Source: Trueperaceae bacterium (GTDB lineage Bacteria; Deinococcota; Deinococci; Deinococcales; Trueperaceae). Taken from it: DNA of 64,000 nt. The position numbers were made by a program, and so were the translations under genes. The notes below the pieces were generated by a model that saw only the letters and a program-made list of their open reading frames with translations, was not told where the DNA came from and searched no databases. Of this stretch, positions 1 through 64,000 are shown one piece after another (the first letter of the stretch is position 1; the number at the start of each line of letters is the position of its first letter). The DNA is taken from the NCBI GenBank assembly GCA_034520945.1, contig JAXHNB010000005.1, forward strand, positions 96,001 through 160,000, in the 5' to 3' direction.

Positions 1-19
1 GCGGGACGCACGGGGACGC

Positions 20-1180
20 GTGGTGCTGATCGAAGGCGCGCTGCCGGGCGAAACCGTGGAGGTCGAGGTGGGCCGCCGCGCCGGCGTGGCGGCTGCGCGC
101 GTCACGTCGGTGCTGGACGCCAGCCCCGATCGCATCGAGGCCCCTGCGCATCCCGGGCTCGACCTCGGCTTCGTCTCCTACCCGCGGCAATTGGCCCTGG
201 GGGCGGAGGTGTTGCGCGACGCCGCCCGCCGCAGCGGCGTGGCGCTTCCGGACGTGGGGATCGCGGTGACGCCGTCGCCGCAGCCGTGGGGATACCGCAA
301 CGTGGTGCAGCCCGCCGTGCAGGGCGGACGTCTGGGATACCGCCTGCCGCACAGCGACGACGTTCGGCTCCTGGACGAGGATCCCACCGCCACGCCCGCC
401 GTGCGTACGGCCTGGGACCGGGTGGTCTCGGTCGGGCTCCCGTCCAGCGTGGCCGAAGTCGTGCTGCGCGGCAACGACGACGGCGAGGTGCTGGCTGCGC
501 TTATCACGCGCGCGGCGCCCCGCAGCCTGGTGGACCTGGCGCACCGCCTGGTCGACGCCGGCCTCGCCGGGGTGGCGGCGGCCGCCTGGGATGCCCGCGG
601 CCGCTTTCGTGCCGGCAAGTCCCGCCTGGCCGGCGCGCGGGCGATCCGGCAGCGCTACGGCCGACTGACGCTCACGCTCAGCGCCACGGCGTTCGCCCAA
701 CCCAACCCGGCCGCCGCGGGGCTGATGCTGGAGGCGCTGGAGGAGATGGCGTCCGGCGGCGGGGTGGCGTACGAACTGTTCGCCGGTAGCGGGGTGATCG
801 CCCTGCACCTGGCCGCGCGCTACCGGGAGCTCGTGGCCATCGAGATCGCCTCGGAAGGCGTGGCGCGGGGGCGGGCCGATGCGGCCCGGCTCGATATGGA
901 CCACGTGCGCTTCGTGCGCGGTGATGCGCGCACGGCATACCTGTCGCGCGTCGACACGTTGGTGGTCGACCCGCCCCGCGCCGGCCTGGCGAAGCCGCTG
1001 CGGGCCGCGATCGACGCCTCCACCGCCCGCGAGCTGTTGTACGTGTCGTGCGATGTCGCGACCTGGGCGCGGGACGCTGCCGACTTCACGGCGCGCGGGT
1101 GGCGGCTCACCGAGGTGCGGGCGTTCGATTTTCAGCCGCACACGCACCATCTCGAGTTGGCCACGCGGTTCGAACGCTAG
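20..1180 (+). CDS. RlmD/TrmA-family RNA (uracil-5)-methyltransferase; the true start probably lies upstream of the window
   Basis: TRAM-like N-terminus (GALPGETVEVEV), AFAQPN, ELFAGSG SAM motif, VVDPPRAGL, YVSC catalytic Cys, DFQPHTHHLE. Confidence 0.85.
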   Translation: MVLIEGALPGETVEVEVGRRAGVAAARVTSVLDASPDRIEAPAHPGLDLGFVSYPRQLALGAEVLRDAARRSGVALPDVGIAVTPSPQPWGYRNVVQPAVQGGRLGYRLPHSDDVRLLDEDPTATPAVRTAWDRVVSVGLPSSVAEVVLRGNDDGEVLAALITRAAPRSLVDLAHRLVDAGLAGVAAAAWDARGRFRAGKSRLAGARAIRQRYGRLTLTLSATAFAQPNPAAAGLMLEALEEMASGGGVAYELFAGSGVIALHLAARYRELVAIEIASEGVARGRADAARLDMDHVRFVRGDARTAYLSRVDTLVVDPPRAGLAKPLRAAIDASTARELLYVSCDVATWARDAADFTARGWRLTEVRAFDFQPHTHHLELATRFER

Positions 1181-1219
1181 GCCGGGCGCGGGTGGGCCCC
1201 CCGCGGTATCGTGGCGGCC

Positions 1220-2038
1220 GTGTTGGCCAAACGGATCATTCCCTGCCTCGACGTGCACGCCGGACGGGTGACGCGCGGGCAACAGTTCGGACGCGCGGAG
1301 GCGGGCGAGCTGGACGACGTCGGCGACCCGGTCGCGTTGGCGTTGCGCTACGACGCCCAGGAGGCGGACGAGTTGGTGCTGTACGACATCACCGCCACGG
1401 CAGAGGGGCGCGCGGCGATCCTCGACGTCGCCACCCGCGTGGCGGAGCGCTGCTTCATGCCGCTCACCATCGGCGGCGGGGTGCGGACGCTGGAGGACGT
1501 GCGCGCCTTGTTCCTGGCCGGGGCGGACAAGGTGTCGATCAACTCCGGGGCGGTGGCCGATCCGGAGCTGATCCGGCGGGCCTCCGACCACTTCGGCGCG
1601 CAAGCGGTGGTGCTGTCCATCGACGTGAAGCGGCGCGGCTCGGGGGACGGCTGGGACGTGTACGTCGCCGGCGGGCGCAAGGAGACGGGACTGGACGCGG
1701 TTGCCTGGGCCACGCGCGGGCAGGAACTGGGTGCCGGCGAGATCGTGCTGAACTCGATCGACGCCGACGGCATGAAGACCGGCTACGACCTGGGGGCGAC
1801 GCGGACGGTGGCCCGCGCGGTCGACCTGCCGGTGGTGGCCTCGGGCGGCGCAGGTCACAGTGATCACCTGCGCGACGTGCTGCAGCTCGGCGAGGCGGAC
1901 GCCGCGCTGGCGGCCGGCATCTTCCACCGCGGCGAGACGACGGTCGGCGACGTCAAGCGGCGCCTGGCCGCCACCGGCGTGCCGGTCCGGCTGGACGCGC
2001 TGGATCACCTCGACGCGAAGGGAGCACCGACGGCATGA
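1220..2038 (+). CDS. hisF: Imidazole glycerol phosphate synthase cyclase subunit
   Basis: [48 protein letters not shown] at 1220 chosen because it gives the canonical N-terminus and lies 7 nt after TATCGT. Confidence 0.97.
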
Positions 2039-3195
2039 GCGACGACGCGCCTGAGACGCTGCACCCCGAGACGCTGGCCGTCCACGGCGGCCAGCGGCCC
2101 GACCCCGCCACCGGCGCCGTCGTGCCGCCCATTCATCCTGCGACGACCTTCGTCCGCAATGATGACGGCCAGCCGCGGGCCGGCTGGACGTACGCACGCA
2201 GCGGCAACCCCACCCGTGAGGCGCTGGAGGCGGCGTTGACGGCGCTGCAACCCGGCGCCGGCGCGTGCGCGGCGTTCGCGTCCGGCTCGGCGGCCGCAGC
2301 GGCGGTGATGCGGATCGTCGAGCCGGGCGGGCACGTGCTGCTGCCCCTCGACATGTACCACGGCATTCGGACGCTGCTGCAAGGGGAACACCGCCGCTGG
2401 GGCCTGACGGTCGCCTTCGTCGACATGGCGGACGCAGGCGCCGTCCAGGAGGCCCTCACGGACGGCGCCTCGCTGGTATGGATCGAGACGCCGTCCAACC
2501 CTCGCCTGCTGCTGACCGACGTGCGCGCGGTGGCCGAGGCGGCGCACGCGGCCGGCGCCCGGGTGGCGGTCGACGCCACCTGGACGCCGCCGCCGCTGCA
2601 GGACCCGTTCGCCCTGAACGCCGACCTGGTGGTCCATGCCACCACCAAGTACCTGGCCGGCCACAGCGACGTGGTGGGGGGTGCCGTGCTGGCCCGGTCC
2701 GAAGAGGACGCCGCCTTCGCGCGGGTGCGCTGGCTGCAGCGGCACGAGGGCGCGGTGCCGTCGCCGTTCGACGCCTGGTTGACGCTGCGGGGGCTCCGGA
2801 CGCTGGCGTTGCGCATGCGCGCGGCCTGCGCGGGCGCGGAACGCATCGCGGCCTTCCTGGCGGAGCACGACGCGGTGCTGGAGGTGCACCACCCCAGCCT
2901 GGCCACCCACCCGCAACACGAGCTGGCGCGCGCGCAGATGACGTCGTTCGGGGCGATGCTCAGCGTGCGGGTGCGGGGTGGCGCCGAGGCGGCGGCGCGC
3001 GTCGCGTCGGCCACCCGTTTGTTCACGCGCGCCACCAGCCTGGGCGGGGTGGAGAGCCTGATCGAGCACCGCGCGCCCGTGGAGGGGCCGGACACCGCCA
3101 CGCCGCCCGACCTGCTCCGCATCTCGGTCGGGATCGAGCATCCCGACGACCTGATCCGCGACCTGGCGCGGGCGCTCGGGCGCGTGGACGGGTAG
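2035..3195 (+). CDS. Cystathionine gamma-synthase/lyase family PLP enzyme (housekeeping-context paralog)
   Basis: [30 protein letters not shown] (PLP Lys), [15 protein letters not shown] overlap with hisF. Confidence 0.88.
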
Positions 3196-3205
3196 ACTCG
3201 GCCCC

Positions 3206-3856
3206 ATGCAGCCGTCTGGCAGCTCGTTTTCGATCGACGACGTCGCCTTCGGGCCGGAGGGCCTGGTGGCGGTGGTGGCGCAGGACGCCGATTCGGGCGA
3301 GGTGCTGATGCTGGCGTGGGCCGACCGCGAGGCGCTCGAGGCCACGCTCCGCACCCGCGACGCGCACTACCACAGCCGCTCGCGGGACGCGCTGTGGCGC
3401 AAGGGCGCCACCAGCGGGCACGTTCAGCGCGTCCAGGAGGTCCGCTTGGACTGCGACGGCGATGCCGTGCTGTACCGGGTGCACCAGCATGGCCCCGCCT
3501 GCCATACCGGCGCGAGGAGCTGCTTTCACCGCCCCATGGCCGGCGACGACGCGCCCACGCTGGGTGACGCCTTCGGGCTGCTGCAGCGCGTCGTCGACGA
3601 GCGCCTGCGCGAGCTGCCGGACGGGTCGTACGTCACGCGCTTGCACCGGCGCGGGCCGGGCTACGTGGCCCAGAAGGTGATCGAGGAGGCCGGCGAGACG
3701 GTCGTTGCGGCCCTGCAGCAGGAGGACGACGCGCTACGTGACGAGGCGGCCGACCTGTTGTTCCACCTCGCGGTGCTTCTGCGCGAGCGTGGCGCGTCGC
3801 TGGCCGACGTCGCGGCGGTCCTGGTGGACCGGCACCGCGTCCGCACCGAAGGCTGA
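3206..3856 (+). CDS. hisIE: Bifunctional phosphoribosyl-AMP cyclohydrolase / phosphoribosyl-ATP diphosphatase
   Basis: [45 protein letters not shown]. Confidence 0.95.
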
Positions 3857-3915
3857 GCCCCGCACGGGTCGGTACAACGCCCGCGCCGGCGGGCCGTTGC
3901 GGCATGGTGGGGACC

Positions 3916-4983
3916 ATGGACGACGCCTCGAACCGATCCGCCCGTGAGCAAGGATCCGCGCCGTCGCATCGCGCGACGGGGCCCGCCGAGCCGGACGCGG
4001 CCCGCACCGAGATGGAGCGGGCCCTGGTCCTCGACACGGTCCGCGTCACCGAGCAGGCCGCCATCGCCGCCAGCCGCGTCGCCGGCATGGGCGACGAGGA
4101 CCGGGTGGACCGGGCCGGCACCGAGGCCATGCGGCGCGTCCTGAACGAGTTGGACATCGACGGCGAGATCGTGATCGGCGAGGGGGAGCGCGACGAGGCG
4201 CCGATGTTGTTCACCAACGAACGGGTCGGCCGAGCGGGCCAAGGCGCCTGGCCGGTCGACATCGCCGTCGACCCGGTCGAGGGCACCGGCATCACCGCCC
4301 GCATGGTGAACGGTTCGGTGGCGGTGATCGCGCTGGCGGAGCGGGGCGGGTTGTTGCGCGCGCCCGACATCTACATGGACAAGGTGGTCGTTGGCCCGCC
4401 GGCGGCGGGGCGCGTCGATCTGGCGCGCCCCGTGGCGGACAACCTGGCCGCCGTCGCGGACGGCCTGGGGCGGCAGGTGCGCGACCTTACGGTGGTGATC
4501 CTGGACCGGCCCCGCCACGCCGAGTTGACCCAAGAGGTCCGCGAAGCGGGCGCGCGCGTCAAGCTGATCGGGGACGGCGACGTGATCACCGCGCTGGCGG
4601 CCGCGATCCGGGGCACCAGCGTGCACGCCGTGATGGGGACGGGTGGGGCGCCCGAGGGCGTGCTGGCGGCCGCCGCGTTGCGCTGCCTGGGGGGTGAGAT
4701 CCAGGGCCGTTTCGCGCCGCGCAACGACGACGAGCGCGGCCGGCTCCGGGCGGCCGGGGTGGAGGAGGGCCGCATCTACCACACGGACGAGCTGGCTCCG
4801 GGGACGCAGCTGGTGTTCAGCGCCACCGGCATCACGGACGGCGATCTGCTGCGGGGCGTGAAGTTCTTTCAGGACGGGGCCCGGACGCACTCGGTCGCGA
4901 TGGGGTTGCGCAGTCGCGTGATCCGTTTCTCGGACGCCGTGCACCTGCTGGAACCCGGGGCGCGGGTCAGCATCCAGTTGTAG
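3916..4983 (+). CDS. glpX: Class II fructose-1,6-bisphosphatase (alternative start at 4012)
   Basis: [58 protein letters not shown]. Confidence 0.95.
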
Positions 4984-5023
4984 GACGTCGGGTCGCCGTG
5001 CCCGTGCGCCTGGGGCGCGGCGC

Positions 5024-6187
5024 TCAGCGCACGAACAGGTCGCGCGGGAAGTCGGTGATGCGCTCGCCCCCCTCGGCGGTGACGCGGATGGTTTCGGTGC
5101 ACCCGATCCCCCCCTTGCCCGGCATCTGGACCCAGGGCAGAAGGTGAAACGTCATGTTCTCCTGCAGGGGACGGGTCTCGCCGGGCTTCATGCTGAGGAT
5201 CTGCCCCTCGCCCCAGTCGGGCGGGACGGCGATGCCGACGGAGTAGGCCACCCGCGACGCCTGCATGCCGCCGAAGCCGAACTCGGCGATCACCTGACGC
5301 GCGCGGTGGTCGACGTCGCCGGCGGGGACGCCCGGCGCGACCGTGGCCAGGGCGGCGTCGAAGGCCGCCTGGACGGCTTCGAACGCGTGGCGGGCGGCCG
5401 GGTCGGGATCGCCGATCATCACGGTGCGCATCATGGGGGCGTGGTAGCGGCTGCGGCAGCCGGAGATCTCGAGGAACAGGGTGTCCTGGGCTTCCAGGCG
5501 GCGTCCGGACCAGGTGGCATGGCCGATGGCGCCCCGCTCGCCGGAGGCGACGAACGGCACGATGGAGGGCCACTCGCTCCCGGCGCGGATCATGGCGGAC
5601 ATCACCTCCGCCGCCACGTCGTTCTCGGTGCTGCCGGCCCGGGCCGCGTCGACGCCGGCCTGCATGCCGGCCTCGGTGGTGCGTGCCGCGGCGCGGATGC
5701 GCTCGATCTCCAGGGGCGACTTGACGAGGCGGCCGGCCTCGACCAGCCCGGAGCCGTCGATCCAGTCGACCTCGGGGAGCAAGGAGAACAGGCGGTCCTG
5801 CTGGGCTGCCGTGAAGAACCAGCCGTCGCGTTCGTACCCGATCCGGCCCCGGTCGAGCCCCATGGCGGTCAGCTCGCCGACGAGGATCTTCATCGGATCC
5901 TGGTCGTCGCGGTAGCCGACGTTGTGCTCCGGCTCGATCCAGCTGAGGGCGTCCATGCCGCTGATCTCGAGCAGGCGCGACACCGCGGTGGGCTCGCCGT
6001 ACAGCGGCACGATCAGGCCCTGCCACCAGTAGTGCCCCGGGCTCTCGAAACCGGTGAGGTAGGTGATGTTCTCGGGCGTGGTGGTGATCATGGCAATGAC
6101 GCCGACGTCGTCCATGCGCTCGCGCAAGGCGCCTAAGCGAGCCTGGTACTCGCGGGTGGGGAAGGGAAGCCTGTCGTGGTCTCGCAT
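5024..6187 (-). CDS. Creatinase/M24-fold hydrolase, EutD/DoeA (ectoine hydrolase)-like
   Basis: LPFPTREYQARL N-terminus, KSPLEI, LEISGC..RYHAP..RT and PPDWGE motifs. The metal-binding Asp/His set of aminopeptidase P is not evident. Divergent from the ehu/eut operon; GGAG SD before the ATG. Confidence 0.75.
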   Translation of the reverse strand: MRDHDRLPFPTREYQARLGALRERMDDVGVIAMITTTPENITYLTGFESPGHYWWQGLIVPLYGEPTAVSRLLEISGMDALSWIEPEHNVGYRDDQDPMKILVGELTAMGLDRGRIGYERDGWFFTAAQQDRLFSLLPEVDWIDGSGLVEAGRLVKSPLEIERIRAAARTTEAGMQAGVDAARAGSTENDVAAEVMSAMIRAGSEWPSIVPFVASGERGAIGHATWSGRRLEAQDTLFLEISGCRSRYHAPMMRTVMIGDPDPAARHAFEAVQAAFDAALATVAPGVPAGDVDHRARQVIAEFGFGGMQASRVAYSVGIAVPPDWGEGQILSMKPGETRPLQENMTFHLLPWVQMPGKGGIGCTETIRVTAEGGERITDFPRDLFVR

Positions 6188-6235
6188 GTATGGACTCCCG
6201 TTCGCGGCGGTGCCGAACGTGGTCGGCGCGGCTGG

Positions 6236-6264
6236 TTGACAGGGGCGAGGCGTCCCCGTAGACT
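6236..6264 (+). promoter_or_regulatory. Sigma70-type promoter for the GntR-led ectoine operon
   Basis: TTGACA (6236-6241), 17 nt spacer, TAGACT (6259-6264). Confidence 0.8.
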
Positions 6265-6281
6265 TCGCACAGGTACGCAAC

Positions 6282-6291
6282 TTGTATACAA
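6282..6291. promoter_or_regulatory. Putative GntR/FadR-type operator
   Basis: Perfect AT-rich palindrome TTGTATACAA in a very GC-rich background; it matches the GT-Nx-AC GntR-family operator pattern and lies next to a GntR gene. Confidence 0.75.
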
Positions 6292-6307
6292 CCCCAATAC
6301 GGGTTGC

Positions 6308-6337
6308 ATTCTAAGTCGCCCGCCGCGCGCGGGTCAA
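6308..6337 (-). promoter_or_regulatory. Sigma70-type promoter for the EutD-like hydrolase
   Basis: Minus strand TTGACC (6337-6332), 18 nt spacer, TAGAAT (6313-6308). Confidence 0.7.
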
Positions 6338-6395
6338 TCGTTCACGCCGGCGTGGCCACAACGCACGCCTACGCGCCTCCCTCGAAAGGAGCTCC

Positions 6396-7070
6396 GTGCC
6401 AGAAGGCCGAGACGTGGGCTCGATCTACCGGCTGCTACGCGAGCGGATCGCGTTGCTCGACTACCCGCCGGGCACCCTCCTGAGCGAGAACCGTCTGGCG
6501 CGCGAATTCGGCGTCAGCCGTACCCCCATCCGGCGCGTGCTGCACCGGTTGGAGTTCGACGGGCTGGTCAGCGTCGAGCGGGGCGTCGGCACGCTGGTGA
6601 CGTCGGTCGACGTGCGCTACCTGAAGCAGGTGTACGATCTCAGGTTGGCGCTGACCCACGTGATCGCCGAGCTGGACCCGTCGTTGGTGTCGCAGGACGA
6701 GATCGAACGGCTGCGCCAGCTGCTGACCTCGACCCGGACGCTGGCCGGCACGGGCGACGCCTCCGGCCTGGCCCGCGCGTATCTGTACTTCAACGAGACC
6801 GTCACGCGGGCGATCGGCAACGAGCCGCTGCGCGAGATCGCCGACCGGCTGTTCTACCTCACCCAACGGACCTGGTTGGAGGCGCTGCCCGCCTTGGACT
6901 GGGACCACGAGGTCGAGACCGTCTGCAACGAGATCGAGGCCACCGCCGACGCGCTCGAACAGGGCGACATGCGCGCCGTCGCCGACGTGCGCCGGCACTA
7001 CATGATCGACTGCATCCATCGCGTCGGCACGTACCTTGGTACGTTCGACGCCACGAGCGAACCGTCATGA
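6396..7070 (+). CDS. GntR family transcriptional regulator (FadR/FCD type)
   Basis: YPPGTLLSENRLAREFGVSRTPIRRVL wHTH plus helical C-terminal domain, 224 aa; AAGGAG SD. Confidence 0.92.
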   Translation: MPEGRDVGSIYRLLRERIALLDYPPGTLLSENRLAREFGVSRTPIRRVLHRLEFDGLVSVERGVGTLVTSVDVRYLKQVYDLRLALTHVIAELDPSLVSQDEIERLRQLLTSTRTLAGTGDASGLARAYLYFNETVTRAIGNEPLREIADRLFYLTQRTWLEALPALDWDHEVETVCNEIEATADALEQGDMRAVADVRRHYMIDCIHRVGTYLGTFDATSEPS

Positions 7071-7122
7071 ACCGCCCGTCCACACCCCGATGGGGACCGG
7101 ACGCGGCCAAAGGAGGAACGAC

Positions 7123-8334
7123 GTGAACGAACGAGATCGGATCGGAACGGCGACGCGCGCCGTGTGGGGCGGCGAGGAGGTCGCCCGCGCGGGTGGGGCG
7201 ACCCAGGTGCCGGTGGTGCACAGCGTGTCGTTCGGCTACGACGACCTGGAGCACTGGCGCGACGTCGCCCTGGAGCGCACCGAGGGCCATATCTACAGCC
7301 GCAACACCAACCCCACCGTTGCGGTGTTCGAGGAGAAGATCCGGCTCCTGGAGGGGGCCGAGGCCGCCACCAGCTTCGCCACCGGGATGGCGGCGATCAG
7401 CAACACGCTGTTCACGCTGCTGGCCCCCGGCGACCGCGTCGTGTCGGTCAAGGACACCTACGGCGGCACCAGCCGACTGTTCCTGGACTGGGTGCCCAAG
7501 TTCGGCATCGACGTCGCACTGTGCGACACCGGCGACACCGAGGCCCTGCTACGCGAGATCGACGCGGGGTGCACCGTGCTGTACCTCGAGACCCCCACCA
7601 ACCCGACCTGCAAGATCCTGGACATCCGGCGCTTGGCGCAGCGGGCCAAGGACCGTGGCGCCACGGTGGTGGTCGACAACACCTTCGCCACCCCCGTCAA
7701 TCAGAACCCCCTGGCGTTGGGCGCCGACCTGGTGATCCACAGCGCGACGAAGTACCTCGGCGGCCACGCCGATGCCCTCGGCGGCGCCGTGTGCGGCGAT
7801 CAGGAACTCGTGATGCGCATCTTTCGCTTCCGCGAGGTGAACGGCGCCACGCTGCACCCCGAGGCCGCCTACCTGCTGCTGCGCGGCATGAAGACGCTCG
7901 ACCTGCGCATCGAGCGCCAGAACCACAACGCGATGGAGATCGCCCGGCACTTGGACGGGCACGACTTCGTGGAGCGGGTGTTCTACCCCGGCCTGCCCGC
8001 GCACCCCGGGCACGACGTCGCCCGCGGCCAGATGCGGGGCTTTGGCGGCATGCTGTCGTTTCAGCTGCCCGGCGACTTCGACACCGTCCGTACCTTCCTC
8101 CCCCGCCTCCGCTTCGCGCACCGCGCTGCCAACCTCGGCGCGGTCGAGACGGTGGTGGCACCGCCCCGCACCGGCAGCCACGTCGAGCTGACCGAAGAGG
8201 AGCGCGCCTCGCTGGGCATCCCCGAGACGCTGGTCCGCTACTCCGCCGGCATCGAGGACGTGAACGATCTGATCGGCGATCTCGACCAGGCGCTGGCCCA
8301 CGCCGCCGAGCGGCACCCCAGGCCCACGTCATGA
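7123..8334 (+). CDS. Cystathionine gamma-synthase family PLP enzyme inside the ectoine operon
   Basis: IYSRNTNPT, FATGMAAIS, YLETPTNPT, VDNTFATP, HSATKYLGGH (PLP Lys); AGGAGG SD before GTG 7123. Confidence 0.9.
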   Translation: MNERDRIGTATRAVWGGEEVARAGGATQVPVVHSVSFGYDDLEHWRDVALERTEGHIYSRNTNPTVAVFEEKIRLLEGAEAATSFATGMAAISNTLFTLLAPGDRVVSVKDTYGGTSRLFLDWVPKFGIDVALCDTGDTEALLREIDAGCTVLYLETPTNPTCKILDIRRLAQRAKDRGATVVVDNTFATPVNQNPLALGADLVIHSATKYLGGHADALGGAVCGDQELVMRIFRFREVNGATLHPEAAYLLLRGMKTLDLRIERQNHNAMEIARHLDGHDFVERVFYPGLPAHPGHDVARGQMRGFGGMLSFQLPGDFDTVRTFLPRLRFAHRAANLGAVETVVAPPRTGSHVELTEEERASLGIPETLVRYSAGIEDVNDLIGDLDQALAHAAERHPRPTS

Positions 8335-9380
8335 ACCTCTTCCGCGTCGCACTGGTCGGCTTCGGCACCGTCGGGCAGGGTTTTGCGCGGATCCTGCGGG
8401 ACCATGGCGAGGCCCTGCGCAGCCGTCACGGACTGAATGTTCGCATCACCGCGGTGTCCGACGTACGTCGCGGCAGCCTGCACGATCCCGAAGGCTTGGA
8501 TCTGGACGCCCTGCTGGCCGCGGTCGAGGCGGGCGGCACGCTGGCGGGCGTGTCCGCACGCGACCGCGACTGGGACGCGCTCACCACCATTCAGGGCGCC
8601 GAGGCCGACGTGATGGCCGAGCTGGCCTTCACCGACCTCGACAGCGGCGAACCGGCCCTCACGCACGTGCGTGCCGCCCTGACGCGCGGCCTGCACGTGA
8701 TCACCACCAACAAGGGACCGATCGCGCTGGCCTACCCGGAGCTGGCCGACCTGGCGCGGCGCCACGGCGTCCGCCTCGAGAGCGAAGGCACCGTGATGAG
8801 CGGTACGCCCGCCCTGCACCTCGGCACCGAACTCCTCGCCGTCGCCAACGTCACCCGCATCGAAGGGGTCCTGAACGGCACCAGCAACTACGTACTGACG
8901 CGCATGGAGGCCGGCCTCGACTTCGCCGCCGCGCTCGGGGAAGCGCAGGCGAAGGGGTACGCCGAAGCGGATCCCAGCGGCGACGTGGACGGGATCGACG
9001 CGGCGGGCAAGGTGGTGATCCTCGCCAACCGCGTGATGGGGGCCGAGCTGCGCATGGCCGACGTCCCCCGCGAGGGCATTCGCGCGCTCACCCCCGAACG
9101 GGTCGCCGAGGCGGCCGAGGTTCATGAACGCTGGAAGCTGCTCGGGAGGGTCCGGCGCGACGCGGACGGCAGCGTGCGCGCCGACGTCGCCCCGCGCCGC
9201 CTGTCCGCCACGCATCCCCTGGCCAGCGTCTCAGGCGCCAGCAACGCCGTGACCTTCACCACCGACCTGCTGGGCGACGTGACGCTGGTCGGCCCGGGCG
9301 CGGGCCGGCTCGAGACCGGCTACGCCCTGATCGAGGACCTGCTGGCGCTCCAGCGGCACCATGGAGGGACGCGGGCATGA
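8331..9380 (+). CDS. hom: Homoserine dehydrogenase, short form with no ACT domain
   Basis: GFGTVG Rossmann motif, VITTNKGP, GVLNGTSNYVL, GYAEADPSGDVDGIDAAGK, GPGAG; ATGA overlap with the upstream gene. Confidence 0.9.
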   Translation: MNLFRVALVGFGTVGQGFARILRDHGEALRSRHGLNVRITAVSDVRRGSLHDPEGLDLDALLAAVEAGGTLAGVSARDRDWDALTTIQGAEADVMAELAFTDLDSGEPALTHVRAALTRGLHVITTNKGPIALAYPELADLARRHGVRLESEGTVMSGTPALHLGTELLAVANVTRIEGVLNGTSNYVLTRMEAGLDFAAALGEAQAKGYAEADPSGDVDGIDAAGKVVILANRVMGAELRMADVPREGIRALTPERVAEAAEVHERWKLLGRVRRDADGSVRADVAPRRLSATHPLASVSGASNAVTFTTDLLGDVTLVGPGAGRLETGYALIEDLLALQRHHGGTRA

Positions 9381-10795
9381 AGATGCTGCTCGAAGATCGC
9401 TGGGTGGACCGCAATGAGCGCATCGAGGTGCGGAACCCCGAGAGCGCCGCGGTCGTGGACACGGTGCCGCGCGGGGACGCGGCCGACGCCGAGCGCGCGT
9501 TGACGCACGCCGAGAGCGGCGCGCGGGCCGCCGGCGCCCTGCCGGTGCACGAGCGCATGCGCATCCTTCACGCCGCGGCCGACGCCGTGCTGGACACGCA
9601 CGAGACGTTCGCGCGCCGGATCGCGACCGAGGGGATCAAGACCATCCGCGAGGCGCGCCGCGAGGCGACGCGGTGCGCCGACACGCTGCGCCTGTCCGCC
9701 GAGGAGGCCCGCCGCGCGCACGGCGAGACGGTGCCGTTCGACCAGCGGCCCGGCTCCGAGGGGCGCGTCGGGTACTGGCGTCCCGTCCCGGTCGGCATCG
9801 TGGTGGCCATCACGCCGTTCAACGACCCGCTGAACCTGGTCGCGCACAAGCTGGGGCCCGCCTTGGCGGCCGGCAACGCCGTGGTGCTCAAACCCGACTC
9901 GCGCACGCCCCTCTCCGCCCTGGCGTTGGCGGAGGTCCTGTTCGAGGCGGGGCTCCCAGACGGCATGCTGCAGGTGATCACCGGCCCCGGCTCGGACATC
10001 GGGCCGACTCTGGTCGGCGACCGGCGCGTGCGGACCGTATCGTTCACCGGCGGGCGCGACACCGGCGAGCGGATCGCCCGGCAGGCCGGCCTGAAGAAGC
10101 TCAGCATGGAGCTCGGCTCCAACGCGCCGGCCCTGGTCATGGAGGACGCCGACCTCGACGTGGCGGTGCCCGCCTGCGTCGCCGGCGCCTTCGCCGCGGC
10201 GGGCCAGAACTGCCTGCACGTTCAGCGCGTGTTCGTGCACCGCGCCTGCGCGGACGCGTTCACGGCCCGATTCGTGGAGGGCGCCCGGGCGGTGCGGACC
10301 GGCCCCAAGCTCGACGAGGCCACCGACATGGGGCCCATGATCGACGAGGAGGCCGCCCGGCGCGTCGAGGCCCTGGTGCAGGACGCCGCCGGCGCCGGGG
10401 CCGAGCTGCTGCAGGGTGGGACGCGCGAGGGCAGCGTCATGGCGCCCACCGTGATGGCCGGGGTACCGCCCACGCACGAGCTGGCGCGCGACGAGGTGTA
10501 CGGCCCCGTGACCCTGATCGAGACGTTCCGTGATCCCGCCGAGGCGGTCGCGCGCGCCAACGACGTGGACTTCGGACTCCAGGCGGGGGTGTTCACCCGC
10601 GACCTCGCCGCCGCGCACCGCCTGGCCGACGCACTCCGCTACGGAGGCGTTATGATCAACGACAGCAGCGACTATCGCATCGACGCCATGCCGTTCGGCG
10701 GATTCAAGGGATCCGGCCTGGGGCGGGAGGGCGTACGTTTCGCGATGGAGGCCATGACCGAACCGAAGCTGGTGTGCTTCACGCTGTCCCCTTGA
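9377..10795 (+). CDS. NAD(P)-dependent aldehyde dehydrogenase
   Basis: [22 protein letters not shown] (catalytic Glu), GQNC (catalytic Cys), [20 protein letters not shown]. Confidence 0.92.
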
Positions 10796-10844
10796 CCGGC
10801 CTGGCGGGCGCTCGAGGCACACCCACTCCGCGAAAGGGCTCGAC

Positions 10845-11681
10845 GTGAGCGATTCCCACGCTTCCCCCGTGACCGCCCCCGAGCGCGCGAAGACGTCCGC
10901 GCCCGACGGCCGTCCGCCCATGATCGTGTTCGACAAGGTCCGCAAGGCGTTCGGCGACCTGGTGGTGCTCGACGACCTCGACTTCCAAGCGGCCGAGAAC
11001 GAGAAGGTCGCCATCATCGGGCCCAGCGGCTCGGGCAAGACCACCATCCTCCGCGTGCTGATGACGCTGGTGCGGCCCGACCGCGGTCACGTGTACGTGG
11101 ACGGCCAGTCCCTGTGGCACATGAACGTGGGCGGCAAGGAGGTGCCCGCCACCGAGAAGCACCTTCACGCCATCCGCAGCGACATCGGCATGGTGTTCCA
11201 GCACTTCAACCTGTTCCCGAACATGAACGTGCTGCGCAACGTCACCGAGGCGCCGGTGCACGTGCGCGGCGTCCCGAAGGCCGAGGCCCGCCAGCGCGGC
11301 CTGGACCTGCTCGAGATGGTGGGGCTCAGCGACAAGGCCGACGCGTTTCCCGAACAGCTCTCTGGCGGCCAGAAGCAGCGTGTCGCGATCGCACGGGCGT
11401 TGGCGATGGAACCGAAGGTGATGCTGTTCGACGAGGTCACCAGCGCGCTGGACCCAGAACTGATCGGCGAGGTGCTGGCCATCCTGCGCAAGCTGGCGAC
11501 CGAGACCCAGATGACGATGCTGATCGTCACGCACGAGATGGGCTTCGCCAAGGACGTCGCCGACCGCGTGATCTTCTTCGACGCTGGGCAGGTGGCGGAG
11601 GAGGGCCCGCCCGACAAGATGTTCACCCAGCCGGAGAACCCTCGCACCCAGGAGTTCCTGCGGGCGGTGCTTCAGCACTAG
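10845..11681 (+). CDS. ehuA: Ectoine/hydroxyectoine ABC transporter ATP-binding protein
   Basis: [47 protein letters not shown]; EhuA-type insert ([18 protein letters not shown]); operon context. Confidence 0.88.
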
Positions 11682-11726
11682 GCACGGCCGTGCCGGAGCT
11701 GAAGGGTGAACCGCTCTTCATCGCGA

Positions 11727-11756
11727 TTGGACGCCGGGGCCGGTTCGCGCTATCCT
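11727..11756 (+). promoter_or_regulatory. Possible internal promoter upstream of ehuB
   Basis: TTGGAC, 18 nt spacer, TATCCT within a 325-nt intergenic gap. Confidence 0.4.
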
Positions 11757-12006
11757 GGGTCACGCCGGTGTCCGCAGGCGCTCGACCTTGCCGCGCCACG
11801 AGCGTCGCGCCCCATGGAACCATTCCCCCCAGGTGCGCGACGTCCTCGCGGAGAGGCATGCGTGAGGCGCACGCCACGGAGCGGCCCCCCCGGGCTGCCT
11901 CCGCGCACGTCACCGGCGCTGTCCCGCCGATGGACGGGCCGGCCGACATACGCGCAGCGGCGACCCGCCGCCTGCGTTTCGCCCAGCAAGATCGGAGGTT
12001 CGACAC

Positions 12007-12867
12007 ATGAACAGCGGATTCGCACGCCTTCTCGCCGCCACGCTGCTGCTCGGCATGATCATGAGCTTCGGCTTCGCCCAGCGCTCCCTGTCCGAGATTC
12101 AGGAGAGCGGCCAGGTCACCGTCGTCACCGCCAACGAGATCCCCTACGGGTGGATCGACGACGACGGCGTGCCGCACGGCATCGCCCCCGAAACCGCCGT
12201 GGCGGTGCTCGAGAGCATGGGCATCGACGACATCGAGTGGACCGTCACCGAGTTCGGCTCTCTGATCCCCAGCATCCTGGCCGGCCGGGCCGACATGACG
12301 GCCGCCAGCATGGCGATCCTGCCGGAGCGCTGTGAGCAGGTCGACTACGCCCGCCCGAACTCCAGCTACGGGGAAGGCTTCCTGGTCGAAGCCGGCAACC
12401 CCAAGGACATCCACAGCTACGAGGACTTCCTCGAGAACCCCGACCTGACCATGGGCATCGTGTCCGGCGCGGACCAGCTCGAGTTCGCTCAGGAGATCGG
12501 CATTCCCGGCGGCCAGCTGTCGTTCCTGAACGCCAACGCCGACGCGCCCTCGGCCGTCGTCACCGGCCGCATCGACGCCTACGCCGCGACCAGCGCGACG
12601 GTCGCCGAACTGGCGGCCAGCTCCGATCGCGTGGAGGGCGCCGATCCGTTCGAAGCCCCCATCATCGGCGGCGATCCGGTCCGCAGCTGGGGCAGCTTCA
12701 ACTTCCACCCCGAGGCGGACGCCTTCCGCACAGCCTTCGACGAGGCGCTGGGCGAGTTCCAGCAATCCGACGAGTGGCGCGAGATTCACCTGAGCCACGG
12801 CTTCACCGAGTCGGACGTGAACTCCGCCCTGGCGGCGAGCACCGAGGAGCTCTGCAGCCCCGAGTGA
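12007..12867 (+). CDS. ehuB: Ectoine/hydroxyectoine ABC transporter substrate-binding protein
   Basis: Signal peptide; ANEIPYG, TEFGSLIP, MAILPERCEQV, GNPKDIHSYED, terminal TEELC; GGAGG SD. Confidence 0.88.
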   Translation: MNSGFARLLAATLLLGMIMSFGFAQRSLSEIQESGQVTVVTANEIPYGWIDDDGVPHGIAPETAVAVLESMGIDDIEWTVTEFGSLIPSILAGRADMTAASMAILPERCEQVDYARPNSSYGEGFLVEAGNPKDIHSYEDFLENPDLTMGIVSGADQLEFAQEIGIPGGQLSFLNANADAPSAVVTGRIDAYAATSATVAELAASSDRVEGADPFEAPIIGGDPVRSWGSFNFHPEADAFRTAFDEALGEFQQSDEWREIHLSHGFTESDVNSALAASTEELCSPE

Positions 12868-12874
12868 CCCGCCC

Positions 12875-12902
12875 GCAGGCCCGCTTCGGCGGGCCTGCTT
12901 TT
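12875..12902 (+). terminator. Intra-operon stem-loop / intrinsic terminator after ehuB
   Basis: GCAGGCCCGC-TTCG-GCGGGCCTGC, a perfect 10-bp stem with a UUCG loop, followed by TTTT. Confidence 0.8.
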
Positions 12903-12965
12903 CTATCTTGGTTCCCCGCCGTATGACGTTCGGCGCTCCGCCGGACCGCGACGCCTGGAGGCCTC

Positions 12966-13637
12966 GTGGAAGACCTGCAGCAAATGCTCACCCCCTTGAT
13001 GCGGGGTACGGTCGTGACGCTGCAACTCGCGCTGATCTCGACCGTGTTCGGCGGCATCCTCTCCTTCGCCGCCGGCATCGGCAAGCTGTCGCAGAACGGG
13101 TTCGTCCGGGCGGCGTCGGTCGCGTACATCGAGATCTTCCGCGGCACCTCGCTGCTGGTCCAGATGTTCTGGCTGTTCTTCGCGTTGCCGATCATCGGCG
13201 TCCGGTTCGAGCCCATGACCGCCGGCATTCTGGCTCTCTCGCTCAACATCGGGGCGTACGGCGCCGAGGTGGTCCGCGGTGCCATCCAGTCCGTGCCCAC
13301 CGGCCAGTACGAAGCGGCCGTCGCCGTGAACTTCACGCGGCGCTTCACCCTCTGGAACGTGGTGCTGCCCCAGGCACTGGTCGAGATGATGCCGCCGTTC
13401 GGCAACCTGGTCGTCCAGAACCTGAAGGACACCGCGCTGGTGTCGCTGATCACCCTGGGTGACCTGACCTTTCGCGCCCAGAACTACCGCAACCTCACGC
13501 TCGAGACCATTCCCGTGTTCACCGCCACGCTGTTGATCTACTTTGCGCTGGCGCTGGTGCTCATGGGGGTCATGCGCTGGCTCGAAGGGTGGATCGCGCG
13601 GCGCGTCGGCGTGGTGCACGGCAGGGCGAGCGCCTGA
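12966..13637 (+). CDS. ehuC: Ectoine/hydroxyectoine ABC transporter permease
   Basis: YIEIFRGTSLLVQMFWLFFALP, GAYGAEVVRGAIQSVP.GQYEA. Confidence 0.88.
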   Translation: MEDLQQMLTPLMRGTVVTLQLALISTVFGGILSFAAGIGKLSQNGFVRAASVAYIEIFRGTSLLVQMFWLFFALPIIGVRFEPMTAGILALSLNIGAYGAEVVRGAIQSVPTGQYEAAVAVNFTRRFTLWNVVLPQALVEMMPPFGNLVVQNLKDTALVSLITLGDLTFRAQNYRNLTLETIPVFTATLLIYFALALVLMGVMRWLEGWIARRVGVVHGRASA

Positions 13638-14329
13638 TGCTGTTCGGCATCGAGTGGGACACCAGCACCACCCTAAGCTTCGCCACCACGATCTTCCCGA
13701 TCCTGTTGCGCGGGTTGTGGGTCACCCTCCAGGCGACCGTGCTGGGCTTCGCCATCGCCCTGGTAGTGGGCCTGATCCTGGCGCTGCTCCGCATGGCGCC
13801 CAGCCGCCTCGTGTCGTGGCCCGTCGCCGTGTTCCTGGAGTTCGTGCGCGACACGCCGCTGCTGGTGCAGCTGTACTTTTTGTTCTTCGTGCTGCCCGAG
13901 ATCGGCATCGTGCTGCCGGCGTTCCTGACCGGCGCGATCGCGCTGGGCATCCAGTACTGCGGCTACACCGCCGAGGTGTACCGCGCCGGCATCGAGGCCA
14001 TCCCGCGCGGCCAGTGGGAGGCCGCCACCGCCCTCAACATGCCCGCCCGCCTGACCTACCGGCACGTGGTGGTCCCGCAGGCGATCCCTCGGATCGTCCC
14101 GGCGCTGGGCAACTACCTCGTCTCCATGCTCAAGGACACCGCCATCCTGTCCGCCATCACCGTCCTGGAGATGCTGTCGGTCGCCAAGATCATCGGCGAC
14201 CGCACCTTCCGCTACTTCACGCCCATCACCATGGTTGGCGCGCTGTTCCTGATCGTCACGCTGGCCTCGGCCTGGCTGGTCCGCATCATCGAACACCGCC
14301 TGCCGAAGACCGGCATTCCGCTGCGTTGA
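13637..14329 (+). CDS. ehuD: Ectoine/hydroxyectoine ABC transporter permease
   Basis: MLFGIEWD, EFVRDTPLLVQLYFLFFVLP, YTAEVYRAGIEAIPRGQWEA; TGATG overlap with ehuC. Confidence 0.88.
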   Translation: MLFGIEWDTSTTLSFATTIFPILLRGLWVTLQATVLGFAIALVVGLILALLRMAPSRLVSWPVAVFLEFVRDTPLLVQLYFLFFVLPEIGIVLPAFLTGAIALGIQYCGYTAEVYRAGIEAIPRGQWEAATALNMPARLTYRHVVVPQAIPRIVPALGNYLVSMLKDTAILSAITVLEMLSVAKIIGDRTFRYFTPITMVGALFLIVTLASAWLVRIIEHRLPKTGIPLR

Positions 14330-14333
14330 ATGC

Positions 14334-15341
14334 ATGCATGATCCCCTGCCCCCCTCGGCCCGGGACGTGTGGCGCGCACGCGCCCGCATCCAAGGGCTGA
14401 TTCGGCGCACCCCCCTGCTGCCGGCCCCCGAGTTCGCTGCGCACGACGGCGCTGCGCCGGCCGTCTGGATCAAGGACGAGACGCGGCAGCCCACCGGCGC
14501 GTTCAAGATCCGTGGCGCCGCCAGCGCGTTGCGCGCCTTGCCGGACGACGTCGTGGCGCGCGGCGTGGTCGCCGTCTCCACCGGCAATCACGGCCGGGCC
14601 GTCGCGCACGTGGCGCGCGCCCTCGGCGTCCCCGCCCGCGTCTACGTCTCCTCGCGCGTGCCCCCCGACAAGCTGGACGCCCTCCGCGCCGCCGGCGCCC
14701 GGGTCGAGGTGCACGGCGATTCGCAGGACCAGGCCGAGGACGCCGCCCGCGCCCGCGTGGAGACGGACGGTGGCACGCTGATCCCGCCGTTCGACCACGT
14801 AGGCGTCATCGCCGGCCAAGGCACCCTCGGCCTCGAACTGCTGGAGGACCTGCCGGACCTTGACACCGTCCTCGCGCCCCTCTCCGGCGGCGGCCTGATC
14901 GCCGGCGTGGCGCGCGCCGTCAAGGCCGTCGCCCCCGACGTGCGCGTGGTGGGCGTATCGATGGAGGCCGGCGCCGCCATGCACGCCAGCCTGTCGGCGG
15001 GCCGCATCGTCGAGACGCCGGAGGCCGACACGCTGGCCGACAGCCTGCAAGGGGGGCTCGGGCGAAGCAACCGCTACACCTTCGCGCTGGTGCGCGCGCT
15101 GGTCGACGACGTGCTCTTGGTCGGCGAACGCGCGCTGGCCGAGGCGATGCGCCACGCCTTCCACCACCACCGGCTGGTCCTGGAGGGAGGCGGCGCCGCG
15201 GCCCTGGCGGCGCTGACCTCCGGCGCGACCCACGTGCGCGGGCCCACAGCCGTGATCGCGTCGGGATCCAACGTCGGCGCAGGGGCGTTCGCGCGGGTGC
15301 TGAGCGGCCGCACGCCTGCTGGAGAGGAACATCGCGCGTGA
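14334..15341 (+). CDS. eutB: Hydroxyectoine utilization dehydratase (threonine dehydratase fold)
   Basis: KDETRQPTGAFKIRGA, STGNHGRA, GDSQDQA, SGGGLIAG, TLADSLQGG; follows ehuD. Confidence 0.85.
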   Translation: MHDPLPPSARDVWRARARIQGLIRRTPLLPAPEFAAHDGAAPAVWIKDETRQPTGAFKIRGAASALRALPDDVVARGVVAVSTGNHGRAVAHVARALGVPARVYVSSRVPPDKLDALRAAGARVEVHGDSQDQAEDAARARVETDGGTLIPPFDHVGVIAGQGTLGLELLEDLPDLDTVLAPLSGGGLIAGVARAVKAVAPDVRVVGVSMEAGAAMHASLSAGRIVETPEADTLADSLQGGLGRSNRYTFALVRALVDDVLLVGERALAEAMRHAFHHHRLVLEGGGAAALAALTSGATHVRGPTAVIASGSNVGAGAFARVLSGRTPAGEEHRA

Positions 15342-16291
15342 ATCAGGTGCGGGTGCTGGCCAAGGACGAACTGGTTCGCCAGGCGCCGCTGACGCTCGAA
15401 GTGGCGGACGAGATCGCCGACGGGTTCGAGCGCCTGGCCGCCGGCGAGGTGCGGCAGCCCCCGGTGACGTCATTGGAGATCCCCGAGGCAGAGGGCGAGC
15501 TGGACGTCAAGACGGCGTACGTGCCCGGCTGGGACTCGTTCTGCGTCAAGTTGTCCACGGGCTTCTTCCGCAACCCGGAGCTGGGCCTCCCCTCGGCCTC
15601 GGGCCTGATGGTGGTCCTGTCGGCCGAGACGGGCCGCCCCTTGGCGGTGCTGCTGGACGACGGCTACCTCACCGAACTCCGCACCGCCGCCGCCGGCGCG
15701 GTCGCCGCCGACGCCTTGGCGCGGCCCGACGCCCGCCACGTCGCCATCCTCGGGGCCGGTGCGCAGGCCCGCTGGCAGCTGGACGCGCTCCGCCTGGTGC
15801 GCAACGTGACGCACGTGGACGTGTGGGCGCGCCGCCCCGCCGCGGCCAAAGCCTTCGCCCGGGCCGCGCGCAAGGAAACCGGCCTGATCGTCACGCCCAG
15901 CACGAGCGTCGCAGACGCGGTGGCCGACGCCGACGTCGTCGTCACGGCCACGCCTGCGCGGGAGCCGCTCCTCTACGCCGACATGCTCCCCCCCGGCGTG
16001 CACGTCACCGCCATGGGGGCCGACGCCGCCGGCAAGCGCGAACTGGCCGCGGACGTGCTGCGCGCGGCCGACGTGCTGGTGGTCGACGCGCTGGCGCAGA
16101 GCCGCACCCTCGGCGAGCTGCAGCACGCCGACGACGCGACGGCCGCCAGGGCGATCCTGCTCGGCGACGTGCTGGCGGGCGAGGCCCCCGGCCGGCGCAC
16201 GGATGCCGACGTCACCGTCTGCGACCTGACGGGCACCGGCGTGCAGGACACGGTCGTCGCCCGCTGGGTGTTGGCCCGACTGGAGGGGTAG
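15338..16291 (+). CDS. eutC: Ornithine cyclodeaminase-family ectoine utilization protein
   Basis: GELDVKTAYVPG, STGFFRNPELGLPS, GYLTELRTAAAGA, DLTGTGVQD. Confidence 0.85.
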   Translation: MNQVRVLAKDELVRQAPLTLEVADEIADGFERLAAGEVRQPPVTSLEIPEAEGELDVKTAYVPGWDSFCVKLSTGFFRNPELGLPSASGLMVVLSAETGRPLAVLLDDGYLTELRTAAAGAVAADALARPDARHVAILGAGAQARWQLDALRLVRNVTHVDVWARRPAAAKAFARAARKETGLIVTPSTSVADAVADADVVVTATPAREPLLYADMLPPGVHVTAMGADAAGKRELAADVLRAADVLVVDALAQSRTLGELQHADDATAARAILLGDVLAGEAPGRRTDADVTVCDLTGTGVQDTVVARWVLARLEG

Positions 16292-16637
16292 GAGCCGGGA
16301 GGCGCCGCGCCGCGGTGTCACGTGGGTGGTTCGTTCGTGAGCCCCTTGCAACTGCGCGAGGCTGCATAGGTCCGTGTACTAGGCGCATACGTCTCACCAT
16401 CCCGTCAGCGCCGAACATACGCCCCCCTGGGGCCCAGTGCCGCGCCGACGGCATGCGCCACATGTGGCACATTCGGCCGCGAAACGCGCGCACGTTTCGG
16501 GGCAGCCCGCAGGTGCCTCCCCGCGGGGCGGTGGGCGGTACGCTGGCCGGCGGACCGGTGGGGCCCTCGTGCGTCGCGACCGCCGCGACGGGACCCCCCT
16601 TGCACCACGCACCTTCGAGCCTTCGAGGAGGATCCCC

Positions 16638-17636
16638 ATGCCCATCCGCCACGTACGTCTCGGCACGCACGGCGTGCTCGTCAGCAACCTGTGCCTCGGC
16701 ACCATGAACTTCGGGTGGCACACCTCGCAAGAGGATTCGTTCCGCATCATGGACCGCGCGCTGGAGCTCGGCATCAACTTCTTCGACACCGCCGACGTGT
16801 ACGGGCGCGGCGGGCAGCACGGCGACACCGAGATCATCCTCGGCAACTGGTTCGCGCAGGGCGGGGGGCGCCGGGACGCCGTCGTGCTGGCCAGCAAGGT
16901 GTACAACCCGGTGCAGCGGGACGAGAACCGCCCGGAACCGAACACGGACGGGCGCAGCCTGTCCGCGTACAAGATCCACAAGCACGCGGAGGGCAGCCTG
17001 CGGCGCCTGCAGACCGACCGCATCGATCTCTACCAGATGCACCACATCGACCGGAACTGCCCATGGGACGAAGCGTGGCAGGCCTTCGACAGCCTGGTGC
17101 AACGCGGTCACATCGTTTACGTCGGGTCCAGCAACTTCGCGGGCTGGGACATCGCCACCGCCTGTCAGGAGGCGTCCAAGCGCGGCCGGATGGGCCTGGC
17201 CAGCGAGCAGAGCATCTACCACCTGAACAACCGCACCGTCGAGCTGGAGGTCATTCCCGCCTGCGAGCACTACGGCCTCGGCCTGTTGCCGTGGAGCCCG
17301 CTGGGTGGCGGCCTGCTCGGCGGCGCGCTCGGCAAGATCGACGAGGGGCGCCGCATGAGCGACAGCTTCATGAAGCGCCTGGAGATGGAGCGCGACAAGA
17401 TCGAGCGCTACGAAGCGTTGTGCCGCGAGCTGGGCGAGGAGCCGGCCACGATCGCCCTGGCCTGGCTGCTGCACGTGCCCGCGGTCACGGCGCCGATCAT
17501 CGGGCCACGCACCGTCGAACAACTGGAGAGCGCGGTGCGCGCCACGGAAGTCACCCTCGACGAGGCGACGTTGGCGCGCCTGGACGAGATCTTCCCCGGG
17601 CCCGGCGGGGACGCGCCGGGGGCGTACGCCTGGTAA
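16638..17636 (+). CDS. Aldo/keto reductase
   Basis: LCLGTMNFG, GINFFDTADVYG, SLRRLQTDRIDLYQMHH, LPWSPLGGGLL; GAGGAGG SD. Confidence 0.93.
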   Translation: MPIRHVRLGTHGVLVSNLCLGTMNFGWHTSQEDSFRIMDRALELGINFFDTADVYGRGGQHGDTEIILGNWFAQGGGRRDAVVLASKVYNPVQRDENRPEPNTDGRSLSAYKIHKHAEGSLRRLQTDRIDLYQMHHIDRNCPWDEAWQAFDSLVQRGHIVYVGSSNFAGWDIATACQEASKRGRMGLASEQSIYHLNNRTVELEVIPACEHYGLGLLPWSPLGGGLLGGALGKIDEGRRMSDSFMKRLEMERDKIERYEALCRELGEEPATIALAWLLHVPAVTAPIIGPRTVEQLESAVRATEVTLDEATLARLDEIFPGPGGDAPGAYAW

Positions 17637-17717
17637 GGGGCGAGGGTCGGCAGGAGGGTGCGCCACATGCGGCGCACCCTCGCCGCAAGCGCGCGACCCG
17701 ACGACGCACCATGCACG

Positions 17718-17751
17718 TAGATCCGCCCCCGACGAATCGGAGGCGGATCTA
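17718..17751 (-). terminator. Stem-loop downstream of tRNA-Ala
   Basis: Minus strand TAGATCCGCCTCCGA-TTCG-TCGGGGGCGGATCTA, a 15-bp stem with one G.U pair; no U-tract. Confidence 0.55.
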
Positions 17752-17781
17752 AGCAGCTACCGTGTGGGACGGCGTTTCCGC

Positions 17782-17857
<76 letters not shown>

Positions 17858-17868
17858 AAGCGTTCTGG

Positions 17869-17897
17869 AGCGTACCGCAAGGCTCGGTAGGTGTCAA
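17869..17897 (-). promoter_or_regulatory. Sigma70 promoter of tRNA-Ala
   Basis: Minus strand TTGACA, 17 nt spacer, TACGCT. Confidence 0.8.
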
Positions 17898-17960
17898 CGA
17901 ACCGCGACGCAGACGCGCGGTGTCGCGGGGGGAGGGGCGCGCGGGGGTATGCTTGGGGCG

Positions 17961-19251
17961 ATGGCCGACCATCCGAGCGAGGGAGAGTCCGCTGAGAGTT
18001 GGGTCGTGGACGTCACGGCACCGCTGCCTCCGGCGCGCGTGCGGCTGGTGGCGGCCGAGGCGGCGGCACGCCTGAAGCTGCCTGCGGAGAAGCTGATCGC
18101 CCTGCTGGAGAACCGGATCGGGCCCGTGACCAAGCCTCTGCCGCGCGCGTCGGCCGATCGGGTGGCCGAGGTCCTCGAGCTCGCGGGGGCGGAGGTGGAG
18201 GTGCGGCCGGCCACGACGGCGGACGGGCCCGCGCGCCAGCGCGGCGCGGGAGACGAAGGCGAAGCGCCGGCGCAGCACGCGGATGAAACGGCCGCCGAAG
18301 AACCCGCGCCGCCGCGGCCGGACGCGGCCCGTGTCACGCCGAAGGAGGAAGCGCCGGAGGAGGACGTGCCGGCAGGCGCCGAGGAGGGCGCATCTGCGGT
18401 GCGCCCATCGCCAGGAGCCGAGCGCGGGCCGGAGCAGCGACGCGTTCGACGCCATGCGCGACGAGCCGGAGGAGGACGCCTCCATGCTGGGCCGCTGGTC
18501 GCGGACGGCGCGGCAGGCGCCGGCTCCGGAGGAGACGCCGCCGGCGGCCGCAGCTGCCGCCACGGCTACGGCGCAAGAGGCGCCTCCCGCGCCGCCGGGG
18601 GTGTTCGAGGTCGACGACGAGGAAGACGTGGACGAGGACGAGGACATGTTCGCGTACGGCATTCGCGATCCGCTGGCCGACGCTGAACGGGAGGAGCGGG
18701 TCGGGCGCCGCATGGTGCTGCTGGGGGCCCTGGTCGTGGCAACGCTGGTGTTCCTCGCTTTGCAGTGGGCGGTCTCGGATGCGGCGTTGTCGGGTCCGTC
18801 GCCGGCGCCGTACGCGGCGGGGTTGGCGGCGTACCGCGAGGGCGCCTTCGTGGAGGCGTCGCGGGCGTGGCACCCGCGGGCCGAGGCGGGCGACGCGCGG
18901 GCGATGTTCATGCTCGGCTACATGGCGGAGGTCGGGCAGGGCCGTCCCTGGTCCAACCGCGAGGCGTCCGAGTGGTACCGGCAGGCCGCGCAGCGGGGGC
19001 ATCCGCAGGCGCAGGCGCGCCTGGCCAGCCTGTACGAGCGCGGGATGGGGGTGGAGCGCGACCTCGCCGCGGCGTTGACGTGGTACCGGCGGGCGGGCGA
19101 TCGGGGCGTCGCCGACGCGGAGTTGGCGGCGGCGCGGTTGTTGGCGGGGTCGGGCGTGTTCGTCGAGGCGCGGGAGCGGCTGGACCGGGCCGCCACGGTG
19201 TTGCCCGAGGCGGCCGCGTGGCAGGCCTTGTCGCGGGCGGAGGCGCGCTAA
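17961..19251 (+). pseudogene. Membrane-anchored Sel1-like repeat protein split by a frameshift near 18400 (real or sequencing error)
   Basis: Protein-like text in the frame of ATG 17961 up to ~18400 continues in the +1 frame with an acidic linker, TM helix and Sel1 repeats (GDARAMFMLGYM, WYRQAAQRGHPQAQARLASLYERGMGV). Confidence 0.65.
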
Positions 19252-19285
19252 GGTCGCGTTCAGAATCGGTTGCTACGCTACGGGC

Positions 19286-19810
19286 ATGACTGGATTTTTC
19301 GCGCGTATGCCGGTGGGGCGGTTCTTGATCAAAGGCGTGCTGGCTTGGGCGTTGCTCGCGTCGGTCGGGACGGTCTCGGCCCAAGCGGAGGACATCGCGT
19401 TCCGCGTCGAGATCTTTCGGGTCGACCTCGTCCGGGGCGATGATGGCGAAGTGACGGAACGGTTGACGGAGGTCGACGAGGCCGTCGCGGGTGAGGTGAT
19501 CGAGTACCAGGTCACCGCCGTGAACGAGGGAGACATCATCTACCGCCCGGGCACGGTGGTCGTCACGCTGCCGCTCGGTGAGGGCGTCGCCTACCTGGAG
19601 GACACCGCCACGCAGGAGGAGGACCGCGTGCTGGTCGAGTTCTCGGGCGACGGCGGCGAGACGTTCTCGGAGCCGCCCCTGCTGATCGAGGAGGACGGCG
19701 AGCGCAGCACCGTGCCGCCCGAGGCGTACGACGTCATCCGGTGGACCTTCACGGTGCCGTTCGAGCCTGAGCAGGAGGAGACGCTCGTCTACCGCGTCGA
19801 GGTTCAATAG
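19286..19810 (+). CDS. Secreted DUF11-like beta-sandwich protein
   Basis: Signal peptide; AVAGEVIEYQVTAVNEG ... IRWTF ... LVYRVEVQ pattern. Confidence 0.65.
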   Translation: MTGFFARMPVGRFLIKGVLAWALLASVGTVSAQAEDIAFRVEIFRVDLVRGDDGEVTERLTEVDEAVAGEVIEYQVTAVNEGDIIYRPGTVVVTLPLGEGVAYLEDTATQEEDRVLVEFSGDGGETFSEPPLLIEEDGERSTVPPEAYDVIRWTFTVPFEPEQEETLVYRVEVQ

Positions 19811-19845
19811 GGGCGCGGACGCAACGAGCGGACGCATCGCATGAG

Positions 19846-19882
19846 AACGACGACCGGCAAGGGCGGGCCGGTCGTCGTTTCC
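19846..19882. terminator. Strong hairpin between convergent genes, possibly a bidirectional terminator
   Basis: AACGACGACCGGC / GCCGGTCGTCGTT, a perfect 13-bp stem. Confidence 0.65.
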
Positions 19883-20041
19883 ATTGGGGGGAGGGTTCAG
19901 GTGCGTCAGGAGGATTGTTGCTGCCCTTGGACGTCACCATAGGCGGCGGGCCTGAATGCCACCTGTGTGCCGCGTGAGCCGCGTGAGCCGGGCGTGTGCC
20001 ACATCGCGTGTCGCGTCGGCGGGGGCTGGTTCGCGCTTCGG

Positions 20042-22030
20042 TCAGGTCCCGCCTTGGTGCGCGGCGCGTTCGCGGAACTGCAGGTCGTACAGCTTCCGGT
20101 AGTAGCCGTCCTGGGCCAGGAGCTGGGCGTGGTTTCCCTCTTCGATCAGGCGTCCCTGGTGCATCACCAGGATGCGGTCCACGTTCTGGATGGTGGACAA
20201 CCGGTGCGCGATCACGATGCTGGTGCGGCCCTGCATCAGCTTTTCCAGCGCGTTCTGGATGAGGTCCTCGGTCTCGGTGTCGACGTTGGCGGTCGCTTCG
20301 TCCAGCACCAGCAGGATGTCGGGGTTCTGCACCAGGGCCCGCGCGAACGCCAACAGCTGCTTCTGGCCGGTGCTGAACCCGGCGCCGCGCTCGCGGACGG
20401 GCGTGTCGTAGCCTTGGGGCAGCCGTTCGATGAAGCCGTGGGCGTTGACGAACCTGGCGGCTTCGACCACGCGTTCCTGGGGGATGGTGTCGTCGTTCAG
20501 GGTGATGTTGCTGCGGACGGTGCCGCTGAACAGGAACGGGTCCTGAAGCACCACGCCGACGTGCTTGCGGAGCTCGACCTGGTCGTAGTCGCGCACGTCG
20601 CGGCCGTCGATCTTGACGGAGCCGTGCTGCACGTCGTAGAAGCGGCTGACCAGGCTGGTGATGGTGGTCTTGCCGGCGCCGGTGTGGCCGACGAAGGCGA
20701 CCGACTCGCCGGGCTGGATGGTGAACGACACGTCGCGCAGCACCCAGTCGTCGTCCTGGTACGCGAACGACACGTTCTCGAAGCGGACCTCGCCCTGGAA
20801 GGCGGTGTCGAAGCGGTCCGGGTCCGGCTTGTTGGTGACCCCTTCGGACGTGTCCAGGAGGCCGAAGATCCGTTCGCTGGACGCCATGGCGGCCTGGATG
20901 ATGTTGAACTTGTCGGACAGGTCCTGCAGGGGCCGGAAGAACATCTCGCCGTACTGCTGGAAGGTGATCAGCACGCCGATGCTGATGATCGCGGCGCTGC
21001 CGGGCCCGACCAGGTGGTAGGCGGCCCACCACAGGATCAACGCGGTGGCGGCGGCGCGCGCCAGGTTCACGGCCGGCCAGAACAGGCTGAACCAGCGCAC
21101 CTGTTCGGCGTGCGCGTCGAGGAGCTGTAGGTTGAGGTGGTCGAAGCGCTTCTGGTTGCGCGTCTCGCGGTTGAACAGTTGGACCGTCTTGATGCCGCCC
21201 AGGTTCTCCGCCAGGTACGCGTTGGATCGGCTGGTGCGCAGCCGCACCGAGCGGTAGGCGTCGCGCAGCCGGGTGCGCAGGAAGGTGAGGACGCCGAACA
21301 GCACCGGCATGACGGTGAGCGTGATCAGTGCCAAGCGCCAGTCGATGGTGAACATGTACACCATCAGGCCGACCAGCATGCCGACGTCGGCCACCAGGCC
21401 GACCACGCCGTCGGTCATGAGCATCTGGATGGCGTCGACGTCGCTGGTGATGCGGGTGATCAGGCGCCCGACGGGGGTGCGGTCGAAGTAGCCCATGTGC
21501 AGCCGCTGGATCTTGCCGAAGATGCGGCTGCGGATGTCGTAGACGATGTGCTGCCCCATCCAGGCGACCAGGTAGGTGTAGCCGTAGCGCAGCACGAAGT
21601 TGGTCAGCGCCAATCCGACGTAGATCGCCACGATCCCTGCCAGGCCGCCGAGACGCTGGTCGACGGTGAGCGACGCCCACGGTTGCTGGCCCGCCACCAG
21701 GAACCGGTCGACGGCCATGCCGATCAGGAACGGGAACATCGGCGCGATCGCGCTGTACGCCAGCAGCAGGGCGATGCCCGCCGCCAGCTGCAGCCGGTAC
21801 GGCTTCAGGAACGCCAGCAGCCGGCGCATGAGCTGCCAGTCGAAGGCGCGCTCCATCGCCATTCCGTCCTCGTCGAACTTGCCCTCGTGACGAAGTTCGT
21901 CGACGTACTGGTGTCGGTGGGCACGGTAGTCGGCCTTGACCTCGTGGATCCGGTAGTCCGGATCGTGCATGTCGGTCAGCGCGTCCCGGTCGGGCGTGCC
22001 GTTCGGCTCGTGGGGGCGCCTCGGTCTCAT
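20042..22030 (-). CDS. Heterodimeric ABC exporter subunit (TmrA/MdlB-like)
   Basis: TMD plus NBD; GHTGAGKTT, degenerate signature FSTGQKQ, canonical Walker B LDEAT; alternative start at 21970. Confidence 0.9.
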   Translation of the reverse strand: MRPRRPHEPNGTPDRDALTDMHDPDYRIHEVKADYRAHRHQYVDELRHEGKFDEDGMAMERAFDWQLMRRLLAFLKPYRLQLAAGIALLLAYSAIAPMFPFLIGMAVDRFLVAGQQPWASLTVDQRLGGLAGIVAIYVGLALTNFVLRYGYTYLVAWMGQHIVYDIRSRIFGKIQRLHMGYFDRTPVGRLITRITSDVDAIQMLMTDGVVGLVADVGMLVGLMVYMFTIDWRLALITLTVMPVLFGVLTFLRTRLRDAYRSVRLRTSRSNAYLAENLGGIKTVQLFNRETRNQKRFDHLNLQLLDAHAEQVRWFSLFWPAVNLARAAATALILWWAAYHLVGPGSAAIISIGVLITFQQYGEMFFRPLQDLSDKFNIIQAAMASSERIFGLLDTSEGVTNKPDPDRFDTAFQGEVRFENVSFAYQDDDWVLRDVSFTIQPGESVAFVGHTGAGKTTITSLVSRFYDVQHGSVKIDGRDVRDYDQVELRKHVGVVLQDPFLFSGTVRSNITLNDDTIPQERVVEAARFVNAHGFIERLPQGYDTPVRERGAGFSTGQKQLLAFARALVQNPDILLVLDEATANVDTETEDLIQNALEKLMQGRTSIVIAHRLSTIQNVDRILVMHQGRLIEEGNHAQLLAQDGYYRKLYDLQFRERAAHQGGT

Positions 22031-23796
22031 GTCGACTCCAGGTCGCGTTCGAGTTGCTGGCGGCGGTCCATGTCGGCGTACCAGCCGTCCCGCGACAGCA
22101 GCTGGGCGTGGGTGCCGGCCTCCACGATGCGGCCGCGGTCCAGGACCAGGATGCGGTCGGCGGAGCGGAACGCGCTGATGCGGTGCGCCACGATCAACGT
22201 GGTGCGCCCCTCCTGAACGCGGTCCAGGCCGTCCAGGATGGCGGACTCGGTCTGGGTGTCGATCGCGGAGAGCGCGTCGTCCAGGATCAGGATCGACGGT
22301 TCACGGGCGAAGGCGCGCGCCAAGGCGGTGCGTTGGCGCTGCCCGCCGGACAGGGTGACGCCCCGTTCGCCCAGGCGCGTGTGGTAGCCGGCGGGGAACT
22401 CCTGCACGTCCCGGTCCAGTTGCGCCAGGCGGGCCACCTCGCGGATGCGCGGCATGATGTCGTCCATGTCGGTCTCCGGGAGCCCGTAGGCGATGTTTTC
22501 GGCCAGCGAGTCGCTGAACAGGAACGGTTCTTGCGGCACCACGCCGATGTAGCGCCGGAGCACCTCGACCGGGAACTGCTCGATGGGGCGACCGTCGATG
22601 AGGATGCGCCCCTCGTCCGGTTCGATCACGCGCGCGATCAGCTCGACCAGCACGGTCTTGCCCGCGCCGGTGCGGCCGGTGATCCCGAGCGTCTCGCCAC
22701 GCTGGACGCGGAACGACACATCATCCAGCGCGACCAGGTCGCCGAAGCGCACGGTGACGTTCTGGAACTCGATGTCGCCGTGGACCTCGCGTAGCTCGTA
22801 GTCCACCTCCGGGCCGTCCTGGATGGCGGGCTCGGTGTCCAGGATCTCGCGCAGGCGCAACCAACTGGTGGTGCCGCGCTGGATCACGTTGGCGATCCAG
22901 CCGAGCGCGATCAGCGGCCACTGGATCCCCATGAACAGGAACACGAACGCGCTGAAGTCGCCGATCGACAGGCTTCCGCCCGCCCCGAGCACCTGCCGAC
23001 CGCCGAACAGCAGCAACGCGCTGATGGTGAGCCCGAAGAACACCTCCATCAGCGGGAACAACGGCCCGTCGATGCGGGTGAGGGCCAGGTTGCGGCGGAT
23101 GAACTCGTCGTTGAGGCGCTCGAAGGCGTCCACTTCGCGGTTCTCGACGCCGAAGCCCTTGACGACGCGCATGCCGGAGAAGTTCTCCTGCGCCATGGCG
23201 CTCACGGTGCTGAACTGCTCCTGGACGCGCTGGTAGCGGCGATGGATGATGCGGAGCAGCACGAAGAACGTCAGCGTGATGAACGGGACCACCAGCAACG
23301 TCATCAGGGTGAGCCCCAGGTCCAAGCGCGCCATGCGGTAGAGGGTGAACCCCAGCAGCAACGCGGTGTTGGTGCCCATGAACACCGCCACGCCCGCCAC
23401 CATCCGTACGGCGTTCAGGTCGGCGGTCAGGCGCGCCATCAGGTCGCCGACGCGGTGGTCGTCGTAGTAGCCGGCGTCCAGGCGCGTGAAGTGCCGGAAC
23501 AGGTCGTGCCGAATGTCGAACTGGACCTCCCAACTGGCGTTCAAGATGGTGCGCCGCACGAACACCATCGCCAGGGACGCGCCCAGGATGGCCAGCACCA
23601 CCAGCCCGATCAGGCGGAGCGCTTCTGAGTAGGCGGCGGATCCGCCGCCCGCGTCGAGCGTGTCGACCACGCGACCGATCAGCACCGGCGACAGCGTGGT
23701 GAGCGCCGCCACCACGACCAGCAGGGCCAGCCCCGACAGGTACTGGACCGGATACCGTCGCGCGTAGCCGAACAGGTCCCGGATGGTCCGTCTCAC
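22027..23796 (-). CDS. Heterodimeric ABC exporter subunit (TmrB/MdlA-like)
   Basis: TMD plus NBD; GRTGAGKT, LSGGQRQR, degenerate Walker B LDDALS. Confidence 0.9.
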   Translation of the reverse strand: MRRTIRDLFGYARRYPVQYLSGLALLVVVAALTTLSPVLIGRVVDTLDAGGGSAAYSEALRLIGLVVLAILGASLAMVFVRRTILNASWEVQFDIRHDLFRHFTRLDAGYYDDHRVGDLMARLTADLNAVRMVAGVAVFMGTNTALLLGFTLYRMARLDLGLTLMTLLVVPFITLTFFVLLRIIHRRYQRVQEQFSTVSAMAQENFSGMRVVKGFGVENREVDAFERLNDEFIRRNLALTRIDGPLFPLMEVFFGLTISALLLFGGRQVLGAGGSLSIGDFSAFVFLFMGIQWPLIALGWIANVIQRGTTSWLRLREILDTEPAIQDGPEVDYELREVHGDIEFQNVTVRFGDLVALDDVSFRVQRGETLGITGRTGAGKTVLVELIARVIEPDEGRILIDGRPIEQFPVEVLRRYIGVVPQEPFLFSDSLAENIAYGLPETDMDDIMPRIREVARLAQLDRDVQEFPAGYHTRLGERGVTLSGGQRQRTALARAFAREPSILILDDALSAIDTQTESAILDGLDRVQEGRTTLIVAHRISAFRSADRILVLDRGRIVEAGTHAQLLSRDGWYADMDRRQQLERDLEST

Positions 23797-23953
23797 GTCG
23801 TCTCCTCACGGCGCGCCCGGAGTGGGCGCGCGGCCTCGTCGTAGCGGGGCCCCGACCGCGTGCCCGCGGGGGGCACGGCCGGGGCCGGTGAAAGCACCGG
23901 CCAGAATACACCCGGGCGCCGGGGCCGGCGGGCCGGCAGGTCACCCGGCGCGG

Positions 23954-25681
23954 TCAGGGATCCGGGGCGCCCGCCGGTTCGCTGCGGGTCACGCGCTGCT
24001 CGGCGTACGGCGCGCCGCCCAGCGTCAGTTCGAACGTCACCGGGCCGGGCGTGGCGGTCAGCCAGCGCCCCTCGATCTCGTCGCCCCCCTGCGCCTCCTG
24101 GCGGGCGATGCGCCGGCGGTCGCCGCCGACTGGCTGCGCGTACACCTCCGCGGTCCGTGCCGGGATGCCGGGCTCGATCACGAAGCGGTAGGGGACCCAG
24201 CGTAGGTGCGGGCTTCGGATCTCGACGCTGGGCTCGGGCACGCGCAGGGCGACGGGCCGCACGTTCACGGTCACCGTGAGGGCGTCGCCGGCCGGACTGC
24301 CGGGCGACGGGGATTGCAGGATCACGCCCTCGGGCAGGGCGCTGTGTTGCGCGTGTTCGACGCGGACGCTCAGTCCGCGGTCGGCCGCCGCGCGTTCCGC
24401 TTCGGCGCGGGTCAGGCCGATCAAGTCGGGAACGGCCGCGGCATCGGCGGGCCCGGACGGGTCGGGCGGCGCGGGCCCTTCGACGGAGGGGCCGGCCACC
24501 ACCATGCGGAGGGTCACGTCGGTCGCGCGGACCGGCGTCCACGGGGCGGGCGTCATGCTGCTCACCTGGCCCGGCGGCACGTCCAGTCCGGTGACGCGAT
24601 CGACGAGAATCCGTTCGGCCGGCAGCCCGGCCAGCCGGGCCAGCGCTCGGGCGTCCTCCAGCGATAGGCCCCGCAGGTCCGGAAGGAAGGTGGTCTCGCG
24701 GCGTGGACCGTCGCTGACCAACAGGTCGATCGGCCCTTCGGCCACGGCGCGGGCGCCCGGGTCGGGCCGTTGGGCCATCACGGTGCCCGCAGGGAGGTCG
24801 GCCGGCACCCGCGCGACGCGTCCCAGGCGCCACGGGCCGTCGGCCAACGCCGTTCGCACGTCGCCCGTGAGGGGACGTTGCCGCAGGTCGGGCACGTCGC
24901 GCACCAGACCGTCGCCGCCGGGGAGGACGTGGGTGAGCGTCACGGTGCGTCCGGGGCGCAGGGTGGTGCCCGGCGGGGGGGTGATGGACACGGCCGTGCC
25001 GGTCTCGCCCCCTTCGCCGCTCGCCTGGGGCGCCACGGCCAGCCCGAGGTCGACGAGGCGCTCGGCGGCGTCCTGCGCCTGCATGCCGGACACGTCCGGC
25101 ACCACGACCATGCGGTCGTTGTCACTGCGTTCCCACGCCGCGATGCCCAGGGCCAACGCAGTCAGGCTGGCCAGCAGCCCCACCAGCCAGGTGCGGAGCC
25201 AGGGCGGCGCGGCGGGCAGCCGCGGCAGCGAGCGGGCGCCTGAGGGGGCGGGCGCAGCCTCGTCGCTGGGCGCGTGGGGGCGGGGGGCCGGGAGGGCGGA
25301 GCCGTCCCAGGCGAGCCCCGCGAGGACCGTTCGACGGCCGGCGCGCCTAAGGTCGCTCCCGTCCGGGTCCAGGTCGAGTGCCTCCAAGCGGCGCCGCCAG
25401 GCGGCGTCCGGCGGCGCGGCGGGCGCGTCGCCGGGATCGTCCCATACCGTGTAGTGGGCGCCGGGTCGAGCGACCACGTCGCGCAGCAGGACATCATTGC
25501 GGCGGCCGAGCTGCCGCAAGGCCCAACGGTAGCGCTCGAAGGCGGGTTCGGTGCGGGGGCCGACGTCGTACCACACGATCCGAACCAGCCGCCCGTCGGG
25601 ATCGGTGGCCTGGACGAGGCTCTGGTCGGCCGACAACGCCTGTTGTTTGAGGATCTCGTACTTGCCGTCGATCAGGGGCAC
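23954..25681 (-). CDS. PASTA-repeat membrane protein with a degenerate kinase-like N-terminus
   Basis: IDGKYEIL kinase-like start, TM helix, four PASTA-like repeats (VPDVSG, VPDLRQ, LPDLRG, VPDLIG; VILQSPSPG). Confidence 0.8.
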   Translation of the reverse strand: MPLIDGKYEILKQQALSADQSLVQATDPDGRLVRIVWYDVGPRTEPAFERYRWALRQLGRRNDVLLRDVVARPGAHYTVWDDPGDAPAAPPDAAWRRRLEALDLDPDGSDLRRAGRRTVLAGLAWDGSALPAPRPHAPSDEAAPAPSGARSLPRLPAAPPWLRTWLVGLLASLTALALGIAAWERSDNDRMVVVPDVSGMQAQDAAERLVDLGLAVAPQASGEGGETGTAVSITPPPGTTLRPGRTVTLTHVLPGGDGLVRDVPDLRQRPLTGDVRTALADGPWRLGRVARVPADLPAGTVMAQRPDPGARAVAEGPIDLLVSDGPRRETTFLPDLRGLSLEDARALARLAGLPAERILVDRVTGLDVPPGQVSSMTPAPWTPVRATDVTLRMVVAGPSVEGPAPPDPSGPADAAAVPDLIGLTRAEAERAAADRGLSVRVEHAQHSALPEGVILQSPSPGSPAGDALTVTVNVRPVALRVPEPSVEIRSPHLRWVPYRFVIEPGIPARTAEVYAQPVGGDRRRIARQEAQGGDEIEGRWLTATPGPVTFELTLGGAPYAEQRVTRSEPAGAPDP

Positions 25682-25791
25682 GTCATTCGCCTCCCGCGAC
25701 CATACCGCGTGCAGTCACGGGCATCGCGGCGCCCTCGGGCGCCGCGATGCGGGCGTTCGCGTTGTGGGCGTGGGCCGCGGGCGTGGGCGCC

Positions 25792-27774
25792 TCAGCTGCC
25801 CGTGTCGGGGGCCGGGTGGGGCGGAAGCGTCGGCGCGGGGCGGTCGCGTCGGTCGTCGTTCGTCGCCTCCTCGCCCTGCGGGGCGGGTTCTTCCTCGTCC
25901 TCGGGGTCCTCCTCCGACTCCTGGACCAGCCAATCGACGATGTCGTCGACCGGCATGCCCTGTTCGGAGCGCCGGTACGCTTCGTGGATCAGGGTGCCGT
26001 CGATGGTTTCACGTCTCAGCAGCGCTTCCGCGACGGCGTGCACGGCGGGCCAGTGTTCGTCGATCAGCTGTTCGCACGACTCGTACGCTCCGGCGAGCAT
26101 GGTCGACACCTGCTCCTCGAGCTCGCGCGCGGTCTGTTCGCTGAAGTCCTTGCGCCGCGAGATCTCGCCCCCGAGGAAGATGGGTCCCTGGTCGGAGCCC
26201 CACGCCACGAACTCGGAATTGCCCATGCCGAGGTCCAGCACCATCTGTTTGGCGGTCTCCGTCGCCTGCTTGAGGTCGTTGCTGGCGCCGGAACTGAGCG
26301 TGCCGGTGATTCGCTTCTCGGCGACGCGGCCGCCGAACGCCACCACCAACTGGGCGGTGAACCGCTCGACGCTGTAGAACAGCTGTTCCTTGGCCAGCGG
26401 CGCCATGAAGCCGCCGGCGCCCCCGCGCGGCATGATGGTGACCTTGCGGATGCGTCCGAGGGTCTCCTGGGCGGCGAACGCGACCGCGTGACCGGATTCG
26501 TGGTACGCGAGGATCTTGCGTTCCTCGGGGCTGGGGATGAGGCTGCCGCGCCGAAGGCCGAGGGTGATGCGGTCCAACGCTTCGTTGAAGTCGTTCCAGG
26601 TGATGGTGCGCTTGTGGTTCCGCGCCGCCACCAGCGCCGCTTCGTTGGTGAGGTTCTCCAGGTCGGCGCCGGAGAACATCGGCGTGGCCTCCGCCAGGCG
26701 GTCGAGGTCGACGTCGTCCTCGATCGGCTTCTTCTTGACGTGCACTTCCAGGATCTCGGATCGTTCCCGCTTGGTGGGCAGGCCGATGGATACCTGCCGG
26801 TCGAAGCGTCCCGGGCGCAGCAGCGCGGGGTCCAGGACGTCGGGCCGGTTGGTGGCGGCCAGGATGATCACCGAGGTGTCCTTTTCGAAGCCGTCCATCT
26901 CGGCCAGGATCTGGTTCAGGGTCTGCTCGCGTTCGTCGTGCCCGCCACCGATGCCGGCGCCGCGCCGTCGGCCGATCGAGTCGAGCTCGTCGATGAAGAT
27001 GATGGCGGGGCTGGACTTGCGGGCGTCCTCGAACAGGTTGCGGACGCGGCTGGCCCCGACACCGACGAACATCTCCATGAACTCCGAGGCGGAGACCGTC
27101 AGGAACGGCACGCCGGCCTCGCCGGACACGGCGCGCGCCAGCAGCGTCTTGCCGGTGCCGGGCGGCCCCACCAGCAGCATGCCTTTGGGGATCTCGGCGC
27201 CGATCTGCAGGTACTTCTGCGGGTTCTTCAGAAAGTCGACGACCTCGAGGAGCTCCTGCTTGGCCTCCTTGTGGCCGGCCACCTCGTCGAAGGTGGTCTT
27301 GACGTTGTTCTCGCGGCCGTACGTCTTGGCTTTGGATTGCCCGAACTGCATCACTTGGCTCGGACCGCCCTGCGCCCGCATGAAGATGAACCAGAAGAAC
27401 GCGATCAACACCACGATCGGCAGGATCGACACCGCGAACCCGATCCACTGCGGTGGGTTGCGGACGGTGACGTCGGGCACCTCGGCCTGCAGCTCCTGCA
27501 CCAGTGAGTCGGTGATGATCGCGGTGGTGTCGAAGCGCTCGATGGTGCGGGCGGTGTCGTCGATGGTGACCTGCGTGGGGCCGGTGAGCGTGCCTTCGAT
27601 GTCGCCGTTGGAGCGTTCGATCGTCACTTCGGCGACGCGACCGTTCGCGACGAGCTCCCGGAACGTCGTCAGGTTGATCTCGCTGCTGCCGCCACCGGCA
27701 TTGAACTGGTTGAACACGAAGATGCCCAGGATGATGAGCATCACGATCAGCCAGGGATTGAATGAGCGTTTCAA
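25792..27774 (-). CDS. ftsH: ATP-dependent zinc metalloprotease FtsH
   Basis: Two TM helices, GPPGTGKT, FIDELD, DEREQTLNQ, ALLRPGRFDR, HESGH zinc motif, SSGASNDL. Confidence 0.97.
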   Translation of the reverse strand: MKRSFNPWLIVMLIILGIFVFNQFNAGGGSSEINLTTFRELVANGRVAEVTIERSNGDIEGTLTGPTQVTIDDTARTIERFDTTAIITDSLVQELQAEVPDVTVRNPPQWIGFAVSILPIVVLIAFFWFIFMRAQGGPSQVMQFGQSKAKTYGRENNVKTTFDEVAGHKEAKQELLEVVDFLKNPQKYLQIGAEIPKGMLLVGPPGTGKTLLARAVSGEAGVPFLTVSASEFMEMFVGVGASRVRNLFEDARKSSPAIIFIDELDSIGRRRGAGIGGGHDEREQTLNQILAEMDGFEKDTSVIILAATNRPDVLDPALLRPGRFDRQVSIGLPTKRERSEILEVHVKKKPIEDDVDLDRLAEATPMFSGADLENLTNEAALVAARNHKRTITWNDFNEALDRITLGLRRGSLIPSPEERKILAYHESGHAVAFAAQETLGRIRKVTIMPRGGAGGFMAPLAKEQLFYSVERFTAQLVVAFGGRVAEKRITGTLSSGASNDLKQATETAKQMVLDLGMGNSEFVAWGSDQGPIFLGGEISRRKDFSEQTARELEEQVSTMLAGAYESCEQLIDEHWPAVHAVAEALLRRETIDGTLIHEAYRRSEQGMPVDDIVDWLVQESEEDPEDEEEPAPQGEEATNDDRRDRPAPTLPPHPAPDTGS

Positions 27775-27991
27775 CGGTTCCTCCCGTCAGTCGGCGAGCG
27801 CGCTGTCGCCGCTGACGACGGAACGCACACGCATTGCGTCGGCACTTTAGCACCGACGACCGTGGCCGCAAGGTATGCCGCAGGACGAATCCAAGCGCCG
27901 TCCAGGAGGGAGCAAACTCCCATTCTTCTCACATTCATTGGCGGGGCGTCGCTGACGCGCGCGGCCACGCGTGTTCGCGCCTCGAGGCGGC

Positions 27992-29239
27992 TCAGAAACG
28001 GTAGCCCTTCGGGATGGCTGTGACGCCGCCCTCGGTGACGGTGAAGCCGCGCGCGCGGTCCTCCTCCGCGTCGACCCCGATCCGGGTCCCCTCCGGCACC
28101 TGCACGTTCTTGTCGATGATGGCGTTGCGGATGGTGCAACCGCGACCGATCTCGACGCTGTCCAGCAGGATGGAGCGCTCCACCTGCGCGAAGCTGTGCA
28201 CGCGCGCGCGGCGCGACAGCACCGATGAGCGGACGGTGCCCCCGGAGATGATGACGCCGCCGGCCAGTAGGCTGTCGAACGCTTGGCCGCGCCGTTCGGC
28301 CTCTTCGTGCACGAACTTCGCGGGGGGCGAGAACTCGACCGACGTCCGCAGCGGCCATTCGTCGTTGAACAGGTCGAACTCGGGCACCACCGCCACCAGG
28401 TCCATGTTCGCCGCGTGGTAGCTGTCCATCGTGCCCACGTCCCGCCAGTAGGTGTTGGGGCCCTCTTGGCCCGGGATGGGGTTGCGGGCGAAGTCGTAGG
28501 CGTACAGCCTGCGACCTGACTTCAATGCGTCCGGCAGGACGTTCTTGCCGAAGTCGTGCTCGCTGGTCGGCTTGGCGGCGTCCTCGCTCAGCATCGAGAA
28601 CAGCGCGTCGCGGCTGAACACGTAGTTTCCCATCGACGCCAACGCGTGCGACGGATCGCCGGGAATCGGGTTCGGCTGCGCCGGTTTTTCCTGGAACTCG
28701 GTGATATGGAAGGCATCGTTCACCTGCAGGACGCCGAACCGGGAGGCGTCGGCGACCGGCGTGGGGTAGGCGGCGACGGTGACGTCGGCCTCCTTTTCCA
28801 GGTGGTACTCGATCATGTGGCTGATGTCCATCTTGTAGATGTGGTCGCCGGAGAAGATCGCGATCAGATCGGCGTCGTTGTTGTCGATCAGGTGCAGGTT
28901 CTGGTAGATCGCGTCCGCCGTGCCGCGGTACCACTCCGCACCGAGCTCCTCGTACAGGTACATCTGGGCGGGAGCGAGGGTGATGAAGTGGTCGGACAGG
29001 AAGCTGCCGAAGCGCCAGTTCCGCTGGATGTGCTCGGTCAGCGACTGCGCCTTGAACTGCGTCAGGACGTACATCCCGAAGATCCCCGAGTTGATCATGT
29101 TGTTGAGCGCGAAGTCGATGATGCGGTACTTGCTGCCGAACGGCACGGCCGGCTTGGTCCGCTTCCAGGTCAACGGGTGCAGGCGCGTGCCCTTGCCGCC
29201 GGCCAGCACCATGCCGACCGTCTTGAGCTTCTTCGCCAT
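27992..29239 (-). CDS. glgC: Glucose-1-phosphate adenylyltransferase
   Basis: [55 protein letters not shown]. Confidence 0.96.
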
Positions 29240-29410
29240 CTGCGTGGCCTCCTTGGGAGGTGCCGAATGCGGGGGTGTCGGAGGTTCGAGCCCGATGATA
29301 GCGCGCACCCCCCGCCCGTGTCGCTGTGGCGCGCAGCGTTCGGCGCGGTGCACGCCCGGCGTGCAGGCGGGCACACGGCCGCCGCCGGGTCGCGTGCTAG
29401 GCTTCCGCCG

Positions 29411-30472
29411 ATGACGACGGCCCCGCTTCCGCTGCTGTTCGACCTCGAACCGGACGACCTTCCCAGCGAGGAGGGGCGCGCCTACCGGCGGCGGCAGCTG
29501 GCCGGTTGGCTGTACCGGCGCGGCGCGCGCACCTTCGATCGGATGACCGATTTGCCGAAGGACTGGCGGGCGTCGCTGGCCGGCGCGTTCGCGATCGACC
29601 CGTTCGCCGAGACCGCGCGCTTTCCGTCGCAGGACGGATCGGTCCGCTACCTGTTCACGCTGCGGGACGGGCGCCGCACCGAAGCGGTGTACATGCCGTA
29701 CGAGAACCGCCGCACCGTGTGCGTGTCGTCGATGGTGGGCTGCCCGGCCGGCTGCACCTTCTGCGCGACGGGGGCGTTGGGGTTCGGCCGCAACCTCTCC
29801 CGCGGCGAGATCGTCGGCCAGCTGCTCGCGGTCGCCTGGCACGAGGCCATCCCGCCCGAGTGGATCCGAAACGTCGTCCTGATGGGGATGGGCGAGGCAT
29901 TGCTGAACTACGCCGAGGCGGTCGCGGCGGTGCGGCGCATGATCGACCCCCGCGCGCTCGGCCTCTCCGCCCGGCGCATCACGTTGTCCACCGTGGGGCT
30001 GCCGGCCAAGATCGAGCGGCTGGCGGAGGAGGGGCTGCCGCTCACCTTGGCGGTCAGCCTGCACGCGCCCGACGAGGAGACGCGGCGCACCATCATCCCC
30101 ACGGCGCACGCGCACGGCATCGACGAGATCGTGCGGGCCCTGCACGTGTGGCAGGCGCGGACCTCGCGGCGCGTGTCGATCGAGTACACCATGCTTGCGG
30201 GCGTGAACGATCGCGGCTGGCAGGCCGACGCCTTGGCGGCGCGGTTGCGCGGGCTCACGGCGCACGTGAACCTGATCCCGTTCAACGCCTGGGACGGTTC
30301 GGGCCACCGGGGCAGTTCCCGGGCCGCCATCGAGGCGTTCCGCGGGCGGCTCGAGGCGGCGGGGGCGTCGGTGTCGGTCCGCTTCAGTCGCGGGCAGGAC
30401 GCCGGGGGCGCGTGCGGCCAGCTCTCCCTGCAGGATGCCGGCGCCGCGACGGCGGGATCGCCGGTGGCTTGA
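29411..30472 (+). CDS. rlmN: 23S rRNA/tRNA m2A radical-SAM methyltransferase
   Basis: [40 protein letters not shown]. Confidence 0.95.
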
Positions 30473-30541
30473 GCGCTGTGGCCCGGGGAGCGCGGCGGAC
30501 GTCGCGGGAGGGGCCGAGCGCCCGTGTGGCACGAGAATTCG

Positions 30542-30559
30542 TGGTGTACGATTTCACAT
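30542..30559. promoter_or_regulatory. Candidate Rex operator (could also be a Crp-type site)
   Basis: TGGTGTA-CGAT-TTCACAT matches 11 of 14 positions of TTGTGAA-N4-TTCACAA; upstream of TAGACT (30581) and of the gene run containing rex. Confidence 0.4.
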
Positions 30560-30673
30560 GGAGCACGGCCTGTCCGCGTGTAGACTCTGGCAACTCTCCC
30601 GGCCGATCCGTGCGAAGCGCGGCGGCGGCGTTCGGCGCCCGTCCGGGCCCCCGACTTTGATCTGGAGGCAGGC

Positions 30674-32212
30674 ATGAGCATCAGGAACGGAATGGCACCG
30701 GCACGGCCGCTGTGGGTCCTCGCCGCCCTTCTCGCGGTCTTCGCCTTGGTCCCCGCCATGGCACAGTCGTCCGTGGACCAGCTCCGCAGCGAGGCGGAGG
30801 CGTCCCCCGAGGATCCGCGCGGGTGGGTGGCGCTGGGCAACGCGCTGTTGGACGAAGAGGACGCGGACGGTGCGAAGGACGCCTTCCTCGAGGCGGTCGC
30901 GTTGGAGTACGCGCACTGCGACGCGCACTACGGGCTCGGCCTGGCCGAGTACGACCGAGGCGACTACCAGGCCGCGTTGTTCGCGTTCAACGAGGTCACG
31001 CGCTTGTGCTCGGACCGTTTCGATGGGCACTACAACCGAGGCGTGACGCTGTCGCAGTTGCGCCGACCGGCCGACGCCGCCGAGGCGTTTCGCGAGGCCG
31101 TCGCGCAGGCGGAACCCGAAGCGTCGTCCGAGGATCGCGTCATGGCCTGGGTCGGCTTGGCCGGCCAACTCAAGCGGACCGAGTCGTACGCCGAGGCCGC
31201 CGACGCGTACGACAGCGCCCTCACCATCCGGCCGACCGACGACGAACTGATCTACCTTCGGGCCGAGGCGCTGTGGCGGGCCGGCGAGGGGCTCGAGGCG
31301 CTGCCGGAACTGACCGACCTGGAGGGACGCACGCGCGACTACCGCGTGAGCTCCCTCATCGCCGACATCTACGTCGACGAGGGCCAGGTGGACCGGGCCC
31401 TGCGGTCGTTGGACCGCGCCCTTCGCCAAGCCCGCGAGGCGGACAACGACGAAGCGGTCGCCAGCCTGCAGGTCAAGCTCGGGTTGCTGCAGCGCAGCCT
31501 GGGGCGCGACGCGGACGCGGCCGACAGCTTCCGGCGCGCCGTCGAGGCCCATCCCGACAGCTGGGAGGCGCAGTACAACCTGGGCGTGAGCCTGCTGGAA
31601 GCGGGTCAGCTTCAAGATGCGTTGTCGGCGCTCGAGACCGCGGAATCGCTGCGCCCCGAAAGCGGGGAGGTCGCGCTGGCGCTGGCCAGTGGGTACGACC
31701 AGGCCGGCCGGCCCGAGGACGCCTTCCGCGCGGCCCAGCGGGCCGCCACCAGCCTTTCGGACAGTGAGAGCGTGACCGAGGCCCGCTTCATCGCCGGCCG
31801 GAGCGCCTACCGCCTGGGAGACTACGGCCAGGCACGCGAGTTGCTGGAGCGCGTGGTGGACGCCAGAGGCGACGACGCGGCCGCGCAGTTGTGGGCCGGT
31901 CTGGCCGCGTACCAGCAGGAGGCGTACGCCGCGGCCATCTCCTACTACCAGCGCGCCGTGCAACTGCGGCCCGACGACCCCACCGCCCGGGTCAACCTGG
32001 GGGCGGCCTACCTCGCCAGCGAGCGCTACGAGGACGCCGAAAAGGTGTACCAACTGCTGGTCGATCAGGACCCGCAGGACGCCGAGAGCCTGTACAACCT
32101 GGGGTGGTCGCTGATCGGTCAGGGCGATCGCACGCCGACGCGGGAGGCCTGGGCGTCCTCGTGCGACCTTGGGTACCGGGCCGCCTGCGACGCGCTGTCG
32201 CAGTACTTCTGA
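30674..32212 (+). CDS. Secreted tetratricopeptide-repeat protein
   Basis: Signal peptide (AMA-Q) and many TPR motifs (AHYGLGLA, AQYNLGVSL, ARVNLGAAY, SLYNLGWSL). Confidence 0.9.
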   Translation: MSIRNGMAPARPLWVLAALLAVFALVPAMAQSSVDQLRSEAEASPEDPRGWVALGNALLDEEDADGAKDAFLEAVALEYAHCDAHYGLGLAEYDRGDYQAALFAFNEVTRLCSDRFDGHYNRGVTLSQLRRPADAAEAFREAVAQAEPEASSEDRVMAWVGLAGQLKRTESYAEAADAYDSALTIRPTDDELIYLRAEALWRAGEGLEALPELTDLEGRTRDYRVSSLIADIYVDEGQVDRALRSLDRALRQAREADNDEAVASLQVKLGLLQRSLGRDADAADSFRRAVEAHPDSWEAQYNLGVSLLEAGQLQDALSALETAESLRPESGEVALALASGYDQAGRPEDAFRAAQRAATSLSDSESVTEARFIAGRSAYRLGDYGQARELLERVVDARGDDAAAQLWAGLAAYQQEAYAAAISYYQRAVQLRPDDPTARVNLGAAYLASERYEDAEKVYQLLVDQDPQDAESLYNLGWSLIGQGDRTPTREAWASSCDLGYRAACDALSQYF

Positions 32213-32252
32213 GCCGGTTGCGTCGAGGCGCGCCGAGGAGGGCGATGCAGTC

Positions 32253-33329
32253 GTGGATTGGGTAAGACGAAACTGGCCGGATCTGCTGATCGGGGTGGCG
32301 CTCGTCGCCGTCATCGCCGGGATCGTCGCGACCTTGCTCACCGGCGGTTCGTTCTTCCCCTTGCAGACCCGCGGCTCGACCGGGCAGGACGGGGCCGGGG
32401 GGACGCCCCAAGCGTCCGCGCCGCAGGCCGAGCCCGAGCAGGACGCCGGCTCCTCCGAGGACGGCCCCGGCGTAGCGGTCCTGCCGCCGAGCGACGAAGG
32501 CGAAGAGGACGCGGACGACCCGCCGCCGGGCGCGCCCGACCCGAGCGTGGAGGAGTCGGACGCGGCCACGGACGACGAAGAGGGCGGCGAGGCCTCGTCA
32601 GGCCAGGCCATCGAACCGCTGGCCGCGGGCGAGGAGGACGCCGAGGACGCACCTCCGGAGGGGGACGCTTCGGCCGCCCCCGCGGAGGACGCGGCCGAGC
32701 AGGCCGAAGCCGGCGGGGAGGAGGCGCCACAGGATCCCCAGCCCGATCCGTCGCCCGCGCCGGAGGCGGACGGCGAGGTGCCGACCGATCCGTACCGCGT
32801 CTCCGTCGGCGCGTTCGGCAGCGAGGCCAACGCACAGAACCAGGCCGAGCGCTTCCGGTCCGACGGCTTCCCCGTGTTCATCGGCCGGCAGGGGGCGTTG
32901 TGGTTGGTGCTGGTGGGCCCGTACGAGGAAGAGTCCGACGCGCAAGCGGCCGCCCAGCGCATCCGTGCAGGCGAGTACGACGTCGACCCCGTGATCTACC
33001 TGTTCGAGCCCGACGGCGACGCCGCCACGCAGGTTCAGGCCGCCGCGGAGGGCGACGCCCAGGAGACGGCCGAGGAAGAGGCACAGGACGAGACGCCGCC
33101 CGCCGCACCGGCCGCAGGGGAGGAGGGATCCGTCCTGCAAGTGGGGGCGTACGCGAACGGCGCCAGTGCAGAACCGTTCGAGGCGCGCTTGTCCACGTTG
33201 GGCTTCGCGCCCCGCCGCATCGAAGAGGGCGGCCTGATCAAGGTGGTGGTGGGACCGTTCTCCGGTCAGGCGTTGAGCGATGCGCGCGTCCTGTTGGACG
33301 GGGCGGACATCGAGTACTTCGCGCGCTGA
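32253..33329 (+). CDS. Membrane-anchored SPOR-domain protein
   Basis: N-terminal TM helix, acidic low-complexity linker, two SPOR domains (VSVGAFGSEANA; LQVGAYAN...VVVGPF). Confidence 0.85.
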   Translation: MDWVRRNWPDLLIGVALVAVIAGIVATLLTGGSFFPLQTRGSTGQDGAGGTPQASAPQAEPEQDAGSSEDGPGVAVLPPSDEGEEDADDPPPGAPDPSVEESDAATDDEEGGEASSGQAIEPLAAGEEDAEDAPPEGDASAAPAEDAAEQAEAGGEEAPQDPQPDPSPAPEADGEVPTDPYRVSVGAFGSEANAQNQAERFRSDGFPVFIGRQGALWLVLVGPYEEESDAQAAAQRIRAGEYDVDPVIYLFEPDGDAATQVQAAAEGDAQETAEEEAQDETPPAAPAAGEEGSVLQVGAYANGASAEPFEARLSTLGFAPRRIEEGGLIKVVVGPFSGQALSDARVLLDGADIEYFAR

Positions 33330-33970
33330 TGTCGTCCATCCCCAGTGCCACGGTGAGCCGCCTGGTCACCTACCTGCGCATCCTCACCGACCTGTACGAC
33401 AAGGGCGTCGCCAAGACCTCCAGCGATCACCTTTCGCGCGAGGCGCACGTGTCGGCGTTTCAGGTCCGCAAGGACCTGGCCTACTTCGGGCGCTTCGGAA
33501 CCCGCGGCGCGGGCTACAGCGTCGACACGCTGCACCGCGAGCTGCGACGCATCCTCGGTCTGACCCGGGCGTGGAACGTGGCCATCGTCGGCATGGGCCG
33601 GCTGGGCGAGGCGCTGGCCGACTACCCGGCGTTGGACCAGTACGACTTCGTGCTCAGCGCCGCGTTCGACGTGGACCCCGCCAAGATCGGCCGTACCATC
33701 GCCGGCCTGGAGGTGCGCACCATGGATTCGTTGGCTTCGAGCGTCCAGGAGCTCTCCATCGACATGGCCTTCCTGACCGTCCCCAGCCCGGCCGCCCAGC
33801 CCGCCGCCGACGCCCTTGGCGCCGCCGGGATCCGCGGCATCCTCAACTTCGCGCCCACGGTGATCGATCCGCCCTCCGGCGTGCACGTCGAGCGCGTGGA
33901 CTTTCTCGCAGGCCTGAAACGGCTGTCGTTCTATATTTTCAACCCGAAGTCCAAGGAGGAGACGGCATGA
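33329..33970 (+). CDS. rex: Redox-sensing transcriptional repressor Rex
   Basis: IPSATVSRL..YLR, QVRKDLAYFG.FGTRG.GY, VGMGRLG.AL, GILNFAP. Confidence 0.95.
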   Translation: MSSIPSATVSRLVTYLRILTDLYDKGVAKTSSDHLSREAHVSAFQVRKDLAYFGRFGTRGAGYSVDTLHRELRRILGLTRAWNVAIVGMGRLGEALADYPALDQYDFVLSAAFDVDPAKIGRTIAGLEVRTMDSLASSVQELSIDMAFLTVPSPAAQPAADALGAAGIRGILNFAPTVIDPPSGVHVERVDFLAGLKRLSFYIFNPKSKEETA

Positions 33971-34653
33971 CACCATCCACACGAACCGACGCCGCCCACG
34001 GTACGGGCGTGCGGGCCACGCTGGCCCCGTTGCTGGCCTTCCTGCTGGCCGCGCTGCTGGCCGGGTGCGGGATCAACACCGAACTGGACGCGTTCGATGC
34101 CGAGGTCGGCTTCCAGCCCACCAGCCTCGGGTTCGAGGTGGACGACGAGGGGAAAATCGAGATCACGTCGCACGTCGTGACCTTCAACGTGGCCCCGGGT
34201 TCGGTCGGTGGGGTCGTCACAGGGTACGACGTGGCGTTCTTCGACAACCTGGGCGAGCCCTTCATCGGCTCGGTCGACGAGGAGAATCCGCAAGAGGTCG
34301 AGGACCACGAGTTCACGGTCCGTGACTCCATGAGTCAGCGGCTGCCGCCTGGCCGGGTGTGCACGGGCGCCGGGGAGCAGCCCCCCTCCGATCCGTGCCG
34401 GGCCTCCAGCCCCGACGTCACCTACCAGTGGGTGACGGCCGATCCGATCTCGAACGTGGTGACCCTTCCCGGACTGGTTGCTAGCGAGCTTGTTTCCCGG
34501 GCCGACACCAATGGTGATGGCCTGATGGATAGCTTTGATGAAATCGCGGGCTACGCGGAGTTCACCTTCTACGTCCGTACCGACAACGGCCGTGTGGTGA
34601 CGCTCCCCACTCAGCGGGTCGGCTTCACCTTCCCCGTTACCGGCGGCGAGTAG
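33967..34653 (+). CDS. Putative lipoprotein of unknown function
   Basis: Lipobox LLAG-C; AAGGAGGA SD; ATGA overlap with rex; DTNGDG motif. Confidence 0.75.
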   Translation: MTPSTRTDAAHGTGVRATLAPLLAFLLAALLAGCGINTELDAFDAEVGFQPTSLGFEVDDEGKIEITSHVVTFNVAPGSVGGVVTGYDVAFFDNLGEPFIGSVDEENPQEVEDHEFTVRDSMSQRLPPGRVCTGAGEQPPSDPCRASSPDVTYQWVTADPISNVVTLPGLVASELVSRADTNGDGLMDSFDEIAGYAEFTFYVRTDNGRVVTLPTQRVGFTFPVTGGE

Positions 34654-34689
34654 GCGACCACGTACAAAGGGCGCGACGTCGCCGGCCGA

Positions 34690-34738
34690 CCGGCGCGTCC
34701 CGCCCCGACGCCGGCGCGTCCCGCCCCGACGCCGGCGC
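34690..34738. repeat. 21-bp tandem repeat, about 2.3 copies
   Basis: CCGGCGCGTCCCGCCCCGACG twice, then CCGGCGC. Confidence 0.85.
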
Positions 34739-34758
34739 ACCCGGGGTACCATCACCGC

Positions 34759-35706
34759 GTGTTCGCACCCGTCCAGGACCGCCTTGCATCGTTCGAGACG
34801 CGCCTGGCCGAGGTGCTCCGTTCCGACGTCGCCTTCATCGAGGCGATCGGCGAGGACCTCGCTGGCGCCGGCGGCAAGCGCCTGCGGCCCGCGCTGTCCT
34901 TCCTGGCGGCCGACCTGATCGGCGCCGACGGCGAAGACGCCATGCGCGTCGCGTTGGCGGTCGAGCTGCTGCACTCCGCCTCCCTGCTCCACGACGACCT
35001 GATCGACGACGCCGAGACCCGCCGCGGCCACGAGGCCGCGTTTCGGCGTTACGGCAACGTGGTCAGCGTCATGTCCGGCGACTTCCTGCTGGCGCGGGTG
35101 CTGGGGCTGCTGGCCGACGCCGGCGATGCCGCCTTCACGCGCCGCATGTCGCGCACCGCCGCCGCGATCTGCGAAGGGGAGGTGCTGCAGTTCCAGATGG
35201 CCACCCTGGAGACCTGGTCGCTGGACGCCTACCGCCGCGTGATCGAAGGCAAGACCGCCGAGCTGCTCGCCACGGCGATGGAAGGCCCGGCGTTGCTGGC
35301 CGGCCGCAGCGACGAGGTGCGGGAGGCGCTGCGTACCTTCGGGATGGCGTACGGGCGCGCGTTCCAGATGCAGGACGACCATCTGGACCTGCTCGGCGAC
35401 CCGGAGGCGTTGGGGAAACCGGTCGGCGGCGACCTGCGCGAAGGCAAGGCCACCTACCCCGTGCTGTGGCTGCTGCAGGAGGGGTGCGACGAAGCGGCCG
35501 ACATCCTGCGCCGCCACGCGCACGACCCTGGCGACGTGGCGCGCATACGGGCGCTCGTCGCCGAGCACGGCGCCGACGTCGCCACCCGCGACGTGATCGA
35601 AGCAGAGGCGAACGCCGCCGTGGATGCGCTGGCTTCGTTCGAGGAGGGGCCGGCCAAGCGAACGTTGCTGGCGCTGGCGCGGCGCGAGATCGACCGAACG
35701 CGCTGA
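34759..35706 (+). CDS. Polyprenyl diphosphate synthase (HepT/IspB-like)
   Basis: GGKRLRP, LLHDDLID (FARM), RRG, GKTA, FQMQDDHLD (SARM), DLREGKAT. Confidence 0.93.
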   Translation: MFAPVQDRLASFETRLAEVLRSDVAFIEAIGEDLAGAGGKRLRPALSFLAADLIGADGEDAMRVALAVELLHSASLLHDDLIDDAETRRGHEAAFRRYGNVVSVMSGDFLLARVLGLLADAGDAAFTRRMSRTAAAICEGEVLQFQMATLETWSLDAYRRVIEGKTAELLATAMEGPALLAGRSDEVREALRTFGMAYGRAFQMQDDHLDLLGDPEALGKPVGGDLREGKATYPVLWLLQEGCDEAADILRRHAHDPGDVARIRALVAEHGADVATRDVIEAEANAAVDALASFEEGPAKRTLLALARREIDRTR

Positions 35707-35803
35707 CGCACGCCTCGGTGGTGCATCGCGGACGCTCGGGCAGAGACGCCAGGACCGTGCGAAGCGGTCGGCTGCGCGACCCTCTGGCGACCCCCGTGCT
35801 CGC

Positions 35804-37279
35804 TCAGCCCTTTGCCGACGTTCCTGCGGTGTCGTCGTTCGCTTCGGCCCGCCGCGCGATGTCGCGCAGCATGGCGGGGAAGAGGAGCGCGTGCATCGGG
35901 TAAACGCTCCACCAGTACAGCAGGCCCAGCAGGCCCCGCGGTTCGAAGAACGCGGTCTGACGCAGGCGCGTGCCGTCGCCCTCGGGCGTCAGATCGAACC
36001 GCAGCCAGGCCCGCCCGGGGAGCTTCATCTCGGCGCGAAGCTGAAGGTGGTCGTTCTGCGCCACCGACTCGACCCGCCAGAAGTCCACCGCGTCGCCGGC
36101 GCGGAGCGATCCGGGATCGCGGCGGCCCCGGCGCATGCCCACCCCGCCCAGCAGGCGATCCACCGCGCCGCGCAACTGCCACGCCCAATCGAACACGTAC
36201 CAGCCCTGATCGCCGCCCAAGCGCGTGATCGCCCCGAACACCGCTTCCGGTGCGGCAACGACGTGGCGGGCGCGCCGGTCCTGCAGCATGCCCTCCGCGT
36301 CCACCAACTTGTCCGCCGGCGGCGTCCCGCTCGGCACCGACGAGACGGCGTCGCTCCACAGCGTTTCCGGCGCGCCCTGCCGCGTACGGTCCAGCGCCAG
36401 ATCGACGGCGGTCCGATACGGGGTCGGCGTCACCCCGTAGCGGGTGGCCGGGCCCGGATCGTTGACGATCACCTCCGAGGCCAGCCCCGCGGCCAACGGC
36501 TGGGCGATGCTGGCGGGAATGGGCGTCACCAGGTGGATCCAGTAGCTGGACAGGCTGGGGCTCAACACCGGGGTGGGCACCATCCAGCGTCGCAATCCCC
36601 GCGCCTCGGCGTACCCCTCCATCAGGCGGCGGTAGGTCAGGACCTCGGGCCCGCCGATCTCCACGATGCGATGCCCCTCCGGCGGATGGTCCGGCGCGCG
36701 CCGCAGGTAGCTCAGCACGTCGCGCACCGCGATCGGCTGGACGCGCGTGTCCACCCATCGCGGCGTGACCATGATCGGGAGGCGTTCGGTGAGGTAGCGG
36801 ATCATCTCGAACGACACCGAGCCGCTCCCCACCACGATCGCGGCGCGGAACTCGGTCAGGGGCACGCCGGCGGAGGCCAGCACCCGCCCCGTCTCCTGCC
36901 GGGAGGCGAGATGCGGGCTCATCCCGGTCTTCGCGTCGCCCAAACCGCCCAGGTACACCAGGTGTTGCACGCCGGCGGCGGCGGCCGCCTGCGCGACGTT
37001 TCGGGCGGCGTCGCGGTCGCGGGCCTCGAAGCCGTGCGCGCGGGCGCCCATGCCGTGAATCAGGTAGTAGACGATCTCTTGGCCGTCGAAGGCGTGCGCA
37101 AGGCTGTCCGGCGACAGCGCGTCGCCCTCCACCACCTCGACCTGGTCGCGCCAGGCACGACCGTCCAGGCGGACGGCGTCGCGGACCAGGCAGCGCACGA
37201 TGTGCCCGTCTTGGGCGAGGAGGGGGGCGAGGCGCCCGCCCAAGTAGCCGGTGGCGCCGGTGACCAGGATGCGGCTCAT
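35804..37279 (-). CDS. YbjT-like atypical SDR with C-terminal DUF2867-like domain
   Basis: ILVTGATGYLG, IVVGSGSVSFE, QPIAVRDV, LGGDQGWY, VDFWRVE, AEMKLPG.AWL. Confidence 0.88.
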   Translation of the reverse strand: MSRILVTGATGYLGGRLAPLLAQDGHIVRCLVRDAVRLDGRAWRDQVEVVEGDALSPDSLAHAFDGQEIVYYLIHGMGARAHGFEARDRDAARNVAQAAAAAGVQHLVYLGGLGDAKTGMSPHLASRQETGRVLASAGVPLTEFRAAIVVGSGSVSFEMIRYLTERLPIMVTPRWVDTRVQPIAVRDVLSYLRRAPDHPPEGHRIVEIGGPEVLTYRRLMEGYAEARGLRRWMVPTPVLSPSLSSYWIHLVTPIPASIAQPLAAGLASEVIVNDPGPATRYGVTPTPYRTAVDLALDRTRQGAPETLWSDAVSSVPSGTPPADKLVDAEGMLQDRRARHVVAAPEAVFGAITRLGGDQGWYVFDWAWQLRGAVDRLLGGVGMRRGRRDPGSLRAGDAVDFWRVESVAQNDHLQLRAEMKLPGRAWLRFDLTPEGDGTRLRQTAFFEPRGLLGLLYWWSVYPMHALLFPAMLRDIARRAEANDDTAGTSAKG

Positions 37280-37385
37280 TGGGCCAGCTTGCACCGGATC
37301 GGCGGGCGCCGATGTCGTGGCCGCACGCGGTCGCGTCCACGGGCGCGGACCGGCACGCCCGCTCCGAGGCGCCCCCCCTGTTCGT

Positions 37386-38414
37386 TCAGAAGAAGGCGCG
37401 TACCGAGGTGCCGACGCCGACGGTGGTGATCCCGTCGCCGGCGTGCAGGGCGGGGCGGACCGACCAGGTGAGGTCGGGACGCTCGATGTTCACCTGGACG
37501 CCCAGGTCCAGGACCGGCGTCCGGCGGGCGGGATCGCCGCGCGCCCGCGGCCATGCCACGCCGGCGCTCGCTTCGACGCTCAGGTCGCGAAGCGGCGACA
37601 GGCGGGCGCTGCCGTGCACGGCCGGCCGGCTCGCGGTCGCGCTGAGGGCGGCGTCCTCCGGCGCCCAAACCCCCTCCAGCGTCCACAGCACGTCGCCGGC
37701 GAAGCCGGTGAGGCCCAGGCCGCCCCGCGCACGCACGGGGTCCCCTAGCAGCCAGGTCTCGCCGTAGGCCACCAACTCGCCCACGGTGCCCGACGCGGTG
37801 ACGCCCAGGACGGGACGTTCCGTCCAGGCGGCGTGCGCCTCGAGCGTCAGGGGGCCCGATTCGCGCCGGAGCGCCAGCGCGCCGCCGAGCGACCCGAGCC
37901 GCGCTTCGGCGTCCACCGGGACCAGGAGCCCCGCGCGGAGCCGCCACGGGGTGGGGTAGTACGCGGCGCGGGCGCCGAGCAGGCCGCGCGGCTCGCCGGT
38001 GGCCAGGCGGCCGTCCAGGCGCAGCACCTCGCGCAGGCGCATTTCGCCCATCGACCATCGCTCCAGCCCGGCCGACAGGTCCAGGCGCGGCGTGCGGTGG
38101 CGCAACAGGGCCTCCTGCAGCCCGGGCTGCGCCCGCACGTCGTGCGGCGCCTCGCCGAGGCCGGCGCCGGCCGCCAGGGCGGGCGACGTCAGCAGGCGCA
38201 GGGTGGTCCCGCCCAGCGCGGCCTCGACCTCCAGGCGGGCGCGGATCGACACCGGCACGGAGGTGCGGGTGGCCTCCGCGGTGGACGTGGCGTGCACGCC
38301 GCTGTCCAGCCCCACCTCGCCCCGCACCGTGAGCGTCGGGTGGGCGCCGGCGAGGGCGGCGGCCGCCAGCGTGATCAGGACCGCCGCCAGGCGTGGTGCG
38401 CGGCCGCCGCTCAT
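37386..38414 (-). CDS. Putative outer-membrane beta-barrel protein
   Basis: Signal peptide, amphipathic beta-strand pattern, terminal aromatic residue (VRAFF); last gene of the ABC module. Confidence 0.55.
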   Translation of the reverse strand: MSGGRAPRLAAVLITLAAAALAGAHPTLTVRGEVGLDSGVHATSTAEATRTSVPVSIRARLEVEAALGGTTLRLLTSPALAAGAGLGEAPHDVRAQPGLQEALLRHRTPRLDLSAGLERWSMGEMRLREVLRLDGRLATGEPRGLLGARAAYYPTPWRLRAGLLVPVDAEARLGSLGGALALRRESGPLTLEAHAAWTERPVLGVTASGTVGELVAYGETWLLGDPVRARGGLGLTGFAGDVLWTLEGVWAPEDAALSATASRPAVHGSARLSPLRDLSVEASAGVAWPRARGDPARRTPVLDLGVQVNIERPDLTWSVRPALHAGDGITTVGVGTSVRAFF

Positions 38415-39100
38415 GCCGCCTCGAGCGGCGCGCCGTCCACCCGGCCGTCCTCGAGGTGCACGATGCGGCGCACGTGCCCCAACAGGCGGGGATCGTGGGT
38501 GCTGAACACGAAGGTGACGCCGCGATCCTCGTTCAAGCGGCGCAACAGGTCGATCAGATGCTGGCCGGTCGTGGAGTCGAGGTTGGCGGTCGGCTCGTCG
38601 GCCAGGATGATGTCCGGGTCGCCCGCCAGTGCGCGCGCGACGGCGACGCGCTGTTGTTGGCCGCCCGAGAGCTGGTTCGGCATGCGGGTCTCGAAGCCCT
38701 CCATCCCCAGCGCCGCCAGCGCGTCGCGGGCCCGCGCCTCGCGCGTGCGGCGGTCCACGCCGCGAAGCTCCAGCACGAAGGCGGCGTTCTCGAGCGCCGA
38801 GAGGACGGGGATCAGGTTGTACGCCTGAAACACGAAGCCCATTCGGTCCAGCCGCATGCGTGCCGCCTTGCGGCGTTCCAGGCGGTCGATGCGCGTGCCG
38901 TCCAGCACCACCTGGCCGGCGTCGGGGCGGTCCAGGGCGCCCATCAGGTGCAGCAGCGTGGACTTGCCGCTGCCCGAGGGGCCGGCGATCGCCGTGAACT
39001 CGCCCCGCTCGATGGTGAGGTCGACGCCGCGGAGGGCGTGCGTCACGACGTCGCCCACCTGGTAGCTCTTGCGGAGATCGGACACCGCGTACAGGGACAT
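38411..39100 (-). CDS. LolD/MacB-type ABC ATPase
   Basis: GPSGSGKST, GFVFQAYNLIP, LSGGQQQRVA, ADEPTANLD, STHD. Confidence 0.93.
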   Translation of the reverse strand: MSLYAVSDLRKSYQVGDVVTHALRGVDLTIERGEFTAIAGPSGSGKSTLLHLMGALDRPDAGQVVLDGTRIDRLERRKAARMRLDRMGFVFQAYNLIPVLSALENAAFVLELRGVDRRTREARARDALAALGMEGFETRMPNQLSGGQQQRVAVARALAGDPDIILADEPTANLDSTTGQHLIDLLRRLNEDRGVTFVFSTHDPRLLGHVRRIVHLEDGRVDGAPLEAA

Positions 39101-39109
39101 GGGACCTCC

Positions 39110-40339
39110 TCAGGCCTGGAACCGCATCGCCTCGACCGGTTCCAGGCGCGAGGCGATCCAGGCGGGCCACAGCGCTGCGGCCAGGGCGGTGAAGACGGCG
39201 AAGCCGACCGCGAACGCGACCTGGCCCGGGGTGAGGGAGAGGTAGAACACCGGCTCGAAGCCGAACGACGCGAAGTACTCGCTCATGGCGGGGATGGTGA
39301 GCCCGTCGGCGTAGGCGGCAACGGTGCCGAGGCCGACCGCCAGGCCGGCGGCGGTGCCGAGCAGGCACAGGAACACGCTTTCGGTGGCGATCATGCCGAG
39401 CACGCGCCCGTCGCCCGCCCCGAGGGCGTGGATGACGCCGAACTCGCGGATGCGTTCCATCACGCTCAGGTAGACGGTGTTCAACACCAACAGGCCCGCC
39501 AGCACGAAGAACATGATCGACACGGCGAACAACATCGGGTCCAACGTGTCCAGCAGCGAGGACAGCGCCGGATCCACCGCCTGCCAGTCCAGCGCCTCCA
39601 ACTGCGGAAGGGCCTCGTCCAACGCCGCGGCCAGCTCGCGGGCCACCGTGTCGTCACTCAGGTGCACCAGCTCGGTCCCGTGGACCTCGAAGCGGTGGAC
39701 GGCGCCGGGCGCGGCCAGCGCCTGGGCCTCCGCCAGCGTCGTCCAGGCGGTCGCGATCTCCTGGTTGGGATCGGCCAGGTTCACGGTGCCGACCAGGCGG
39801 TACGCCGCGGCGCCGAACCCTTCGCCGCCCGGGGCGTACGCGAACACGTCGTCGCCGATTTCGACGTCGAGGGCGCGGGCCAGCGACGCCCCCAACACGA
39901 TCTCGGCGTCGCCCTCCAGGAAGCGTCCGTTCAGGGTGGCTCCGTCCAGGCGCCTCTCCACCATTCGTTCGGGCCAATCCTGGCCGCGCACGGCCATGCC
40001 GCGCGAGCGAACCTCGCCGGACAACAGCGTGGGGACCTCCAGTACGCCGACCACCAGCGGCGCGTCCAGCATGTCGTGGGCGATTTCGTCGATCTGGGCC
40101 CGCACCGTCGTGGCGTCGCGGATCAGGGCGTCGTCCAACGCCCGGGCGTCGCGCCACCCCGGGGCGCGGACCTGGGCGTGGCCGCCCTGCTGCGTCAGGT
40201 TCTGGTACAGGCTGTTCTTGGAGGCGCCGCCGAACCCGAAGTAGACCAGGCTCAGCGCCACCACCACCGCCACCGCGCCGGCGGTCACCAGGCTTCGGCG
40301 GCGTTGACGCCACAGGTTGCGCCACGCCAGCAGGATCAC
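39110..40339 (-). CDS. FtsX/LolE-like ABC permease
   Basis: LAWRNLWRQRRRS, SVMERIREFGV, PAWIASRLEPVEAMR. Confidence 0.9.
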   Translation of the reverse strand: MILLAWRNLWRQRRRSLVTAGAVAVVVALSLVYFGFGGASKNSLYQNLTQQGGHAQVRAPGWRDARALDDALIRDATTVRAQIDEIAHDMLDAPLVVGVLEVPTLLSGEVRSRGMAVRGQDWPERMVERRLDGATLNGRFLEGDAEIVLGASLARALDVEIGDDVFAYAPGGEGFGAAAYRLVGTVNLADPNQEIATAWTTLAEAQALAAPGAVHRFEVHGTELVHLSDDTVARELAAALDEALPQLEALDWQAVDPALSSLLDTLDPMLFAVSIMFFVLAGLLVLNTVYLSVMERIREFGVIHALGAGDGRVLGMIATESVFLCLLGTAAGLAVGLGTVAAYADGLTIPAMSEYFASFGFEPVFYLSLTPGQVAFAVGFAVFTALAAALWPAWIASRLEPVEAMRFQA

Positions 40340-41127
40340 TCGTCGCACCCGCGTTCCAGGGCCTGTTGCGTGAAGCACCGCTCCGGCGGCGAGACGTCGT
40401 CCTCGACCTCGGTCCACTCGGCGACGGTGCGGCCGCCTTCGCGGGTCAGGTCGGTCACCTCGAAGCGGCGCGGCACGCGGTGGCCGGACGGCGTCGTCTC
40501 GAACGCGGAGAAGCGCAGCCGCTTCACCACCTGGTCACGCTGATCGAAGTAGTCCAGCGCCAGCGGCGCCAGGTCCGGCAGCGAGGCCGTAAAGCGCAGC
40601 TCGCCGTACGGCGTTGGCGCGCCGGTTCGCGGAAGCAGGGAAAGCTCGACCTCCTCCTCCCGCCACTCCGCCACGCTGGCGTCGTAGCGGTCCCGCAACT
40701 CGTCGCCCGCCAGGTCGTCGTACGACAGGTCGCTGCCGAGGAAGCCGTCGCTGCGTCCCGAGGGCGGCAACCGCAGCACGCGCCCCAGCCGCGGCGAGTA
40801 CACGAACAGTTCGCTTCCGTCCACCAGGAACGCCTGGCCGGCGTCGCGCGGCGGTTCGATCACGCGCGTGAGGGAGCGCTCGGTGCCGTCCGAGACGATC
40901 TCGAGGCGGTACGTGCGCGTTTCACTGGGGCGTTCGACGGTGAGGTGCATGGTGGCGCGCTGGCCGCTGCCGCGAAGGTTTTCGACCATCGCGTCCAGGA
41001 TCGCGTCCGCGTCGCGTGGTACCTCCGGGTCCTCTTGGGCTGAGCCGGCCCCGAAGGCGAGCAGCAGTGACGCCACGAGCGCGGCGACGGCAAGGGCACG
41101 GCGGGAAGGTAGGGGATGGAACGACAT
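40336..41127 (-). CDS. LolA-like (outer-membrane lipoprotein-sorting family) periplasmic protein
   Basis: Signal peptide; PPRDAGQAFL, FLGSDLSYDDL, DYFDQ, FTQQALER; GGAGG SD. Confidence 0.8.
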   Translation of the reverse strand: MSFHPLPSRRALAVAALVASLLLAFGAGSAQEDPEVPRDADAILDAMVENLRGSGQRATMHLTVERPSETRTYRLEIVSDGTERSLTRVIEPPRDAGQAFLVDGSELFVYSPRLGRVLRLPPSGRSDGFLGSDLSYDDLAGDELRDRYDASVAEWREEEVELSLLPRTGAPTPYGELRFTASLPDLAPLALDYFDQRDQVVKRLRFSAFETTPSGHRVPRRFEVTDLTREGGRTVAEWTEVEDDVSPPERCFTQQALERGCDE

Positions 41128-41138
41128 GCGCACCTCCA

Positions 41139-42377
41139 TCAGTCGGCCGCCCGCATCGCCTCGCTGGGGATCAGGGATCGTACGCGGCGGGCGGGGGTGA
41201 GGGCGGCGAACACCGCGGCCAGGGCCACGGTGACGCCCGCGAAGGCGAGGTACTGAAACCGCAGGTCGGTGCGGAGGTCGTCGCTGAGGGCCAGCCCTTG
41301 CAGTATGTCGCCGTAGAGGGAGCCGAACACCGGGCCGAGGACGTTGACCTGCGCCATCCAGAACAGCAGGGCGTAGCCGATCACGACGCCGGCGGCGTAG
41401 CCCAGCAGGCTGGCGAGGATCGCCTCGAACGTCACCATCCAGGCCAGCCGACCCTGGTCCAGCCCCAGCGCGATCATCACGCCGAACTCGCGCGTTCGCT
41501 CCATGACGGAGACGACCACGCTGGAGGTGACGGCGATGGCGGCGAACACGGAGAAGATCAGCCCGATGATCGCGATGCTGACGCGCTCGGTCTCCAGCCC
41601 TTCCGCCAGCGAGCCCATCAGCGAGTACAGGTCGTAGGCCCGCACCTCCTGCGGCAGGGTCTCGTTCAACGCGTCGGCCACGGCGGTTTCCCGGCCAAGG
41701 GGTACCGACAGGGCGACGCCGGTGGCGGTCTCGACGCCGGACAGCGTGCGGGCGTCCTCGATGTGGACCAGGGCGGTGGTCTCGTCGACGATGGAGATGT
41801 CGGTGTCGATGATCCCGACCACCCGCAGGCCCAGGGCGGTGGGGCCGGCGGTGCTGGCGGCGTCCACGGCGATGCGTTCGCCCAGGCGCACGTCCAATCT
41901 GTCCGCGAGGTCGACGCCGAGCACCGCCTGGCCGGGCCCGTCGATCATGCGGCCCTCGGCGATGGCGGCCGGCAGGTCGCTGACCTCCCCTTCGCGTTCG
42001 GGCACGACCCCGCGGAGCTGGACGCCGGTGCTGGCGTAGGGGCTGCGCACCAGGGCCGAGAGCTCCAGGCGCGGCGCCGCCGCCCGAATGCGGGCGTCGC
42101 CGGCGGTGGCGGCCAGGACCGGCTCCACGGCGGGCAGGGCGTGCACGGGATCCGGGTCGGCGTGGTAGGCGGGCGTGGAGATCAGCACGGGCGCGGACAA
42201 GAGCCGCGCCTGACCCCGGAAGATCGAGGTGAGGAACCCGTCGGTGAAGCCCCAGAAGAACACGATCGAGGCGGTGGCGTACGCCACCACGGCGATCAGC
42301 AGCGCGGTACGGCGCCGCTGCCGGCCGAGCGAGCGCCAGGCCAGCCGCACCAGCGACGCGAAGCCGCGGACGTTCAT
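41139..42377 (-). CDS. FtsX/LolE-like ABC permease
   Basis: LAWRSLGRQRRRT, SVMERTREFGV, PARRVRSLIPSEAMR. Confidence 0.9.
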   Translation of the reverse strand: MNVRGFASLVRLAWRSLGRQRRRTALLIAVVAYATASIVFFWGFTDGFLTSIFRGQARLLSAPVLISTPAYHADPDPVHALPAVEPVLAATAGDARIRAAAPRLELSALVRSPYASTGVQLRGVVPEREGEVSDLPAAIAEGRMIDGPGQAVLGVDLADRLDVRLGERIAVDAASTAGPTALGLRVVGIIDTDISIVDETTALVHIEDARTLSGVETATGVALSVPLGRETAVADALNETLPQEVRAYDLYSLMGSLAEGLETERVSIAIIGLIFSVFAAIAVTSSVVVSVMERTREFGVMIALGLDQGRLAWMVTFEAILASLLGYAAGVVIGYALLFWMAQVNVLGPVFGSLYGDILQGLALSDDLRTDLRFQYLAFAGVTVALAAVFAALTPARRVRSLIPSEAMRAAD

Positions 42378-42616
42378 GAGCGGCCGCCGTCGCGGTCTTC
42401 GCCAGCGCCTTCTTGCGCGGTCTTCCAGCGGTCCAGCACGGTCGCCAGCTCCCGTTCCCAGAAGCTCAGGTACGCTACGGCCTCTTCGATGCCGCTACGG
42501 GCCGCTGGGGGTTCGTCGCGCATCAGCGCCGCGCCCTGTTCGGCCACTTCGCGGAGGGACCGCATGGAGGCCGCCCCGCGCACCGCCTGGGAGGTCTCGG
42601 CGACGTGGGGCCCATC
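42374..42616 (-). pseudogene. C-terminal remnant of a GbsR/MarR-like regulator
   Basis: LREVAEQGAALMRDEPPAARSGIEEAVAYLSFWERELATVLDRW resembles the C-terminal helices of this family. No HTH half; the sequence abuts the cutA stop and overlaps the permease ATG. Confidence 0.5.
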
Positions 42617-42935
42617 AGGGGGCGCAGGCGTCGCGCACCCAGTCGAGGTAGGGCGCGGCGCCGGCCACGATCGGCCAGGCCACCACGCACGGTTCCTCGT
42701 AGGGGTGCACCTCGCACGCGGCTTCGATCGCCTCGTCGACCCGGTCGGCGCGGGTCTTGAGGAGCATGGCGACCTCGCCCTCGTCGTGCGTGCGTCCGCG
42801 CCAGCGGTACAACGAGCGCATCGGCGGCAGCACGTTGGCGCACGCGATCAGGCCCCGCTCCAGCAGCGCCTCGGCGATCATGGCGGCCTGTTCCTCGTCG
42901 GCGGCGGTCAGGTACAGGGTGCGTACGTCGGTCAT
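42615..42935 (-). CDS. cutA: Divalent-cation tolerance protein CutA
   Basis: LIACAN, SLYRWRG, LLKT, HPYEEPC, YLDWV. Confidence 0.93.
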   Translation of the reverse strand: MTDVRTLYLTAADEEQAAMIAEALLERGLIACANVLPPMRSLYRWRGRTHDEGEVAMLLKTRADRVDEAIEAACEVHPYEEPCVVAWPIVAGAAPYLDWVRDACAP

Positions 42936-43055
42936 GCCCCTCAGGATACGCGCCCGTGCGCAGCGGGGCCGCCGCCGATGGCGCTCCGGACGCGCCTGGC
43001 GCGCACGTTCGCCCGCGGCCGAGGGCAGGCGGCGTGGAGCGGTACACTGCCGGGG

Positions 43056-45716
43056 ATGAGTACCTTCGAACCCGAGCGCCTCCAGCGCTTCTTCCAGGAG
43101 CACCCCGAACGGCCGTGGCACGTGCAGGACGTTCAAAAGGAGTTGGAGGTCGATGATCGGGCCGAGCTGAAACGCGCGCTGGACGCGTTGGTGGACGCCG
43201 GCGCGCTGGTCCGTACCCGACGCCGCACCTATGGACTTCCCGAAGAGATGAACCTGATCCCCGGCCGCCTGCAGGTCGCCGCGGGCGGGTACGGCTTCGT
43301 GATCCGCGACTCCGGGGAGGGCAAGGACCTGTTCGTCCCGGCCGACAAGCTAGGGGGCGCGTGGGACGGCGACAAGGTTTTGGCCCGCCCCAACCAGCTC
43401 AAGGAGGACGACGACAGGCCGGCCGGCGAGGTGGTTCGCATCGTCGAGCGCCGGAACGCCGTCGTCGTCGGCACGCTGGAGTACGCGCAGGGGTACGCCA
43501 TCCTGCGGCCCGACAGCCCACGCCTGCGCGAGCGCATCCTGCTCACCCCCGATTCGGTCGGCAAGCTGGACGGCGGCCTGCGCCTGATGGTGCGCATGAT
43601 CTGGCCGGAGGAGAGCGGCGAGCGCGAACCGTTCGGGCAGGTCGAGGAGGTCCTGGGCGAGCAGGACGACCCCGAGGTCGAGACCCGCGCCGTGATCGTG
43701 AAGCACGACCTCAAGGAGACGTACGATCCCGACACGCTGGCCGAGGCGGCGGCGGTGCCGGATCACGTCACGGCCGAGATGATGGAGGGCCGCACGGACT
43801 ACCGCGACGTGCCCACCTTCACCATCGACGGCGCCGACGCCAAGGACTTCGACGACGCCATCAGCCTGGAGCGGCTCAAGGGGAAGGACGGCGGCACGCG
43901 TGGGAACCTGAGGATCGGGGTTCACATCGCGGACGTCAGCTACTACGTGGCCGAGGGCACCAGCCTGGACCGCGAGGCGCGCGAGCGGGCCACCACCTGC
44001 TACCTGCCCGGCCGGGTGCTCCCGATGCTGCCGGAGGAGCTGAGCAACGGCATCTGTAGCTTGATCGAAGGCACCCCGCGCCTGGCGCTCTCGGCGTTCG
44101 CCGACGTCACGCGCGAGGGCGAGGTGACGTCGGTCGAGTTCAAGGAGACGGTGATCGCCTCCGACGCCCGCTTCACCTACGAGGACGTGCAGGGCTACGC
44201 CGACGGGGGCCGCTTGCCGCACGGCAAGCGCAAGCTGGAGCGCGACGTGAAGGTGCTGCTGAACCTCGCCCAGAAGCTGCGCGAGCAGCGGCTCGGGGCG
44301 GGCGCGCTGGACTTCGACTTCACCGAGGCGAAGGTGGACGTCGACGACTCCGGCGCGCTTCACCTGCAACCGATCCGCAGCAACGCCGCCCGGCAGCTGA
44401 TCGAGGAGATGATGCTGCTGGCCAACCGGCTGGTGGCCTCGGAGCTGGAGAAGCGCGACATCCCGGCGCTGTACCGGGTGCACGAGGACCCCTCCGAGCA
44501 GAAGATCGAGGCCTTGCAGAAGTCGTTGGCGCGGCTGGGGTACACCTTGGATCTGAACCAGGCGACGCCCAAGGACCTGCAGGCGATCCTGCGGGAGGCG
44601 GCGGGCAAGCCCGAGGCGCAGCTGGTGAACACGCTGCTGCTTCGCAGCCTCAAGCAGGCACGCTACAGCAGCGAAAACCTCGGTCACTTCGGCCTGGCGT
44701 TCGAGAACTACCTCCACTTCACCAGCCCCATCCGCCGCTATCCGGACCTGGTGGTGCACCGCGTGATGCGGGCCATGCTGCAGCACCGGCTCAGCCCCAC
44801 GCTGAAGGAGCGGCTCAAGAGCGACTTCCCCGAGCTGGCCAAACACGCCAGCGAACGCGAACGCGTCGCCGAGCAGGCCGAACGCGACCTGGCGCGGTAC
44901 TACCACGCGCGCTGGGCCAAGGAACACCTGGGCGAGGTGTTCACGGGCACCGTCAGCGGCGTGACCAACTTCGGCGTGTTCGTCACGCTCCCCAACGGCA
45001 TCGAGGGCCTGATGCACGTGTCGCACCTGGAGGACGACTACTACGTGTTCCTCGAGGAGTCGTTGATGCTGATGGGCAAGTCGACGCGAACCCGCTATCG
45101 GATGGGCGACCGGCTGGAGGTGCGGTTGTACCAGGCGAATCCCACCGCACGACAGATCGATCTGATCCCCGGAAACGCCGACATGCCCGAGGTGGTGCCC
45201 GAGGAGACCCCGAAGCGCAGCAAGCCGCCCAAGAAGCTCAAGACGCCCCTTGGCGGCGCCAAGGACGCCCCGCCGTTGTCCGTGGATGCGGGCAAGGCGC
45301 GAGCCGGGGGCAAGAAGAAGGCGGCGGCCAAGGGTGGCCGGGCGGAGGCCGGCGAGGCCGCGGCGGAGGCCGGTCCGGCCAAGGCGGCCGCCAAGTCCGG
45401 CTCGAAGTCCGGCGCCAAGGGGAAGGCCGCGGCCAAGGCGAAGCCCGAGGCGAAGGAGGCCGCGGACGCCAAGCCCAAGGCCGAGGCGAAGCCGAAGCGC
45501 GGCGCCAAGAAGGACGAGGCCGAGGCGAAGCCCGCGTCCGAAGCCAAGCCCAAGCGCGGACGCAAAGCCAAGGCCGACCCGAAGGCCACGGCCGAGGCCG
45601 CGCCCGCCAAGGCCCCGCCGGCCGCGGACGCCACGCAGAACGACGCCGCCCCTGACGAGAAGGGACATCGTCGCCGGCGCCGGTTGGTGTTCGGAGACAA
45701 GGGCCCCAGGAGGTAG
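43056..45716 (+). CDS. rnr: Ribonuclease R
   Basis: N-terminal HTH and CSD (GYGFV), TIDGADAKDFDDAIS, HIADVS, HFTSPIRRYPD, S1 domain, long Lys/Ala tail. Confidence 0.96.
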   Translation: MSTFEPERLQRFFQEHPERPWHVQDVQKELEVDDRAELKRALDALVDAGALVRTRRRTYGLPEEMNLIPGRLQVAAGGYGFVIRDSGEGKDLFVPADKLGGAWDGDKVLARPNQLKEDDDRPAGEVVRIVERRNAVVVGTLEYAQGYAILRPDSPRLRERILLTPDSVGKLDGGLRLMVRMIWPEESGEREPFGQVEEVLGEQDDPEVETRAVIVKHDLKETYDPDTLAEAAAVPDHVTAEMMEGRTDYRDVPTFTIDGADAKDFDDAISLERLKGKDGGTRGNLRIGVHIADVSYYVAEGTSLDREARERATTCYLPGRVLPMLPEELSNGICSLIEGTPRLALSAFADVTREGEVTSVEFKETVIASDARFTYEDVQGYADGGRLPHGKRKLERDVKVLLNLAQKLREQRLGAGALDFDFTEAKVDVDDSGALHLQPIRSNAARQLIEEMMLLANRLVASELEKRDIPALYRVHEDPSEQKIEALQKSLARLGYTLDLNQATPKDLQAILREAAGKPEAQLVNTLLLRSLKQARYSSENLGHFGLAFENYLHFTSPIRRYPDLVVHRVMRAMLQHRLSPTLKERLKSDFPELAKHASERERVAEQAERDLARYYHARWAKEHLGEVFTGTVSGVTNFGVFVTLPNGIEGLMHVSHLEDDYYVFLEESLMLMGKSTRTRYRMGDRLEVRLYQANPTARQIDLIPGNADMPEVVPEETPKRSKPPKKLKTPLGGAKDAPPLSVDAGKARAGGKKKAAAKGGRAEAGEAAAEAGPAKAAAKSGSKSGAKGKAAAKAKPEAKEAADAKPKAEAKPKRGAKKDEAEAKPASEAKPKRGRKAKADPKATAEAAPAKAPPAADATQNDAAPDEKGHRRRRRLVFGDKGPRR

Positions 45717-45719
45717 CCG

Positions 45720-47123
45720 ATGACCGAGCCCGTGTCCGACGTTCTTCCAGAGGTACGCGTGTCGCTCACGAGGGTGTGCCTGCGCAAAGGCGAGGTCGCC
45801 ATCCCGTTCCGCGCCCGCAGCGCGTTCGAAGAGGTGCGGACCTTCCGTGCCTACGACGTAGAGGAGGACGAGGAGCACGAGCTCGAGGTTCAGTCGAACG
45901 GCCGGCTGGCCGGCCTGAAGCCGTTCATGGAACAGCGCGGGCTGGCGGTGAACGACGTGGTGGTCGTGCGGCCACAGCGGGACGGCTCGTTCGTGCTGAC
46001 GGCCGCCGCGCGCCCGCGGTCGTCCCGGCGTGACGCCCGCGCCGTCCGGCGCGCGGTCGCCTCGCTGCTGGAGGGGGGGCCACCGCGAAGCCTGGAGGAG
46101 CTGCGCGAGGACTTCGCCCTGGCCGACGATGCGCCCCTGCGGGCGGCGCTCGAGCGGGAACCGACGCTGCAGCGGCGCGCCGGCCGCTGGGGCCTGGCCG
46201 ACCCCCCCGGGCACGCGGAGGGCGGCGCCCGCCGCGAGCGGGTCACCGCGACCTCGCGTCCCGGCCCTGATCCCCGCCGCGCGTCGCTGAACAGCGTGCG
46301 TGACGGCGAGGTGTCGTCCCCCGAGGTGCTGGCGCGGGCCCGCGAAGCGTTCGACGCCCTCGGGTACGAGGTGTCCGCCGCCGGCGAGGGCACCTTGGCG
46401 CTGGGCGCGCCGATGGGCCGCAGCCGGCAGTTGGCGCTGGTGCGGGTGCTTCGCGAGGGGGAACGCCCCGACTGGGGGGACCTGATCCGCGCCGGCCGCG
46501 AGCGCGGCGCCGATGCGCTGGCGGTGCTCGGGGACGTGCGTGATCTCCATCCGCTGGAGCGGCCGGCCCGGGGGGCGCAGGCGACGCTGTGGTCGTGGGA
46601 GGGGCTCGAGCGGGCCTACGCCCTGAGCCAGACCGTCCCGATCGGCCCCGTGGACCTGGCGCCCTCCTTCGAGGAGGACGGCCTGCACGGCCAGGGACTG
46701 GAGCGCTTCGAGGCCCGCATCGAGGACCGCGTACGCGCGCGCGGCCTGTTCTCGTCGGTGGTGGCGCGCCTGGCGGAACTGCGGGCGCCGACCTCGTTCA
46801 CGCTCGGCGACCTGGAGGATGCCCCCTCCGCCTCCCGCGACGAGTTGCTCGCGGTGGTGGACCGGCTGACCGCCCCGCCGTTCCAGTGGGTCGAGCGGGT
46901 GGGCCCCGGTGAGTTCGCGTTGCGTCAGAGCGTCACGGACGGGCTGGCGCACCTGTCGCGGTACGCCGCCAGCCTCGCGCGGGATCTGCCCGACGCCACC
47001 CGCCCGCGCGTGCGGGGTCTGGACGCCACGCAGGACGACGCGGAGGCAGTGGATCTGCTGGGGCGCGACGACCTCGTCGCGGCGGGCGCAGCCGACGACG
47101 AACGGCCCGACGAGCACGGCTGA
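45720..47123 (+). CDS. Hypothetical multi-domain protein, probably nucleic-acid binding
   Basis: 467-aa ORF with host-like codon usage, AGGAGG SD, starting 3 nt after the rnr stop. Confidence 0.75.
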   Translation: MTEPVSDVLPEVRVSLTRVCLRKGEVAIPFRARSAFEEVRTFRAYDVEEDEEHELEVQSNGRLAGLKPFMEQRGLAVNDVVVVRPQRDGSFVLTAAARPRSSRRDARAVRRAVASLLEGGPPRSLEELREDFALADDAPLRAALEREPTLQRRAGRWGLADPPGHAEGGARRERVTATSRPGPDPRRASLNSVRDGEVSSPEVLARAREAFDALGYEVSAAGEGTLALGAPMGRSRQLALVRVLREGERPDWGDLIRAGRERGADALAVLGDVRDLHPLERPARGAQATLWSWEGLERAYALSQTVPIGPVDLAPSFEEDGLHGQGLERFEARIEDRVRARGLFSSVVARLAELRAPTSFTLGDLEDAPSASRDELLAVVDRLTAPPFQWVERVGPGEFALRQSVTDGLAHLSRYAASLARDLPDATRPRVRGLDATQDDAEAVDLLGRDDLVAAGAADDERPDEHG

Positions 47124-47147
47124 CGCCGGGCAGGTCGCGCGGCGGCC

Positions 47148-50225
<3,078 letters not shown>

Positions 50226-50327
50226 CGCGGAACCCCCAAATCATAGCGGCCGAGCATAGCACGGCCATGGCGCACGGCTGCAGCCGGGGACGCGGCGTCA
50301 AGGCGGCGCGAACGGCCGCGCCCGGCG

Positions 50328-50618
50328 TCAGGCTCTGGTGGGGCCTCGGCCGGGGTCCGCGGTCGCCTCGTCCCACGCCGGGTGGTCCGCGGCCGCGTCG
50401 TCCGCGGACTCGATCACGAAGGTCTGATCATGGATCGCGATCTCGTCGCCGGGCCGCAGCTTGCGCTTCTTGCGGGTCTCCACCTCGCCGTTGACCCGCA
50501 CCTCGCCCGCGCGGATCATGCGGCCGGCCCGCCCGCCCGTCTCCGCGAATCCGGCCAACTTGACGGCCGCCACGAGCGGGAGGGTGTCGTCTCCGTCGGC
50601 GTCCGGCTGCTCGGTCAT
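50328..50618 (-). CDS. S4-domain RNA-binding protein (YbcJ/YaaA-like)
   Basis: VKLAGFAETGGRA..MI..GEVRVNGEVETRKKRKLRPGD. Confidence 0.88.
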   Translation of the reverse strand: MTEQPDADGDDTLPLVAAVKLAGFAETGGRAGRMIRAGEVRVNGEVETRKKRKLRPGDEIAIHDQTFVIESADDAAADHPAWDEATADPGRGPTRA

Positions 50619-51454
50619 TCGACGTCCTCCATGGAGGCGGCCGGGTAGGAGCCCAGGTACTTCACGAAGGCCGCCTTGCGCATCAGGCCCGTCATGGCGG
50701 AGGCGACGGGCGGATCCTCGACGTGCCCCTCGATGTCGACGTAGAACAGGTAGCTCCACGGCTTGTCGCGGCGGGGCCGGGACTCCAGCTTGGTCATGTT
50801 GATGCCGTGCTTGGGGAACTCCTCCAGGCAGGCCACCAGGTCGCCGGGTCGGTGCTTGGTGGCCAGCACCATGCTGGTCTTGTGGAGGCCGTCGCCGGTC
50901 GGGGCCTCCTCCGAGGCCAGCACGAAGAACCGCGTGTAGTTGTGCGGGTAGTCCTCGATGTGCTCGGCCAGCACGTTCAGGCCGTACGAGTCGGCCGCGC
51001 GCTTGCTGGCGATGGCCGCCCTGCCCTCGCCCCCGTTCTCGCTGAGGAGCTTGGCCGCGCCGGCGGTGTCGAAGTCGGTGATGGCCTCGAGCCGGTGCGT
51101 CCGCAGGAAGCCGGCGCACTGCGCCAGGGCTTGCGGGTGGCTGTAGACGCGCCGGATCTCGTCCAGGTGCACGCCGGGTTGCGCCAGCAGGTTGTGGTGC
51201 ACGCGGACGATGCGTTCGCCGACGACGTGCAGCACCGAATCGGTCAACAAATCGTAGGTCTGGTTGATCGACCCGGCCACGCTGTTCTCCACCGGCAGGC
51301 AGGCGTGGGTGCATTCGCCCTTCACGGTCGCCTCGAATGCCTCCTCGAAGGTGGCGAACCCGACCAGTTCGGCGTCGGGCGCGAACGCCCGGGCCGCCTG
51401 TTCGCTGAACGCGCCGGCGACCCCCTGGTACGCGATGACGGAGCGCGTGCTCAT
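50615..51454 (-). CDS. pheA: Prephenate dehydratase
   Basis: AYQGVAGAFSEQAA, LPVENS..GS, SHPQALAQC, NYTRF, INMTKLESRP (ACT domain). Confidence 0.95.
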   Translation of the reverse strand: MSTRSVIAYQGVAGAFSEQAARAFAPDAELVGFATFEEAFEATVKGECTHACLPVENSVAGSINQTYDLLTDSVLHVVGERIVRVHHNLLAQPGVHLDEIRRVYSHPQALAQCAGFLRTHRLEAITDFDTAGAAKLLSENGGEGRAAIASKRAADSYGLNVLAEHIEDYPHNYTRFFVLASEEAPTGDGLHKTSMVLATKHRPGDLVACLEEFPKHGINMTKLESRPRRDKPWSYLFYVDIEGHVEDPPVASAMTGLMRKAAFVKYLGSYPAASMEDVE

Positions 51455-51516
51455 GACCCGAGAGGCTAGCACGCGCGAAGGCGGTCCGGCGCGTGTCGCG
51501 CACGCCATGGCGGGCG

Positions 51517-53274
51517 TCACTCCGCGTCCGGTTCCAGCCCCTCGATCTCGGCGCGGAGGTCGGCCAGGGCGCGCGCCTGGGCCTCCATCGCCTCGGCGAG
51601 CTCGGTGAGGCGCTCGGTCTCGCTGCGCACGAACCGCGTGTACGGCGCGATGGCCCCGGCCAGGTCGGAGCCGGCCCGCTCGAGTTCGTGCGCCAGCTGG
51701 CGGTCGAGGGAGGCCTCGAGGCCGTCCCGGAGCGCCTGGAGCTGCTCGTGCAGTTCCCGCTTCGCCCGCGCGCGGCGACGCGGAAGGATCAACGCCCCCG
51801 TGCCGATCACCGCCAACGACAGGGTGATGCCGGTGACGTCCACCGCCGCGCTGGACACGAACGCCAACACGGCCGCCCCCAGCCCCACCCCGGAGACCTG
51901 CATCAGGCCCGAGCGGACCACCGACTGCTGAAGCGAGTCGGCGAGGCGCGTCGCCTCCCGCTCCTCGTCGAAGTCCTCCAGCACCGCTTCCGCCTGGTCG
52001 CGCAAGCCCAGCAGCACCTCGCGCCGGTCCATGCGGAAGCGACCGCCGACCTCGCCCACCACGCGGTCGTCCCCCGCCTTGCGCCGCTCGGCCACGTAGC
52101 CGACCACGTCCTCCCACAACTGCAGGTTGCGCTGGACGAACCAATCGACCATCTCGCCCATCGCCTCGTCGATCTCGCGGTCGGCGTCCCGGACCACCTC
52201 GTCCACGAACGCCTGCTTGATGCGCTCGGGCCGCATCAGGTTCAGCACGTTGCCGACGCGCACCGTCCGGTCGAGGAACGCCTCGCCGCGACGCTCCACC
52301 TCCAGCAACGCCGTCTTGATGCGCGCCAGGTAGGTCTCGGCCTCGCGCTTCATCTCGCGCTCGAATTGCGCCCGTTGGCGGTCGACCGCCTCGAGCGTGG
52401 CGCGGTCGTCCGACAACAACGCCAGGCGCCCCTCCAGGGTGTGGCGGGCGTCCCGCGCCAGGCGTTCGCCCACGCCGAGCGGCGTGGCCAGCTTGAGGCG
52501 CAGGCGGTCCAGGTCCCCCAGCTCCGTCTGCACGTAGCGGCGCAGCGCCGGCAGGCCGCTGCTTGCCGGCGCCTCCTCGTCGCCTGCGTCCACCGCGCGC
52601 CGGGCGCGCCGGGCGGACACGCCGAACACGGGCGGCGCCTCGGCGTCCAGCACCTCGCGGGCGTGACGGGCGACGAAGTCCAGCACCTCGGTCCGGGCCG
52701 CCTCGGGATCACTGGCGGCTTCGTCCAGCAGGTCGATCTTGTTGACGATCAGCACGATCTTCTTGCGCCACGCCGCGATCCGCGCCAAAAACTCGCGCTC
52801 GCTGCGCGTGAAGGGACGGTCGGCCGAGGTGACGAACAACACCAGGTCGGCGCGCGGCACGAACCGCTCGGTGAGGACCTCGTGCTTCTCGATCACGGCG
52901 TTGGTGCCGGGCGTGTCGACCAGCGCCAGGTGCTCGAGCCCGTCGACCGGCACGCTCCGGTAGGTGATGCCCTCCTCCACCCCGTGCGTGGCCTCGCCGT
53001 AGGTGACCACGGTGATGCGGTCGGTGGTGGGCGTGACCCCTTCGGGCATGACGTCGCGGTTCAGCAGGGCGTTCAGCAGGCTGGACTTGCCGGCGTTGTA
53101 CTCGCCGCACACCACCAGCATGAACAGCCCGTCCAGATCGGACAGGGCGGTACGCAACGCTTCGCGCGCGTCGGGCTGGACCTCCGCCTGCGCGAGGAGT
53201 TCGCGCAGATCGCCGAGCAATGCGCGCTCCCGTTCCACGAGGGCGCGCGCAGAGGCGCCGGCGAGGGCGTTCAT
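51517..53274 (-). CDS. Bacterial dynamin-like GTPase
   Basis: GEYNAGKSS (G1), GVTPTT (G2), DTPG (G3), NKID (G4), long helical stalk, hydrophobic paddle near the C-terminus. Confidence 0.88.
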   Translation of the reverse strand: MNALAGASARALVERERALLGDLRELLAQAEVQPDAREALRTALSDLDGLFMLVVCGEYNAGKSSLLNALLNRDVMPEGVTPTTDRITVVTYGEATHGVEEGITYRSVPVDGLEHLALVDTPGTNAVIEKHEVLTERFVPRADLVLFVTSADRPFTRSEREFLARIAAWRKKIVLIVNKIDLLDEAASDPEAARTEVLDFVARHAREVLDAEAPPVFGVSARRARRAVDAGDEEAPASSGLPALRRYVQTELGDLDRLRLKLATPLGVGERLARDARHTLEGRLALLSDDRATLEAVDRQRAQFEREMKREAETYLARIKTALLEVERRGEAFLDRTVRVGNVLNLMRPERIKQAFVDEVVRDADREIDEAMGEMVDWFVQRNLQLWEDVVGYVAERRKAGDDRVVGEVGGRFRMDRREVLLGLRDQAEAVLEDFDEEREATRLADSLQQSVVRSGLMQVSGVGLGAAVLAFVSSAAVDVTGITLSLAVIGTGALILPRRRARAKRELHEQLQALRDGLEASLDRQLAHELERAGSDLAGAIAPYTRFVRSETERLTELAEAMEAQARALADLRAEIEGLEPDAE

Positions 53275-53415
53275 GCGGCGGAGGATAGCACGTCCTCACG
53301 GGCGGGCGGACGCCGCCTAGCCCGTGCGTGCCCACCGCGTCGCGTGCCGCGCCGGGCGACCGGTACACTGCGGCTCGTCCGCTTCCCGTGTTCCCCCTCG
53401 GCCCCTGGAGGTCCC

Positions 53416-54525
53416 ATGCGCACCCGTCCGCGACACGCCCGCCCCCTCTTCGCCCGCTTCGCCGCGACCTGGCTCGTCGCCGTCCTCCTCGCCGGCCTCG
53501 CCAGCGGCGCCGCGCTGGGGCAGTCGATCGGCGATCCCGCCACGGCGTTCCTGGACGCGTCCGGCGCGGTTCACGAAGGCGAGGGACGCTACCGGATCGG
53601 GTCGTGGGCGGTGCGACCGTACGCCCGCGACGAGCTGCTGGTCCGTACCGAGCTGGAGGGCACGTTGGACGAGGAAGGCATCGAGGACGCCGCGCAGGCG
53701 TTGGCGATCGCCACGGGCTACGGCGCCGGCATCGAGGACGGGATCGCGCAGTTCCTGTCGCAGCGCGCCGGCGAGCTGGCCGGCCGCGGCCAGGTGGAGG
53801 TGTCGGTCGAGGCCTACCGCCTGGGGATCGAGGTGCGGGGCGACGCGCCGTACGAGGCCACCCTGACGTTGGCGCGGCCGGCGGTGCCGCCAGAGGCGTT
53901 TCCCGAGCCGGTCGCCACGCTGGGCCCCGAGGACGCGCCGGTGGTGGTGCGCGAGTTCAGCGACTTCCAGTGCCCCTTCTGCCAGCGCTACGCCCGCGAG
54001 GTGCTGCCGGGACTGAAAGACGAGCTCGTGGCCAGCGGCGAGGTGCGCTTCGCGTTCCACCACTTCCCGTTGGACTCGATCCACGCCAACGCCTCGCCCG
54101 CCGCCGAGGCGGCGCAGTGCGTGGCCGACGCCTTCGGCCCAGGCGCATTCTGGGCGTACCACGACCTGCTGTTCGAGCGGCAGGCGGCCTGGCAGGACCT
54201 GGGCGACCCCGACGCCTACTTCGCCCGGCTGGTTCGGGACATGGAGGCGTCCCTCCCGTCCGGTCGCAGCGCCGAGGAGGCGCGCCAGGAGGTGGCGACG
54301 TGCCTAGAGGAGGGGCGCACCCGCGAGGCGGTGGCCGCGGCCTACGACGCGGCGACGCGCCTCGGGCTGTCGGGAACGCCCAGCGTGTTCGTGGGCCGGT
54401 TCCGGCTGAACGAGTTCGGCGATCCCACCGCCTATGGGCGCCTGGTGCGGCTGGAGCGGGCCTACGCGGCCACCGACCAGGCGCGCCCCGTGGAGCCCGC
54501 GGCGACGTCTGAGGGCGGCGAGTGA
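53416..54525 (+). CDS. Exported DsbA-family thioredoxin-fold protein with an extra N-terminal domain
   Basis: Signal peptide; EFSDFQCPFC, HHFPL, GTPSVF (cis-Pro loop). Confidence 0.87.
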   Translation: MRTRPRHARPLFARFAATWLVAVLLAGLASGAALGQSIGDPATAFLDASGAVHEGEGRYRIGSWAVRPYARDELLVRTELEGTLDEEGIEDAAQALAIATGYGAGIEDGIAQFLSQRAGELAGRGQVEVSVEAYRLGIEVRGDAPYEATLTLARPAVPPEAFPEPVATLGPEDAPVVVREFSDFQCPFCQRYAREVLPGLKDELVASGEVRFAFHHFPLDSIHANASPAAEAAQCVADAFGPGAFWAYHDLLFERQAAWQDLGDPDAYFARLVRDMEASLPSGRSAEEARQEVATCLEEGRTREAVAAAYDAATRLGLSGTPSVFVGRFRLNEFGDPTAYGRLVRLERAYAATDQARPVEPAATSEGGE

Positions 54526-54600
54526 GCGGGCCTGCCCGCCCCCGCTCGGCAATTGCCTAGCGCGCCACGCGTGGCGCGCCACGCCCGGTACGCTGGGTGC

Positions 54601-55707
54601 ATGCCGAGCGTCACCGACCTTCGCCTGGATGTGGACGCCCTCGTGGCGGACCTGGTGCGGCTGCTGGACGTCCCCTCGCCGACCGGATTCACCGACGCCG
54701 CCACGGACGAGGTGGCATCCGCCGTGCACGCGCTGGGCCTGCCGACCCGGCGAACGCCGAAGGGGGCGTTGCTGTGGACGATTCCGGGCGGGGATGGGCC
54801 TCCGCGAAGCGTTGCCAGCCACATCGACACGCTGGGCGCCATGGTCAAGGAGATCAAGCCCAGCGGGCGCCTGAAACTGTCCCCGCTCGGCGGGTACGAC
54901 TGGGCCACGGTCGAGGGGGCGGAGTGCCGGCTGACCACCTTCGAGGGACGCGCCTTCACCGGCACGGTCGTGAACGTGAAGCAGTCCACGCACGTGCACG
55001 GCCCGAAGCTGCGGGACCTGAAGCGCGACCAGGACGCCATGGAGTTGCGGCTCGACGCCGAGGCGTGGAACGACGACGACGTGCGCGCCCTGGGCGTGGG
55101 GGTCGGCGACCCGGTCGCGTTCCTGGCGCGGCCCTCGGTGACGCCGTCGGGGTTCGTCAAGGGTCGCCACCTCGACAACAAGGCCTCGGTCGCGGCGTGC
55201 CTGGCGGTCACCCGGACGGTGGCCGCCTCCGGCGTGCGCCCGCCCGGTGACGTGCACGTGTTCGTGTCCAACTACGAGGAGGTCGGGCACGGCGCGGCCG
55301 CCGGCATCCCGGCGGACACGGAGGAGTTGTTGTGCCTCGACATGGCGGCCGTCGGCGAGGGGCAGCGCAGCCGCGAGGACGCCGTGACGCTGTGCGTCAA
55401 GGATGCGACCGGGCCGTACGATGCCGGCATGAACCGGGCGCTGCGCCGCCTGGCGGCCCGTGCCGACCTCCCGCTGGAGGTGGACATCTACCCGTACTAC
55501 GGATCGGACGCTTCGGCCGCCTGGCGTGCCGGCGGCCGGTGGCGCGCCGCCCTGATCGGCCCGGGCGTCGACGCGTCGCACGCGTTCGAGCGGACCCACC
55601 GCAAGGCGCTGGACGCCACCGCCCGGCTGCTTCTCGCCTGGATGCTGGCGCCGGCGGTCGGGGCCGCTGAGGCGCGCCCGGCCTCACCCGCGTCACATGT
55701 AGGCTAG
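54601..55707 (+). CDS. M42 family metallopeptidase
   Basis: PSPTG, SHIDTLG, RHLDNKA, YEEVGHG, YGSDA, DASHAFER. Confidence 0.9.
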   Translation: MPSVTDLRLDVDALVADLVRLLDVPSPTGFTDAATDEVASAVHALGLPTRRTPKGALLWTIPGGDGPPRSVASHIDTLGAMVKEIKPSGRLKLSPLGGYDWATVEGAECRLTTFEGRAFTGTVVNVKQSTHVHGPKLRDLKRDQDAMELRLDAEAWNDDDVRALGVGVGDPVAFLARPSVTPSGFVKGRHLDNKASVAACLAVTRTVAASGVRPPGDVHVFVSNYEEVGHGAAAGIPADTEELLCLDMAAVGEGQRSREDAVTLCVKDATGPYDAGMNRALRRLAARADLPLEVDIYPYYGSDASAAWRAGGRWRAALIGPGVDASHAFERTHRKALDATARLLLAWMLAPAVGAAEARPASPASHVG

Positions 55708-55718
55708 ACTTCATGCAG

Positions 55719-56420
55719 ATGCAGGAATACCCGAGCCTGGTGTGGCATCTCAAGAACACGCAGTTGTTCGAGGATCTCTCCGAGGACGAGTTGGAGCAAC
55801 TGTCCAAGATCACGCCGTACCGTCGCTACGGCGCCGGCGAGGTCGTCTATCACATGGAGGACCCCTCCGACGCGCTGTACTTCGTGCGGGACGGCATGGT
55901 CAAGATCTCCATGTACTTCCCGAACGGCAAGGAGATGATCCTCGGTTTGCTGGGGCAGTACGACATCTTCGGCGAGCTGTTGCTCCTCCCCAGCGAGCGC
56001 CGCCCCAACCAGGCGGAAGCGGTGGTCGACACCACGCTGATCGTGATGCCCGAGTCCGACTTCCAGCGCCTCCTGCAGCAGCAACCCCGCATCGCCATGA
56101 AGTTCATTCAGGTGATGTCGACGCGCCTGTGGCAAGCCCAGCAGTGGCAGGCCGAAGTGGGCGCCTTCGACGCACCGGGGCGTCTGGCCAACCTGCTGGT
56201 CCGCCTCAGCAGCGATTTCGGGCGCAAGGGGGAGCGCGGGGTCGAGATCGACCTGAACCTCACCCAGCAGGATCTCGCCAAGATGATCGGCGCCACCCGT
56301 GAGACCGTGAGCCACTGCCTGGCCCGGCTGTTGGAGTTCGGGGCCGTCAAGCGCCGCCGTTCCCCCATCGTGGTCGACCCGCCCGCGCTGCTTCGCTTCC
56401 TGGACGAAGCCGGCGGCTGA
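55719..56420 (+). CDS. Crp/Fnr family transcriptional regulator (alternative start at 55713)
   Basis: cNMP-binding domain (IFGEL) and HTH LTQQDLAKMIGATRETVS. Confidence 0.92.
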   Translation: MQEYPSLVWHLKNTQLFEDLSEDELEQLSKITPYRRYGAGEVVYHMEDPSDALYFVRDGMVKISMYFPNGKEMILGLLGQYDIFGELLLLPSERRPNQAEAVVDTTLIVMPESDFQRLLQQQPRIAMKFIQVMSTRLWQAQQWQAEVGAFDAPGRLANLLVRLSSDFGRKGERGVEIDLNLTQQDLAKMIGATRETVSHCLARLLEFGAVKRRRSPIVVDPPALLRFLDEAGG

Positions 56421-56466
56421 TCCCGCCGCGGCCCCGGCGGCGGGGCCGACGCGTCGAACGCCTGCG

Positions 56467-58305
56467 TCAACCGGTCGGCGCCGCCCCCTGCACCGCTTCG
56501 GGCGGAGCGAACACCACCAGGGAGCCCCCGTCGGCTTCGCGGCCCGCGGACTCTCCGGCGACGACCTCGACGCCATCCTCACGCAACCGGAACAGCGGGA
56601 TGACCTCGGCGTCCGGATCCCACGCCGGCACCTCCGACTTGCCCTTCTGCACCGGCGCGATGACGATCAAAGCCCCCTGCGCCTGCAGGCGGGCCACGTC
56701 ACGGTAGTGCGTGTGCGCACCGAACGCCAGGCGCCCACGGACGCGGGGCGGCCCAGCCCCCCGATTGCGGTCGGCGTCGCCGGGCGCCAGCTGGAACACG
56801 TTGTTCGAGCCGAACTCGCGGGCGTACTTCAGGGCGGCCAAGGTGTTGGACTCGTCGCTGGGCGTCAGCGCCAGCAGGCGTCCGACGCCGGACAGGGGCA
56901 ACTCGTCGTCCACCTGATCCGACAACACGTTGCCGTGATACGCGCGCAGCCCCTCCGCCCGGGCCGCCGCGACGTTGGTGCCGTTGGTATCCGCCAGCAG
57001 CACGTCGATCCCCTGCGCATCCAGGAACGCCGCCACCTTGCGTGCAAACGGGTGGGCGCCCAGGACGAGGAAGCCCTGCGGGACCGGTTCGGCGACGCCC
57101 AAGGCCGCCGCGACCGGGCGCGCGGTGAGGCTGCCCAATAGGACCGTCCCCACGATCACCAGGAACACCAGCGTCACCAACTGCCCGGCCTCCGCGAACC
57201 CGGCCTCCTGCAAGCGCGTCGCGAACAGCGAGCTGACCGCCGCCGCCACGATGCCGCGCGGCGCGATCCAGCTCAGGTACGCCTTCTCGCGGAGGTCCAG
57301 CGGGCTCCCGAGCGTCGACACGAACACGCTGATCGGACGGATTACCAGCACCACGGTGGCCAGCAACGCCAGCCCGGGCAGCGTCAGCGCTTCCGCCAGC
57401 TGGCTCAACTCGACGTTGGCCGCCAGCACGATGAACAACAGGCTGATGAAGAGGACGGTCAGGTCCTCCTTGAAGCTGAGGATGTAGGTGATGTTGGGCA
57501 CGCCCAGGTTGGCGATCACCATCCCCATCAGCACCGACGCCAGCAGGCCGGCCTCCGGCGCCAACGCGCTCGCGATGGCGAACGCACCGAACAGGAACGC
57601 CAGCGACACCATGTTGATCAGGTAATCGGGGAGCTTGCGCCGCCGCAGCAGCCACGCCAGCGCGGTGCCGGCCGCGACGCCGACGGCGCTGCCGACCAGC
57701 ACGAACCGCAGGAACGACAGGACCGTGCGGCCCAGGGCGACCTCCCGGGTCTCGATCAGCAGGAACTCGAACACCAGGACCGCGACCATCGCCCCGATCG
57801 CGTCGATCAGCACCCCCTCCCACTTCAGGATGTTCGCCACGCGCGCCTTGGGTCGAACGATGCGGAGGAGGGGACCGATGACGGTGGGGCCGGTGACGAT
57901 GATCAGCGCCCCGAACAGCGTCGCCAGCCCGACGGGCAGACCGATCAGGAGGTAGGCCGCCAACGCGCCGCCGAACCAGGTGATCAGCGCGCCCACGCTG
58001 ACCAGGCGCACGACCACGCCCCGGATCCCCTGCACTTCGGGAATCGTCAGCGTCAGACCGCCTTCGAACAGGATCAACCCCACCGCCAGCGACACCAGCG
58101 GGAACAGCAGCTCCTCGCCGATCAGGGCGGTGGGGTCGATCCACCCCAGCACGGGTCCGACCAGAAAACCGGTCAGCAACAGTGGCAGGATCGCCGGCAG
58201 GCGGATGCGCCACGCAGCCCACTGCGCCAGCGCGCCGAGCGCGACGATCGAAGCCACGGCCAGGGCGGGTTGAGAGGTGAGATACTCGAGCACGACGCCC
58301 ATCAT
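56467..58305 (-). CDS. CPA1 (NhaP-type) cation:proton antiporter with C-terminal RCK/TrkA-N-like domain
   Basis: About 12 TM helices; [38 protein letters not shown]. Confidence 0.9.
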   Translation of the reverse strand: MMGVVLEYLTSQPALAVASIVALGALAQWAAWRIRLPAILPLLLTGFLVGPVLGWIDPTALIGEELLFPLVSLAVGLILFEGGLTLTIPEVQGIRGVVVRLVSVGALITWFGGALAAYLLIGLPVGLATLFGALIIVTGPTVIGPLLRIVRPKARVANILKWEGVLIDAIGAMVAVLVFEFLLIETREVALGRTVLSFLRFVLVGSAVGVAAGTALAWLLRRRKLPDYLINMVSLAFLFGAFAIASALAPEAGLLASVLMGMVIANLGVPNITYILSFKEDLTVLFISLLFIVLAANVELSQLAEALTLPGLALLATVVLVIRPISVFVSTLGSPLDLREKAYLSWIAPRGIVAAAVSSLFATRLQEAGFAEAGQLVTLVFLVIVGTVLLGSLTARPVAAALGVAEPVPQGFLVLGAHPFARKVAAFLDAQGIDVLLADTNGTNVAAARAEGLRAYHGNVLSDQVDDELPLSGVGRLLALTPSDESNTLAALKYAREFGSNNVFQLAPGDADRNRGAGPPRVRGRLAFGAHTHYRDVARLQAQGALIVIAPVQKGKSEVPAWDPDAEVIPLFRLREDGVEVVAGESAGREADGGSLVVFAPPEAVQGAAPTG

Positions 58306-58374
58306 TTCACGTCAGGGCGGGGCGGGCGCATCACGGACGTCGCCGCCTCTGGCGGCGTCGTGCTAGCGTGCCCC

Positions 58375-58677
58375 GTGCAGCAGAAGTTTCTGGTGACCAC
58401 AGACCATGGCGAGGTGCTCGTCCGCATCGACCCCGACAAGGGCGGGCTGGAGCCCGACCTGCTGATTCTGGAAAAGCCCGACGCCGACAACGCCGCGGAC
58501 CTGCGCTCCACGGTGCCGCTGCGGGCCTTCGGCGCCAAGATGGTCGAGCTGATCGAGGCGCAAGGCGGCGACATGCCCGGCGGCGAGCGGCTGCGGCAGG
58601 TGCTGGTCCGCGAAAAGGCCAGTTCCGACCTGAACCGCATCGAACGGTGGGCCAAGGCACACGCCGGCGAAGGCTGA
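58375..58677 (+). CDS. Small hypothetical protein
   Basis: Host-like codon usage; GTG 5 nt after TAGCGT; fills an otherwise empty gap; start uncertain. Confidence 0.65.
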   Translation: MQQKFLVTTDHGEVLVRIDPDKGGLEPDLLILEKPDADNAADLRSTVPLRAFGAKMVELIEAQGGDMPGGERLRQVLVREKASSDLNRIERWAKAHAGEG

Positions 58678-58708
58678 GCGGGCGGCGCGGGGCCGCCCGG
58701 CCGCCGCG

Positions 58709-59167
58709 TCAGTCCTCTTCGACGACCTCGCCGAGTCCCAGCAGCACGTTCTTGTACAGCTCCAGCGAGAACGCCTCGATCGCCTCGCGGGCTTCGTCGG
58801 TGGCGAGGCCGGCGGCGACGCGTTCGTGGGCGATGCGCAGCGTGGCGGCGAGGATGGGCTCGAACAGCGGCCACGGGCCGTCGAAGCCCTCCGGCGCCCG
58901 CGGCGCCGGCTCGGCCGTGCTGGCCGCCGCCTCCGTCCCGCCTGGCGCCTCGTCCTGCGCGTCGAGGGTGCGGAGGGCCTCCTCGGCGGCGAGCCGCTCG
59001 GCCGTCCGCTTGTTGGCGCCGCGGCCGCGGCCCAGCACCTCGTCCCCTGCGCGGACCTCGGCTTCGAATTCGGGTTCGTGGTCGGGGCCGGACATGCGCG
59101 CTTCGAAGCGCGGTTGCCGGCCCTCCTTCTGCAGGCGTTCGATGAGAACGCCCTTCGGATGTGCCAT
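58709..59167 (-). CDS. Standalone double-stranded RNA-binding motif protein
   Basis: HPKGVLIERLQK...SGPDHEPEFEAEV...GRGRGANKRTAERLAAEEAL matches the dsRBD consensus; no RNase III catalytic domain. Confidence 0.85.
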   Translation of the reverse strand: MAHPKGVLIERLQKEGRQPRFEARMSGPDHEPEFEAEVRAGDEVLGRGRGANKRTAERLAAEEALRTLDAQDEAPGGTEAAASTAEPAPRAPEGFDGPWPLFEPILAATLRIAHERVAAGLATDEAREAIEAFSLELYKNVLLGLGEVVEED

Positions 59168-59266
59168 GGAAGTCCTTCCCGTCAGCCGCGCGGCGCCCGG
59201 CGTGCGCGTGCCGATCGGCTGACCGCGTGCACGGTAGCACGTGGGCGCGTACGCTAGGATGACGTC

Positions 59267-59932
59267 ATGACACGGCTGCTTTTGTGCGACGACCATGCGA
59301 TGTTCCGGCAGGGCCTGCGCACCATCCTCGAAACCGAGCCCGACGTCCGCGTCATCGGCGAGGCCGCCACGGGCCGGGAGGCCGTGCGGCATGCGCTCGA
59401 GACGCGTCCCGACGTGGTGCTGATGGACATCCAGATGCCCGACATCGACGGTGTCGCCGCCACCAAGGAGATCCTGGCGGAGGATCCCGACATCAAGGTG
59501 ATCATTCTCACCATGTACCGCCAGGACAAGTACGTCTTCGAAGCGATCAAGGTCGGCGCCCGCGGGTACATGCTCAAGGACGCCGACGCGAGCGACCTGC
59601 TGTCGGCGATCCGCCGCGTCGCCTCGGGCGAGACGCTCCTCAACGCCGAGCTGGCCCGCAACATCCTGGAGGAGTTCCACAAGACGGAGCAGCTGCCCGA
59701 ACTACAAGGGCAGCGCCTGAGCGAGCTGACCGAGCGCGAAGAGGAGATCCTGCGCCACATCGCGCAAGGGGAGAGCAATCAGGAGATCGCCGAGGCGCTG
59801 TCGGTGAGCGAAAAGACCGTGCGCAATCGCTTGTCCGAGATCTTCTCGAAACTGAGGCTCAACAATCGGACGCAGGCGGCGCTGTACGCCTTGCGGGAGG
59901 GGATCGCGTCGCTGCGGGACACCCAGGAGTGA
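59267..59932 (+). CDS. NarL/LuxR-family response regulator (no adjacent kinase)
   Basis: [12 protein letters not shown] (phospho-Asp), [15 protein letters not shown]...SNQEIA...SEKTVRN. Confidence 0.95.
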
Positions 59933-61068
59933 ACGCCCGCGGCCCCGGCGCCCGCGGCGCCGCGGGGCGCGCGCCCGCCCACGACGACGAACTCCGCAGC
60001 CTCCTCCGGCGCGTGTGCGAAGTGCCCGCCCCGACCTTCGCGGAGGAGGCCCGGGCGACCCTGGTGGCCCGGCTGTTGCGGGAGGCGACGCTCGAGGTGC
60101 GGCGCGACGCGGCCGGCAACGTGCTGGCCTGGCTGCCGGGCGGCGCGGGGCCCCGGGTGGCGCTGGCGGCCCATCTGGATACGGTGTTCGCAGCGGACGT
60201 GCCGGTCGAGGTGCGCACCGAGGGGGACCGCTGGCTCGCGCCGGGCATCGGCGACGACGCCGCCGGCGTGGCGGTGCTGCTGCACCTGGCGCGCGAGCTT
60301 GCGCGTGGAGGGGCGTCGGCGCGCCCGCGGCTCCTGTTGGCGTTCACGGTGGGGGAGGAGGGCGAGGGCGACCTGCGGGGCGCCCGCGAGGTGGTGCGGG
60401 CGCACCGCGACGAGCTGGACGTATTCGTGGCGGTCGACGGGCACCTCGGGTCGGTGGTCGACACCGGCGTCGGCTCGCGGCGGTACCGCGCCACGTTCAC
60501 GGGCCCCGGCGGGCACGCCTGGGGCGACTACCCCGCGCCCAGCGCGGTGCACGCCGCGGGCGACGCCGTCCACGCCCTGACGCGCATCCACGTGCCCGAG
60601 GCGCCCCGCAGCAGCCTCAACGTGGGGCAGCTCGGCGGCGGGACGGCAGTCAACGCCATCGCCGAGCGGGCGTGGTTGACGCTGGACCTGCGCAGCGTCG
60701 ATGCCGCTGGCCTGGACGTGCTCACGGAGGAGGCCGAACGGCGCCTGCGCAGCGTCGCGCGTCGCCACCGCGTCCAGCTGTCGCTGGCGCGGATCGGCGA
60801 CCGGCCGCCCGGTCGCTCGGACGACGGGACGCTCCGCGACGCCGCCCGGGCGGCACTTCGGTCCTTGGACCTCGAGCCCAGCGTGGGGGCCAGCAGCACC
60901 GACGCCAACGCGGCGATGGCGGAGGGCCTGCCGGCGGTGTGCATCGGCGTGTACCGCGGGGGGGACGCGCACCGCCTTGGCGAGTGGCTCGATCCCGCCT
61001 CCCTCGACCAAGGGGCGGCGATGCTGCGGGCGTTCCTCGCCGAGCTCGCGGCCCGCTGGCGGGCGTAA
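59929..61068 (+). CDS. M20/M25/M40 family metallo-hydrolase
   Basis: [43 protein letters not shown]. Confidence 0.88.
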
Positions 61069-61198
61069 CCCAGCCACGTGGACGGATCTGCCCCATCCTG
61101 ATCGGGTCATCCCTGATATTGGCTAGCTTCCTGCTAGTCTGCGATATGGCAGTCACTTCTCAAGCTCCAGCCAGTGATCTGCTCGTGAGGAGGTGGCG

Positions 61199-61447
61199 AT
61201 GACGACCGCGAAACTCGGGAGGCGTGGCCAACTCACCCTGCCACGTGAGGTCCGAGAGCGACTACGGCTCGAGGAAGGGCAGCGGATTGCCTTCGTCATC
61301 AAAGGCGATGAGGTGGTGCTGCAACCTCTCACCACGACCTTGCGTGATCTGCGGGGCTCGGTGCAGGTCGCGGAGCCACAAGACTTTGACGTGGTGCGCG
61401 AAACGGTGAAGCGGGCGCGGGCCGAGGCGGCGCTGGACGATGGCTGA
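61199..61447 (+). CDS. AbrB/MazE/SpoVT-family antitoxin
   Basis: RGQLTLPREVRERLRLEEGQRIAF; GAGGAGG SD; overlaps the toxin gene. Confidence 0.9.
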   Translation: MTTAKLGRRGQLTLPREVRERLRLEEGQRIAFVIKGDEVVLQPLTTTLRDLRGSVQVAEPQDFDVVRETVKRARAEAALDDG

Positions 61448-61853
61448 ACGCTCGTTCGTCGACACCAATCTGTTCCTGAGGTATCTGACCAACGACGTTC
61501 CCGAGCAGGCGGAGGCGGTCGAGCGACTGTTGATGCGGGCCGAAGCGGGTGAGTTGAGACTCGAGACCAATCGTCTTGTCATCGCCGAGGTGGTGTGGAC
61601 GCTGGAAAGCGTTTACAAGAAGAGCAAGCGCGAGGTGCGCGAAGCGGTGCTGGCGATCCTCAACACGCCTGGCCTGGTTGTCGAGGTTTCGCAACAGGTC
61701 CTGCAGGCAGCGGTGTGGTACGAGGAGAAGAACGTGGATTTCGCCGATGCTTGCATCGCCGCGCAACTCCTTGACCAAGGGCCAGCGGCTGTGCACACGT
61801 TCAACCGCAGGCATTTCGCTCGATTTCCGCATTTGGACGTGCTTTCGCCGTGA
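61440..61853 (+). CDS. PIN-domain (VapC-type) toxin
   Basis: FVDTNLFLRYL, VIAEVVWTL, DFADACI, HTFN. Confidence 0.9.
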   Translation: MAERSFVDTNLFLRYLTNDVPEQAEAVERLLMRAEAGELRLETNRLVIAEVVWTLESVYKKSKREVREAVLAILNTPGLVVEVSQQVLQAAVWYEEKNVDFADACIAAQLLDQGPAAVHTFNRRHFARFPHLDVLSP

Positions 61854-61889
61854 ACGAACTCGAGGGCCGCTTCGACACGGCCGTCCGCA

Positions 61890-61985
61890 ACGTCCTGTAG
61901 ATCCTCGAACACATCGCAGCTTCCGTGTTGCCCCAACGTGGCGTTCCAGCAGCGACACGCGTCGCCACCGCGATCTACAGGGCGT
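61890..61985. repeat. Short element bounded by 14-bp inverted repeats
   Basis: ACGTCCTGTAGATC (61890-61903) and GATCTACAGGGCGT (61972-61985), one mismatch. Confidence 0.55.
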
Positions 61986-62013
61986 GCGTAGGCAAGCAAG
62001 CTCCTAACCGCGC

Positions 62014-62484
62014 TCAACCCTCGGTGGCGTCGCCTCCGTGCGGGGTTCGCTGCTGCCTGGCGCGTTGCGCCATGTCGTCCACCTCCTCGTTCTCGGGGTG
62101 GCCGTCGTGGCCGCGGGTCCAGGACCAGCGCACGTCGTGCGTCTCGCTCAGCGCCAGCAGCCGCTGCCACAGGTCCTGGTTCTTGACGGGCGCACGGCCG
62201 GCGGTGCGCCAGCCGTTGCGTTGCCACGCGTCCAGCCAGCCGTCCGTGAACGCCTTCTTCAGATACTGACTGTCGGTCACCAGCGTGATCGTGCACGGTT
62301 CCCGCAGCGCGGCGAGCGCCTCGACGGCGGCGGTCAGCTCCATGCGGTTGTTGGTGGTGCCGGGCACGTAGCCGGCGTCCGAACGCCGGTGGGCGCCGTA
62401 GCGGATCAGGTAGGCCCAGCCGCCCTCGCCGCTGGCGGTATCGCACGACCCGTCGGTCCAGATGGTGACGTGCTTGCGCGTCAT
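62014..62484 (-). CDS. rnhA: Ribonuclease HI
   Basis: WTDGSC, TTNNRMELTA, TDSQY, WQRNGW, VKNQDLW, GHDGHPENEEVD. Confidence 0.96.
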   Translation of the reverse strand: MTRKHVTIWTDGSCDTASGEGGWAYLIRYGAHRRSDAGYVPGTTNNRMELTAAVEALAALREPCTITLVTDSQYLKKAFTDGWLDAWQRNGWRTAGRAPVKNQDLWQRLLALSETHDVRWSWTRGHDGHPENEEVDDMAQRARQQRTPHGGDATEG

Positions 62485-62563
62485 GACGGGCAGCCTACCC
62501 GGTGCGCGGTCCTCGCGGGCCGCCGGGCGGGTCGCCAGCTGCGGGGCGGAACGCCCGGGATCG

Positions 62564-62932
62564 CTAGGCGGGCGGCGCTTCGAGCACCACCACCGCGGCG
62601 GCGTGATCGCGTGCGTGGCTCAACGATAGGTGCGCCGTCAACCCCTGATCGATCAGCGCGCGTTCGAGGGGCCGGCTCCACGCCAGGTGGGGACGGCCGT
62701 GCGTGCGCACCACCCACACGTCGCGCCACCCGTGCGAGCGGGGCCAGCACTTCTGGAACGCCTCCTTGGCGGCGAAGCGGGCGGCCAAGGACGGCACCGG
62801 ATCGTGGCGCGCGAGGCAGTAGCGGGTTTCGTCGTCGGTGAAGTGCCGGGAGAGGAACCGCTCGGGGTGAGCACGCAGCACCTTGCGGATGCGCGACAGG
62901 TCGACCAGGTCCAGCCCCACGGCGCGGATCAT
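62564..62932 (-). CDS. acpS: Holo-ACP synthase
   Basis: VGLDLV, AARFAAKEAFQK, GRP, LSLSH. Confidence 0.93.
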   Translation of the reverse strand: MIRAVGLDLVDLSRIRKVLRAHPERFLSRHFTDDETRYCLARHDPVPSLAARFAAKEAFQKCWPRSHGWRDVWVVRTHGRPHLAWSRPLERALIDQGLTAHLSLSHARDHAAAVVVLEAPPA

Positions 62933-63618
62933 GCAGTCCGCCGCAGGGCCCGCACCCCATCAGGACCCGCCAGGTAGGCCACCTCGGCCATGCCCAGGAA
63001 CAGCCCGTGCCCCAGAACGCCGGGGATGGCGTCCAGCTCGCGCGCCAAGGCGTGAACGTCGGCGTGTTCCGGAACGCCGCAATCGAGGACGGGCTGCTGG
63101 TTGTCGGTCAAGAACGGCTCGCTCTCGCCGCCCCGCAGGCGGGGGTCCAGGCCGAGGGCCCGCAATCGCGCCGCCGTGCGGGCGACGCCGAAGGCGAGCA
63201 CCTCGACCGGCAGCGGCACGCTGCCGCCCAGGCGCTCGACCTGCTTCTCCTCGCCCCCGATGAGGACGAAGCGGGTGGCGGAGGCCGCCACCACCTTCTC
63301 GCGCAACAGCGCGCCCCCCAAGCCCTTCACCGCGTTCAGGTCGGCGTCGACCTCGTCCATGCCGTCCACCGCGACGTCCACCCCTTCCGCGGGCAGGTCC
63401 AGCAGGGGAATGCCCAGTTCGCGCGCCAGACGTTCCGTCGCGCGCGAGGTGGCCACGCCCCGCACGCCGTGCAGGGTCCCCGCCTGCGTGGCCGCGGCCA
63501 ACGCGTGCAGGAAGCGGGCCGCTGTGCTGCCGGACCCCAAGCCCAACACCGTTCCGGAGGCGACCTCCGCCACCGCCGCCTCGGCGGCGGCCGTCTTTCG
63601 TGCGCCGGTGTCGTTCAT
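62929..63618 (-). CDS. rpiA: Ribose-5-phosphate isomerase A
   Basis: LGLGSGST, DGMDEVD, KGLGGALLREK, LPVEV, TDN, GLF. Confidence 0.95.
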   Translation of the reverse strand: MNDTGARKTAAAEAAVAEVASGTVLGLGSGSTAARFLHALAAATQAGTLHGVRGVATSRATERLARELGIPLLDLPAEGVDVAVDGMDEVDADLNAVKGLGGALLREKVVAASATRFVLIGGEEKQVERLGGSVPLPVEVLAFGVARTAARLRALGLDPRLRGGESEPFLTDNQQPVLDCGVPEHADVHALARELDAIPGVLGHGLFLGMAEVAYLAGPDGVRALRRTA

Positions 63619-63735
63619 GTGCGTTCAAGCGCGCGCCCGTGGCGTGGCGCGCGGTCTGCGGGCGTTCGCTGCGGATTCGTGCTCATACGCGACAGCTTAC
63701 GGCACGGGCCCCGGCGAGTCGGTAGAGTCGCCTCC

Positions 63736-64000
63736 ATGCCGACGCTCCAGGAAGGTGACCGTGCCCCCGACTTCGAGCTTTCCGCGGACGAGGGACGGAT
63801 CTCATTGCGCGACCTCGGGGGCGCGTGGGTGGTGCTGTACTTCTATCCGCGCGACTTCACCGGCGGGTGCACGCAGGAGGCGTGCGATTTTCGAGATGCC
63901 CTGGCGGCCGACCACATCGACGCCACCGTCCTCGGCGTGTCTCCCGACGACGTGGACAGCCACCGGTCGTTCCGCGAGGCGCACGGCCTGTCGTTTCCCC
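63736..64000 (+). CDS. bcp: Peroxiredoxin Bcp/PrxQ (runs off the window end)
   Basis: GDRAPDFEL, VVLYFYPRDFTGGCTQEACDFRD, LGVSPD. Confidence 0.9.
   Translation, partial: MPTLQEGDRAPDFELSADEGRISLRDLGGAWVVLYFYPRDFTGGCTQEACDFRDALAADHIDATVLGVSPDDVDSHRSFREAHGLSFP

Follow-up and report, generated by a model that had tools for sequence, protein, structure and literature searches.

A gene cluster at positions 5024–16291 of the window, the 64-kb stretch of DNA analyzed here, probably constitutes a GntR-controlled operon for the import and catabolism of ectoine, and of hydroxyectoine via EutB and EutC, with a non-canonical lower pathway that would run through homoserine. This reading draws on sequence homology, gene context and analogy to canavanine degradation. 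In the canonical route, ectoine is degraded to aspartate by a hydrolase (DoeA/EutD), a deacetylase (DoeB/EutE), a transaminase (DoeD/Atf) and a dehydrogenase (DoeC/Ssd).

An ectoine-type import and catabolic cluster

Pfam and NCBIfam profiles recovered every gene that the initial annotation had named in the cluster. Its label of "Deinococcota-like" also fits, as the closest named homologues are proteins of Trueperaceae and Deinococcales MAGs. The host is a salt-tolerant member of the Truepera family.

All four Ehu subunits, encoded on the plus strand, scored above the ectoine-specific equivalog cut-offs: the importer ATPase EhuA (10845–11681; TIGR03005, 395 bits versus 345.4), the substrate-binding protein EhuB (12007–12867; TIGR02995, 241 bits versus 190.9), and the permeases EhuC (12966–13637; TIGR03004, 270 bits versus 197) and EhuD (13589–14329; TIGR03003, 314 bits versus 205). 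The start of EhuD is uncertain, the family alignment beginning at residue 22. Based on this family membership, EhuABCD would import an ectoine-type solute. The top PDB match of EhuB was the Sinorhizobium meliloti EhuB (2q88/2q89, 124 bits; runner-up, 70 bits). Of five positions that we take to be ligand-binding, those of Glu and Arg are unchanged, two of the three aromatic positions still hold an aromatic residue, and the third holds Ala. This third position is aromatic in the EhuB of both S. meliloti and Klebsiella.

The hydroxyectoine branch is represented by a EutB-like PLP dehydratase of the threonine-dehydratase family (14334–15341, plus strand) and a EutC-like reductase of the ornithine-cyclodeaminase/mu-crystallin family (15338–16291, plus strand), whose genes overlap by GTGA. 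Both proteins fell just short of the NCBIfam cut-offs (NF005680, 390 bits versus 413; NF006141, 404 bits versus 408). They share 49.5% and 50.6% identity, respectively, with EutB and EutC of the canonical reference locus, located on a Leisingera plasmid, and the EutC-like protein occurs in a single copy in the genome.

The divergently transcribed hydrolase gene (5024–6187, minus strand) encodes a pita-bread-type Peptidase_M24 domain together with Creatinase_N (Pfam). An alternative start at 6280 was replaced by the ATG at 6187, which is preceded by GGGAG. The enzyme had been described as EutD-like: an M24 protein is indeed present, but its scores of 376 bits (NF038259, ectoine_DoeA_2; cut-off 575) and 239 bits (cut-off 613) lie far under both ectoine-hydrolase cut-offs. 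The closest solved structures are those of DoeA (6twj/6twk, 190 bits), with prolidases at ≤107 bits. The hydrolase shares 33–34% identity with the DoeA of Klebsiella, Priestia and Leisingera and 54–76% identity with its counterparts in 10 related loci; it is of a divergent type, here called the window type. In two Chloroflexota loci, a window-type hydrolase adjoins a DoeB-like gene, and in one relative, G194, a 73%-identical hydrolase adjoins an OpuAC-type importer and the PLP gene described below is absent. From homology and context, we propose that the hydrolase opens the ring of ectoine and hydroxyectoine.

Overall, these data support reading the locus as a cluster for the import and catabolism of ectoine/hydroxyectoine-type solutes, without the canonical deacetylase or transaminase and without EutA or EnuR.

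Control region and regulator

The divergent control region (6188–6395) contains promoter-like sites at 6236–6264 (plus strand) and 6337–6308 (minus strand), the only two such sites within 4900–17900. They flank the palindrome TTGTATACAA at 6282–6291, which occurs once in the 64 kb versus 0.02 occurrences expected and is a candidate GntR operator. Of nine related loci in which the hydrolase and GntR genes diverge and a GntR match is present, eight have one copy of TGTATACA in the same intergenic place. The placement of the promoter-like sites, together with the uniqueness and retention of the palindrome, argues for co-regulation of the cluster.

The regulator (6396–7070, plus strand; Pfam GntR and FCD) belongs to the GntR/FCD family and is not a MocR-type EnuR. 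At 12 loci, found in Trueperaceae, Deinococcaceae, Chloroflexota and unclassified MAGs, the corresponding position holds a GntR gene of 41–65% identity. Finally, a terminator- or attenuator-like GC-rich hairpin followed by a T-run lies 3' of ehuB (12875–12898, plus strand); its stem has 10 pairs, 9 of them GC, and its tail is TTTTCTATCT.

The PLP-Hom-ALDH triad

The Cys_Met_Meta_PP-family PLP enzyme (PRK08249; 7123–8334, plus strand, with the start taken from a 403-aa database copy) scored 662 bits against NF006097 (cut-off 600); the NCBIfam runner-up was methionine gamma-lyase at 377 bits. Similarly, its top PDB matches are methionine gamma-lyases (320 bits). In alignment with the latter, the catalytic positions are kept, with Cys116 replaced by Gly115 and Ser340 by Asn337. 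The positions mapped from methionine gamma-lyase are invariant in PLP family members with and without an adjoining deacetylase. We know of no PLP enzyme that eliminates an amine from a gamma-carbon. By analogy to canavanine gamma-lyase, to a rhizobial homologue of which it is 37% identical, we propose that the PLP enzyme makes homoserine from L-2,4-diaminobutyrate by gamma-elimination.

The PLP gene is followed by those for a second, catabolic-type homoserine dehydrogenase (Hom; 8331–9380, plus strand; NF004912, 416 bits versus 373) and an NAD(P) aldehyde dehydrogenase (ALDH; 9377–10795, plus strand; Pfam Aldedh). The ATGA overlaps reported for the PLP gene/Hom (8331–8334) and Hom/ALDH (9377–9380) junctions are real. 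Hom shares 48% identity with its namesake in a rhizobial canavanine cluster and is the best match of that protein in this genome. Between Hom and the other copy in the genome (C5:327942-328838), presumably the housekeeping one, identity is only 35%. The ALDH shares 51% identity with the canavanine-cluster ALDH over its full length, compared with only 39.6% for the canonical Leisingera Ssd; it passed no NCBIfam equivalog cut-off. According to PMC9533460, the Pseudomonas counterparts of this pair convert homoserine to aspartate in a reconstituted in vitro system, and canavanine gamma-lyase forms homoserine by gamma-elimination and hydration, along with a little 2-oxobutanoate. The initial idea that Hom operates oxidatively and that the ALDH yields aspartate is strengthened by these identities and by the Pseudomonas pair. 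By this analogy, the three inserted genes plausibly run from a precursor to homoserine, aspartate semialdehyde and then aspartate.

Neighborhood of the PLP gene and the missing canonical steps

We surveyed 80 PLP-centered loci, 42 of them fully flanked. A DoeA-like M24 gene was found in 44 loci, 30 of which were fully flanked. The PLP gene repeatedly accompanies DoeA-like hydrolases and ectoine genes. Of the 42 fully flanked loci, which come from many phyla, 30 have a DoeA-like M24 nearby, 21 have Hom and ALDH, and 12 have no ectoine-type neighbor. Orthologs of the PLP gene in the other lineages where it adjoins a deacetylase are 61–80% identical to it. Two Trueperaceae MAGs (L026 and L047) repeat the exact gene order of the window, and four close relatives (L020, L021, L023 and L024) have the order hydrolase-GntR-PLP-EhuABCD without Hom and ALDH. 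On a Klebsiella plasmid, the PLP gene occurs with genes named doeA and doeB by NCBI, in place of doeD and without Hom or ALDH. A Priestia plasmid and about 25 Bacillota loci have the order M24-EutC-PLP-M20-Hom-ALDH, and in Chloroflexota and Bdellovibrionales the PLP gene adjoins DoeB-like genes. Three loci lacking ectoine genes have an ArgE/DapE-type M20 gene immediately upstream of the PLP gene, and in the relative G219 such a gene adjoins it. From such arrangements, a deacylase would usually come before the PLP step.

Genome-wide searches, performed using family cut-offs on a genome that is 97.4% complete, extended the absences noted earlier for the window: no EutE/DoeB, diaminobutyrate transaminase, EutA or EnuR scored above its cut-off, the top EutE score being 76 bits versus 402.7. 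Nor did the genome contain a DoeB2-type M20 or a homologue of the Bacillota-cluster M20, and DoeB exceeded its cut-off in none of 61 family genomes. Of 10 places matching class-III aminotransferases, the eight scanned included none at the diaminobutyrate-transaminase cut-off; the other two are pieces of one locus (C5:623601-624873). The lone deacetylase candidate in the genome is an unlinked ArgE/DapE-type M20 (C6:271843-272976), a type present in only 5 of the 14 family genomes having both the hydrolase and the PLP gene. The initial claim of deacetylase independence was not supported, as a deacetylase candidate accompanies the same PLP gene in 19 of the 30 fully flanked loci that have a DoeA-like M24. 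Based on this association, free L-2,4-diaminobutyrate, not N-acetyl-diaminobutyrate, is most likely the substrate of the PLP enzyme.

Proposed pathway and alternatives

In the proposed pathway, the solute would be taken up by EhuABCD and its ring opened by the M24 hydrolase to yield N-acetyl-diaminobutyrate, from which an enzyme encoded outside the cluster would remove the acetyl group. The PRK08249 enzyme would then act on L-2,4-diaminobutyrate, eliminating its gamma-amino group and hydrating a vinylglycine intermediate to release homoserine and ammonium, a chemistry modeled on that of canavanine gamma-lyase. Hom would oxidize homoserine to aspartate semialdehyde and the ALDH would convert the latter to aspartate, as suggested by their identity to the rhizobial counterparts of two enzymes whose activity has been validated. 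In this scheme, the triad would stand in for the transaminase Atf/DoeD and the dehydrogenase Ssd/DoeC.

Alternatively, the hydrolase might yield N-gamma-acetyl-diaminobutyrate, with its free alpha-amine, from which the PLP enzyme would expel acetamide to give homoserine without a deacetylase or transaminase. We consider this unlikely. The absence of known deacetylase types from the genome and of above-cut-off DoeB from the 61 family genomes favors it, as do the lack of a deacetylase candidate in 16 of the 44 loci that have a DoeA-like M24 and the core of hydrolase, PLP enzyme and importer in the four close relatives. Moreover, the Halomonas elongata DoeA is reported to yield both alpha- and gamma-ADABA, the latter not being a DoeB substrate according to the review PMC5924519. 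Finally, an FmdA_AmdA-family (acetamidase/formamidase) match occurs in all 14 family genomes with the hydrolase and PLP genes versus 27 of 47 others (Fisher p = 0.0025, uncorrected for kinship, in a sample that takes in the unpublished genome G213). However, this genome's FmdA-like gene is unlinked and weak (68.5 bits versus 500 for formamidase), and none of the 80 PLP-centered loci contains an FmdA-type gene. An amide nitrogen would also be a poor leaving group, and in other lineages the PLP family, with its invariant catalytic positions, adjoins deacetylases of the DoeB or M20 type; indeed, the two Chloroflexota loci pair DoeB-like genes with the window-type hydrolase itself.

The lack of an equivalog-level match for the hydrolase, EutB and EutC, the Ala in EhuB, and the resemblance of the triad to the canavanine module could instead mean that the solute is another gamma-substituted 2-aminobutyrate, a cyclic amidine or guanidine such as canavanine, or another compatible solute, the Ehu/Eut names being annotation carry-over. 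The OpuAC-type importer beside the G194 hydrolase and the 12 fully flanked loci without ectoine genes point the same way. This possibility is more doubtful still, given the scores of all four Ehu subunits, the wide margins by which the binding protein and hydrolase match the solved structures of EhuB and DoeA best, the 50% identity of EutB and EutC to canonical-cluster proteins, and the clustering of the PLP gene with NCBI-named DoeA and DoeB. Also against it are the mere 37% identity of the PLP enzyme to the canavanine-lyase homologue, the unrelated binding proteins, and the absence of a guanidine exporter by Pfam and NCBIfam. It is more improbable again that the PLP enzyme acts as a true gamma-lyase producing 2-oxobutanoate and ammonium, with Hom and ALDH otherwise used, for instance to balance aspartate-semialdehyde and homoserine pools. 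Its closest solved relatives, the reported 2-oxobutanoate side product of canavanine lyase, and the Klebsiella and four Deinococcota loci without Hom and ALDH are consistent with such a role; against it stand the translational coupling implied by the ATGA overlaps, the recurrence of Hom and ALDH after the PLP gene in half of the fully flanked loci (21/42), and the homology of the pair to that of a pathway starting at homoserine.

Comparison with known systems

Canonical ectoine catabolism is represented by DoeABCD of H. elongata and by EhuABCD/UehABC-EutABCDE-Ssd-Atf-EnuR of S. meliloti and Ruegeria pomeroyi. The window resembles these systems in its above-cut-off EhuABCD, its 50%-identical EutB and EutC, a hydrolase whose nearest solved relative is DoeA, and aspartate as the predicted end product via aspartate semialdehyde. 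It differs in lacking EutE/DoeB, Atf/DoeD, EutA and EnuR/AsnC, in the low identity of its hydrolase (34%) and ALDH (39.6% to Ssd), in the inserted Cys/Met-family PLP enzyme and Hom, and in its GntR/FCD regulator.

Like methionine gamma-lyase (P. putida, 1gc0), the PLP enzyme belongs to the fold-type I Cys/Met family, and the PLP lysine, Tyr58/Arg60, Tyr113, Asp185 and Arg372 align. In contrast, Gly takes the place of the specificity residue Cys116 and Asn that of Ser340, the NCBIfam family is separate (662 versus 377 bits), and the context is ectoine catabolism, not sulfur metabolism.

The canavanine gamma-lyase pathway of Pseudomonas canavaninivorans and Rhizobiales, as described by Hauth et al. 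2022 (PMC9533460), likewise uses a Cys/Met-family PLP lyase to form homoserine, an NAD-homoserine dehydrogenase to form aspartate semialdehyde, and an ALDH to form aspartate, with a four-subunit ABC importer and a regulator alongside. The two systems differ in that the PLP enzyme described here, at only 37% identity, falls into a different NCBIfam family, its cluster's binding protein has no relation to the canavanine one, and the guanidine exporter, aspartase and DapA are missing. The leaving group in the window pathway would be nitrogen-linked rather than oxygen-linked.

The putative "Gram-positive" ectoine clusters, pucR-eutBCD-atf/abgB-thrA-adh (AEM 2026, PMC13188858), limit the novelty of the arrangement, as they include the PLP gene under the name of a transaminase. 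That paper gives no mechanism or homoserine route, and its text has no match to "Deinococ" or "Truepera". The window differs from these clusters in lacking the abgB-type M20 amidohydrolase and PucR, in its M24 subtype (33% identity), and in its Deinococcota lineage. In the example of Priestia megaterium pBMV_1, the paper's "atf" is, by gene order, the same PLP gene (62% identical), and as in the window thrA (Hom) and adh (ALDH) come after it, with EutB, EutC and an M24 hydrolase also present and eutE absent.

Gene content and organization of the cluster

Reading frames in the window, whose G+C content is approximately 71%, were selected by third-position G+C, and identities were assigned using Pfam (21 proteins) and NCBIfam (13 proteins). 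The cluster comprises an M24/Creatinase_N hydrolase (5024-6187, minus strand; Pfam) and, on the plus strand, a GntR/FCD regulator (6396-7070; Pfam), a Cys/Met-family PLP enzyme (7123-8334; Pfam and NCBIfam), a homoserine dehydrogenase, Hom (8331-9380; Pfam and NCBIfam), and an aldehyde dehydrogenase, ALDH (9377-10795; Pfam). These are followed by EhuA (10845-11681), EhuB (12007-12867), EhuC (12966-13637), and EhuD (13589-14329), each identified by an NCBIfam equivalog, and by EutB-like (14334-15341) and EutC-like (15338-16291) proteins, which matched NCBIfam models below cut-off. The Hom gene overlaps the PLP gene before it and the ALDH gene after it by ATGA; EutB/EutC is a GTGA overlap. An aldo-keto reductase gene downstream (16437-17636) was excluded from the cluster because it is not conserved in two syntenic relatives. 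Beyond it, the region ends with a tRNA gene on the minus strand (17785-17857; Rfam RF00005, 66 bits). The gene order was repeated gene for gene in two loci from Trueperaceae MAGs (L026 and L047). The cluster is a real, conserved ectoine-type operon in which the lower pathway has been replaced.

The window also encodes a paralogue of the PLP enzyme, approximately 35% identical to it: a MetB-like cystathionine gamma-synthase whose gene (2035-3195) is flanked by hisF and hisIE within 1211-3856 (plus strand), with glpX next (3904-4983). The best match of this paralogue was NF005871, at 426 bits against a cut-off of 513.

The hydrolase start was placed at the ATG at 6187, which has GGGAG ahead of it, giving a divergent intergenic region of 208 bp. 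The only two sigma-70-like sites within 4900-17900 lie in this region on opposite strands, at 6236-6264 (plus) and 6337-6308 (minus). Between them, at 6282-6291, is a perfect palindrome, TTGTATACAA, of which the 64-kb window has a single copy (0.02 expected). For comparison we used nine related loci in which the hydrolase and GntR genes diverge as they do here and a GntR match is present. Eight of these carry exactly one copy of the core TGTATACA, at the same intergenic position in each, the exception being an Anaerolineaceae MAG locus (L050). This pattern fits a single putative GntR operator controlling both transcription units, and the operon is probably co-regulated.

Importer, hydrolase and Eut proteins

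All four EhuABCD subunits scored above the NCBI ectoine-specific equivalog cut-offs. The best solved relative of EhuB was that of S. meliloti, at 124 bits, the next match scoring 70. We considered positions 21, 24, 60, 80, and 85, which we take to be the five ligand positions of the EhuB structure. Glu21 and Arg85 were invariant in all 17 EhuB homologues compared, and positions 24 and 60 were aromatic throughout. Position 80 was Ala in the window protein and seven others, Asn in one, and Tyr in eight, the last group including a Klebsiella EhuB encoded beside DoeA and DoeB.

With the NCBIfam model 'ectoine_DoeA_2' the hydrolase reached 376 bits (cut-off 575), and with EutD 239 (cut-off 613); it was 34% identical to DoeA of the reference canonical locus, a Leisingera plasmid. 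Its best solved relative was DoeA (190 bits), prolidases scoring at most 107. As read off the DoeA alignment, the hydrolase and DoeA share departures from what we take to be the five metal ligands of M24 peptidases. Sequence comparison thus argues against the hydrolase acting as a peptidase or metallo-deacetylase. The EutB-like protein scored 390 bits against 413 and the EutC-like protein 404 against 408, each being 50% identical to its canonical Leisingera counterpart. EutA was absent from the genome by tblastn with the Leisingera protein; a profile search was also empty, as was its control. A search for ectoine synthase likewise gave no match, either in this genome or in its control.

A hydrolase 73% identical to that of the window occurs in a second setting, in a related genome (L115, G194:C2:294001-314000, positions 9527-13973), where it is divergent from an OpuAC-type compatible-solute importer. 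The PLP, GntR, and Ehu genes are all absent from this locus, and the other flank carries the toxin-antitoxin genes AbiE and HipA. The setting fits a compatible-solute substrate, which need not be ectoine. Elsewhere in the window, an M42-family peptidase (54526-55707, plus strand) had TIGR03106, the peptidase of the 'osmoprotectant NAGGN system', as its nearest family (321 bits, cut-off 398) and may be a further osmolyte-related gene.

Canonical lower-pathway genes

The genome, comprising 10 contigs and 3.47 Mb (97.4% complete, 5.1% contamination), was searched for the lower-pathway enzymes. DoeB/EutE was absent genome-wide: the best TIGR02994 match scored 76 bits against 402.7, and the Klebsiella and Leisingera DoeB queries reached just 27-30% identity, in three AstE/AspA-family genes. 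The latter were rejected as DoeB, as their neighbors were either metallophosphoesterases and sugar ABC genes or SDR and peptide ABC genes, with no ectoine context. Two copies of a module of an AstE/AspA-family gene and a 429-aa metallophosphoesterase lie 17 kb apart in this genome (C2:61800-64417 and C2:78900-81262; L107 and L108). The M20-type DoeB2 model (NF038260) had no match in the genome at 1e-10, its control being positive in 10 of 14 genomes, and the M20 of a Priestia cluster had none at 1e-8. Across the window's family, none of 61 sampled genomes reached the EutE cut-off. Two peptidases inside the window (M20/M42; 54526-55707 and 60015-61202, the latter matching no equivalog) were also rejected as the deacetylase, as they lie approximately 40 kb away and are unlike the cluster-linked M20s.

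Class-III aminotransferases matched at 10 places, of which eight were scanned, the other two being pieces of one locus. None of the eight reached the DABA-transaminase (DoeD/Atf) cut-off, the best 'dat' match scoring 284 against 401.6, and Leisingera Atf was at most 31% identical to anything in the genome. A general transaminase may nevertheless cover the DABA step. The cluster ALDH was 39.6% identical to the canonical Leisingera Ssd; a match outside the cluster, at C5:52833-54221, was 47.8% identical. The MocR-type regulator EnuR had no full-length match in the genome with the Klebsiella and Leisingera queries, its place being held by the GntR/FCD regulator.

The PLP enzyme and its genomic neighbors

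The PLP enzyme scored 662.4 bits against a cut-off of 600 for NF006097 (PRK08249, 'cystathionine gamma-synthase family protein'), a family that carries no assigned activity. Its second-best NCBIfam family was methionine gamma-lyase, at 377 bits. Catalytic positions were mapped from the P. putida methionine gamma-lyase, using what we take to be the residue names of that enzyme. Tyr58, Arg60, Tyr113, Glu156, Asp185, Ser207, Thr209, Lys210, and Arg372 were invariant whether or not a deacetylase adjoins the gene. In the window enzyme, the specificity residue Cys116 is replaced by Gly and Ser340 by Asn. The PLP match of L050 (6788-7999), a locus with two tandem EhuB-like genes, holds one stop codon and was omitted from the alignment; this gene may be a pseudogene or reflect an assembly error.

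With one genome scanned per species, 582 PLP relatives were confirmed among 600 candidate stretches, and the best 80 loci, 63-80% identical, were retained. These were queried with the window proteins, the Priestia M20 and M24, and Klebsiella DoeA, DoeB, and MocR (tblastn, E ≤ 1e-15, coverage of at least 60%, and an identity floor per protein). In 42 of the 80, at least 8 kb was present on either side of the PLP gene; counts for these fully flanked loci are given second. A DoeA-like M24 lay in the neighborhood of the PLP gene in 44 of 80 loci (10 of the divergent subtype found in the window, 32 of the DoeA type, and two other) and 30 of 42. Hom and ALDH were present together in 29/80 and 21/42, EutB or EutC in 25/80 and 17/42, a Priestia-like M20 in 25/80 and 17/42, and a DoeB-like gene in 4/80 and 2/42. 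No ectoine-type neighbor was present in 32/80 and 12/42.

Plasmid orthologues of the PLP enzyme in Priestia and Klebsiella were 61-62% identical to it. The order on Priestia megaterium pBMV_1 is PucR, EutB, PdxS, M24, cyclodeaminase, PLP, M20, Hom, ALDH. On the Klebsiella plasmid it is EhuABCD, MocR, DoeA, DoeB, PLP, placing the PLP gene in the usual position of DoeD. Four loci (L020, L021, L023, and L024) have the hydrolase divergent from GntR-PLP-EhuABCD without Hom or ALDH; two of the four also carry EutB. In two Chloroflexota loci a DoeB-like gene adjoins a window-type hydrolase.

The predicted homoserine branch

As given in the excerpted text of PMC9533460 (Hauth et al. 2022), a Cys/Met-family PLP enzyme splits hydroxyguanidine from canavanine in vitro, and the vinylglycine intermediate is then hydrated to homoserine. 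From there, the path to aspartate and then fumarate, also shown in vitro, uses an NAD-dependent homoserine dehydrogenase, one or the other of two ALDHs, and aspartase. Window Hom was 47-50% identical to Rhizobium plasmid genes. A Rhizobium leguminosarum locus (L100) encoding a B3/4 protein, four ABC genes, a PLP enzyme, an SMR exporter, Hom, ALDH, DapA, and aspartase matches the canavanine-cluster architecture in that excerpt; its strain and protein accessions differ from the assayed ones. Window Hom was 48% identical to that of L100 and window ALDH, over its full length, 51%, and the best matches of the rhizobial Hom and ALDH in this genome were window Hom and window ALDH, respectively. The other Hom in the genome (C5:327942-328838), 35% identical to the cluster Hom, is presumably the housekeeping copy. 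Because the pair is homologous to that of the canavanine pathway, the conversion of homoserine to aspartate via aspartate semialdehyde, as proposed in the initial annotation, has a precedent founded on experiment, and we consider the predicted homoserine branch well supported.

The cluster as a whole was ruled out as a canavanine operon. The window PLP enzyme was 37% identical to the L100 lyase homologue, little more than the MetB-like paralogue at 34%; the binding proteins of the two loci are unrelated; and no guanidine exporter (Gdx/SMR) was found within 5024-17636 using Pfam and NCBIfam. Judged by these comparisons, the PLP enzyme is not an orthologue of canavanine lyase, and the canavanine pathway stands as a mechanistic precedent.

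Probable substrate of the PLP enzyme

A deacetylase candidate was present in 28 of the 44 loci with a DoeA-like hydrolase, and in 19 of the 30 that were fully flanked. In 17 loci without ectoine genes, 37 of 127 candidate neighboring frames were scanned. Among these frames, an ArgE/DapE-type M20 was immediately upstream of the PLP gene in three loci (L044, L076, and L084). In three further loci without ectoine genes, a CN-hydrolase, an S58 peptidase, and a polysaccharide deacetylase adjoin it. Because of these deacetylase and amide-hydrolase neighbors and the invariant catalytic positions, the substrate is most likely shared family-wide and made by deacylation, with free L-2,4-diaminobutyrate (DABA) the likeliest candidate. 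Elimination of ammonia from free DABA to yield homoserine would then be the reaction of the PLP enzyme, an assignment that we hold tentatively and put at a little under an even chance. By analogy, a reverse gamma C-N elimination is conceivable because LolC and Mur24, members of the same enzyme family cited in the excerpt of PMC9533460, form gamma C-N bonds.

The initial annotation had proposed instead a route free of both deacetylase and transaminase. For Trueperaceae, this would mean that the hydrolase opens ectoine to N-gamma-acetyl-DABA, from which the PLP enzyme would eliminate acetamide and, by hydration, form homoserine. In its favor, none of the known deacetylase types was found in the genome, and the core of four relatives consists of two enzymes and the importer alone. 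According to the excerpted text of a review (PMC5924519), H. elongata DoeA gives both ADABA isomers. An FmdA_AmdA-family match occurred in all 14 genomes with hydrolase and PLP enzyme versus 27 of 47 others, in a sample of 61 family genomes that includes the unpublished G213 and with kinship uncorrected. Later work on the H. elongata enzyme reportedly found the alpha ADABA isomer alone. Moreover, the genome's own FmdA-like gene is unlinked and weak (68.5 bits versus 500 for formamidase), and a typical FmdA_AmdA member from a related genome (G171) had no match across the best 80 PLP loci, so that the acetamidase signals are mixed. The linkage of the PLP gene to deacetylases in other loci also weighs against acetamide as the leaving group. 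We therefore regard acetamide elimination as unlikely, a live minority reading that ranks below ammonia elimination from free DABA. If true, it would be the first gamma-elimination by a PLP enzyme in which nitrogen is the leaving group.

For ammonia elimination from free DABA, a candidate deacetylase in this genome is an M20 at C6:271843-272976, 37-41% identical to the ArgE/DapE-type M20s of L044, L076, and L084. Orthologues (at least 47% identity) occurred in 12 of 23 PLP-positive versus 2 of 38 PLP-negative genomes of the family (Fisher p = 4e-5, kinship uncorrected). They were present, however, in seven of nine genomes with the PLP enzyme but no hydrolase versus five of 14 with both. As it tracks PLP genes without the hydrolase more, the C6 M20 was not accepted as the missing deacetylase and is kept as a lead only. 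In a related genome (G219), the orthologue of the C6 M20 and the PLP gene are direct neighbors in convergent orientation, with ectoine genes absent nearby. This pair (L114, G219:C2, 9801-12124) consists of a PLP enzyme 75% identical to that of the window and an ArgE/DapE-type M20 56% identical to the C6 copy, a pairing also seen in L044, L076, and L084. It adjoins 5-oxoprolinase-type genes and a subtilase.

Distribution and comparison with known systems

In saline soils and waters, ectoines rank with the most abundant organic osmolytes, and on release they serve as a carbon and nitrogen source. Consumer surveys based on EutD and EutE would overlook the present variant. Of 201 Deinococcota genomes sampled, 15 exceeded the NF006097 cut-off; all of them were among the 41 of the window's family, and none was among the 160 of other families. 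In a denser sample of the family, 23 of 61 genomes were above cut-off and, by this count, have the variant. Trueperaceae and Deinococcaceae MAGs supplied the nearest named proteins and loci, and PLP-gene loci also occurred in Bacillota, Chloroflexota, Bdellovibrionota, Actinomycetota, and enterobacterial plasmids. Conversion of DABA to homoserine by PRK08249, if true, would be a new PLP reaction, would give a function to a large family labelled 'cystathionine gamma-synthase family protein', and would provide a transaminase-free link between DABA and homoserine for metabolic engineering.

Our literature search found no paper tying ectoine to a Cys/Met-family lyase or a homoserine route, and of the co-mentions of Truepera and ectoine among the matches listed, none concerned catabolism. 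A further non-canonical Eut cluster occurs on Rhizobium tropici CIAT 899 pRtrCIAT899b (L111, 3785-17576). It encodes a class-III aminotransferase, M24, AsnC, an M20 metallopeptidase, EutB, EutC, a second M24, a C45 peptidase, an aminotransferase, and ALDH, with no DoeB annotated.

The closest published description is that of putative Bacillota and Actinomycetota clusters, 'pucR-eutBCD-atf, abgB-thrA-adh', in which eutE is absent (PMC13188858, AEM 2026). In the excerpted text, these observations are tentative, and the homoserine route, cystathionine-family enzymes, and Deinococcota are all unmentioned. By gene order alone, the 'atf' of that excerpt would be the PLP gene, a label that DABA-to-homoserine activity, if true, would correct. 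As far as the excerpt describes it, this Gram-positive type differs from the window, which has neither an abgB-type M20 nor PucR, and shares with it the PLP gene, Hom, ALDH, EutB, and EutC. The cluster is a variant of known ectoine catabolism, of a type that had already been noticed in other organisms in that paper.

Follow-up and report, generated by a model that had tools for sequence, protein, structure and literature searches.

Organization of the gene cluster

The analyzed stretch of 64,000 nucleotides (the window) stems from a Trueperaceae genome with a completeness of 97%. At positions 7123–8334 of its forward strand it carries a gene for a PLP-dependent enzyme of the Cys/Met metabolism family, which belongs to the NF006097 (PRK08249) orthogroup and is interpreted here as a putative L-2,4-diaminobutyrate (DABA) gamma-lyase forming homoserine. 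The gene is contained in an open reading frame on the same strand (7006–8334, third-position G + C content 0.91). Since a Shine-Dalgarno sequence (AGGAGG, 7110–7115, forward strand) is located 7 nt upstream of the GTG at 7123 and the stop codon is the TGA at 8332–8334, the gene boundaries proposed in an earlier, sequence-only reading of this DNA were retained.

The PLP enzyme opens a row of forward-strand genes that follows a GntR-family regulator (6396–7070, forward strand), whose matches to GntR-type NCBIfam models are weak and whose gene is kept at the same place in seven related clusters. The row continues with a homoserine dehydrogenase (HomDH; 8331–9380; NF004912, 415.9 bits, cut-off 373), an aldehyde dehydrogenase (ALDH; 9377–10795; Pfam Aldedh, 507 bits, no NCBIfam equivalog cut-off reached) proposed to convert aspartate semialdehyde to aspartate, EhuA, the ATPase of an ectoine/hydroxyectoine ABC transporter (10845–11681; TIGR03005, 395.2 bits, cut-off 345.4), the substrate-binding protein EhuB (12007–12867; TIGR02995, 241 bits, cut-off 190.9), the permease EhuC (12966–13637; TIGR03004, 270.4 bits, cut-off 196.95), a second, EhuD-like permease of uncertain start (13589–14329; Pfam BPD_transp_1), which is 74–80% identical to the proteins in the same slot of relatives, an EutB-like PLP dehydratase (14334–15341; NF005680, 390.3 bits, slightly below the cut-off of 413), and an EutC-like protein of the ornithine cyclodeaminase family (15338–16291; NF006141, 403.7 bits, slightly below the cut-off of 408). 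An aldo/keto reductase gene (16437–17636, forward strand; Pfam) is of uncertain operon membership and, when used as query, was absent from the related clusters examined. A terminator-like hairpin (12875–12898, forward strand), consisting of a 10-pair stem and a T run, lies 3′ of ehuB and is a consensus match only.

Divergent from this row, a gene on the reverse strand (5024–6280) codes for a DoeA-like M24 hydrolase (Pfam Creatinase_N and Peptidase_M24), the putative ectoine ring opener. It scored 376.1 bits with the ectoine_DoeA_2 model (cut-off 575) and 238.6 bits with ectoine_eutD (cut-off 613), and the same slot in the homologous clusters of two relatives (G016 and G017) is occupied by eutD-type DoeA proteins that exceed the cut-off with 683 and 726 bits. 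Two divergent promoter-like sites (6236–6264, forward; 6337–6308, reverse), again consensus matches only, compare with 0.4 expected in shuffled sequences. Apart from the diverging hydrolase, the PLP enzyme gene is indeed the first of the catabolic genes, as had been proposed. With EhuA, EhuB, and EhuC each above its own cut-off, an ectoine-specific importer is encoded at the locus, and this context supports the assignment of the PLP enzyme to an ectoine-type catabolic operon.

The TGA of the PLP enzyme gene overlaps the ATG of the HomDH gene (ATGA, 8331–8334), which in turn overlaps the ALDH gene by four bases (9377–9380). Because a second HomDH gene is found elsewhere in the genome (C5:328299), the copy in the window is an extra one. 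It is of the catabolic type and shares 47–50% identity with plasmid-borne rhizobial HomDH.

Family affiliation and phylogeny of the PLP enzyme

Residues 11–391 of the PLP enzyme match the Pfam domain Cys_Met_Meta_PP (PF01053) with an E-value of 1.3e-126 and 422.6 bits (gathering threshold 27). The same domain was detected in the paralog at 2035–3195 (377.9 bits), and the identity of only 35% (135/389) between the two proteins agrees with the earlier view that the window contains two clearly different enzymes of this family. In total, four full Cys/Met-family genes including the PLP enzyme are present in the genome, one of them MetB-like and located between hisF and hisIE.

With the NF006097 model the PLP enzyme scored 662.5 bits (cut-off 600). 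The scores in 41 related genomes were bimodal, with 14 matches at 610–668 bits and all others at 404 bits or less. The protein remained more than 150 bits short of every cut-off of the named equivalogs, including those for methionine gamma-lyase (TIGR01328, 377.9 versus 549.7 bits; NF005695, 372.8 versus 666) and MetB/MetZ (NF005871, 358.8 versus 513; NF006003, 358.9 versus 522; TIGR01325, 357.5 versus 510). In a quick tree the orthogroup formed a clade of 41 rows with an SH-aLRT support of 100 and a stem length of 0.91, after eight loci with a stop inside the extended frame (L053, L054, L069, L076, L080, L082, L084, and L094) and two short ones (L087 and L122) had been dropped from the tree and the residue counts. 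Its members are 58–81% identical and cover at least 10 phyla; in two relatives (G008 and G009) the PLP enzyme gene stands alone at the syntenic site. The phylogeny suggested in the sequence-only reading thus recovered the whole orthogroup as a clade of its own, and the ectoine-linked members formed no sub-clade inside it. As judged from profile scores and tree topology, the PLP enzyme is a member of a discrete orthogroup separate from MetB, MetZ, and methionine gamma-lyase.

Active-site residues

At least 93% of the 83 aligned rows share Lys210, Tyr113, Asp185, and Arg372, of which Lys210, Tyr113, and Arg372 align with Lys211, Tyr114, and Arg375 of the Pseudomonas putida methionine gamma-lyase (1gc0). 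We take Lys210 to bind PLP, Tyr113 to stack on its ring, Asp185 to contact the pyridine nitrogen, and Arg372 to hold the alpha-carboxylate. The L-methionine gamma-lyases of P. putida and Fusobacterium (6lxu) are the best solved relatives (305–320 bits) and have these four residues in common with the PLP enzyme, which differs from them by YGG instead of YGC, RE instead of KD, Asn337 instead of Ser340, and GSH instead of MTH.

Both YGG (residues 113–115) and RE (residues 237–238) occur in 41 of 41 rows of the orthogroup. Further invariant residues specific to the orthogroup besides Arg237 and Glu238 (41/41) are Asn61, Thr62, Ala336, Val354, and Glu355; Asn337 is found in 32 of the 41 rows, whereas 41 of the 42 rows of the outgroup have Ser at this position. 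These residues presumably lie at or beside positions of the methionine gamma-lyase pocket, with Arg237 and Glu238 corresponding to Lys240 and Asp241. Two of them are acidic, occur in this orthogroup alone, and would match the positive charge of a gamma-ammonium group. In methionine gamma-lyase, the hallmark motifs are YGC (Tyr114-Gly-Cys116) and KD (Lys240-Asp241), as described in the accessible part of PMC11568061. The absence of both from the orthogroup, together with the missed cut-offs and the separate clade, supports the view that the enzyme is distinct from housekeeping MetB, MetC, MetZ, and methionine gamma-lyase, as the earlier reading had implied.

Linkage to ectoine genes and search for a deacetylase

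A DoeA gene occurs within the fetched stretch at 14 of 40 orthogroup loci (58–74% identical, from at least 10 phyla) and at none of 40 paralog loci (at most 47% identical; NCBIfam labels named only 14 of them). One further orthogroup locus contains EutB-EutC, which is likewise absent from all 40 paralog loci. In 25 orthogroup genomes no ectoine genes lie near the ortholog; a DoeA homolog was detected anywhere in three of these genomes and was missing from 22. The orthogroup therefore extends beyond ectoine breakdown, and its substrate may be more general than an ectoine-derived compound.

Outside the Trueperaceae, a deacetylase gene (true DoeB or M20) lies beside the ortholog, which is 61–69% identical to the window enzyme, in all 11 clusters with readable flanks. 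The gene order is DoeA-DoeB-PLP enzyme in L078 and L069 and PLP enzyme-DoeA-DoeB in L090; true DoeB proteins scored 592 and 464 bits (cut-off 402.7), and the copies in L078 and L069 share 74% identity. M20 amidohydrolases are present in seven Bacillales clusters and in L070. In the Trueperaceae, on the other hand, neither M20 nor DoeB is encoded in any of the seven readable clusters (the window, G019, G005, G017, G007, G016, and G002), and no DoeB above the cut-off was found among the 41 relatives. The best match to DoeB (TIGR02994) in the 97%-complete window genome reached 76 bits against a cut-off of 402.7, and neither the DoeB2 model NF038260 nor the Halobacillus M20 protein gave a match in this genome. 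The window genome has 14 M20-domain matches, 11 of which span the domain and none of which is near the cluster. Three AstE/AspA-like genes with 30% identity to DoeB were rejected as deacetylase candidates by their contexts (SbcCD-like, sugar-transport, and peptide-transport genes). Two of these three are copies within a duplicated segment. Of nine relatives besides G000 in which DoeA is clustered with the PLP enzyme or HomDH-ALDH (G002, G004, G005, G006, G007, G016, G017, G019, and G022), eight have unlinked DoeB2-like M20 genes (230–351 bits); the sole such match in G004 scored 229.9 bits at a contig end.

A class-III DABA transaminase (DoeD/Atf) is missing from the cluster and its surroundings, and no gene of the genome reaches the cut-off for one. 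The PLP enzyme itself has no Aminotran_3 match, and the best genomic match to TIGR00709 lies elsewhere (286 bits, cut-off 401.6). The idea that the best class-III aminotransferase is a gene broken by one TGA was discarded, as its open reading frame is whole and generic and the match merely overhangs past the stop. No match to EctC was obtained in the genome in a search run without a positive control.

Comparison with characterized and predicted clusters

The cluster resembles DoeABCD of Halomonas elongata and EutABCDE-Ssd-Atf of Ruegeria pomeroyi and Sinorhizobium meliloti in having EhuABC, EutB- and EutC-like proteins, a DoeA-like M24 hydrolase, and a final ALDH. It differs from these canonical systems by the lack of DoeB/EutE and of a class-III DoeD/Atf, in place of which it has the Cys/Met-family PLP enzyme and HomDH, and by a small GntR protein instead of the regulator EnuR. 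A 2018 review regarded ectoine consumers as restricted to the Proteobacteria, whereas the window host belongs to the Trueperaceae.

Putative Gram-positive ectoine clusters of the type pucR-eutBCD-atf / abgB-thrA-adh are described in the accessible part of a 2026 paper (PMC13188858). The loci of Halobacillus, Salimicrobium, and Shouchella in our dataset, with the gene order PucR, DoeA, EutC, PLP enzyme, M20, HomDH, and ALDH, match this description, and the window enzyme is 62–68% identical to the gene at the “atf” position. The window cluster departs from them in lacking the M20 (abgB) gene and in having GntR for PucR. In the available portion of PMC13188858 the “atf” gene is named as an aminotransferase and no reaction is given, and neither “cystathionine” nor “deinococc” occurs in its text. 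Among the titles and abstract beginnings searched, none reported a conversion of DABA to homoserine or a DABA gamma-lyase, and nothing relevant linked ectoine degradation with cystathionine gamma-synthase.

In the canavanine pathway of Pseudomonas canavaninivorans and Rhizobium leguminosarum, as far as set out in the accessible part of PMC9533460, the lyase makes homoserine by gamma-elimination and water addition, and HomDH and ALDH lead on to aspartate. A cluster on an R. leguminosarum plasmid, whose gene content is the one described for canavanine degradation, combines a Cys_Met_Meta_PP enzyme and an ABC amino acid importer with HomDH and ALDH genes that overlap by four bases, just as in the window, and the window HomDH and ALDH are 48 and 51% identical to this pair. 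The rhizobial lyase in locus L128 was identified by its position in the cluster, and its accession differs from that of PMC9533460. The window enzyme is not its ortholog by our data, being 37% identical and placed in a different clade of the quick tree, where branches are long; at the orthogroup's invariant Glu238 and Glu355 the rhizobial protein has Leu and Gly. The neighbors differ as well, namely Ehu, Eut, and DoeA in the window and B3/4, Gdx, and aspartase in the canavanine cluster. The HomDH-ALDH pairing appears to work like the canavanine gamma-lyase module, an analogy that implies no membership in it.

Adjacency of the PLP enzyme gene to HomDH-ALDH recurs in seven Bacillales clusters and four further Trueperaceae genomes. 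The pair is present at 8 of 40 orthogroup loci; moreover, the clusters of G017 and G002 contain the PLP enzyme, and catabolic HomDH/ALDH were found nowhere in these genomes, which have only HomDH of 41–42% identity. A homoserine product is therefore backed by a subset of the loci. Conversely, G022 has the order GntR-HomDH-ALDH-EutB-EutC-DoeA without the PLP enzyme (best Cys/Met-family match 45% identical).

Proposed pathway

We consider it an evenly balanced proposition that the PLP enzyme, as a gamma-lyase or gamma-replacement enzyme with cystathionine gamma-synthase fold, stands in for DoeD/Atf, the DABA transaminase, within an operon for ectoine/hydroxyectoine catabolism. Since it occupies the usual place of the transaminase and is coupled to HomDH, it most likely turns DABA into homoserine. 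The gene, its family and orthogroup, the arrangement of the operon, and the recurring neighborhoods are observations, whereas substrate, product, and order of steps are deduced as follows. EhuABCD would import ectoine, the DoeA-like hydrolase would open the ring to N-acetyl-DABA, and a candidate deacetylase, for which no gene was found in the window genome, would free DABA; EutB and EutC would supply this pool from the hydroxylated form. The PLP enzyme would bind DABA via the alpha-amine and eliminate the gamma-ammonium to a vinylglycine ketimine, to which water would be added to yield L-homoserine and NH4+, with chemistry as in canavanine gamma-lyase. The translationally coupled HomDH and ALDH would finally oxidize homoserine via aspartate semialdehyde to L-aspartate. 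In the sequence-only reading, removal of a gamma-acetamido or gamma-amino group had been suggested. Gamma-elimination with water addition to homoserine fits, because the PLP enzyme stop overlaps the HomDH start and HomDH overlaps ALDH. Of the two substrates, the acetylated one is less supported: the deacetylase genes in 11/11 non-Trueperaceae clusters make free DABA, the bracketed gamma-amino alternative of that reading, the likelier one.

Alternative interpretations

Release of 2-oxobutyrate and ammonia from DABA, homoserine, or methionine by a deaminating gamma-lyase, with HomDH-ALDH serving another branch or the salvage of a side product, appears unlikely. The closest solved relatives, the L-methionine gamma-lyases (320 bits), do release 2-oxobutyrate, HomDH-ALDH is lacking at 32 of 40 orthogroup loci, and AsnC-type regulators adjoin the gene at four loci. 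The gene also lies near 2-oxoacid dehydrogenase complex genes in L078 and L069, which, as these two are close relatives and the gene orientation differs, counts as a single observation. These points are opposed by the coupling to HomDH-ALDH, including the adjacency in Bacillales and other Trueperaceae, and by the missing YGC and KD hallmarks and the TIGR01328 score.

Action on N-gamma-acetyl-DABA itself, with acetamide expelled and homoserine formed, would free the Trueperaceae from the need for a deacetylase, and we regard it as distinctly unlikely. It would explain the absence of M20/DoeB from the seven readable Trueperaceae clusters, of DoeB above the cut-off from the 41 relatives, and of a DoeB2-like M20 from the window genome; elsewhere in the genome (C2:105560-106177), a gene of the acetamidase/formamidase family gave weak matches (66 and 39 bits). 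However, no amidase is encoded in the cluster, close orthologs directly adjoin DoeB/M20 outside the Trueperaceae, unlinked DoeB2-like M20 genes exist in eight of nine relatives, and 22 of 25 other orthogroup genomes lack an ectoine hydrolase to supply the compound. An amide nitrogen is, furthermore, a poor leaving group.

It is very unlikely that the enzyme is a housekeeping sulfur amino acid enzyme of MetB, MetC, MetZ, or CGL type with the ectoine genes merely adjacent, as could be read from the NCBI family name “cystathionine gamma-synthase family protein”, the many orthologs in unrelated contexts, and its solitary occurrence in G008 and G009: the three other full Cys/Met-family genes of the genome, including the MetB-like one at hisF/hisIE, the missed equivalog cut-offs, the DoeA adjacency (14/40 versus 0/40), and the stop/start overlap with HomDH speak against it. 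Equally little probability is assigned to another ectoine-derived amino acid as substrate instead of DABA, such as 3-hydroxy-2,4-diaminobutyrate from hydroxyectoine, which would be in line with the EutB/EutC homologs in many clusters, whose roles are themselves merely proposed in the accessible part of PMC13188858, and conflicts with the lack of EutB/EutC in the fetched stretches of L049, L055, L059, L069, L070, and L090.

Implications

Should the enzyme instead act on N-gamma-acetyl-DABA, the Trueperaceae would convert ectoine to aspartate by means of hydrolase, PLP lyase, HomDH, and ALDH without either a deacetylase or a transaminase, and the PLP lyase step would be the first PLP-dependent gamma-elimination with an amide leaving group. 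If the preferred assignment to DABA is true, the label “cystathionine gamma-synthase family protein” of the orthogroup would need correction, and so would the “atf” label used in the accessible part of PMC13188858. The cystathionine gamma-synthase fold would gain a new reaction, in which 2,4-diaminobutyrate is hydrolytically gamma-deaminated to homoserine, and the module of gamma-lyase, HomDH, and ALDH, first shown for canavanine, would have been reused for another substrate. It would also fill in the missing step of a second, transaminase-free route by which ectoine, a widespread osmolyte, is consumed in Deinococcota, Bacillota, and others. Since most carriers lack an ectoine hydrolase, the enzyme may mark a general use or detoxification of free diaminobutyrate.

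The PLP enzyme gene and its operon

The sequence-only reading had placed a Cys/Met-family PLP enzyme gene at 7123–8334, and this call was borne out. In a window of approximately 72% G + C, the forward frame 7006–8334 has a third-position GC of 0.91, the GTG start at 7123 is preceded by AGGAGG (7110–7115), the TGA stop lies at 8332–8334, and the 403-amino-acid product matches Cys_Met_Meta_PP (E = 1.3e-126). Its distinctness from the paralog at 2035–3195 also held, with 35% identity. That paralog is MetB-like (NF005871, 425.5 bits, under its cut-off, 513) and sits between hisF, whose stop overlaps its start at 2035–2038, and hisIE. The related genomes G008 and G009 have this arrangement as well.

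Two diverging promoter-like sites (0.4 expected) lie between genes for a DoeA-like M24 hydrolase (5024–6280, reverse strand; DoeA_2, 376 bits, cut-off 575) and a GntR regulator (6396–7070, forward strand). After GntR, the PLP enzyme heads a forward-strand row of enzyme genes, followed by homoserine dehydrogenase (HomDH; 8331–9380; NF004912, 416 bits, cut-off 373), whose start shares ATGA with the PLP enzyme stop, and an aldehyde dehydrogenase (ALDH; 9377–10795) that overlaps HomDH by four bases. The same strand continues with EhuA, EhuB, and EhuC, each over its cut-off, a second permease, EutB-like (390 bits, cut-off 413) and EutC-like (404 bits, cut-off 408) proteins, and an aldo/keto reductase. 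A second homoserine dehydrogenase is encoded elsewhere in the genome. In this genome (97% complete), DoeB matches did not exceed 76 bits (cut-off 402.7), the DoeB2 model matched nothing, and every L-2,4-diaminobutyrate (DABA) transaminase match stayed under its cut-off. A segment of approximately 7 kb occurs twice in the genome, 17 kb apart (L152, G000:C2:57000-70500; L153, G000:C2:74000-87500), and encodes ORFs of 202 aa and 1208 aa (the latter lacking Pfam hits), an AstE/AspA-like protein, and a Metallophos protein.

Family affiliation and phylogeny

The PLP enzyme passed a sole model, NF006097 (PRK08249, “cystathionine gamma-synthase family protein”; 662.5 bits, cut-off 600), and fell short of the methionine gamma-lyase (MGL), MetB, and MetZ cut-offs by more than 150 bits each. 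NF006097 scores in 41 related genomes were bimodal, with 14 genomes at 610–668 bits and other matches at no more than 404. The nearest database proteins are 73–81% identical, those named being from Trueperaceae and Deinococcales assemblies, and a scan of species genomes found 40 loci with 58–74% identity in at least 10 phyla and 40 more with at most 47%. In a quick maximum-likelihood tree of 83 rows (ten others were left out for stops or shortness), the NF006097 orthogroup formed a 41-row clade (SH-aLRT 100, stem 0.91). Placement among housekeeping enzymes, which the sequence-only reading had named as evidence against itself, was thus not what the tree and the missed MetB and MetZ models indicated. 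Branching inside the clade mostly tracks taxonomy. The ectoine-linked members, from Bacillota, Trueperaceae, Rhodocyclales, a gammaproteobacterium, Desulfotignum, and Acidimicrobiales, are scattered over it and therefore do not form a clade of their own, the question for which the sequence-only reading had proposed a phylogeny. An archaeal-assembly Cys/Met-family homolog (L094, ~9983–11224) has one in-frame stop codon inside the tblastn match.

At 20 positions, a residue conserved to 93% or more in the orthogroup reaches no more than 12% in the outgroup; among these are N61, T62, E238, I239, A336, V354, and E355. N337 stands for a Ser near-invariant in other rows. Going by the MGL literature, we tentatively map these residues to pocket positions. 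The closest solved structures are MGLs (305–320 bits). The catalytic Lys, Tyr, Asp, and Arg of the Pseudomonas putida enzyme are retained, whereas the YGC and KD motifs, which the available text of PMC11568061 treats as MGL hallmarks, are replaced by YGG and RE in 41 of 41 orthogroup rows.

Ectoine genes around the orthologs

DoeA was found within the fetched stretch at 14 of 40 orthogroup loci and EutB–EutC at one further locus; neither occurred in the stretches around 40 paralogs. Three architectures were distinguished. Seven Bacillales loci carry PucR, DoeA, EutC, the PLP enzyme, an M20 amidohydrolase, HomDH, and ALDH; in L049 and L055, a 35–36% variant M20 lies a few kb upstream on the opposite strand. 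The second is DoeA–DoeB–PLP in Denitromonas and an Azoarcus assembly and PLP–DoeA–DoeB in an Acidimicrobiales assembly (DoeB 592 and 464 bits, cut-off 402.7; the Azoarcus-assembly and Denitromonas DoeB are 74% identical). The third, in seven readable Trueperaceae clusters, comprises GntR, the PLP enzyme, HomDH–ALDH in some, Ehu, EutB, EutC, and a DoeA that is DoeA_2-like or eutD-type (683–726 bits). A Lutispora cluster combines DoeA, M20, a TRAP transporter, the PLP enzyme, and an aminotransferase. A deacetylase is absent from all seven readable Trueperaceae clusters and present in all 11 others with readable flanks, Lutispora counted and two clusters cut by contig ends left aside; wherever present, it adjoins the PLP enzyme.

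At the Rhodocyclales loci L078 (11228–18086) and L069 (8364–12455), DoeA–DoeB–PLP adjoin 2-oxoacid dehydrogenase E3, E1, and E2 genes, with E3 beginning 46 bases past the PLP gene in L078; this could hint at a 2-oxobutyrate product or reflect neighborhood by descent. At L156 (G024:C2, ~9528–13270), a DoeA_2-like hydrolase 73% identical to that of the window is accompanied by an OpuAC-type ABC importer but by no other ectoine genes, so this subfamily may not always act on ectoine.

The available text of a 2018 review restricts ectoine consumers to Proteobacteria (PMC5924519). Putative Gram-positive clusters, “pucR-eutBCD-atf / abgB-thrA-adh,” are called provisional in PMC13188858 (2026), the available text of which contains neither “cystathionine” nor “deinococc” and gives no reaction for the gene; from gene order we infer that “atf” is the NF006097 orthogroup. 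NCBIfam already includes curated models for a second hydrolase/deacetylase pair (DoeA_2, DoeB_2), and a doeBDAC cluster is described for Methylomicrobium alcaliphilum (PMC7192451, in part).

Predicted reaction and the homoserine module

In all three architectures the PLP enzyme is found where a DABA transaminase is lacking, and in the window its gene is coupled to a homoserine-to-aspartate module. Chemically, the simplest route would be gamma-elimination followed by water addition, DABA and water giving L-homoserine and ammonium, so that the PLP enzyme and an NAD(P)-dependent HomDH would replace transamination. We give this predicted conversion of DABA to homoserine an even chance; literature searches found no paper on such a PLP reaction. 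The sequence-only reading had favored N-gamma-acetyl-DABA itself as substrate. That interpretation is partly supported, but the acetylated substrate now appears improbable, clearly behind DABA. It keeps a small share because no readable Trueperaceae cluster has a deacetylase and the search of the window's genome yielded none either; however, an unlinked DoeB2-like M20 (230–351 bits) occurs in eight of the nine other related cluster-bearing genomes.

A comparable module is borne on rhizobial plasmids, whose HomDH is 46–50% identical to that of the window. The Rhizobium leguminosarum cluster (B3/4 protein, ABC importer, Cys/Met-family enzyme, SMR exporter, HomDH, ALDH, dapA, aspartase) matches in gene content what is reported for canavanine degradation, and its HomDH and ALDH overlap by four bases, as in the window. 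According to the available text of PMC9533460, canavanine lyase eliminates hydroxyguanidine, water adds to the vinylglycine ketimine and homoserine is released, which purified HD, ALDH, and aspartase convert to fumarate. The ALDHs are 51% identical, whereas the PLP enzyme and the rhizobial lyase (assigned from cluster position, not accession) share only 37% and belong to different clades. A second rhizobial cluster, on a Rhizobium acidisoli plasmid (L129, 7300–17026), combines a 423-aa Cys/Met-family enzyme with AsnC, HomDH, ALDH, an ABC importer, and aspartase. This enzyme falls, on long branches, with the lyase of the canavanine cluster, and the locus is a possible third “gamma-lyase to homoserine” system.

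Occurrence outside ectoine clusters

Among 25 orthogroup genomes lacking local ectoine genes, whose completeness is not established, a genome-wide search at E 1e-50 or better found no DoeA homolog in 22. Bacteroidota copies adjoin peptidase-like and beta-lactamase-family genes, and other copies adjoin AsnC regulators. The Bacteroidota neighbors (M20, S9, M24 aminopeptidase P, S41, and beta-lactamase-family hydrolases at L056, L068, L071, L077, L080, and L082) suggest a substrate released from peptides. The ortholog occurs in 14 of the 41 relatives and DoeA in 11, with nine having both. In G008 and G009 (L147, L146) the site syntenic with the window has the ortholog by itself, flanked by the MetB-like paralog and hisIE upstream and ABC exporters downstream, with no DoeA, GntR, HomDH, ALDH, Ehu, or Eut genes. 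Conversely, G022 (L155, G022:C56:1-19900, ~8750–15270) carries GntR–HomDH–ALDH–EutB–EutC–DoeA (eutD-type, 683 bits), HomDH following GntR after only 30 bases, and has no ortholog anywhere in the genome, the best Cys/Met match being 45% identical; either the PLP enzyme was lost there or it is dispensable. G017 and G002 have the PLP enzyme and only a housekeeping-like HomDH. A homoserine product is thus supported where HomDH–ALDH are present, and there only. Taken together, these loci indicate that the PLP enzyme is a module of wider use, with which DABA from other sources or another general substrate would fit.
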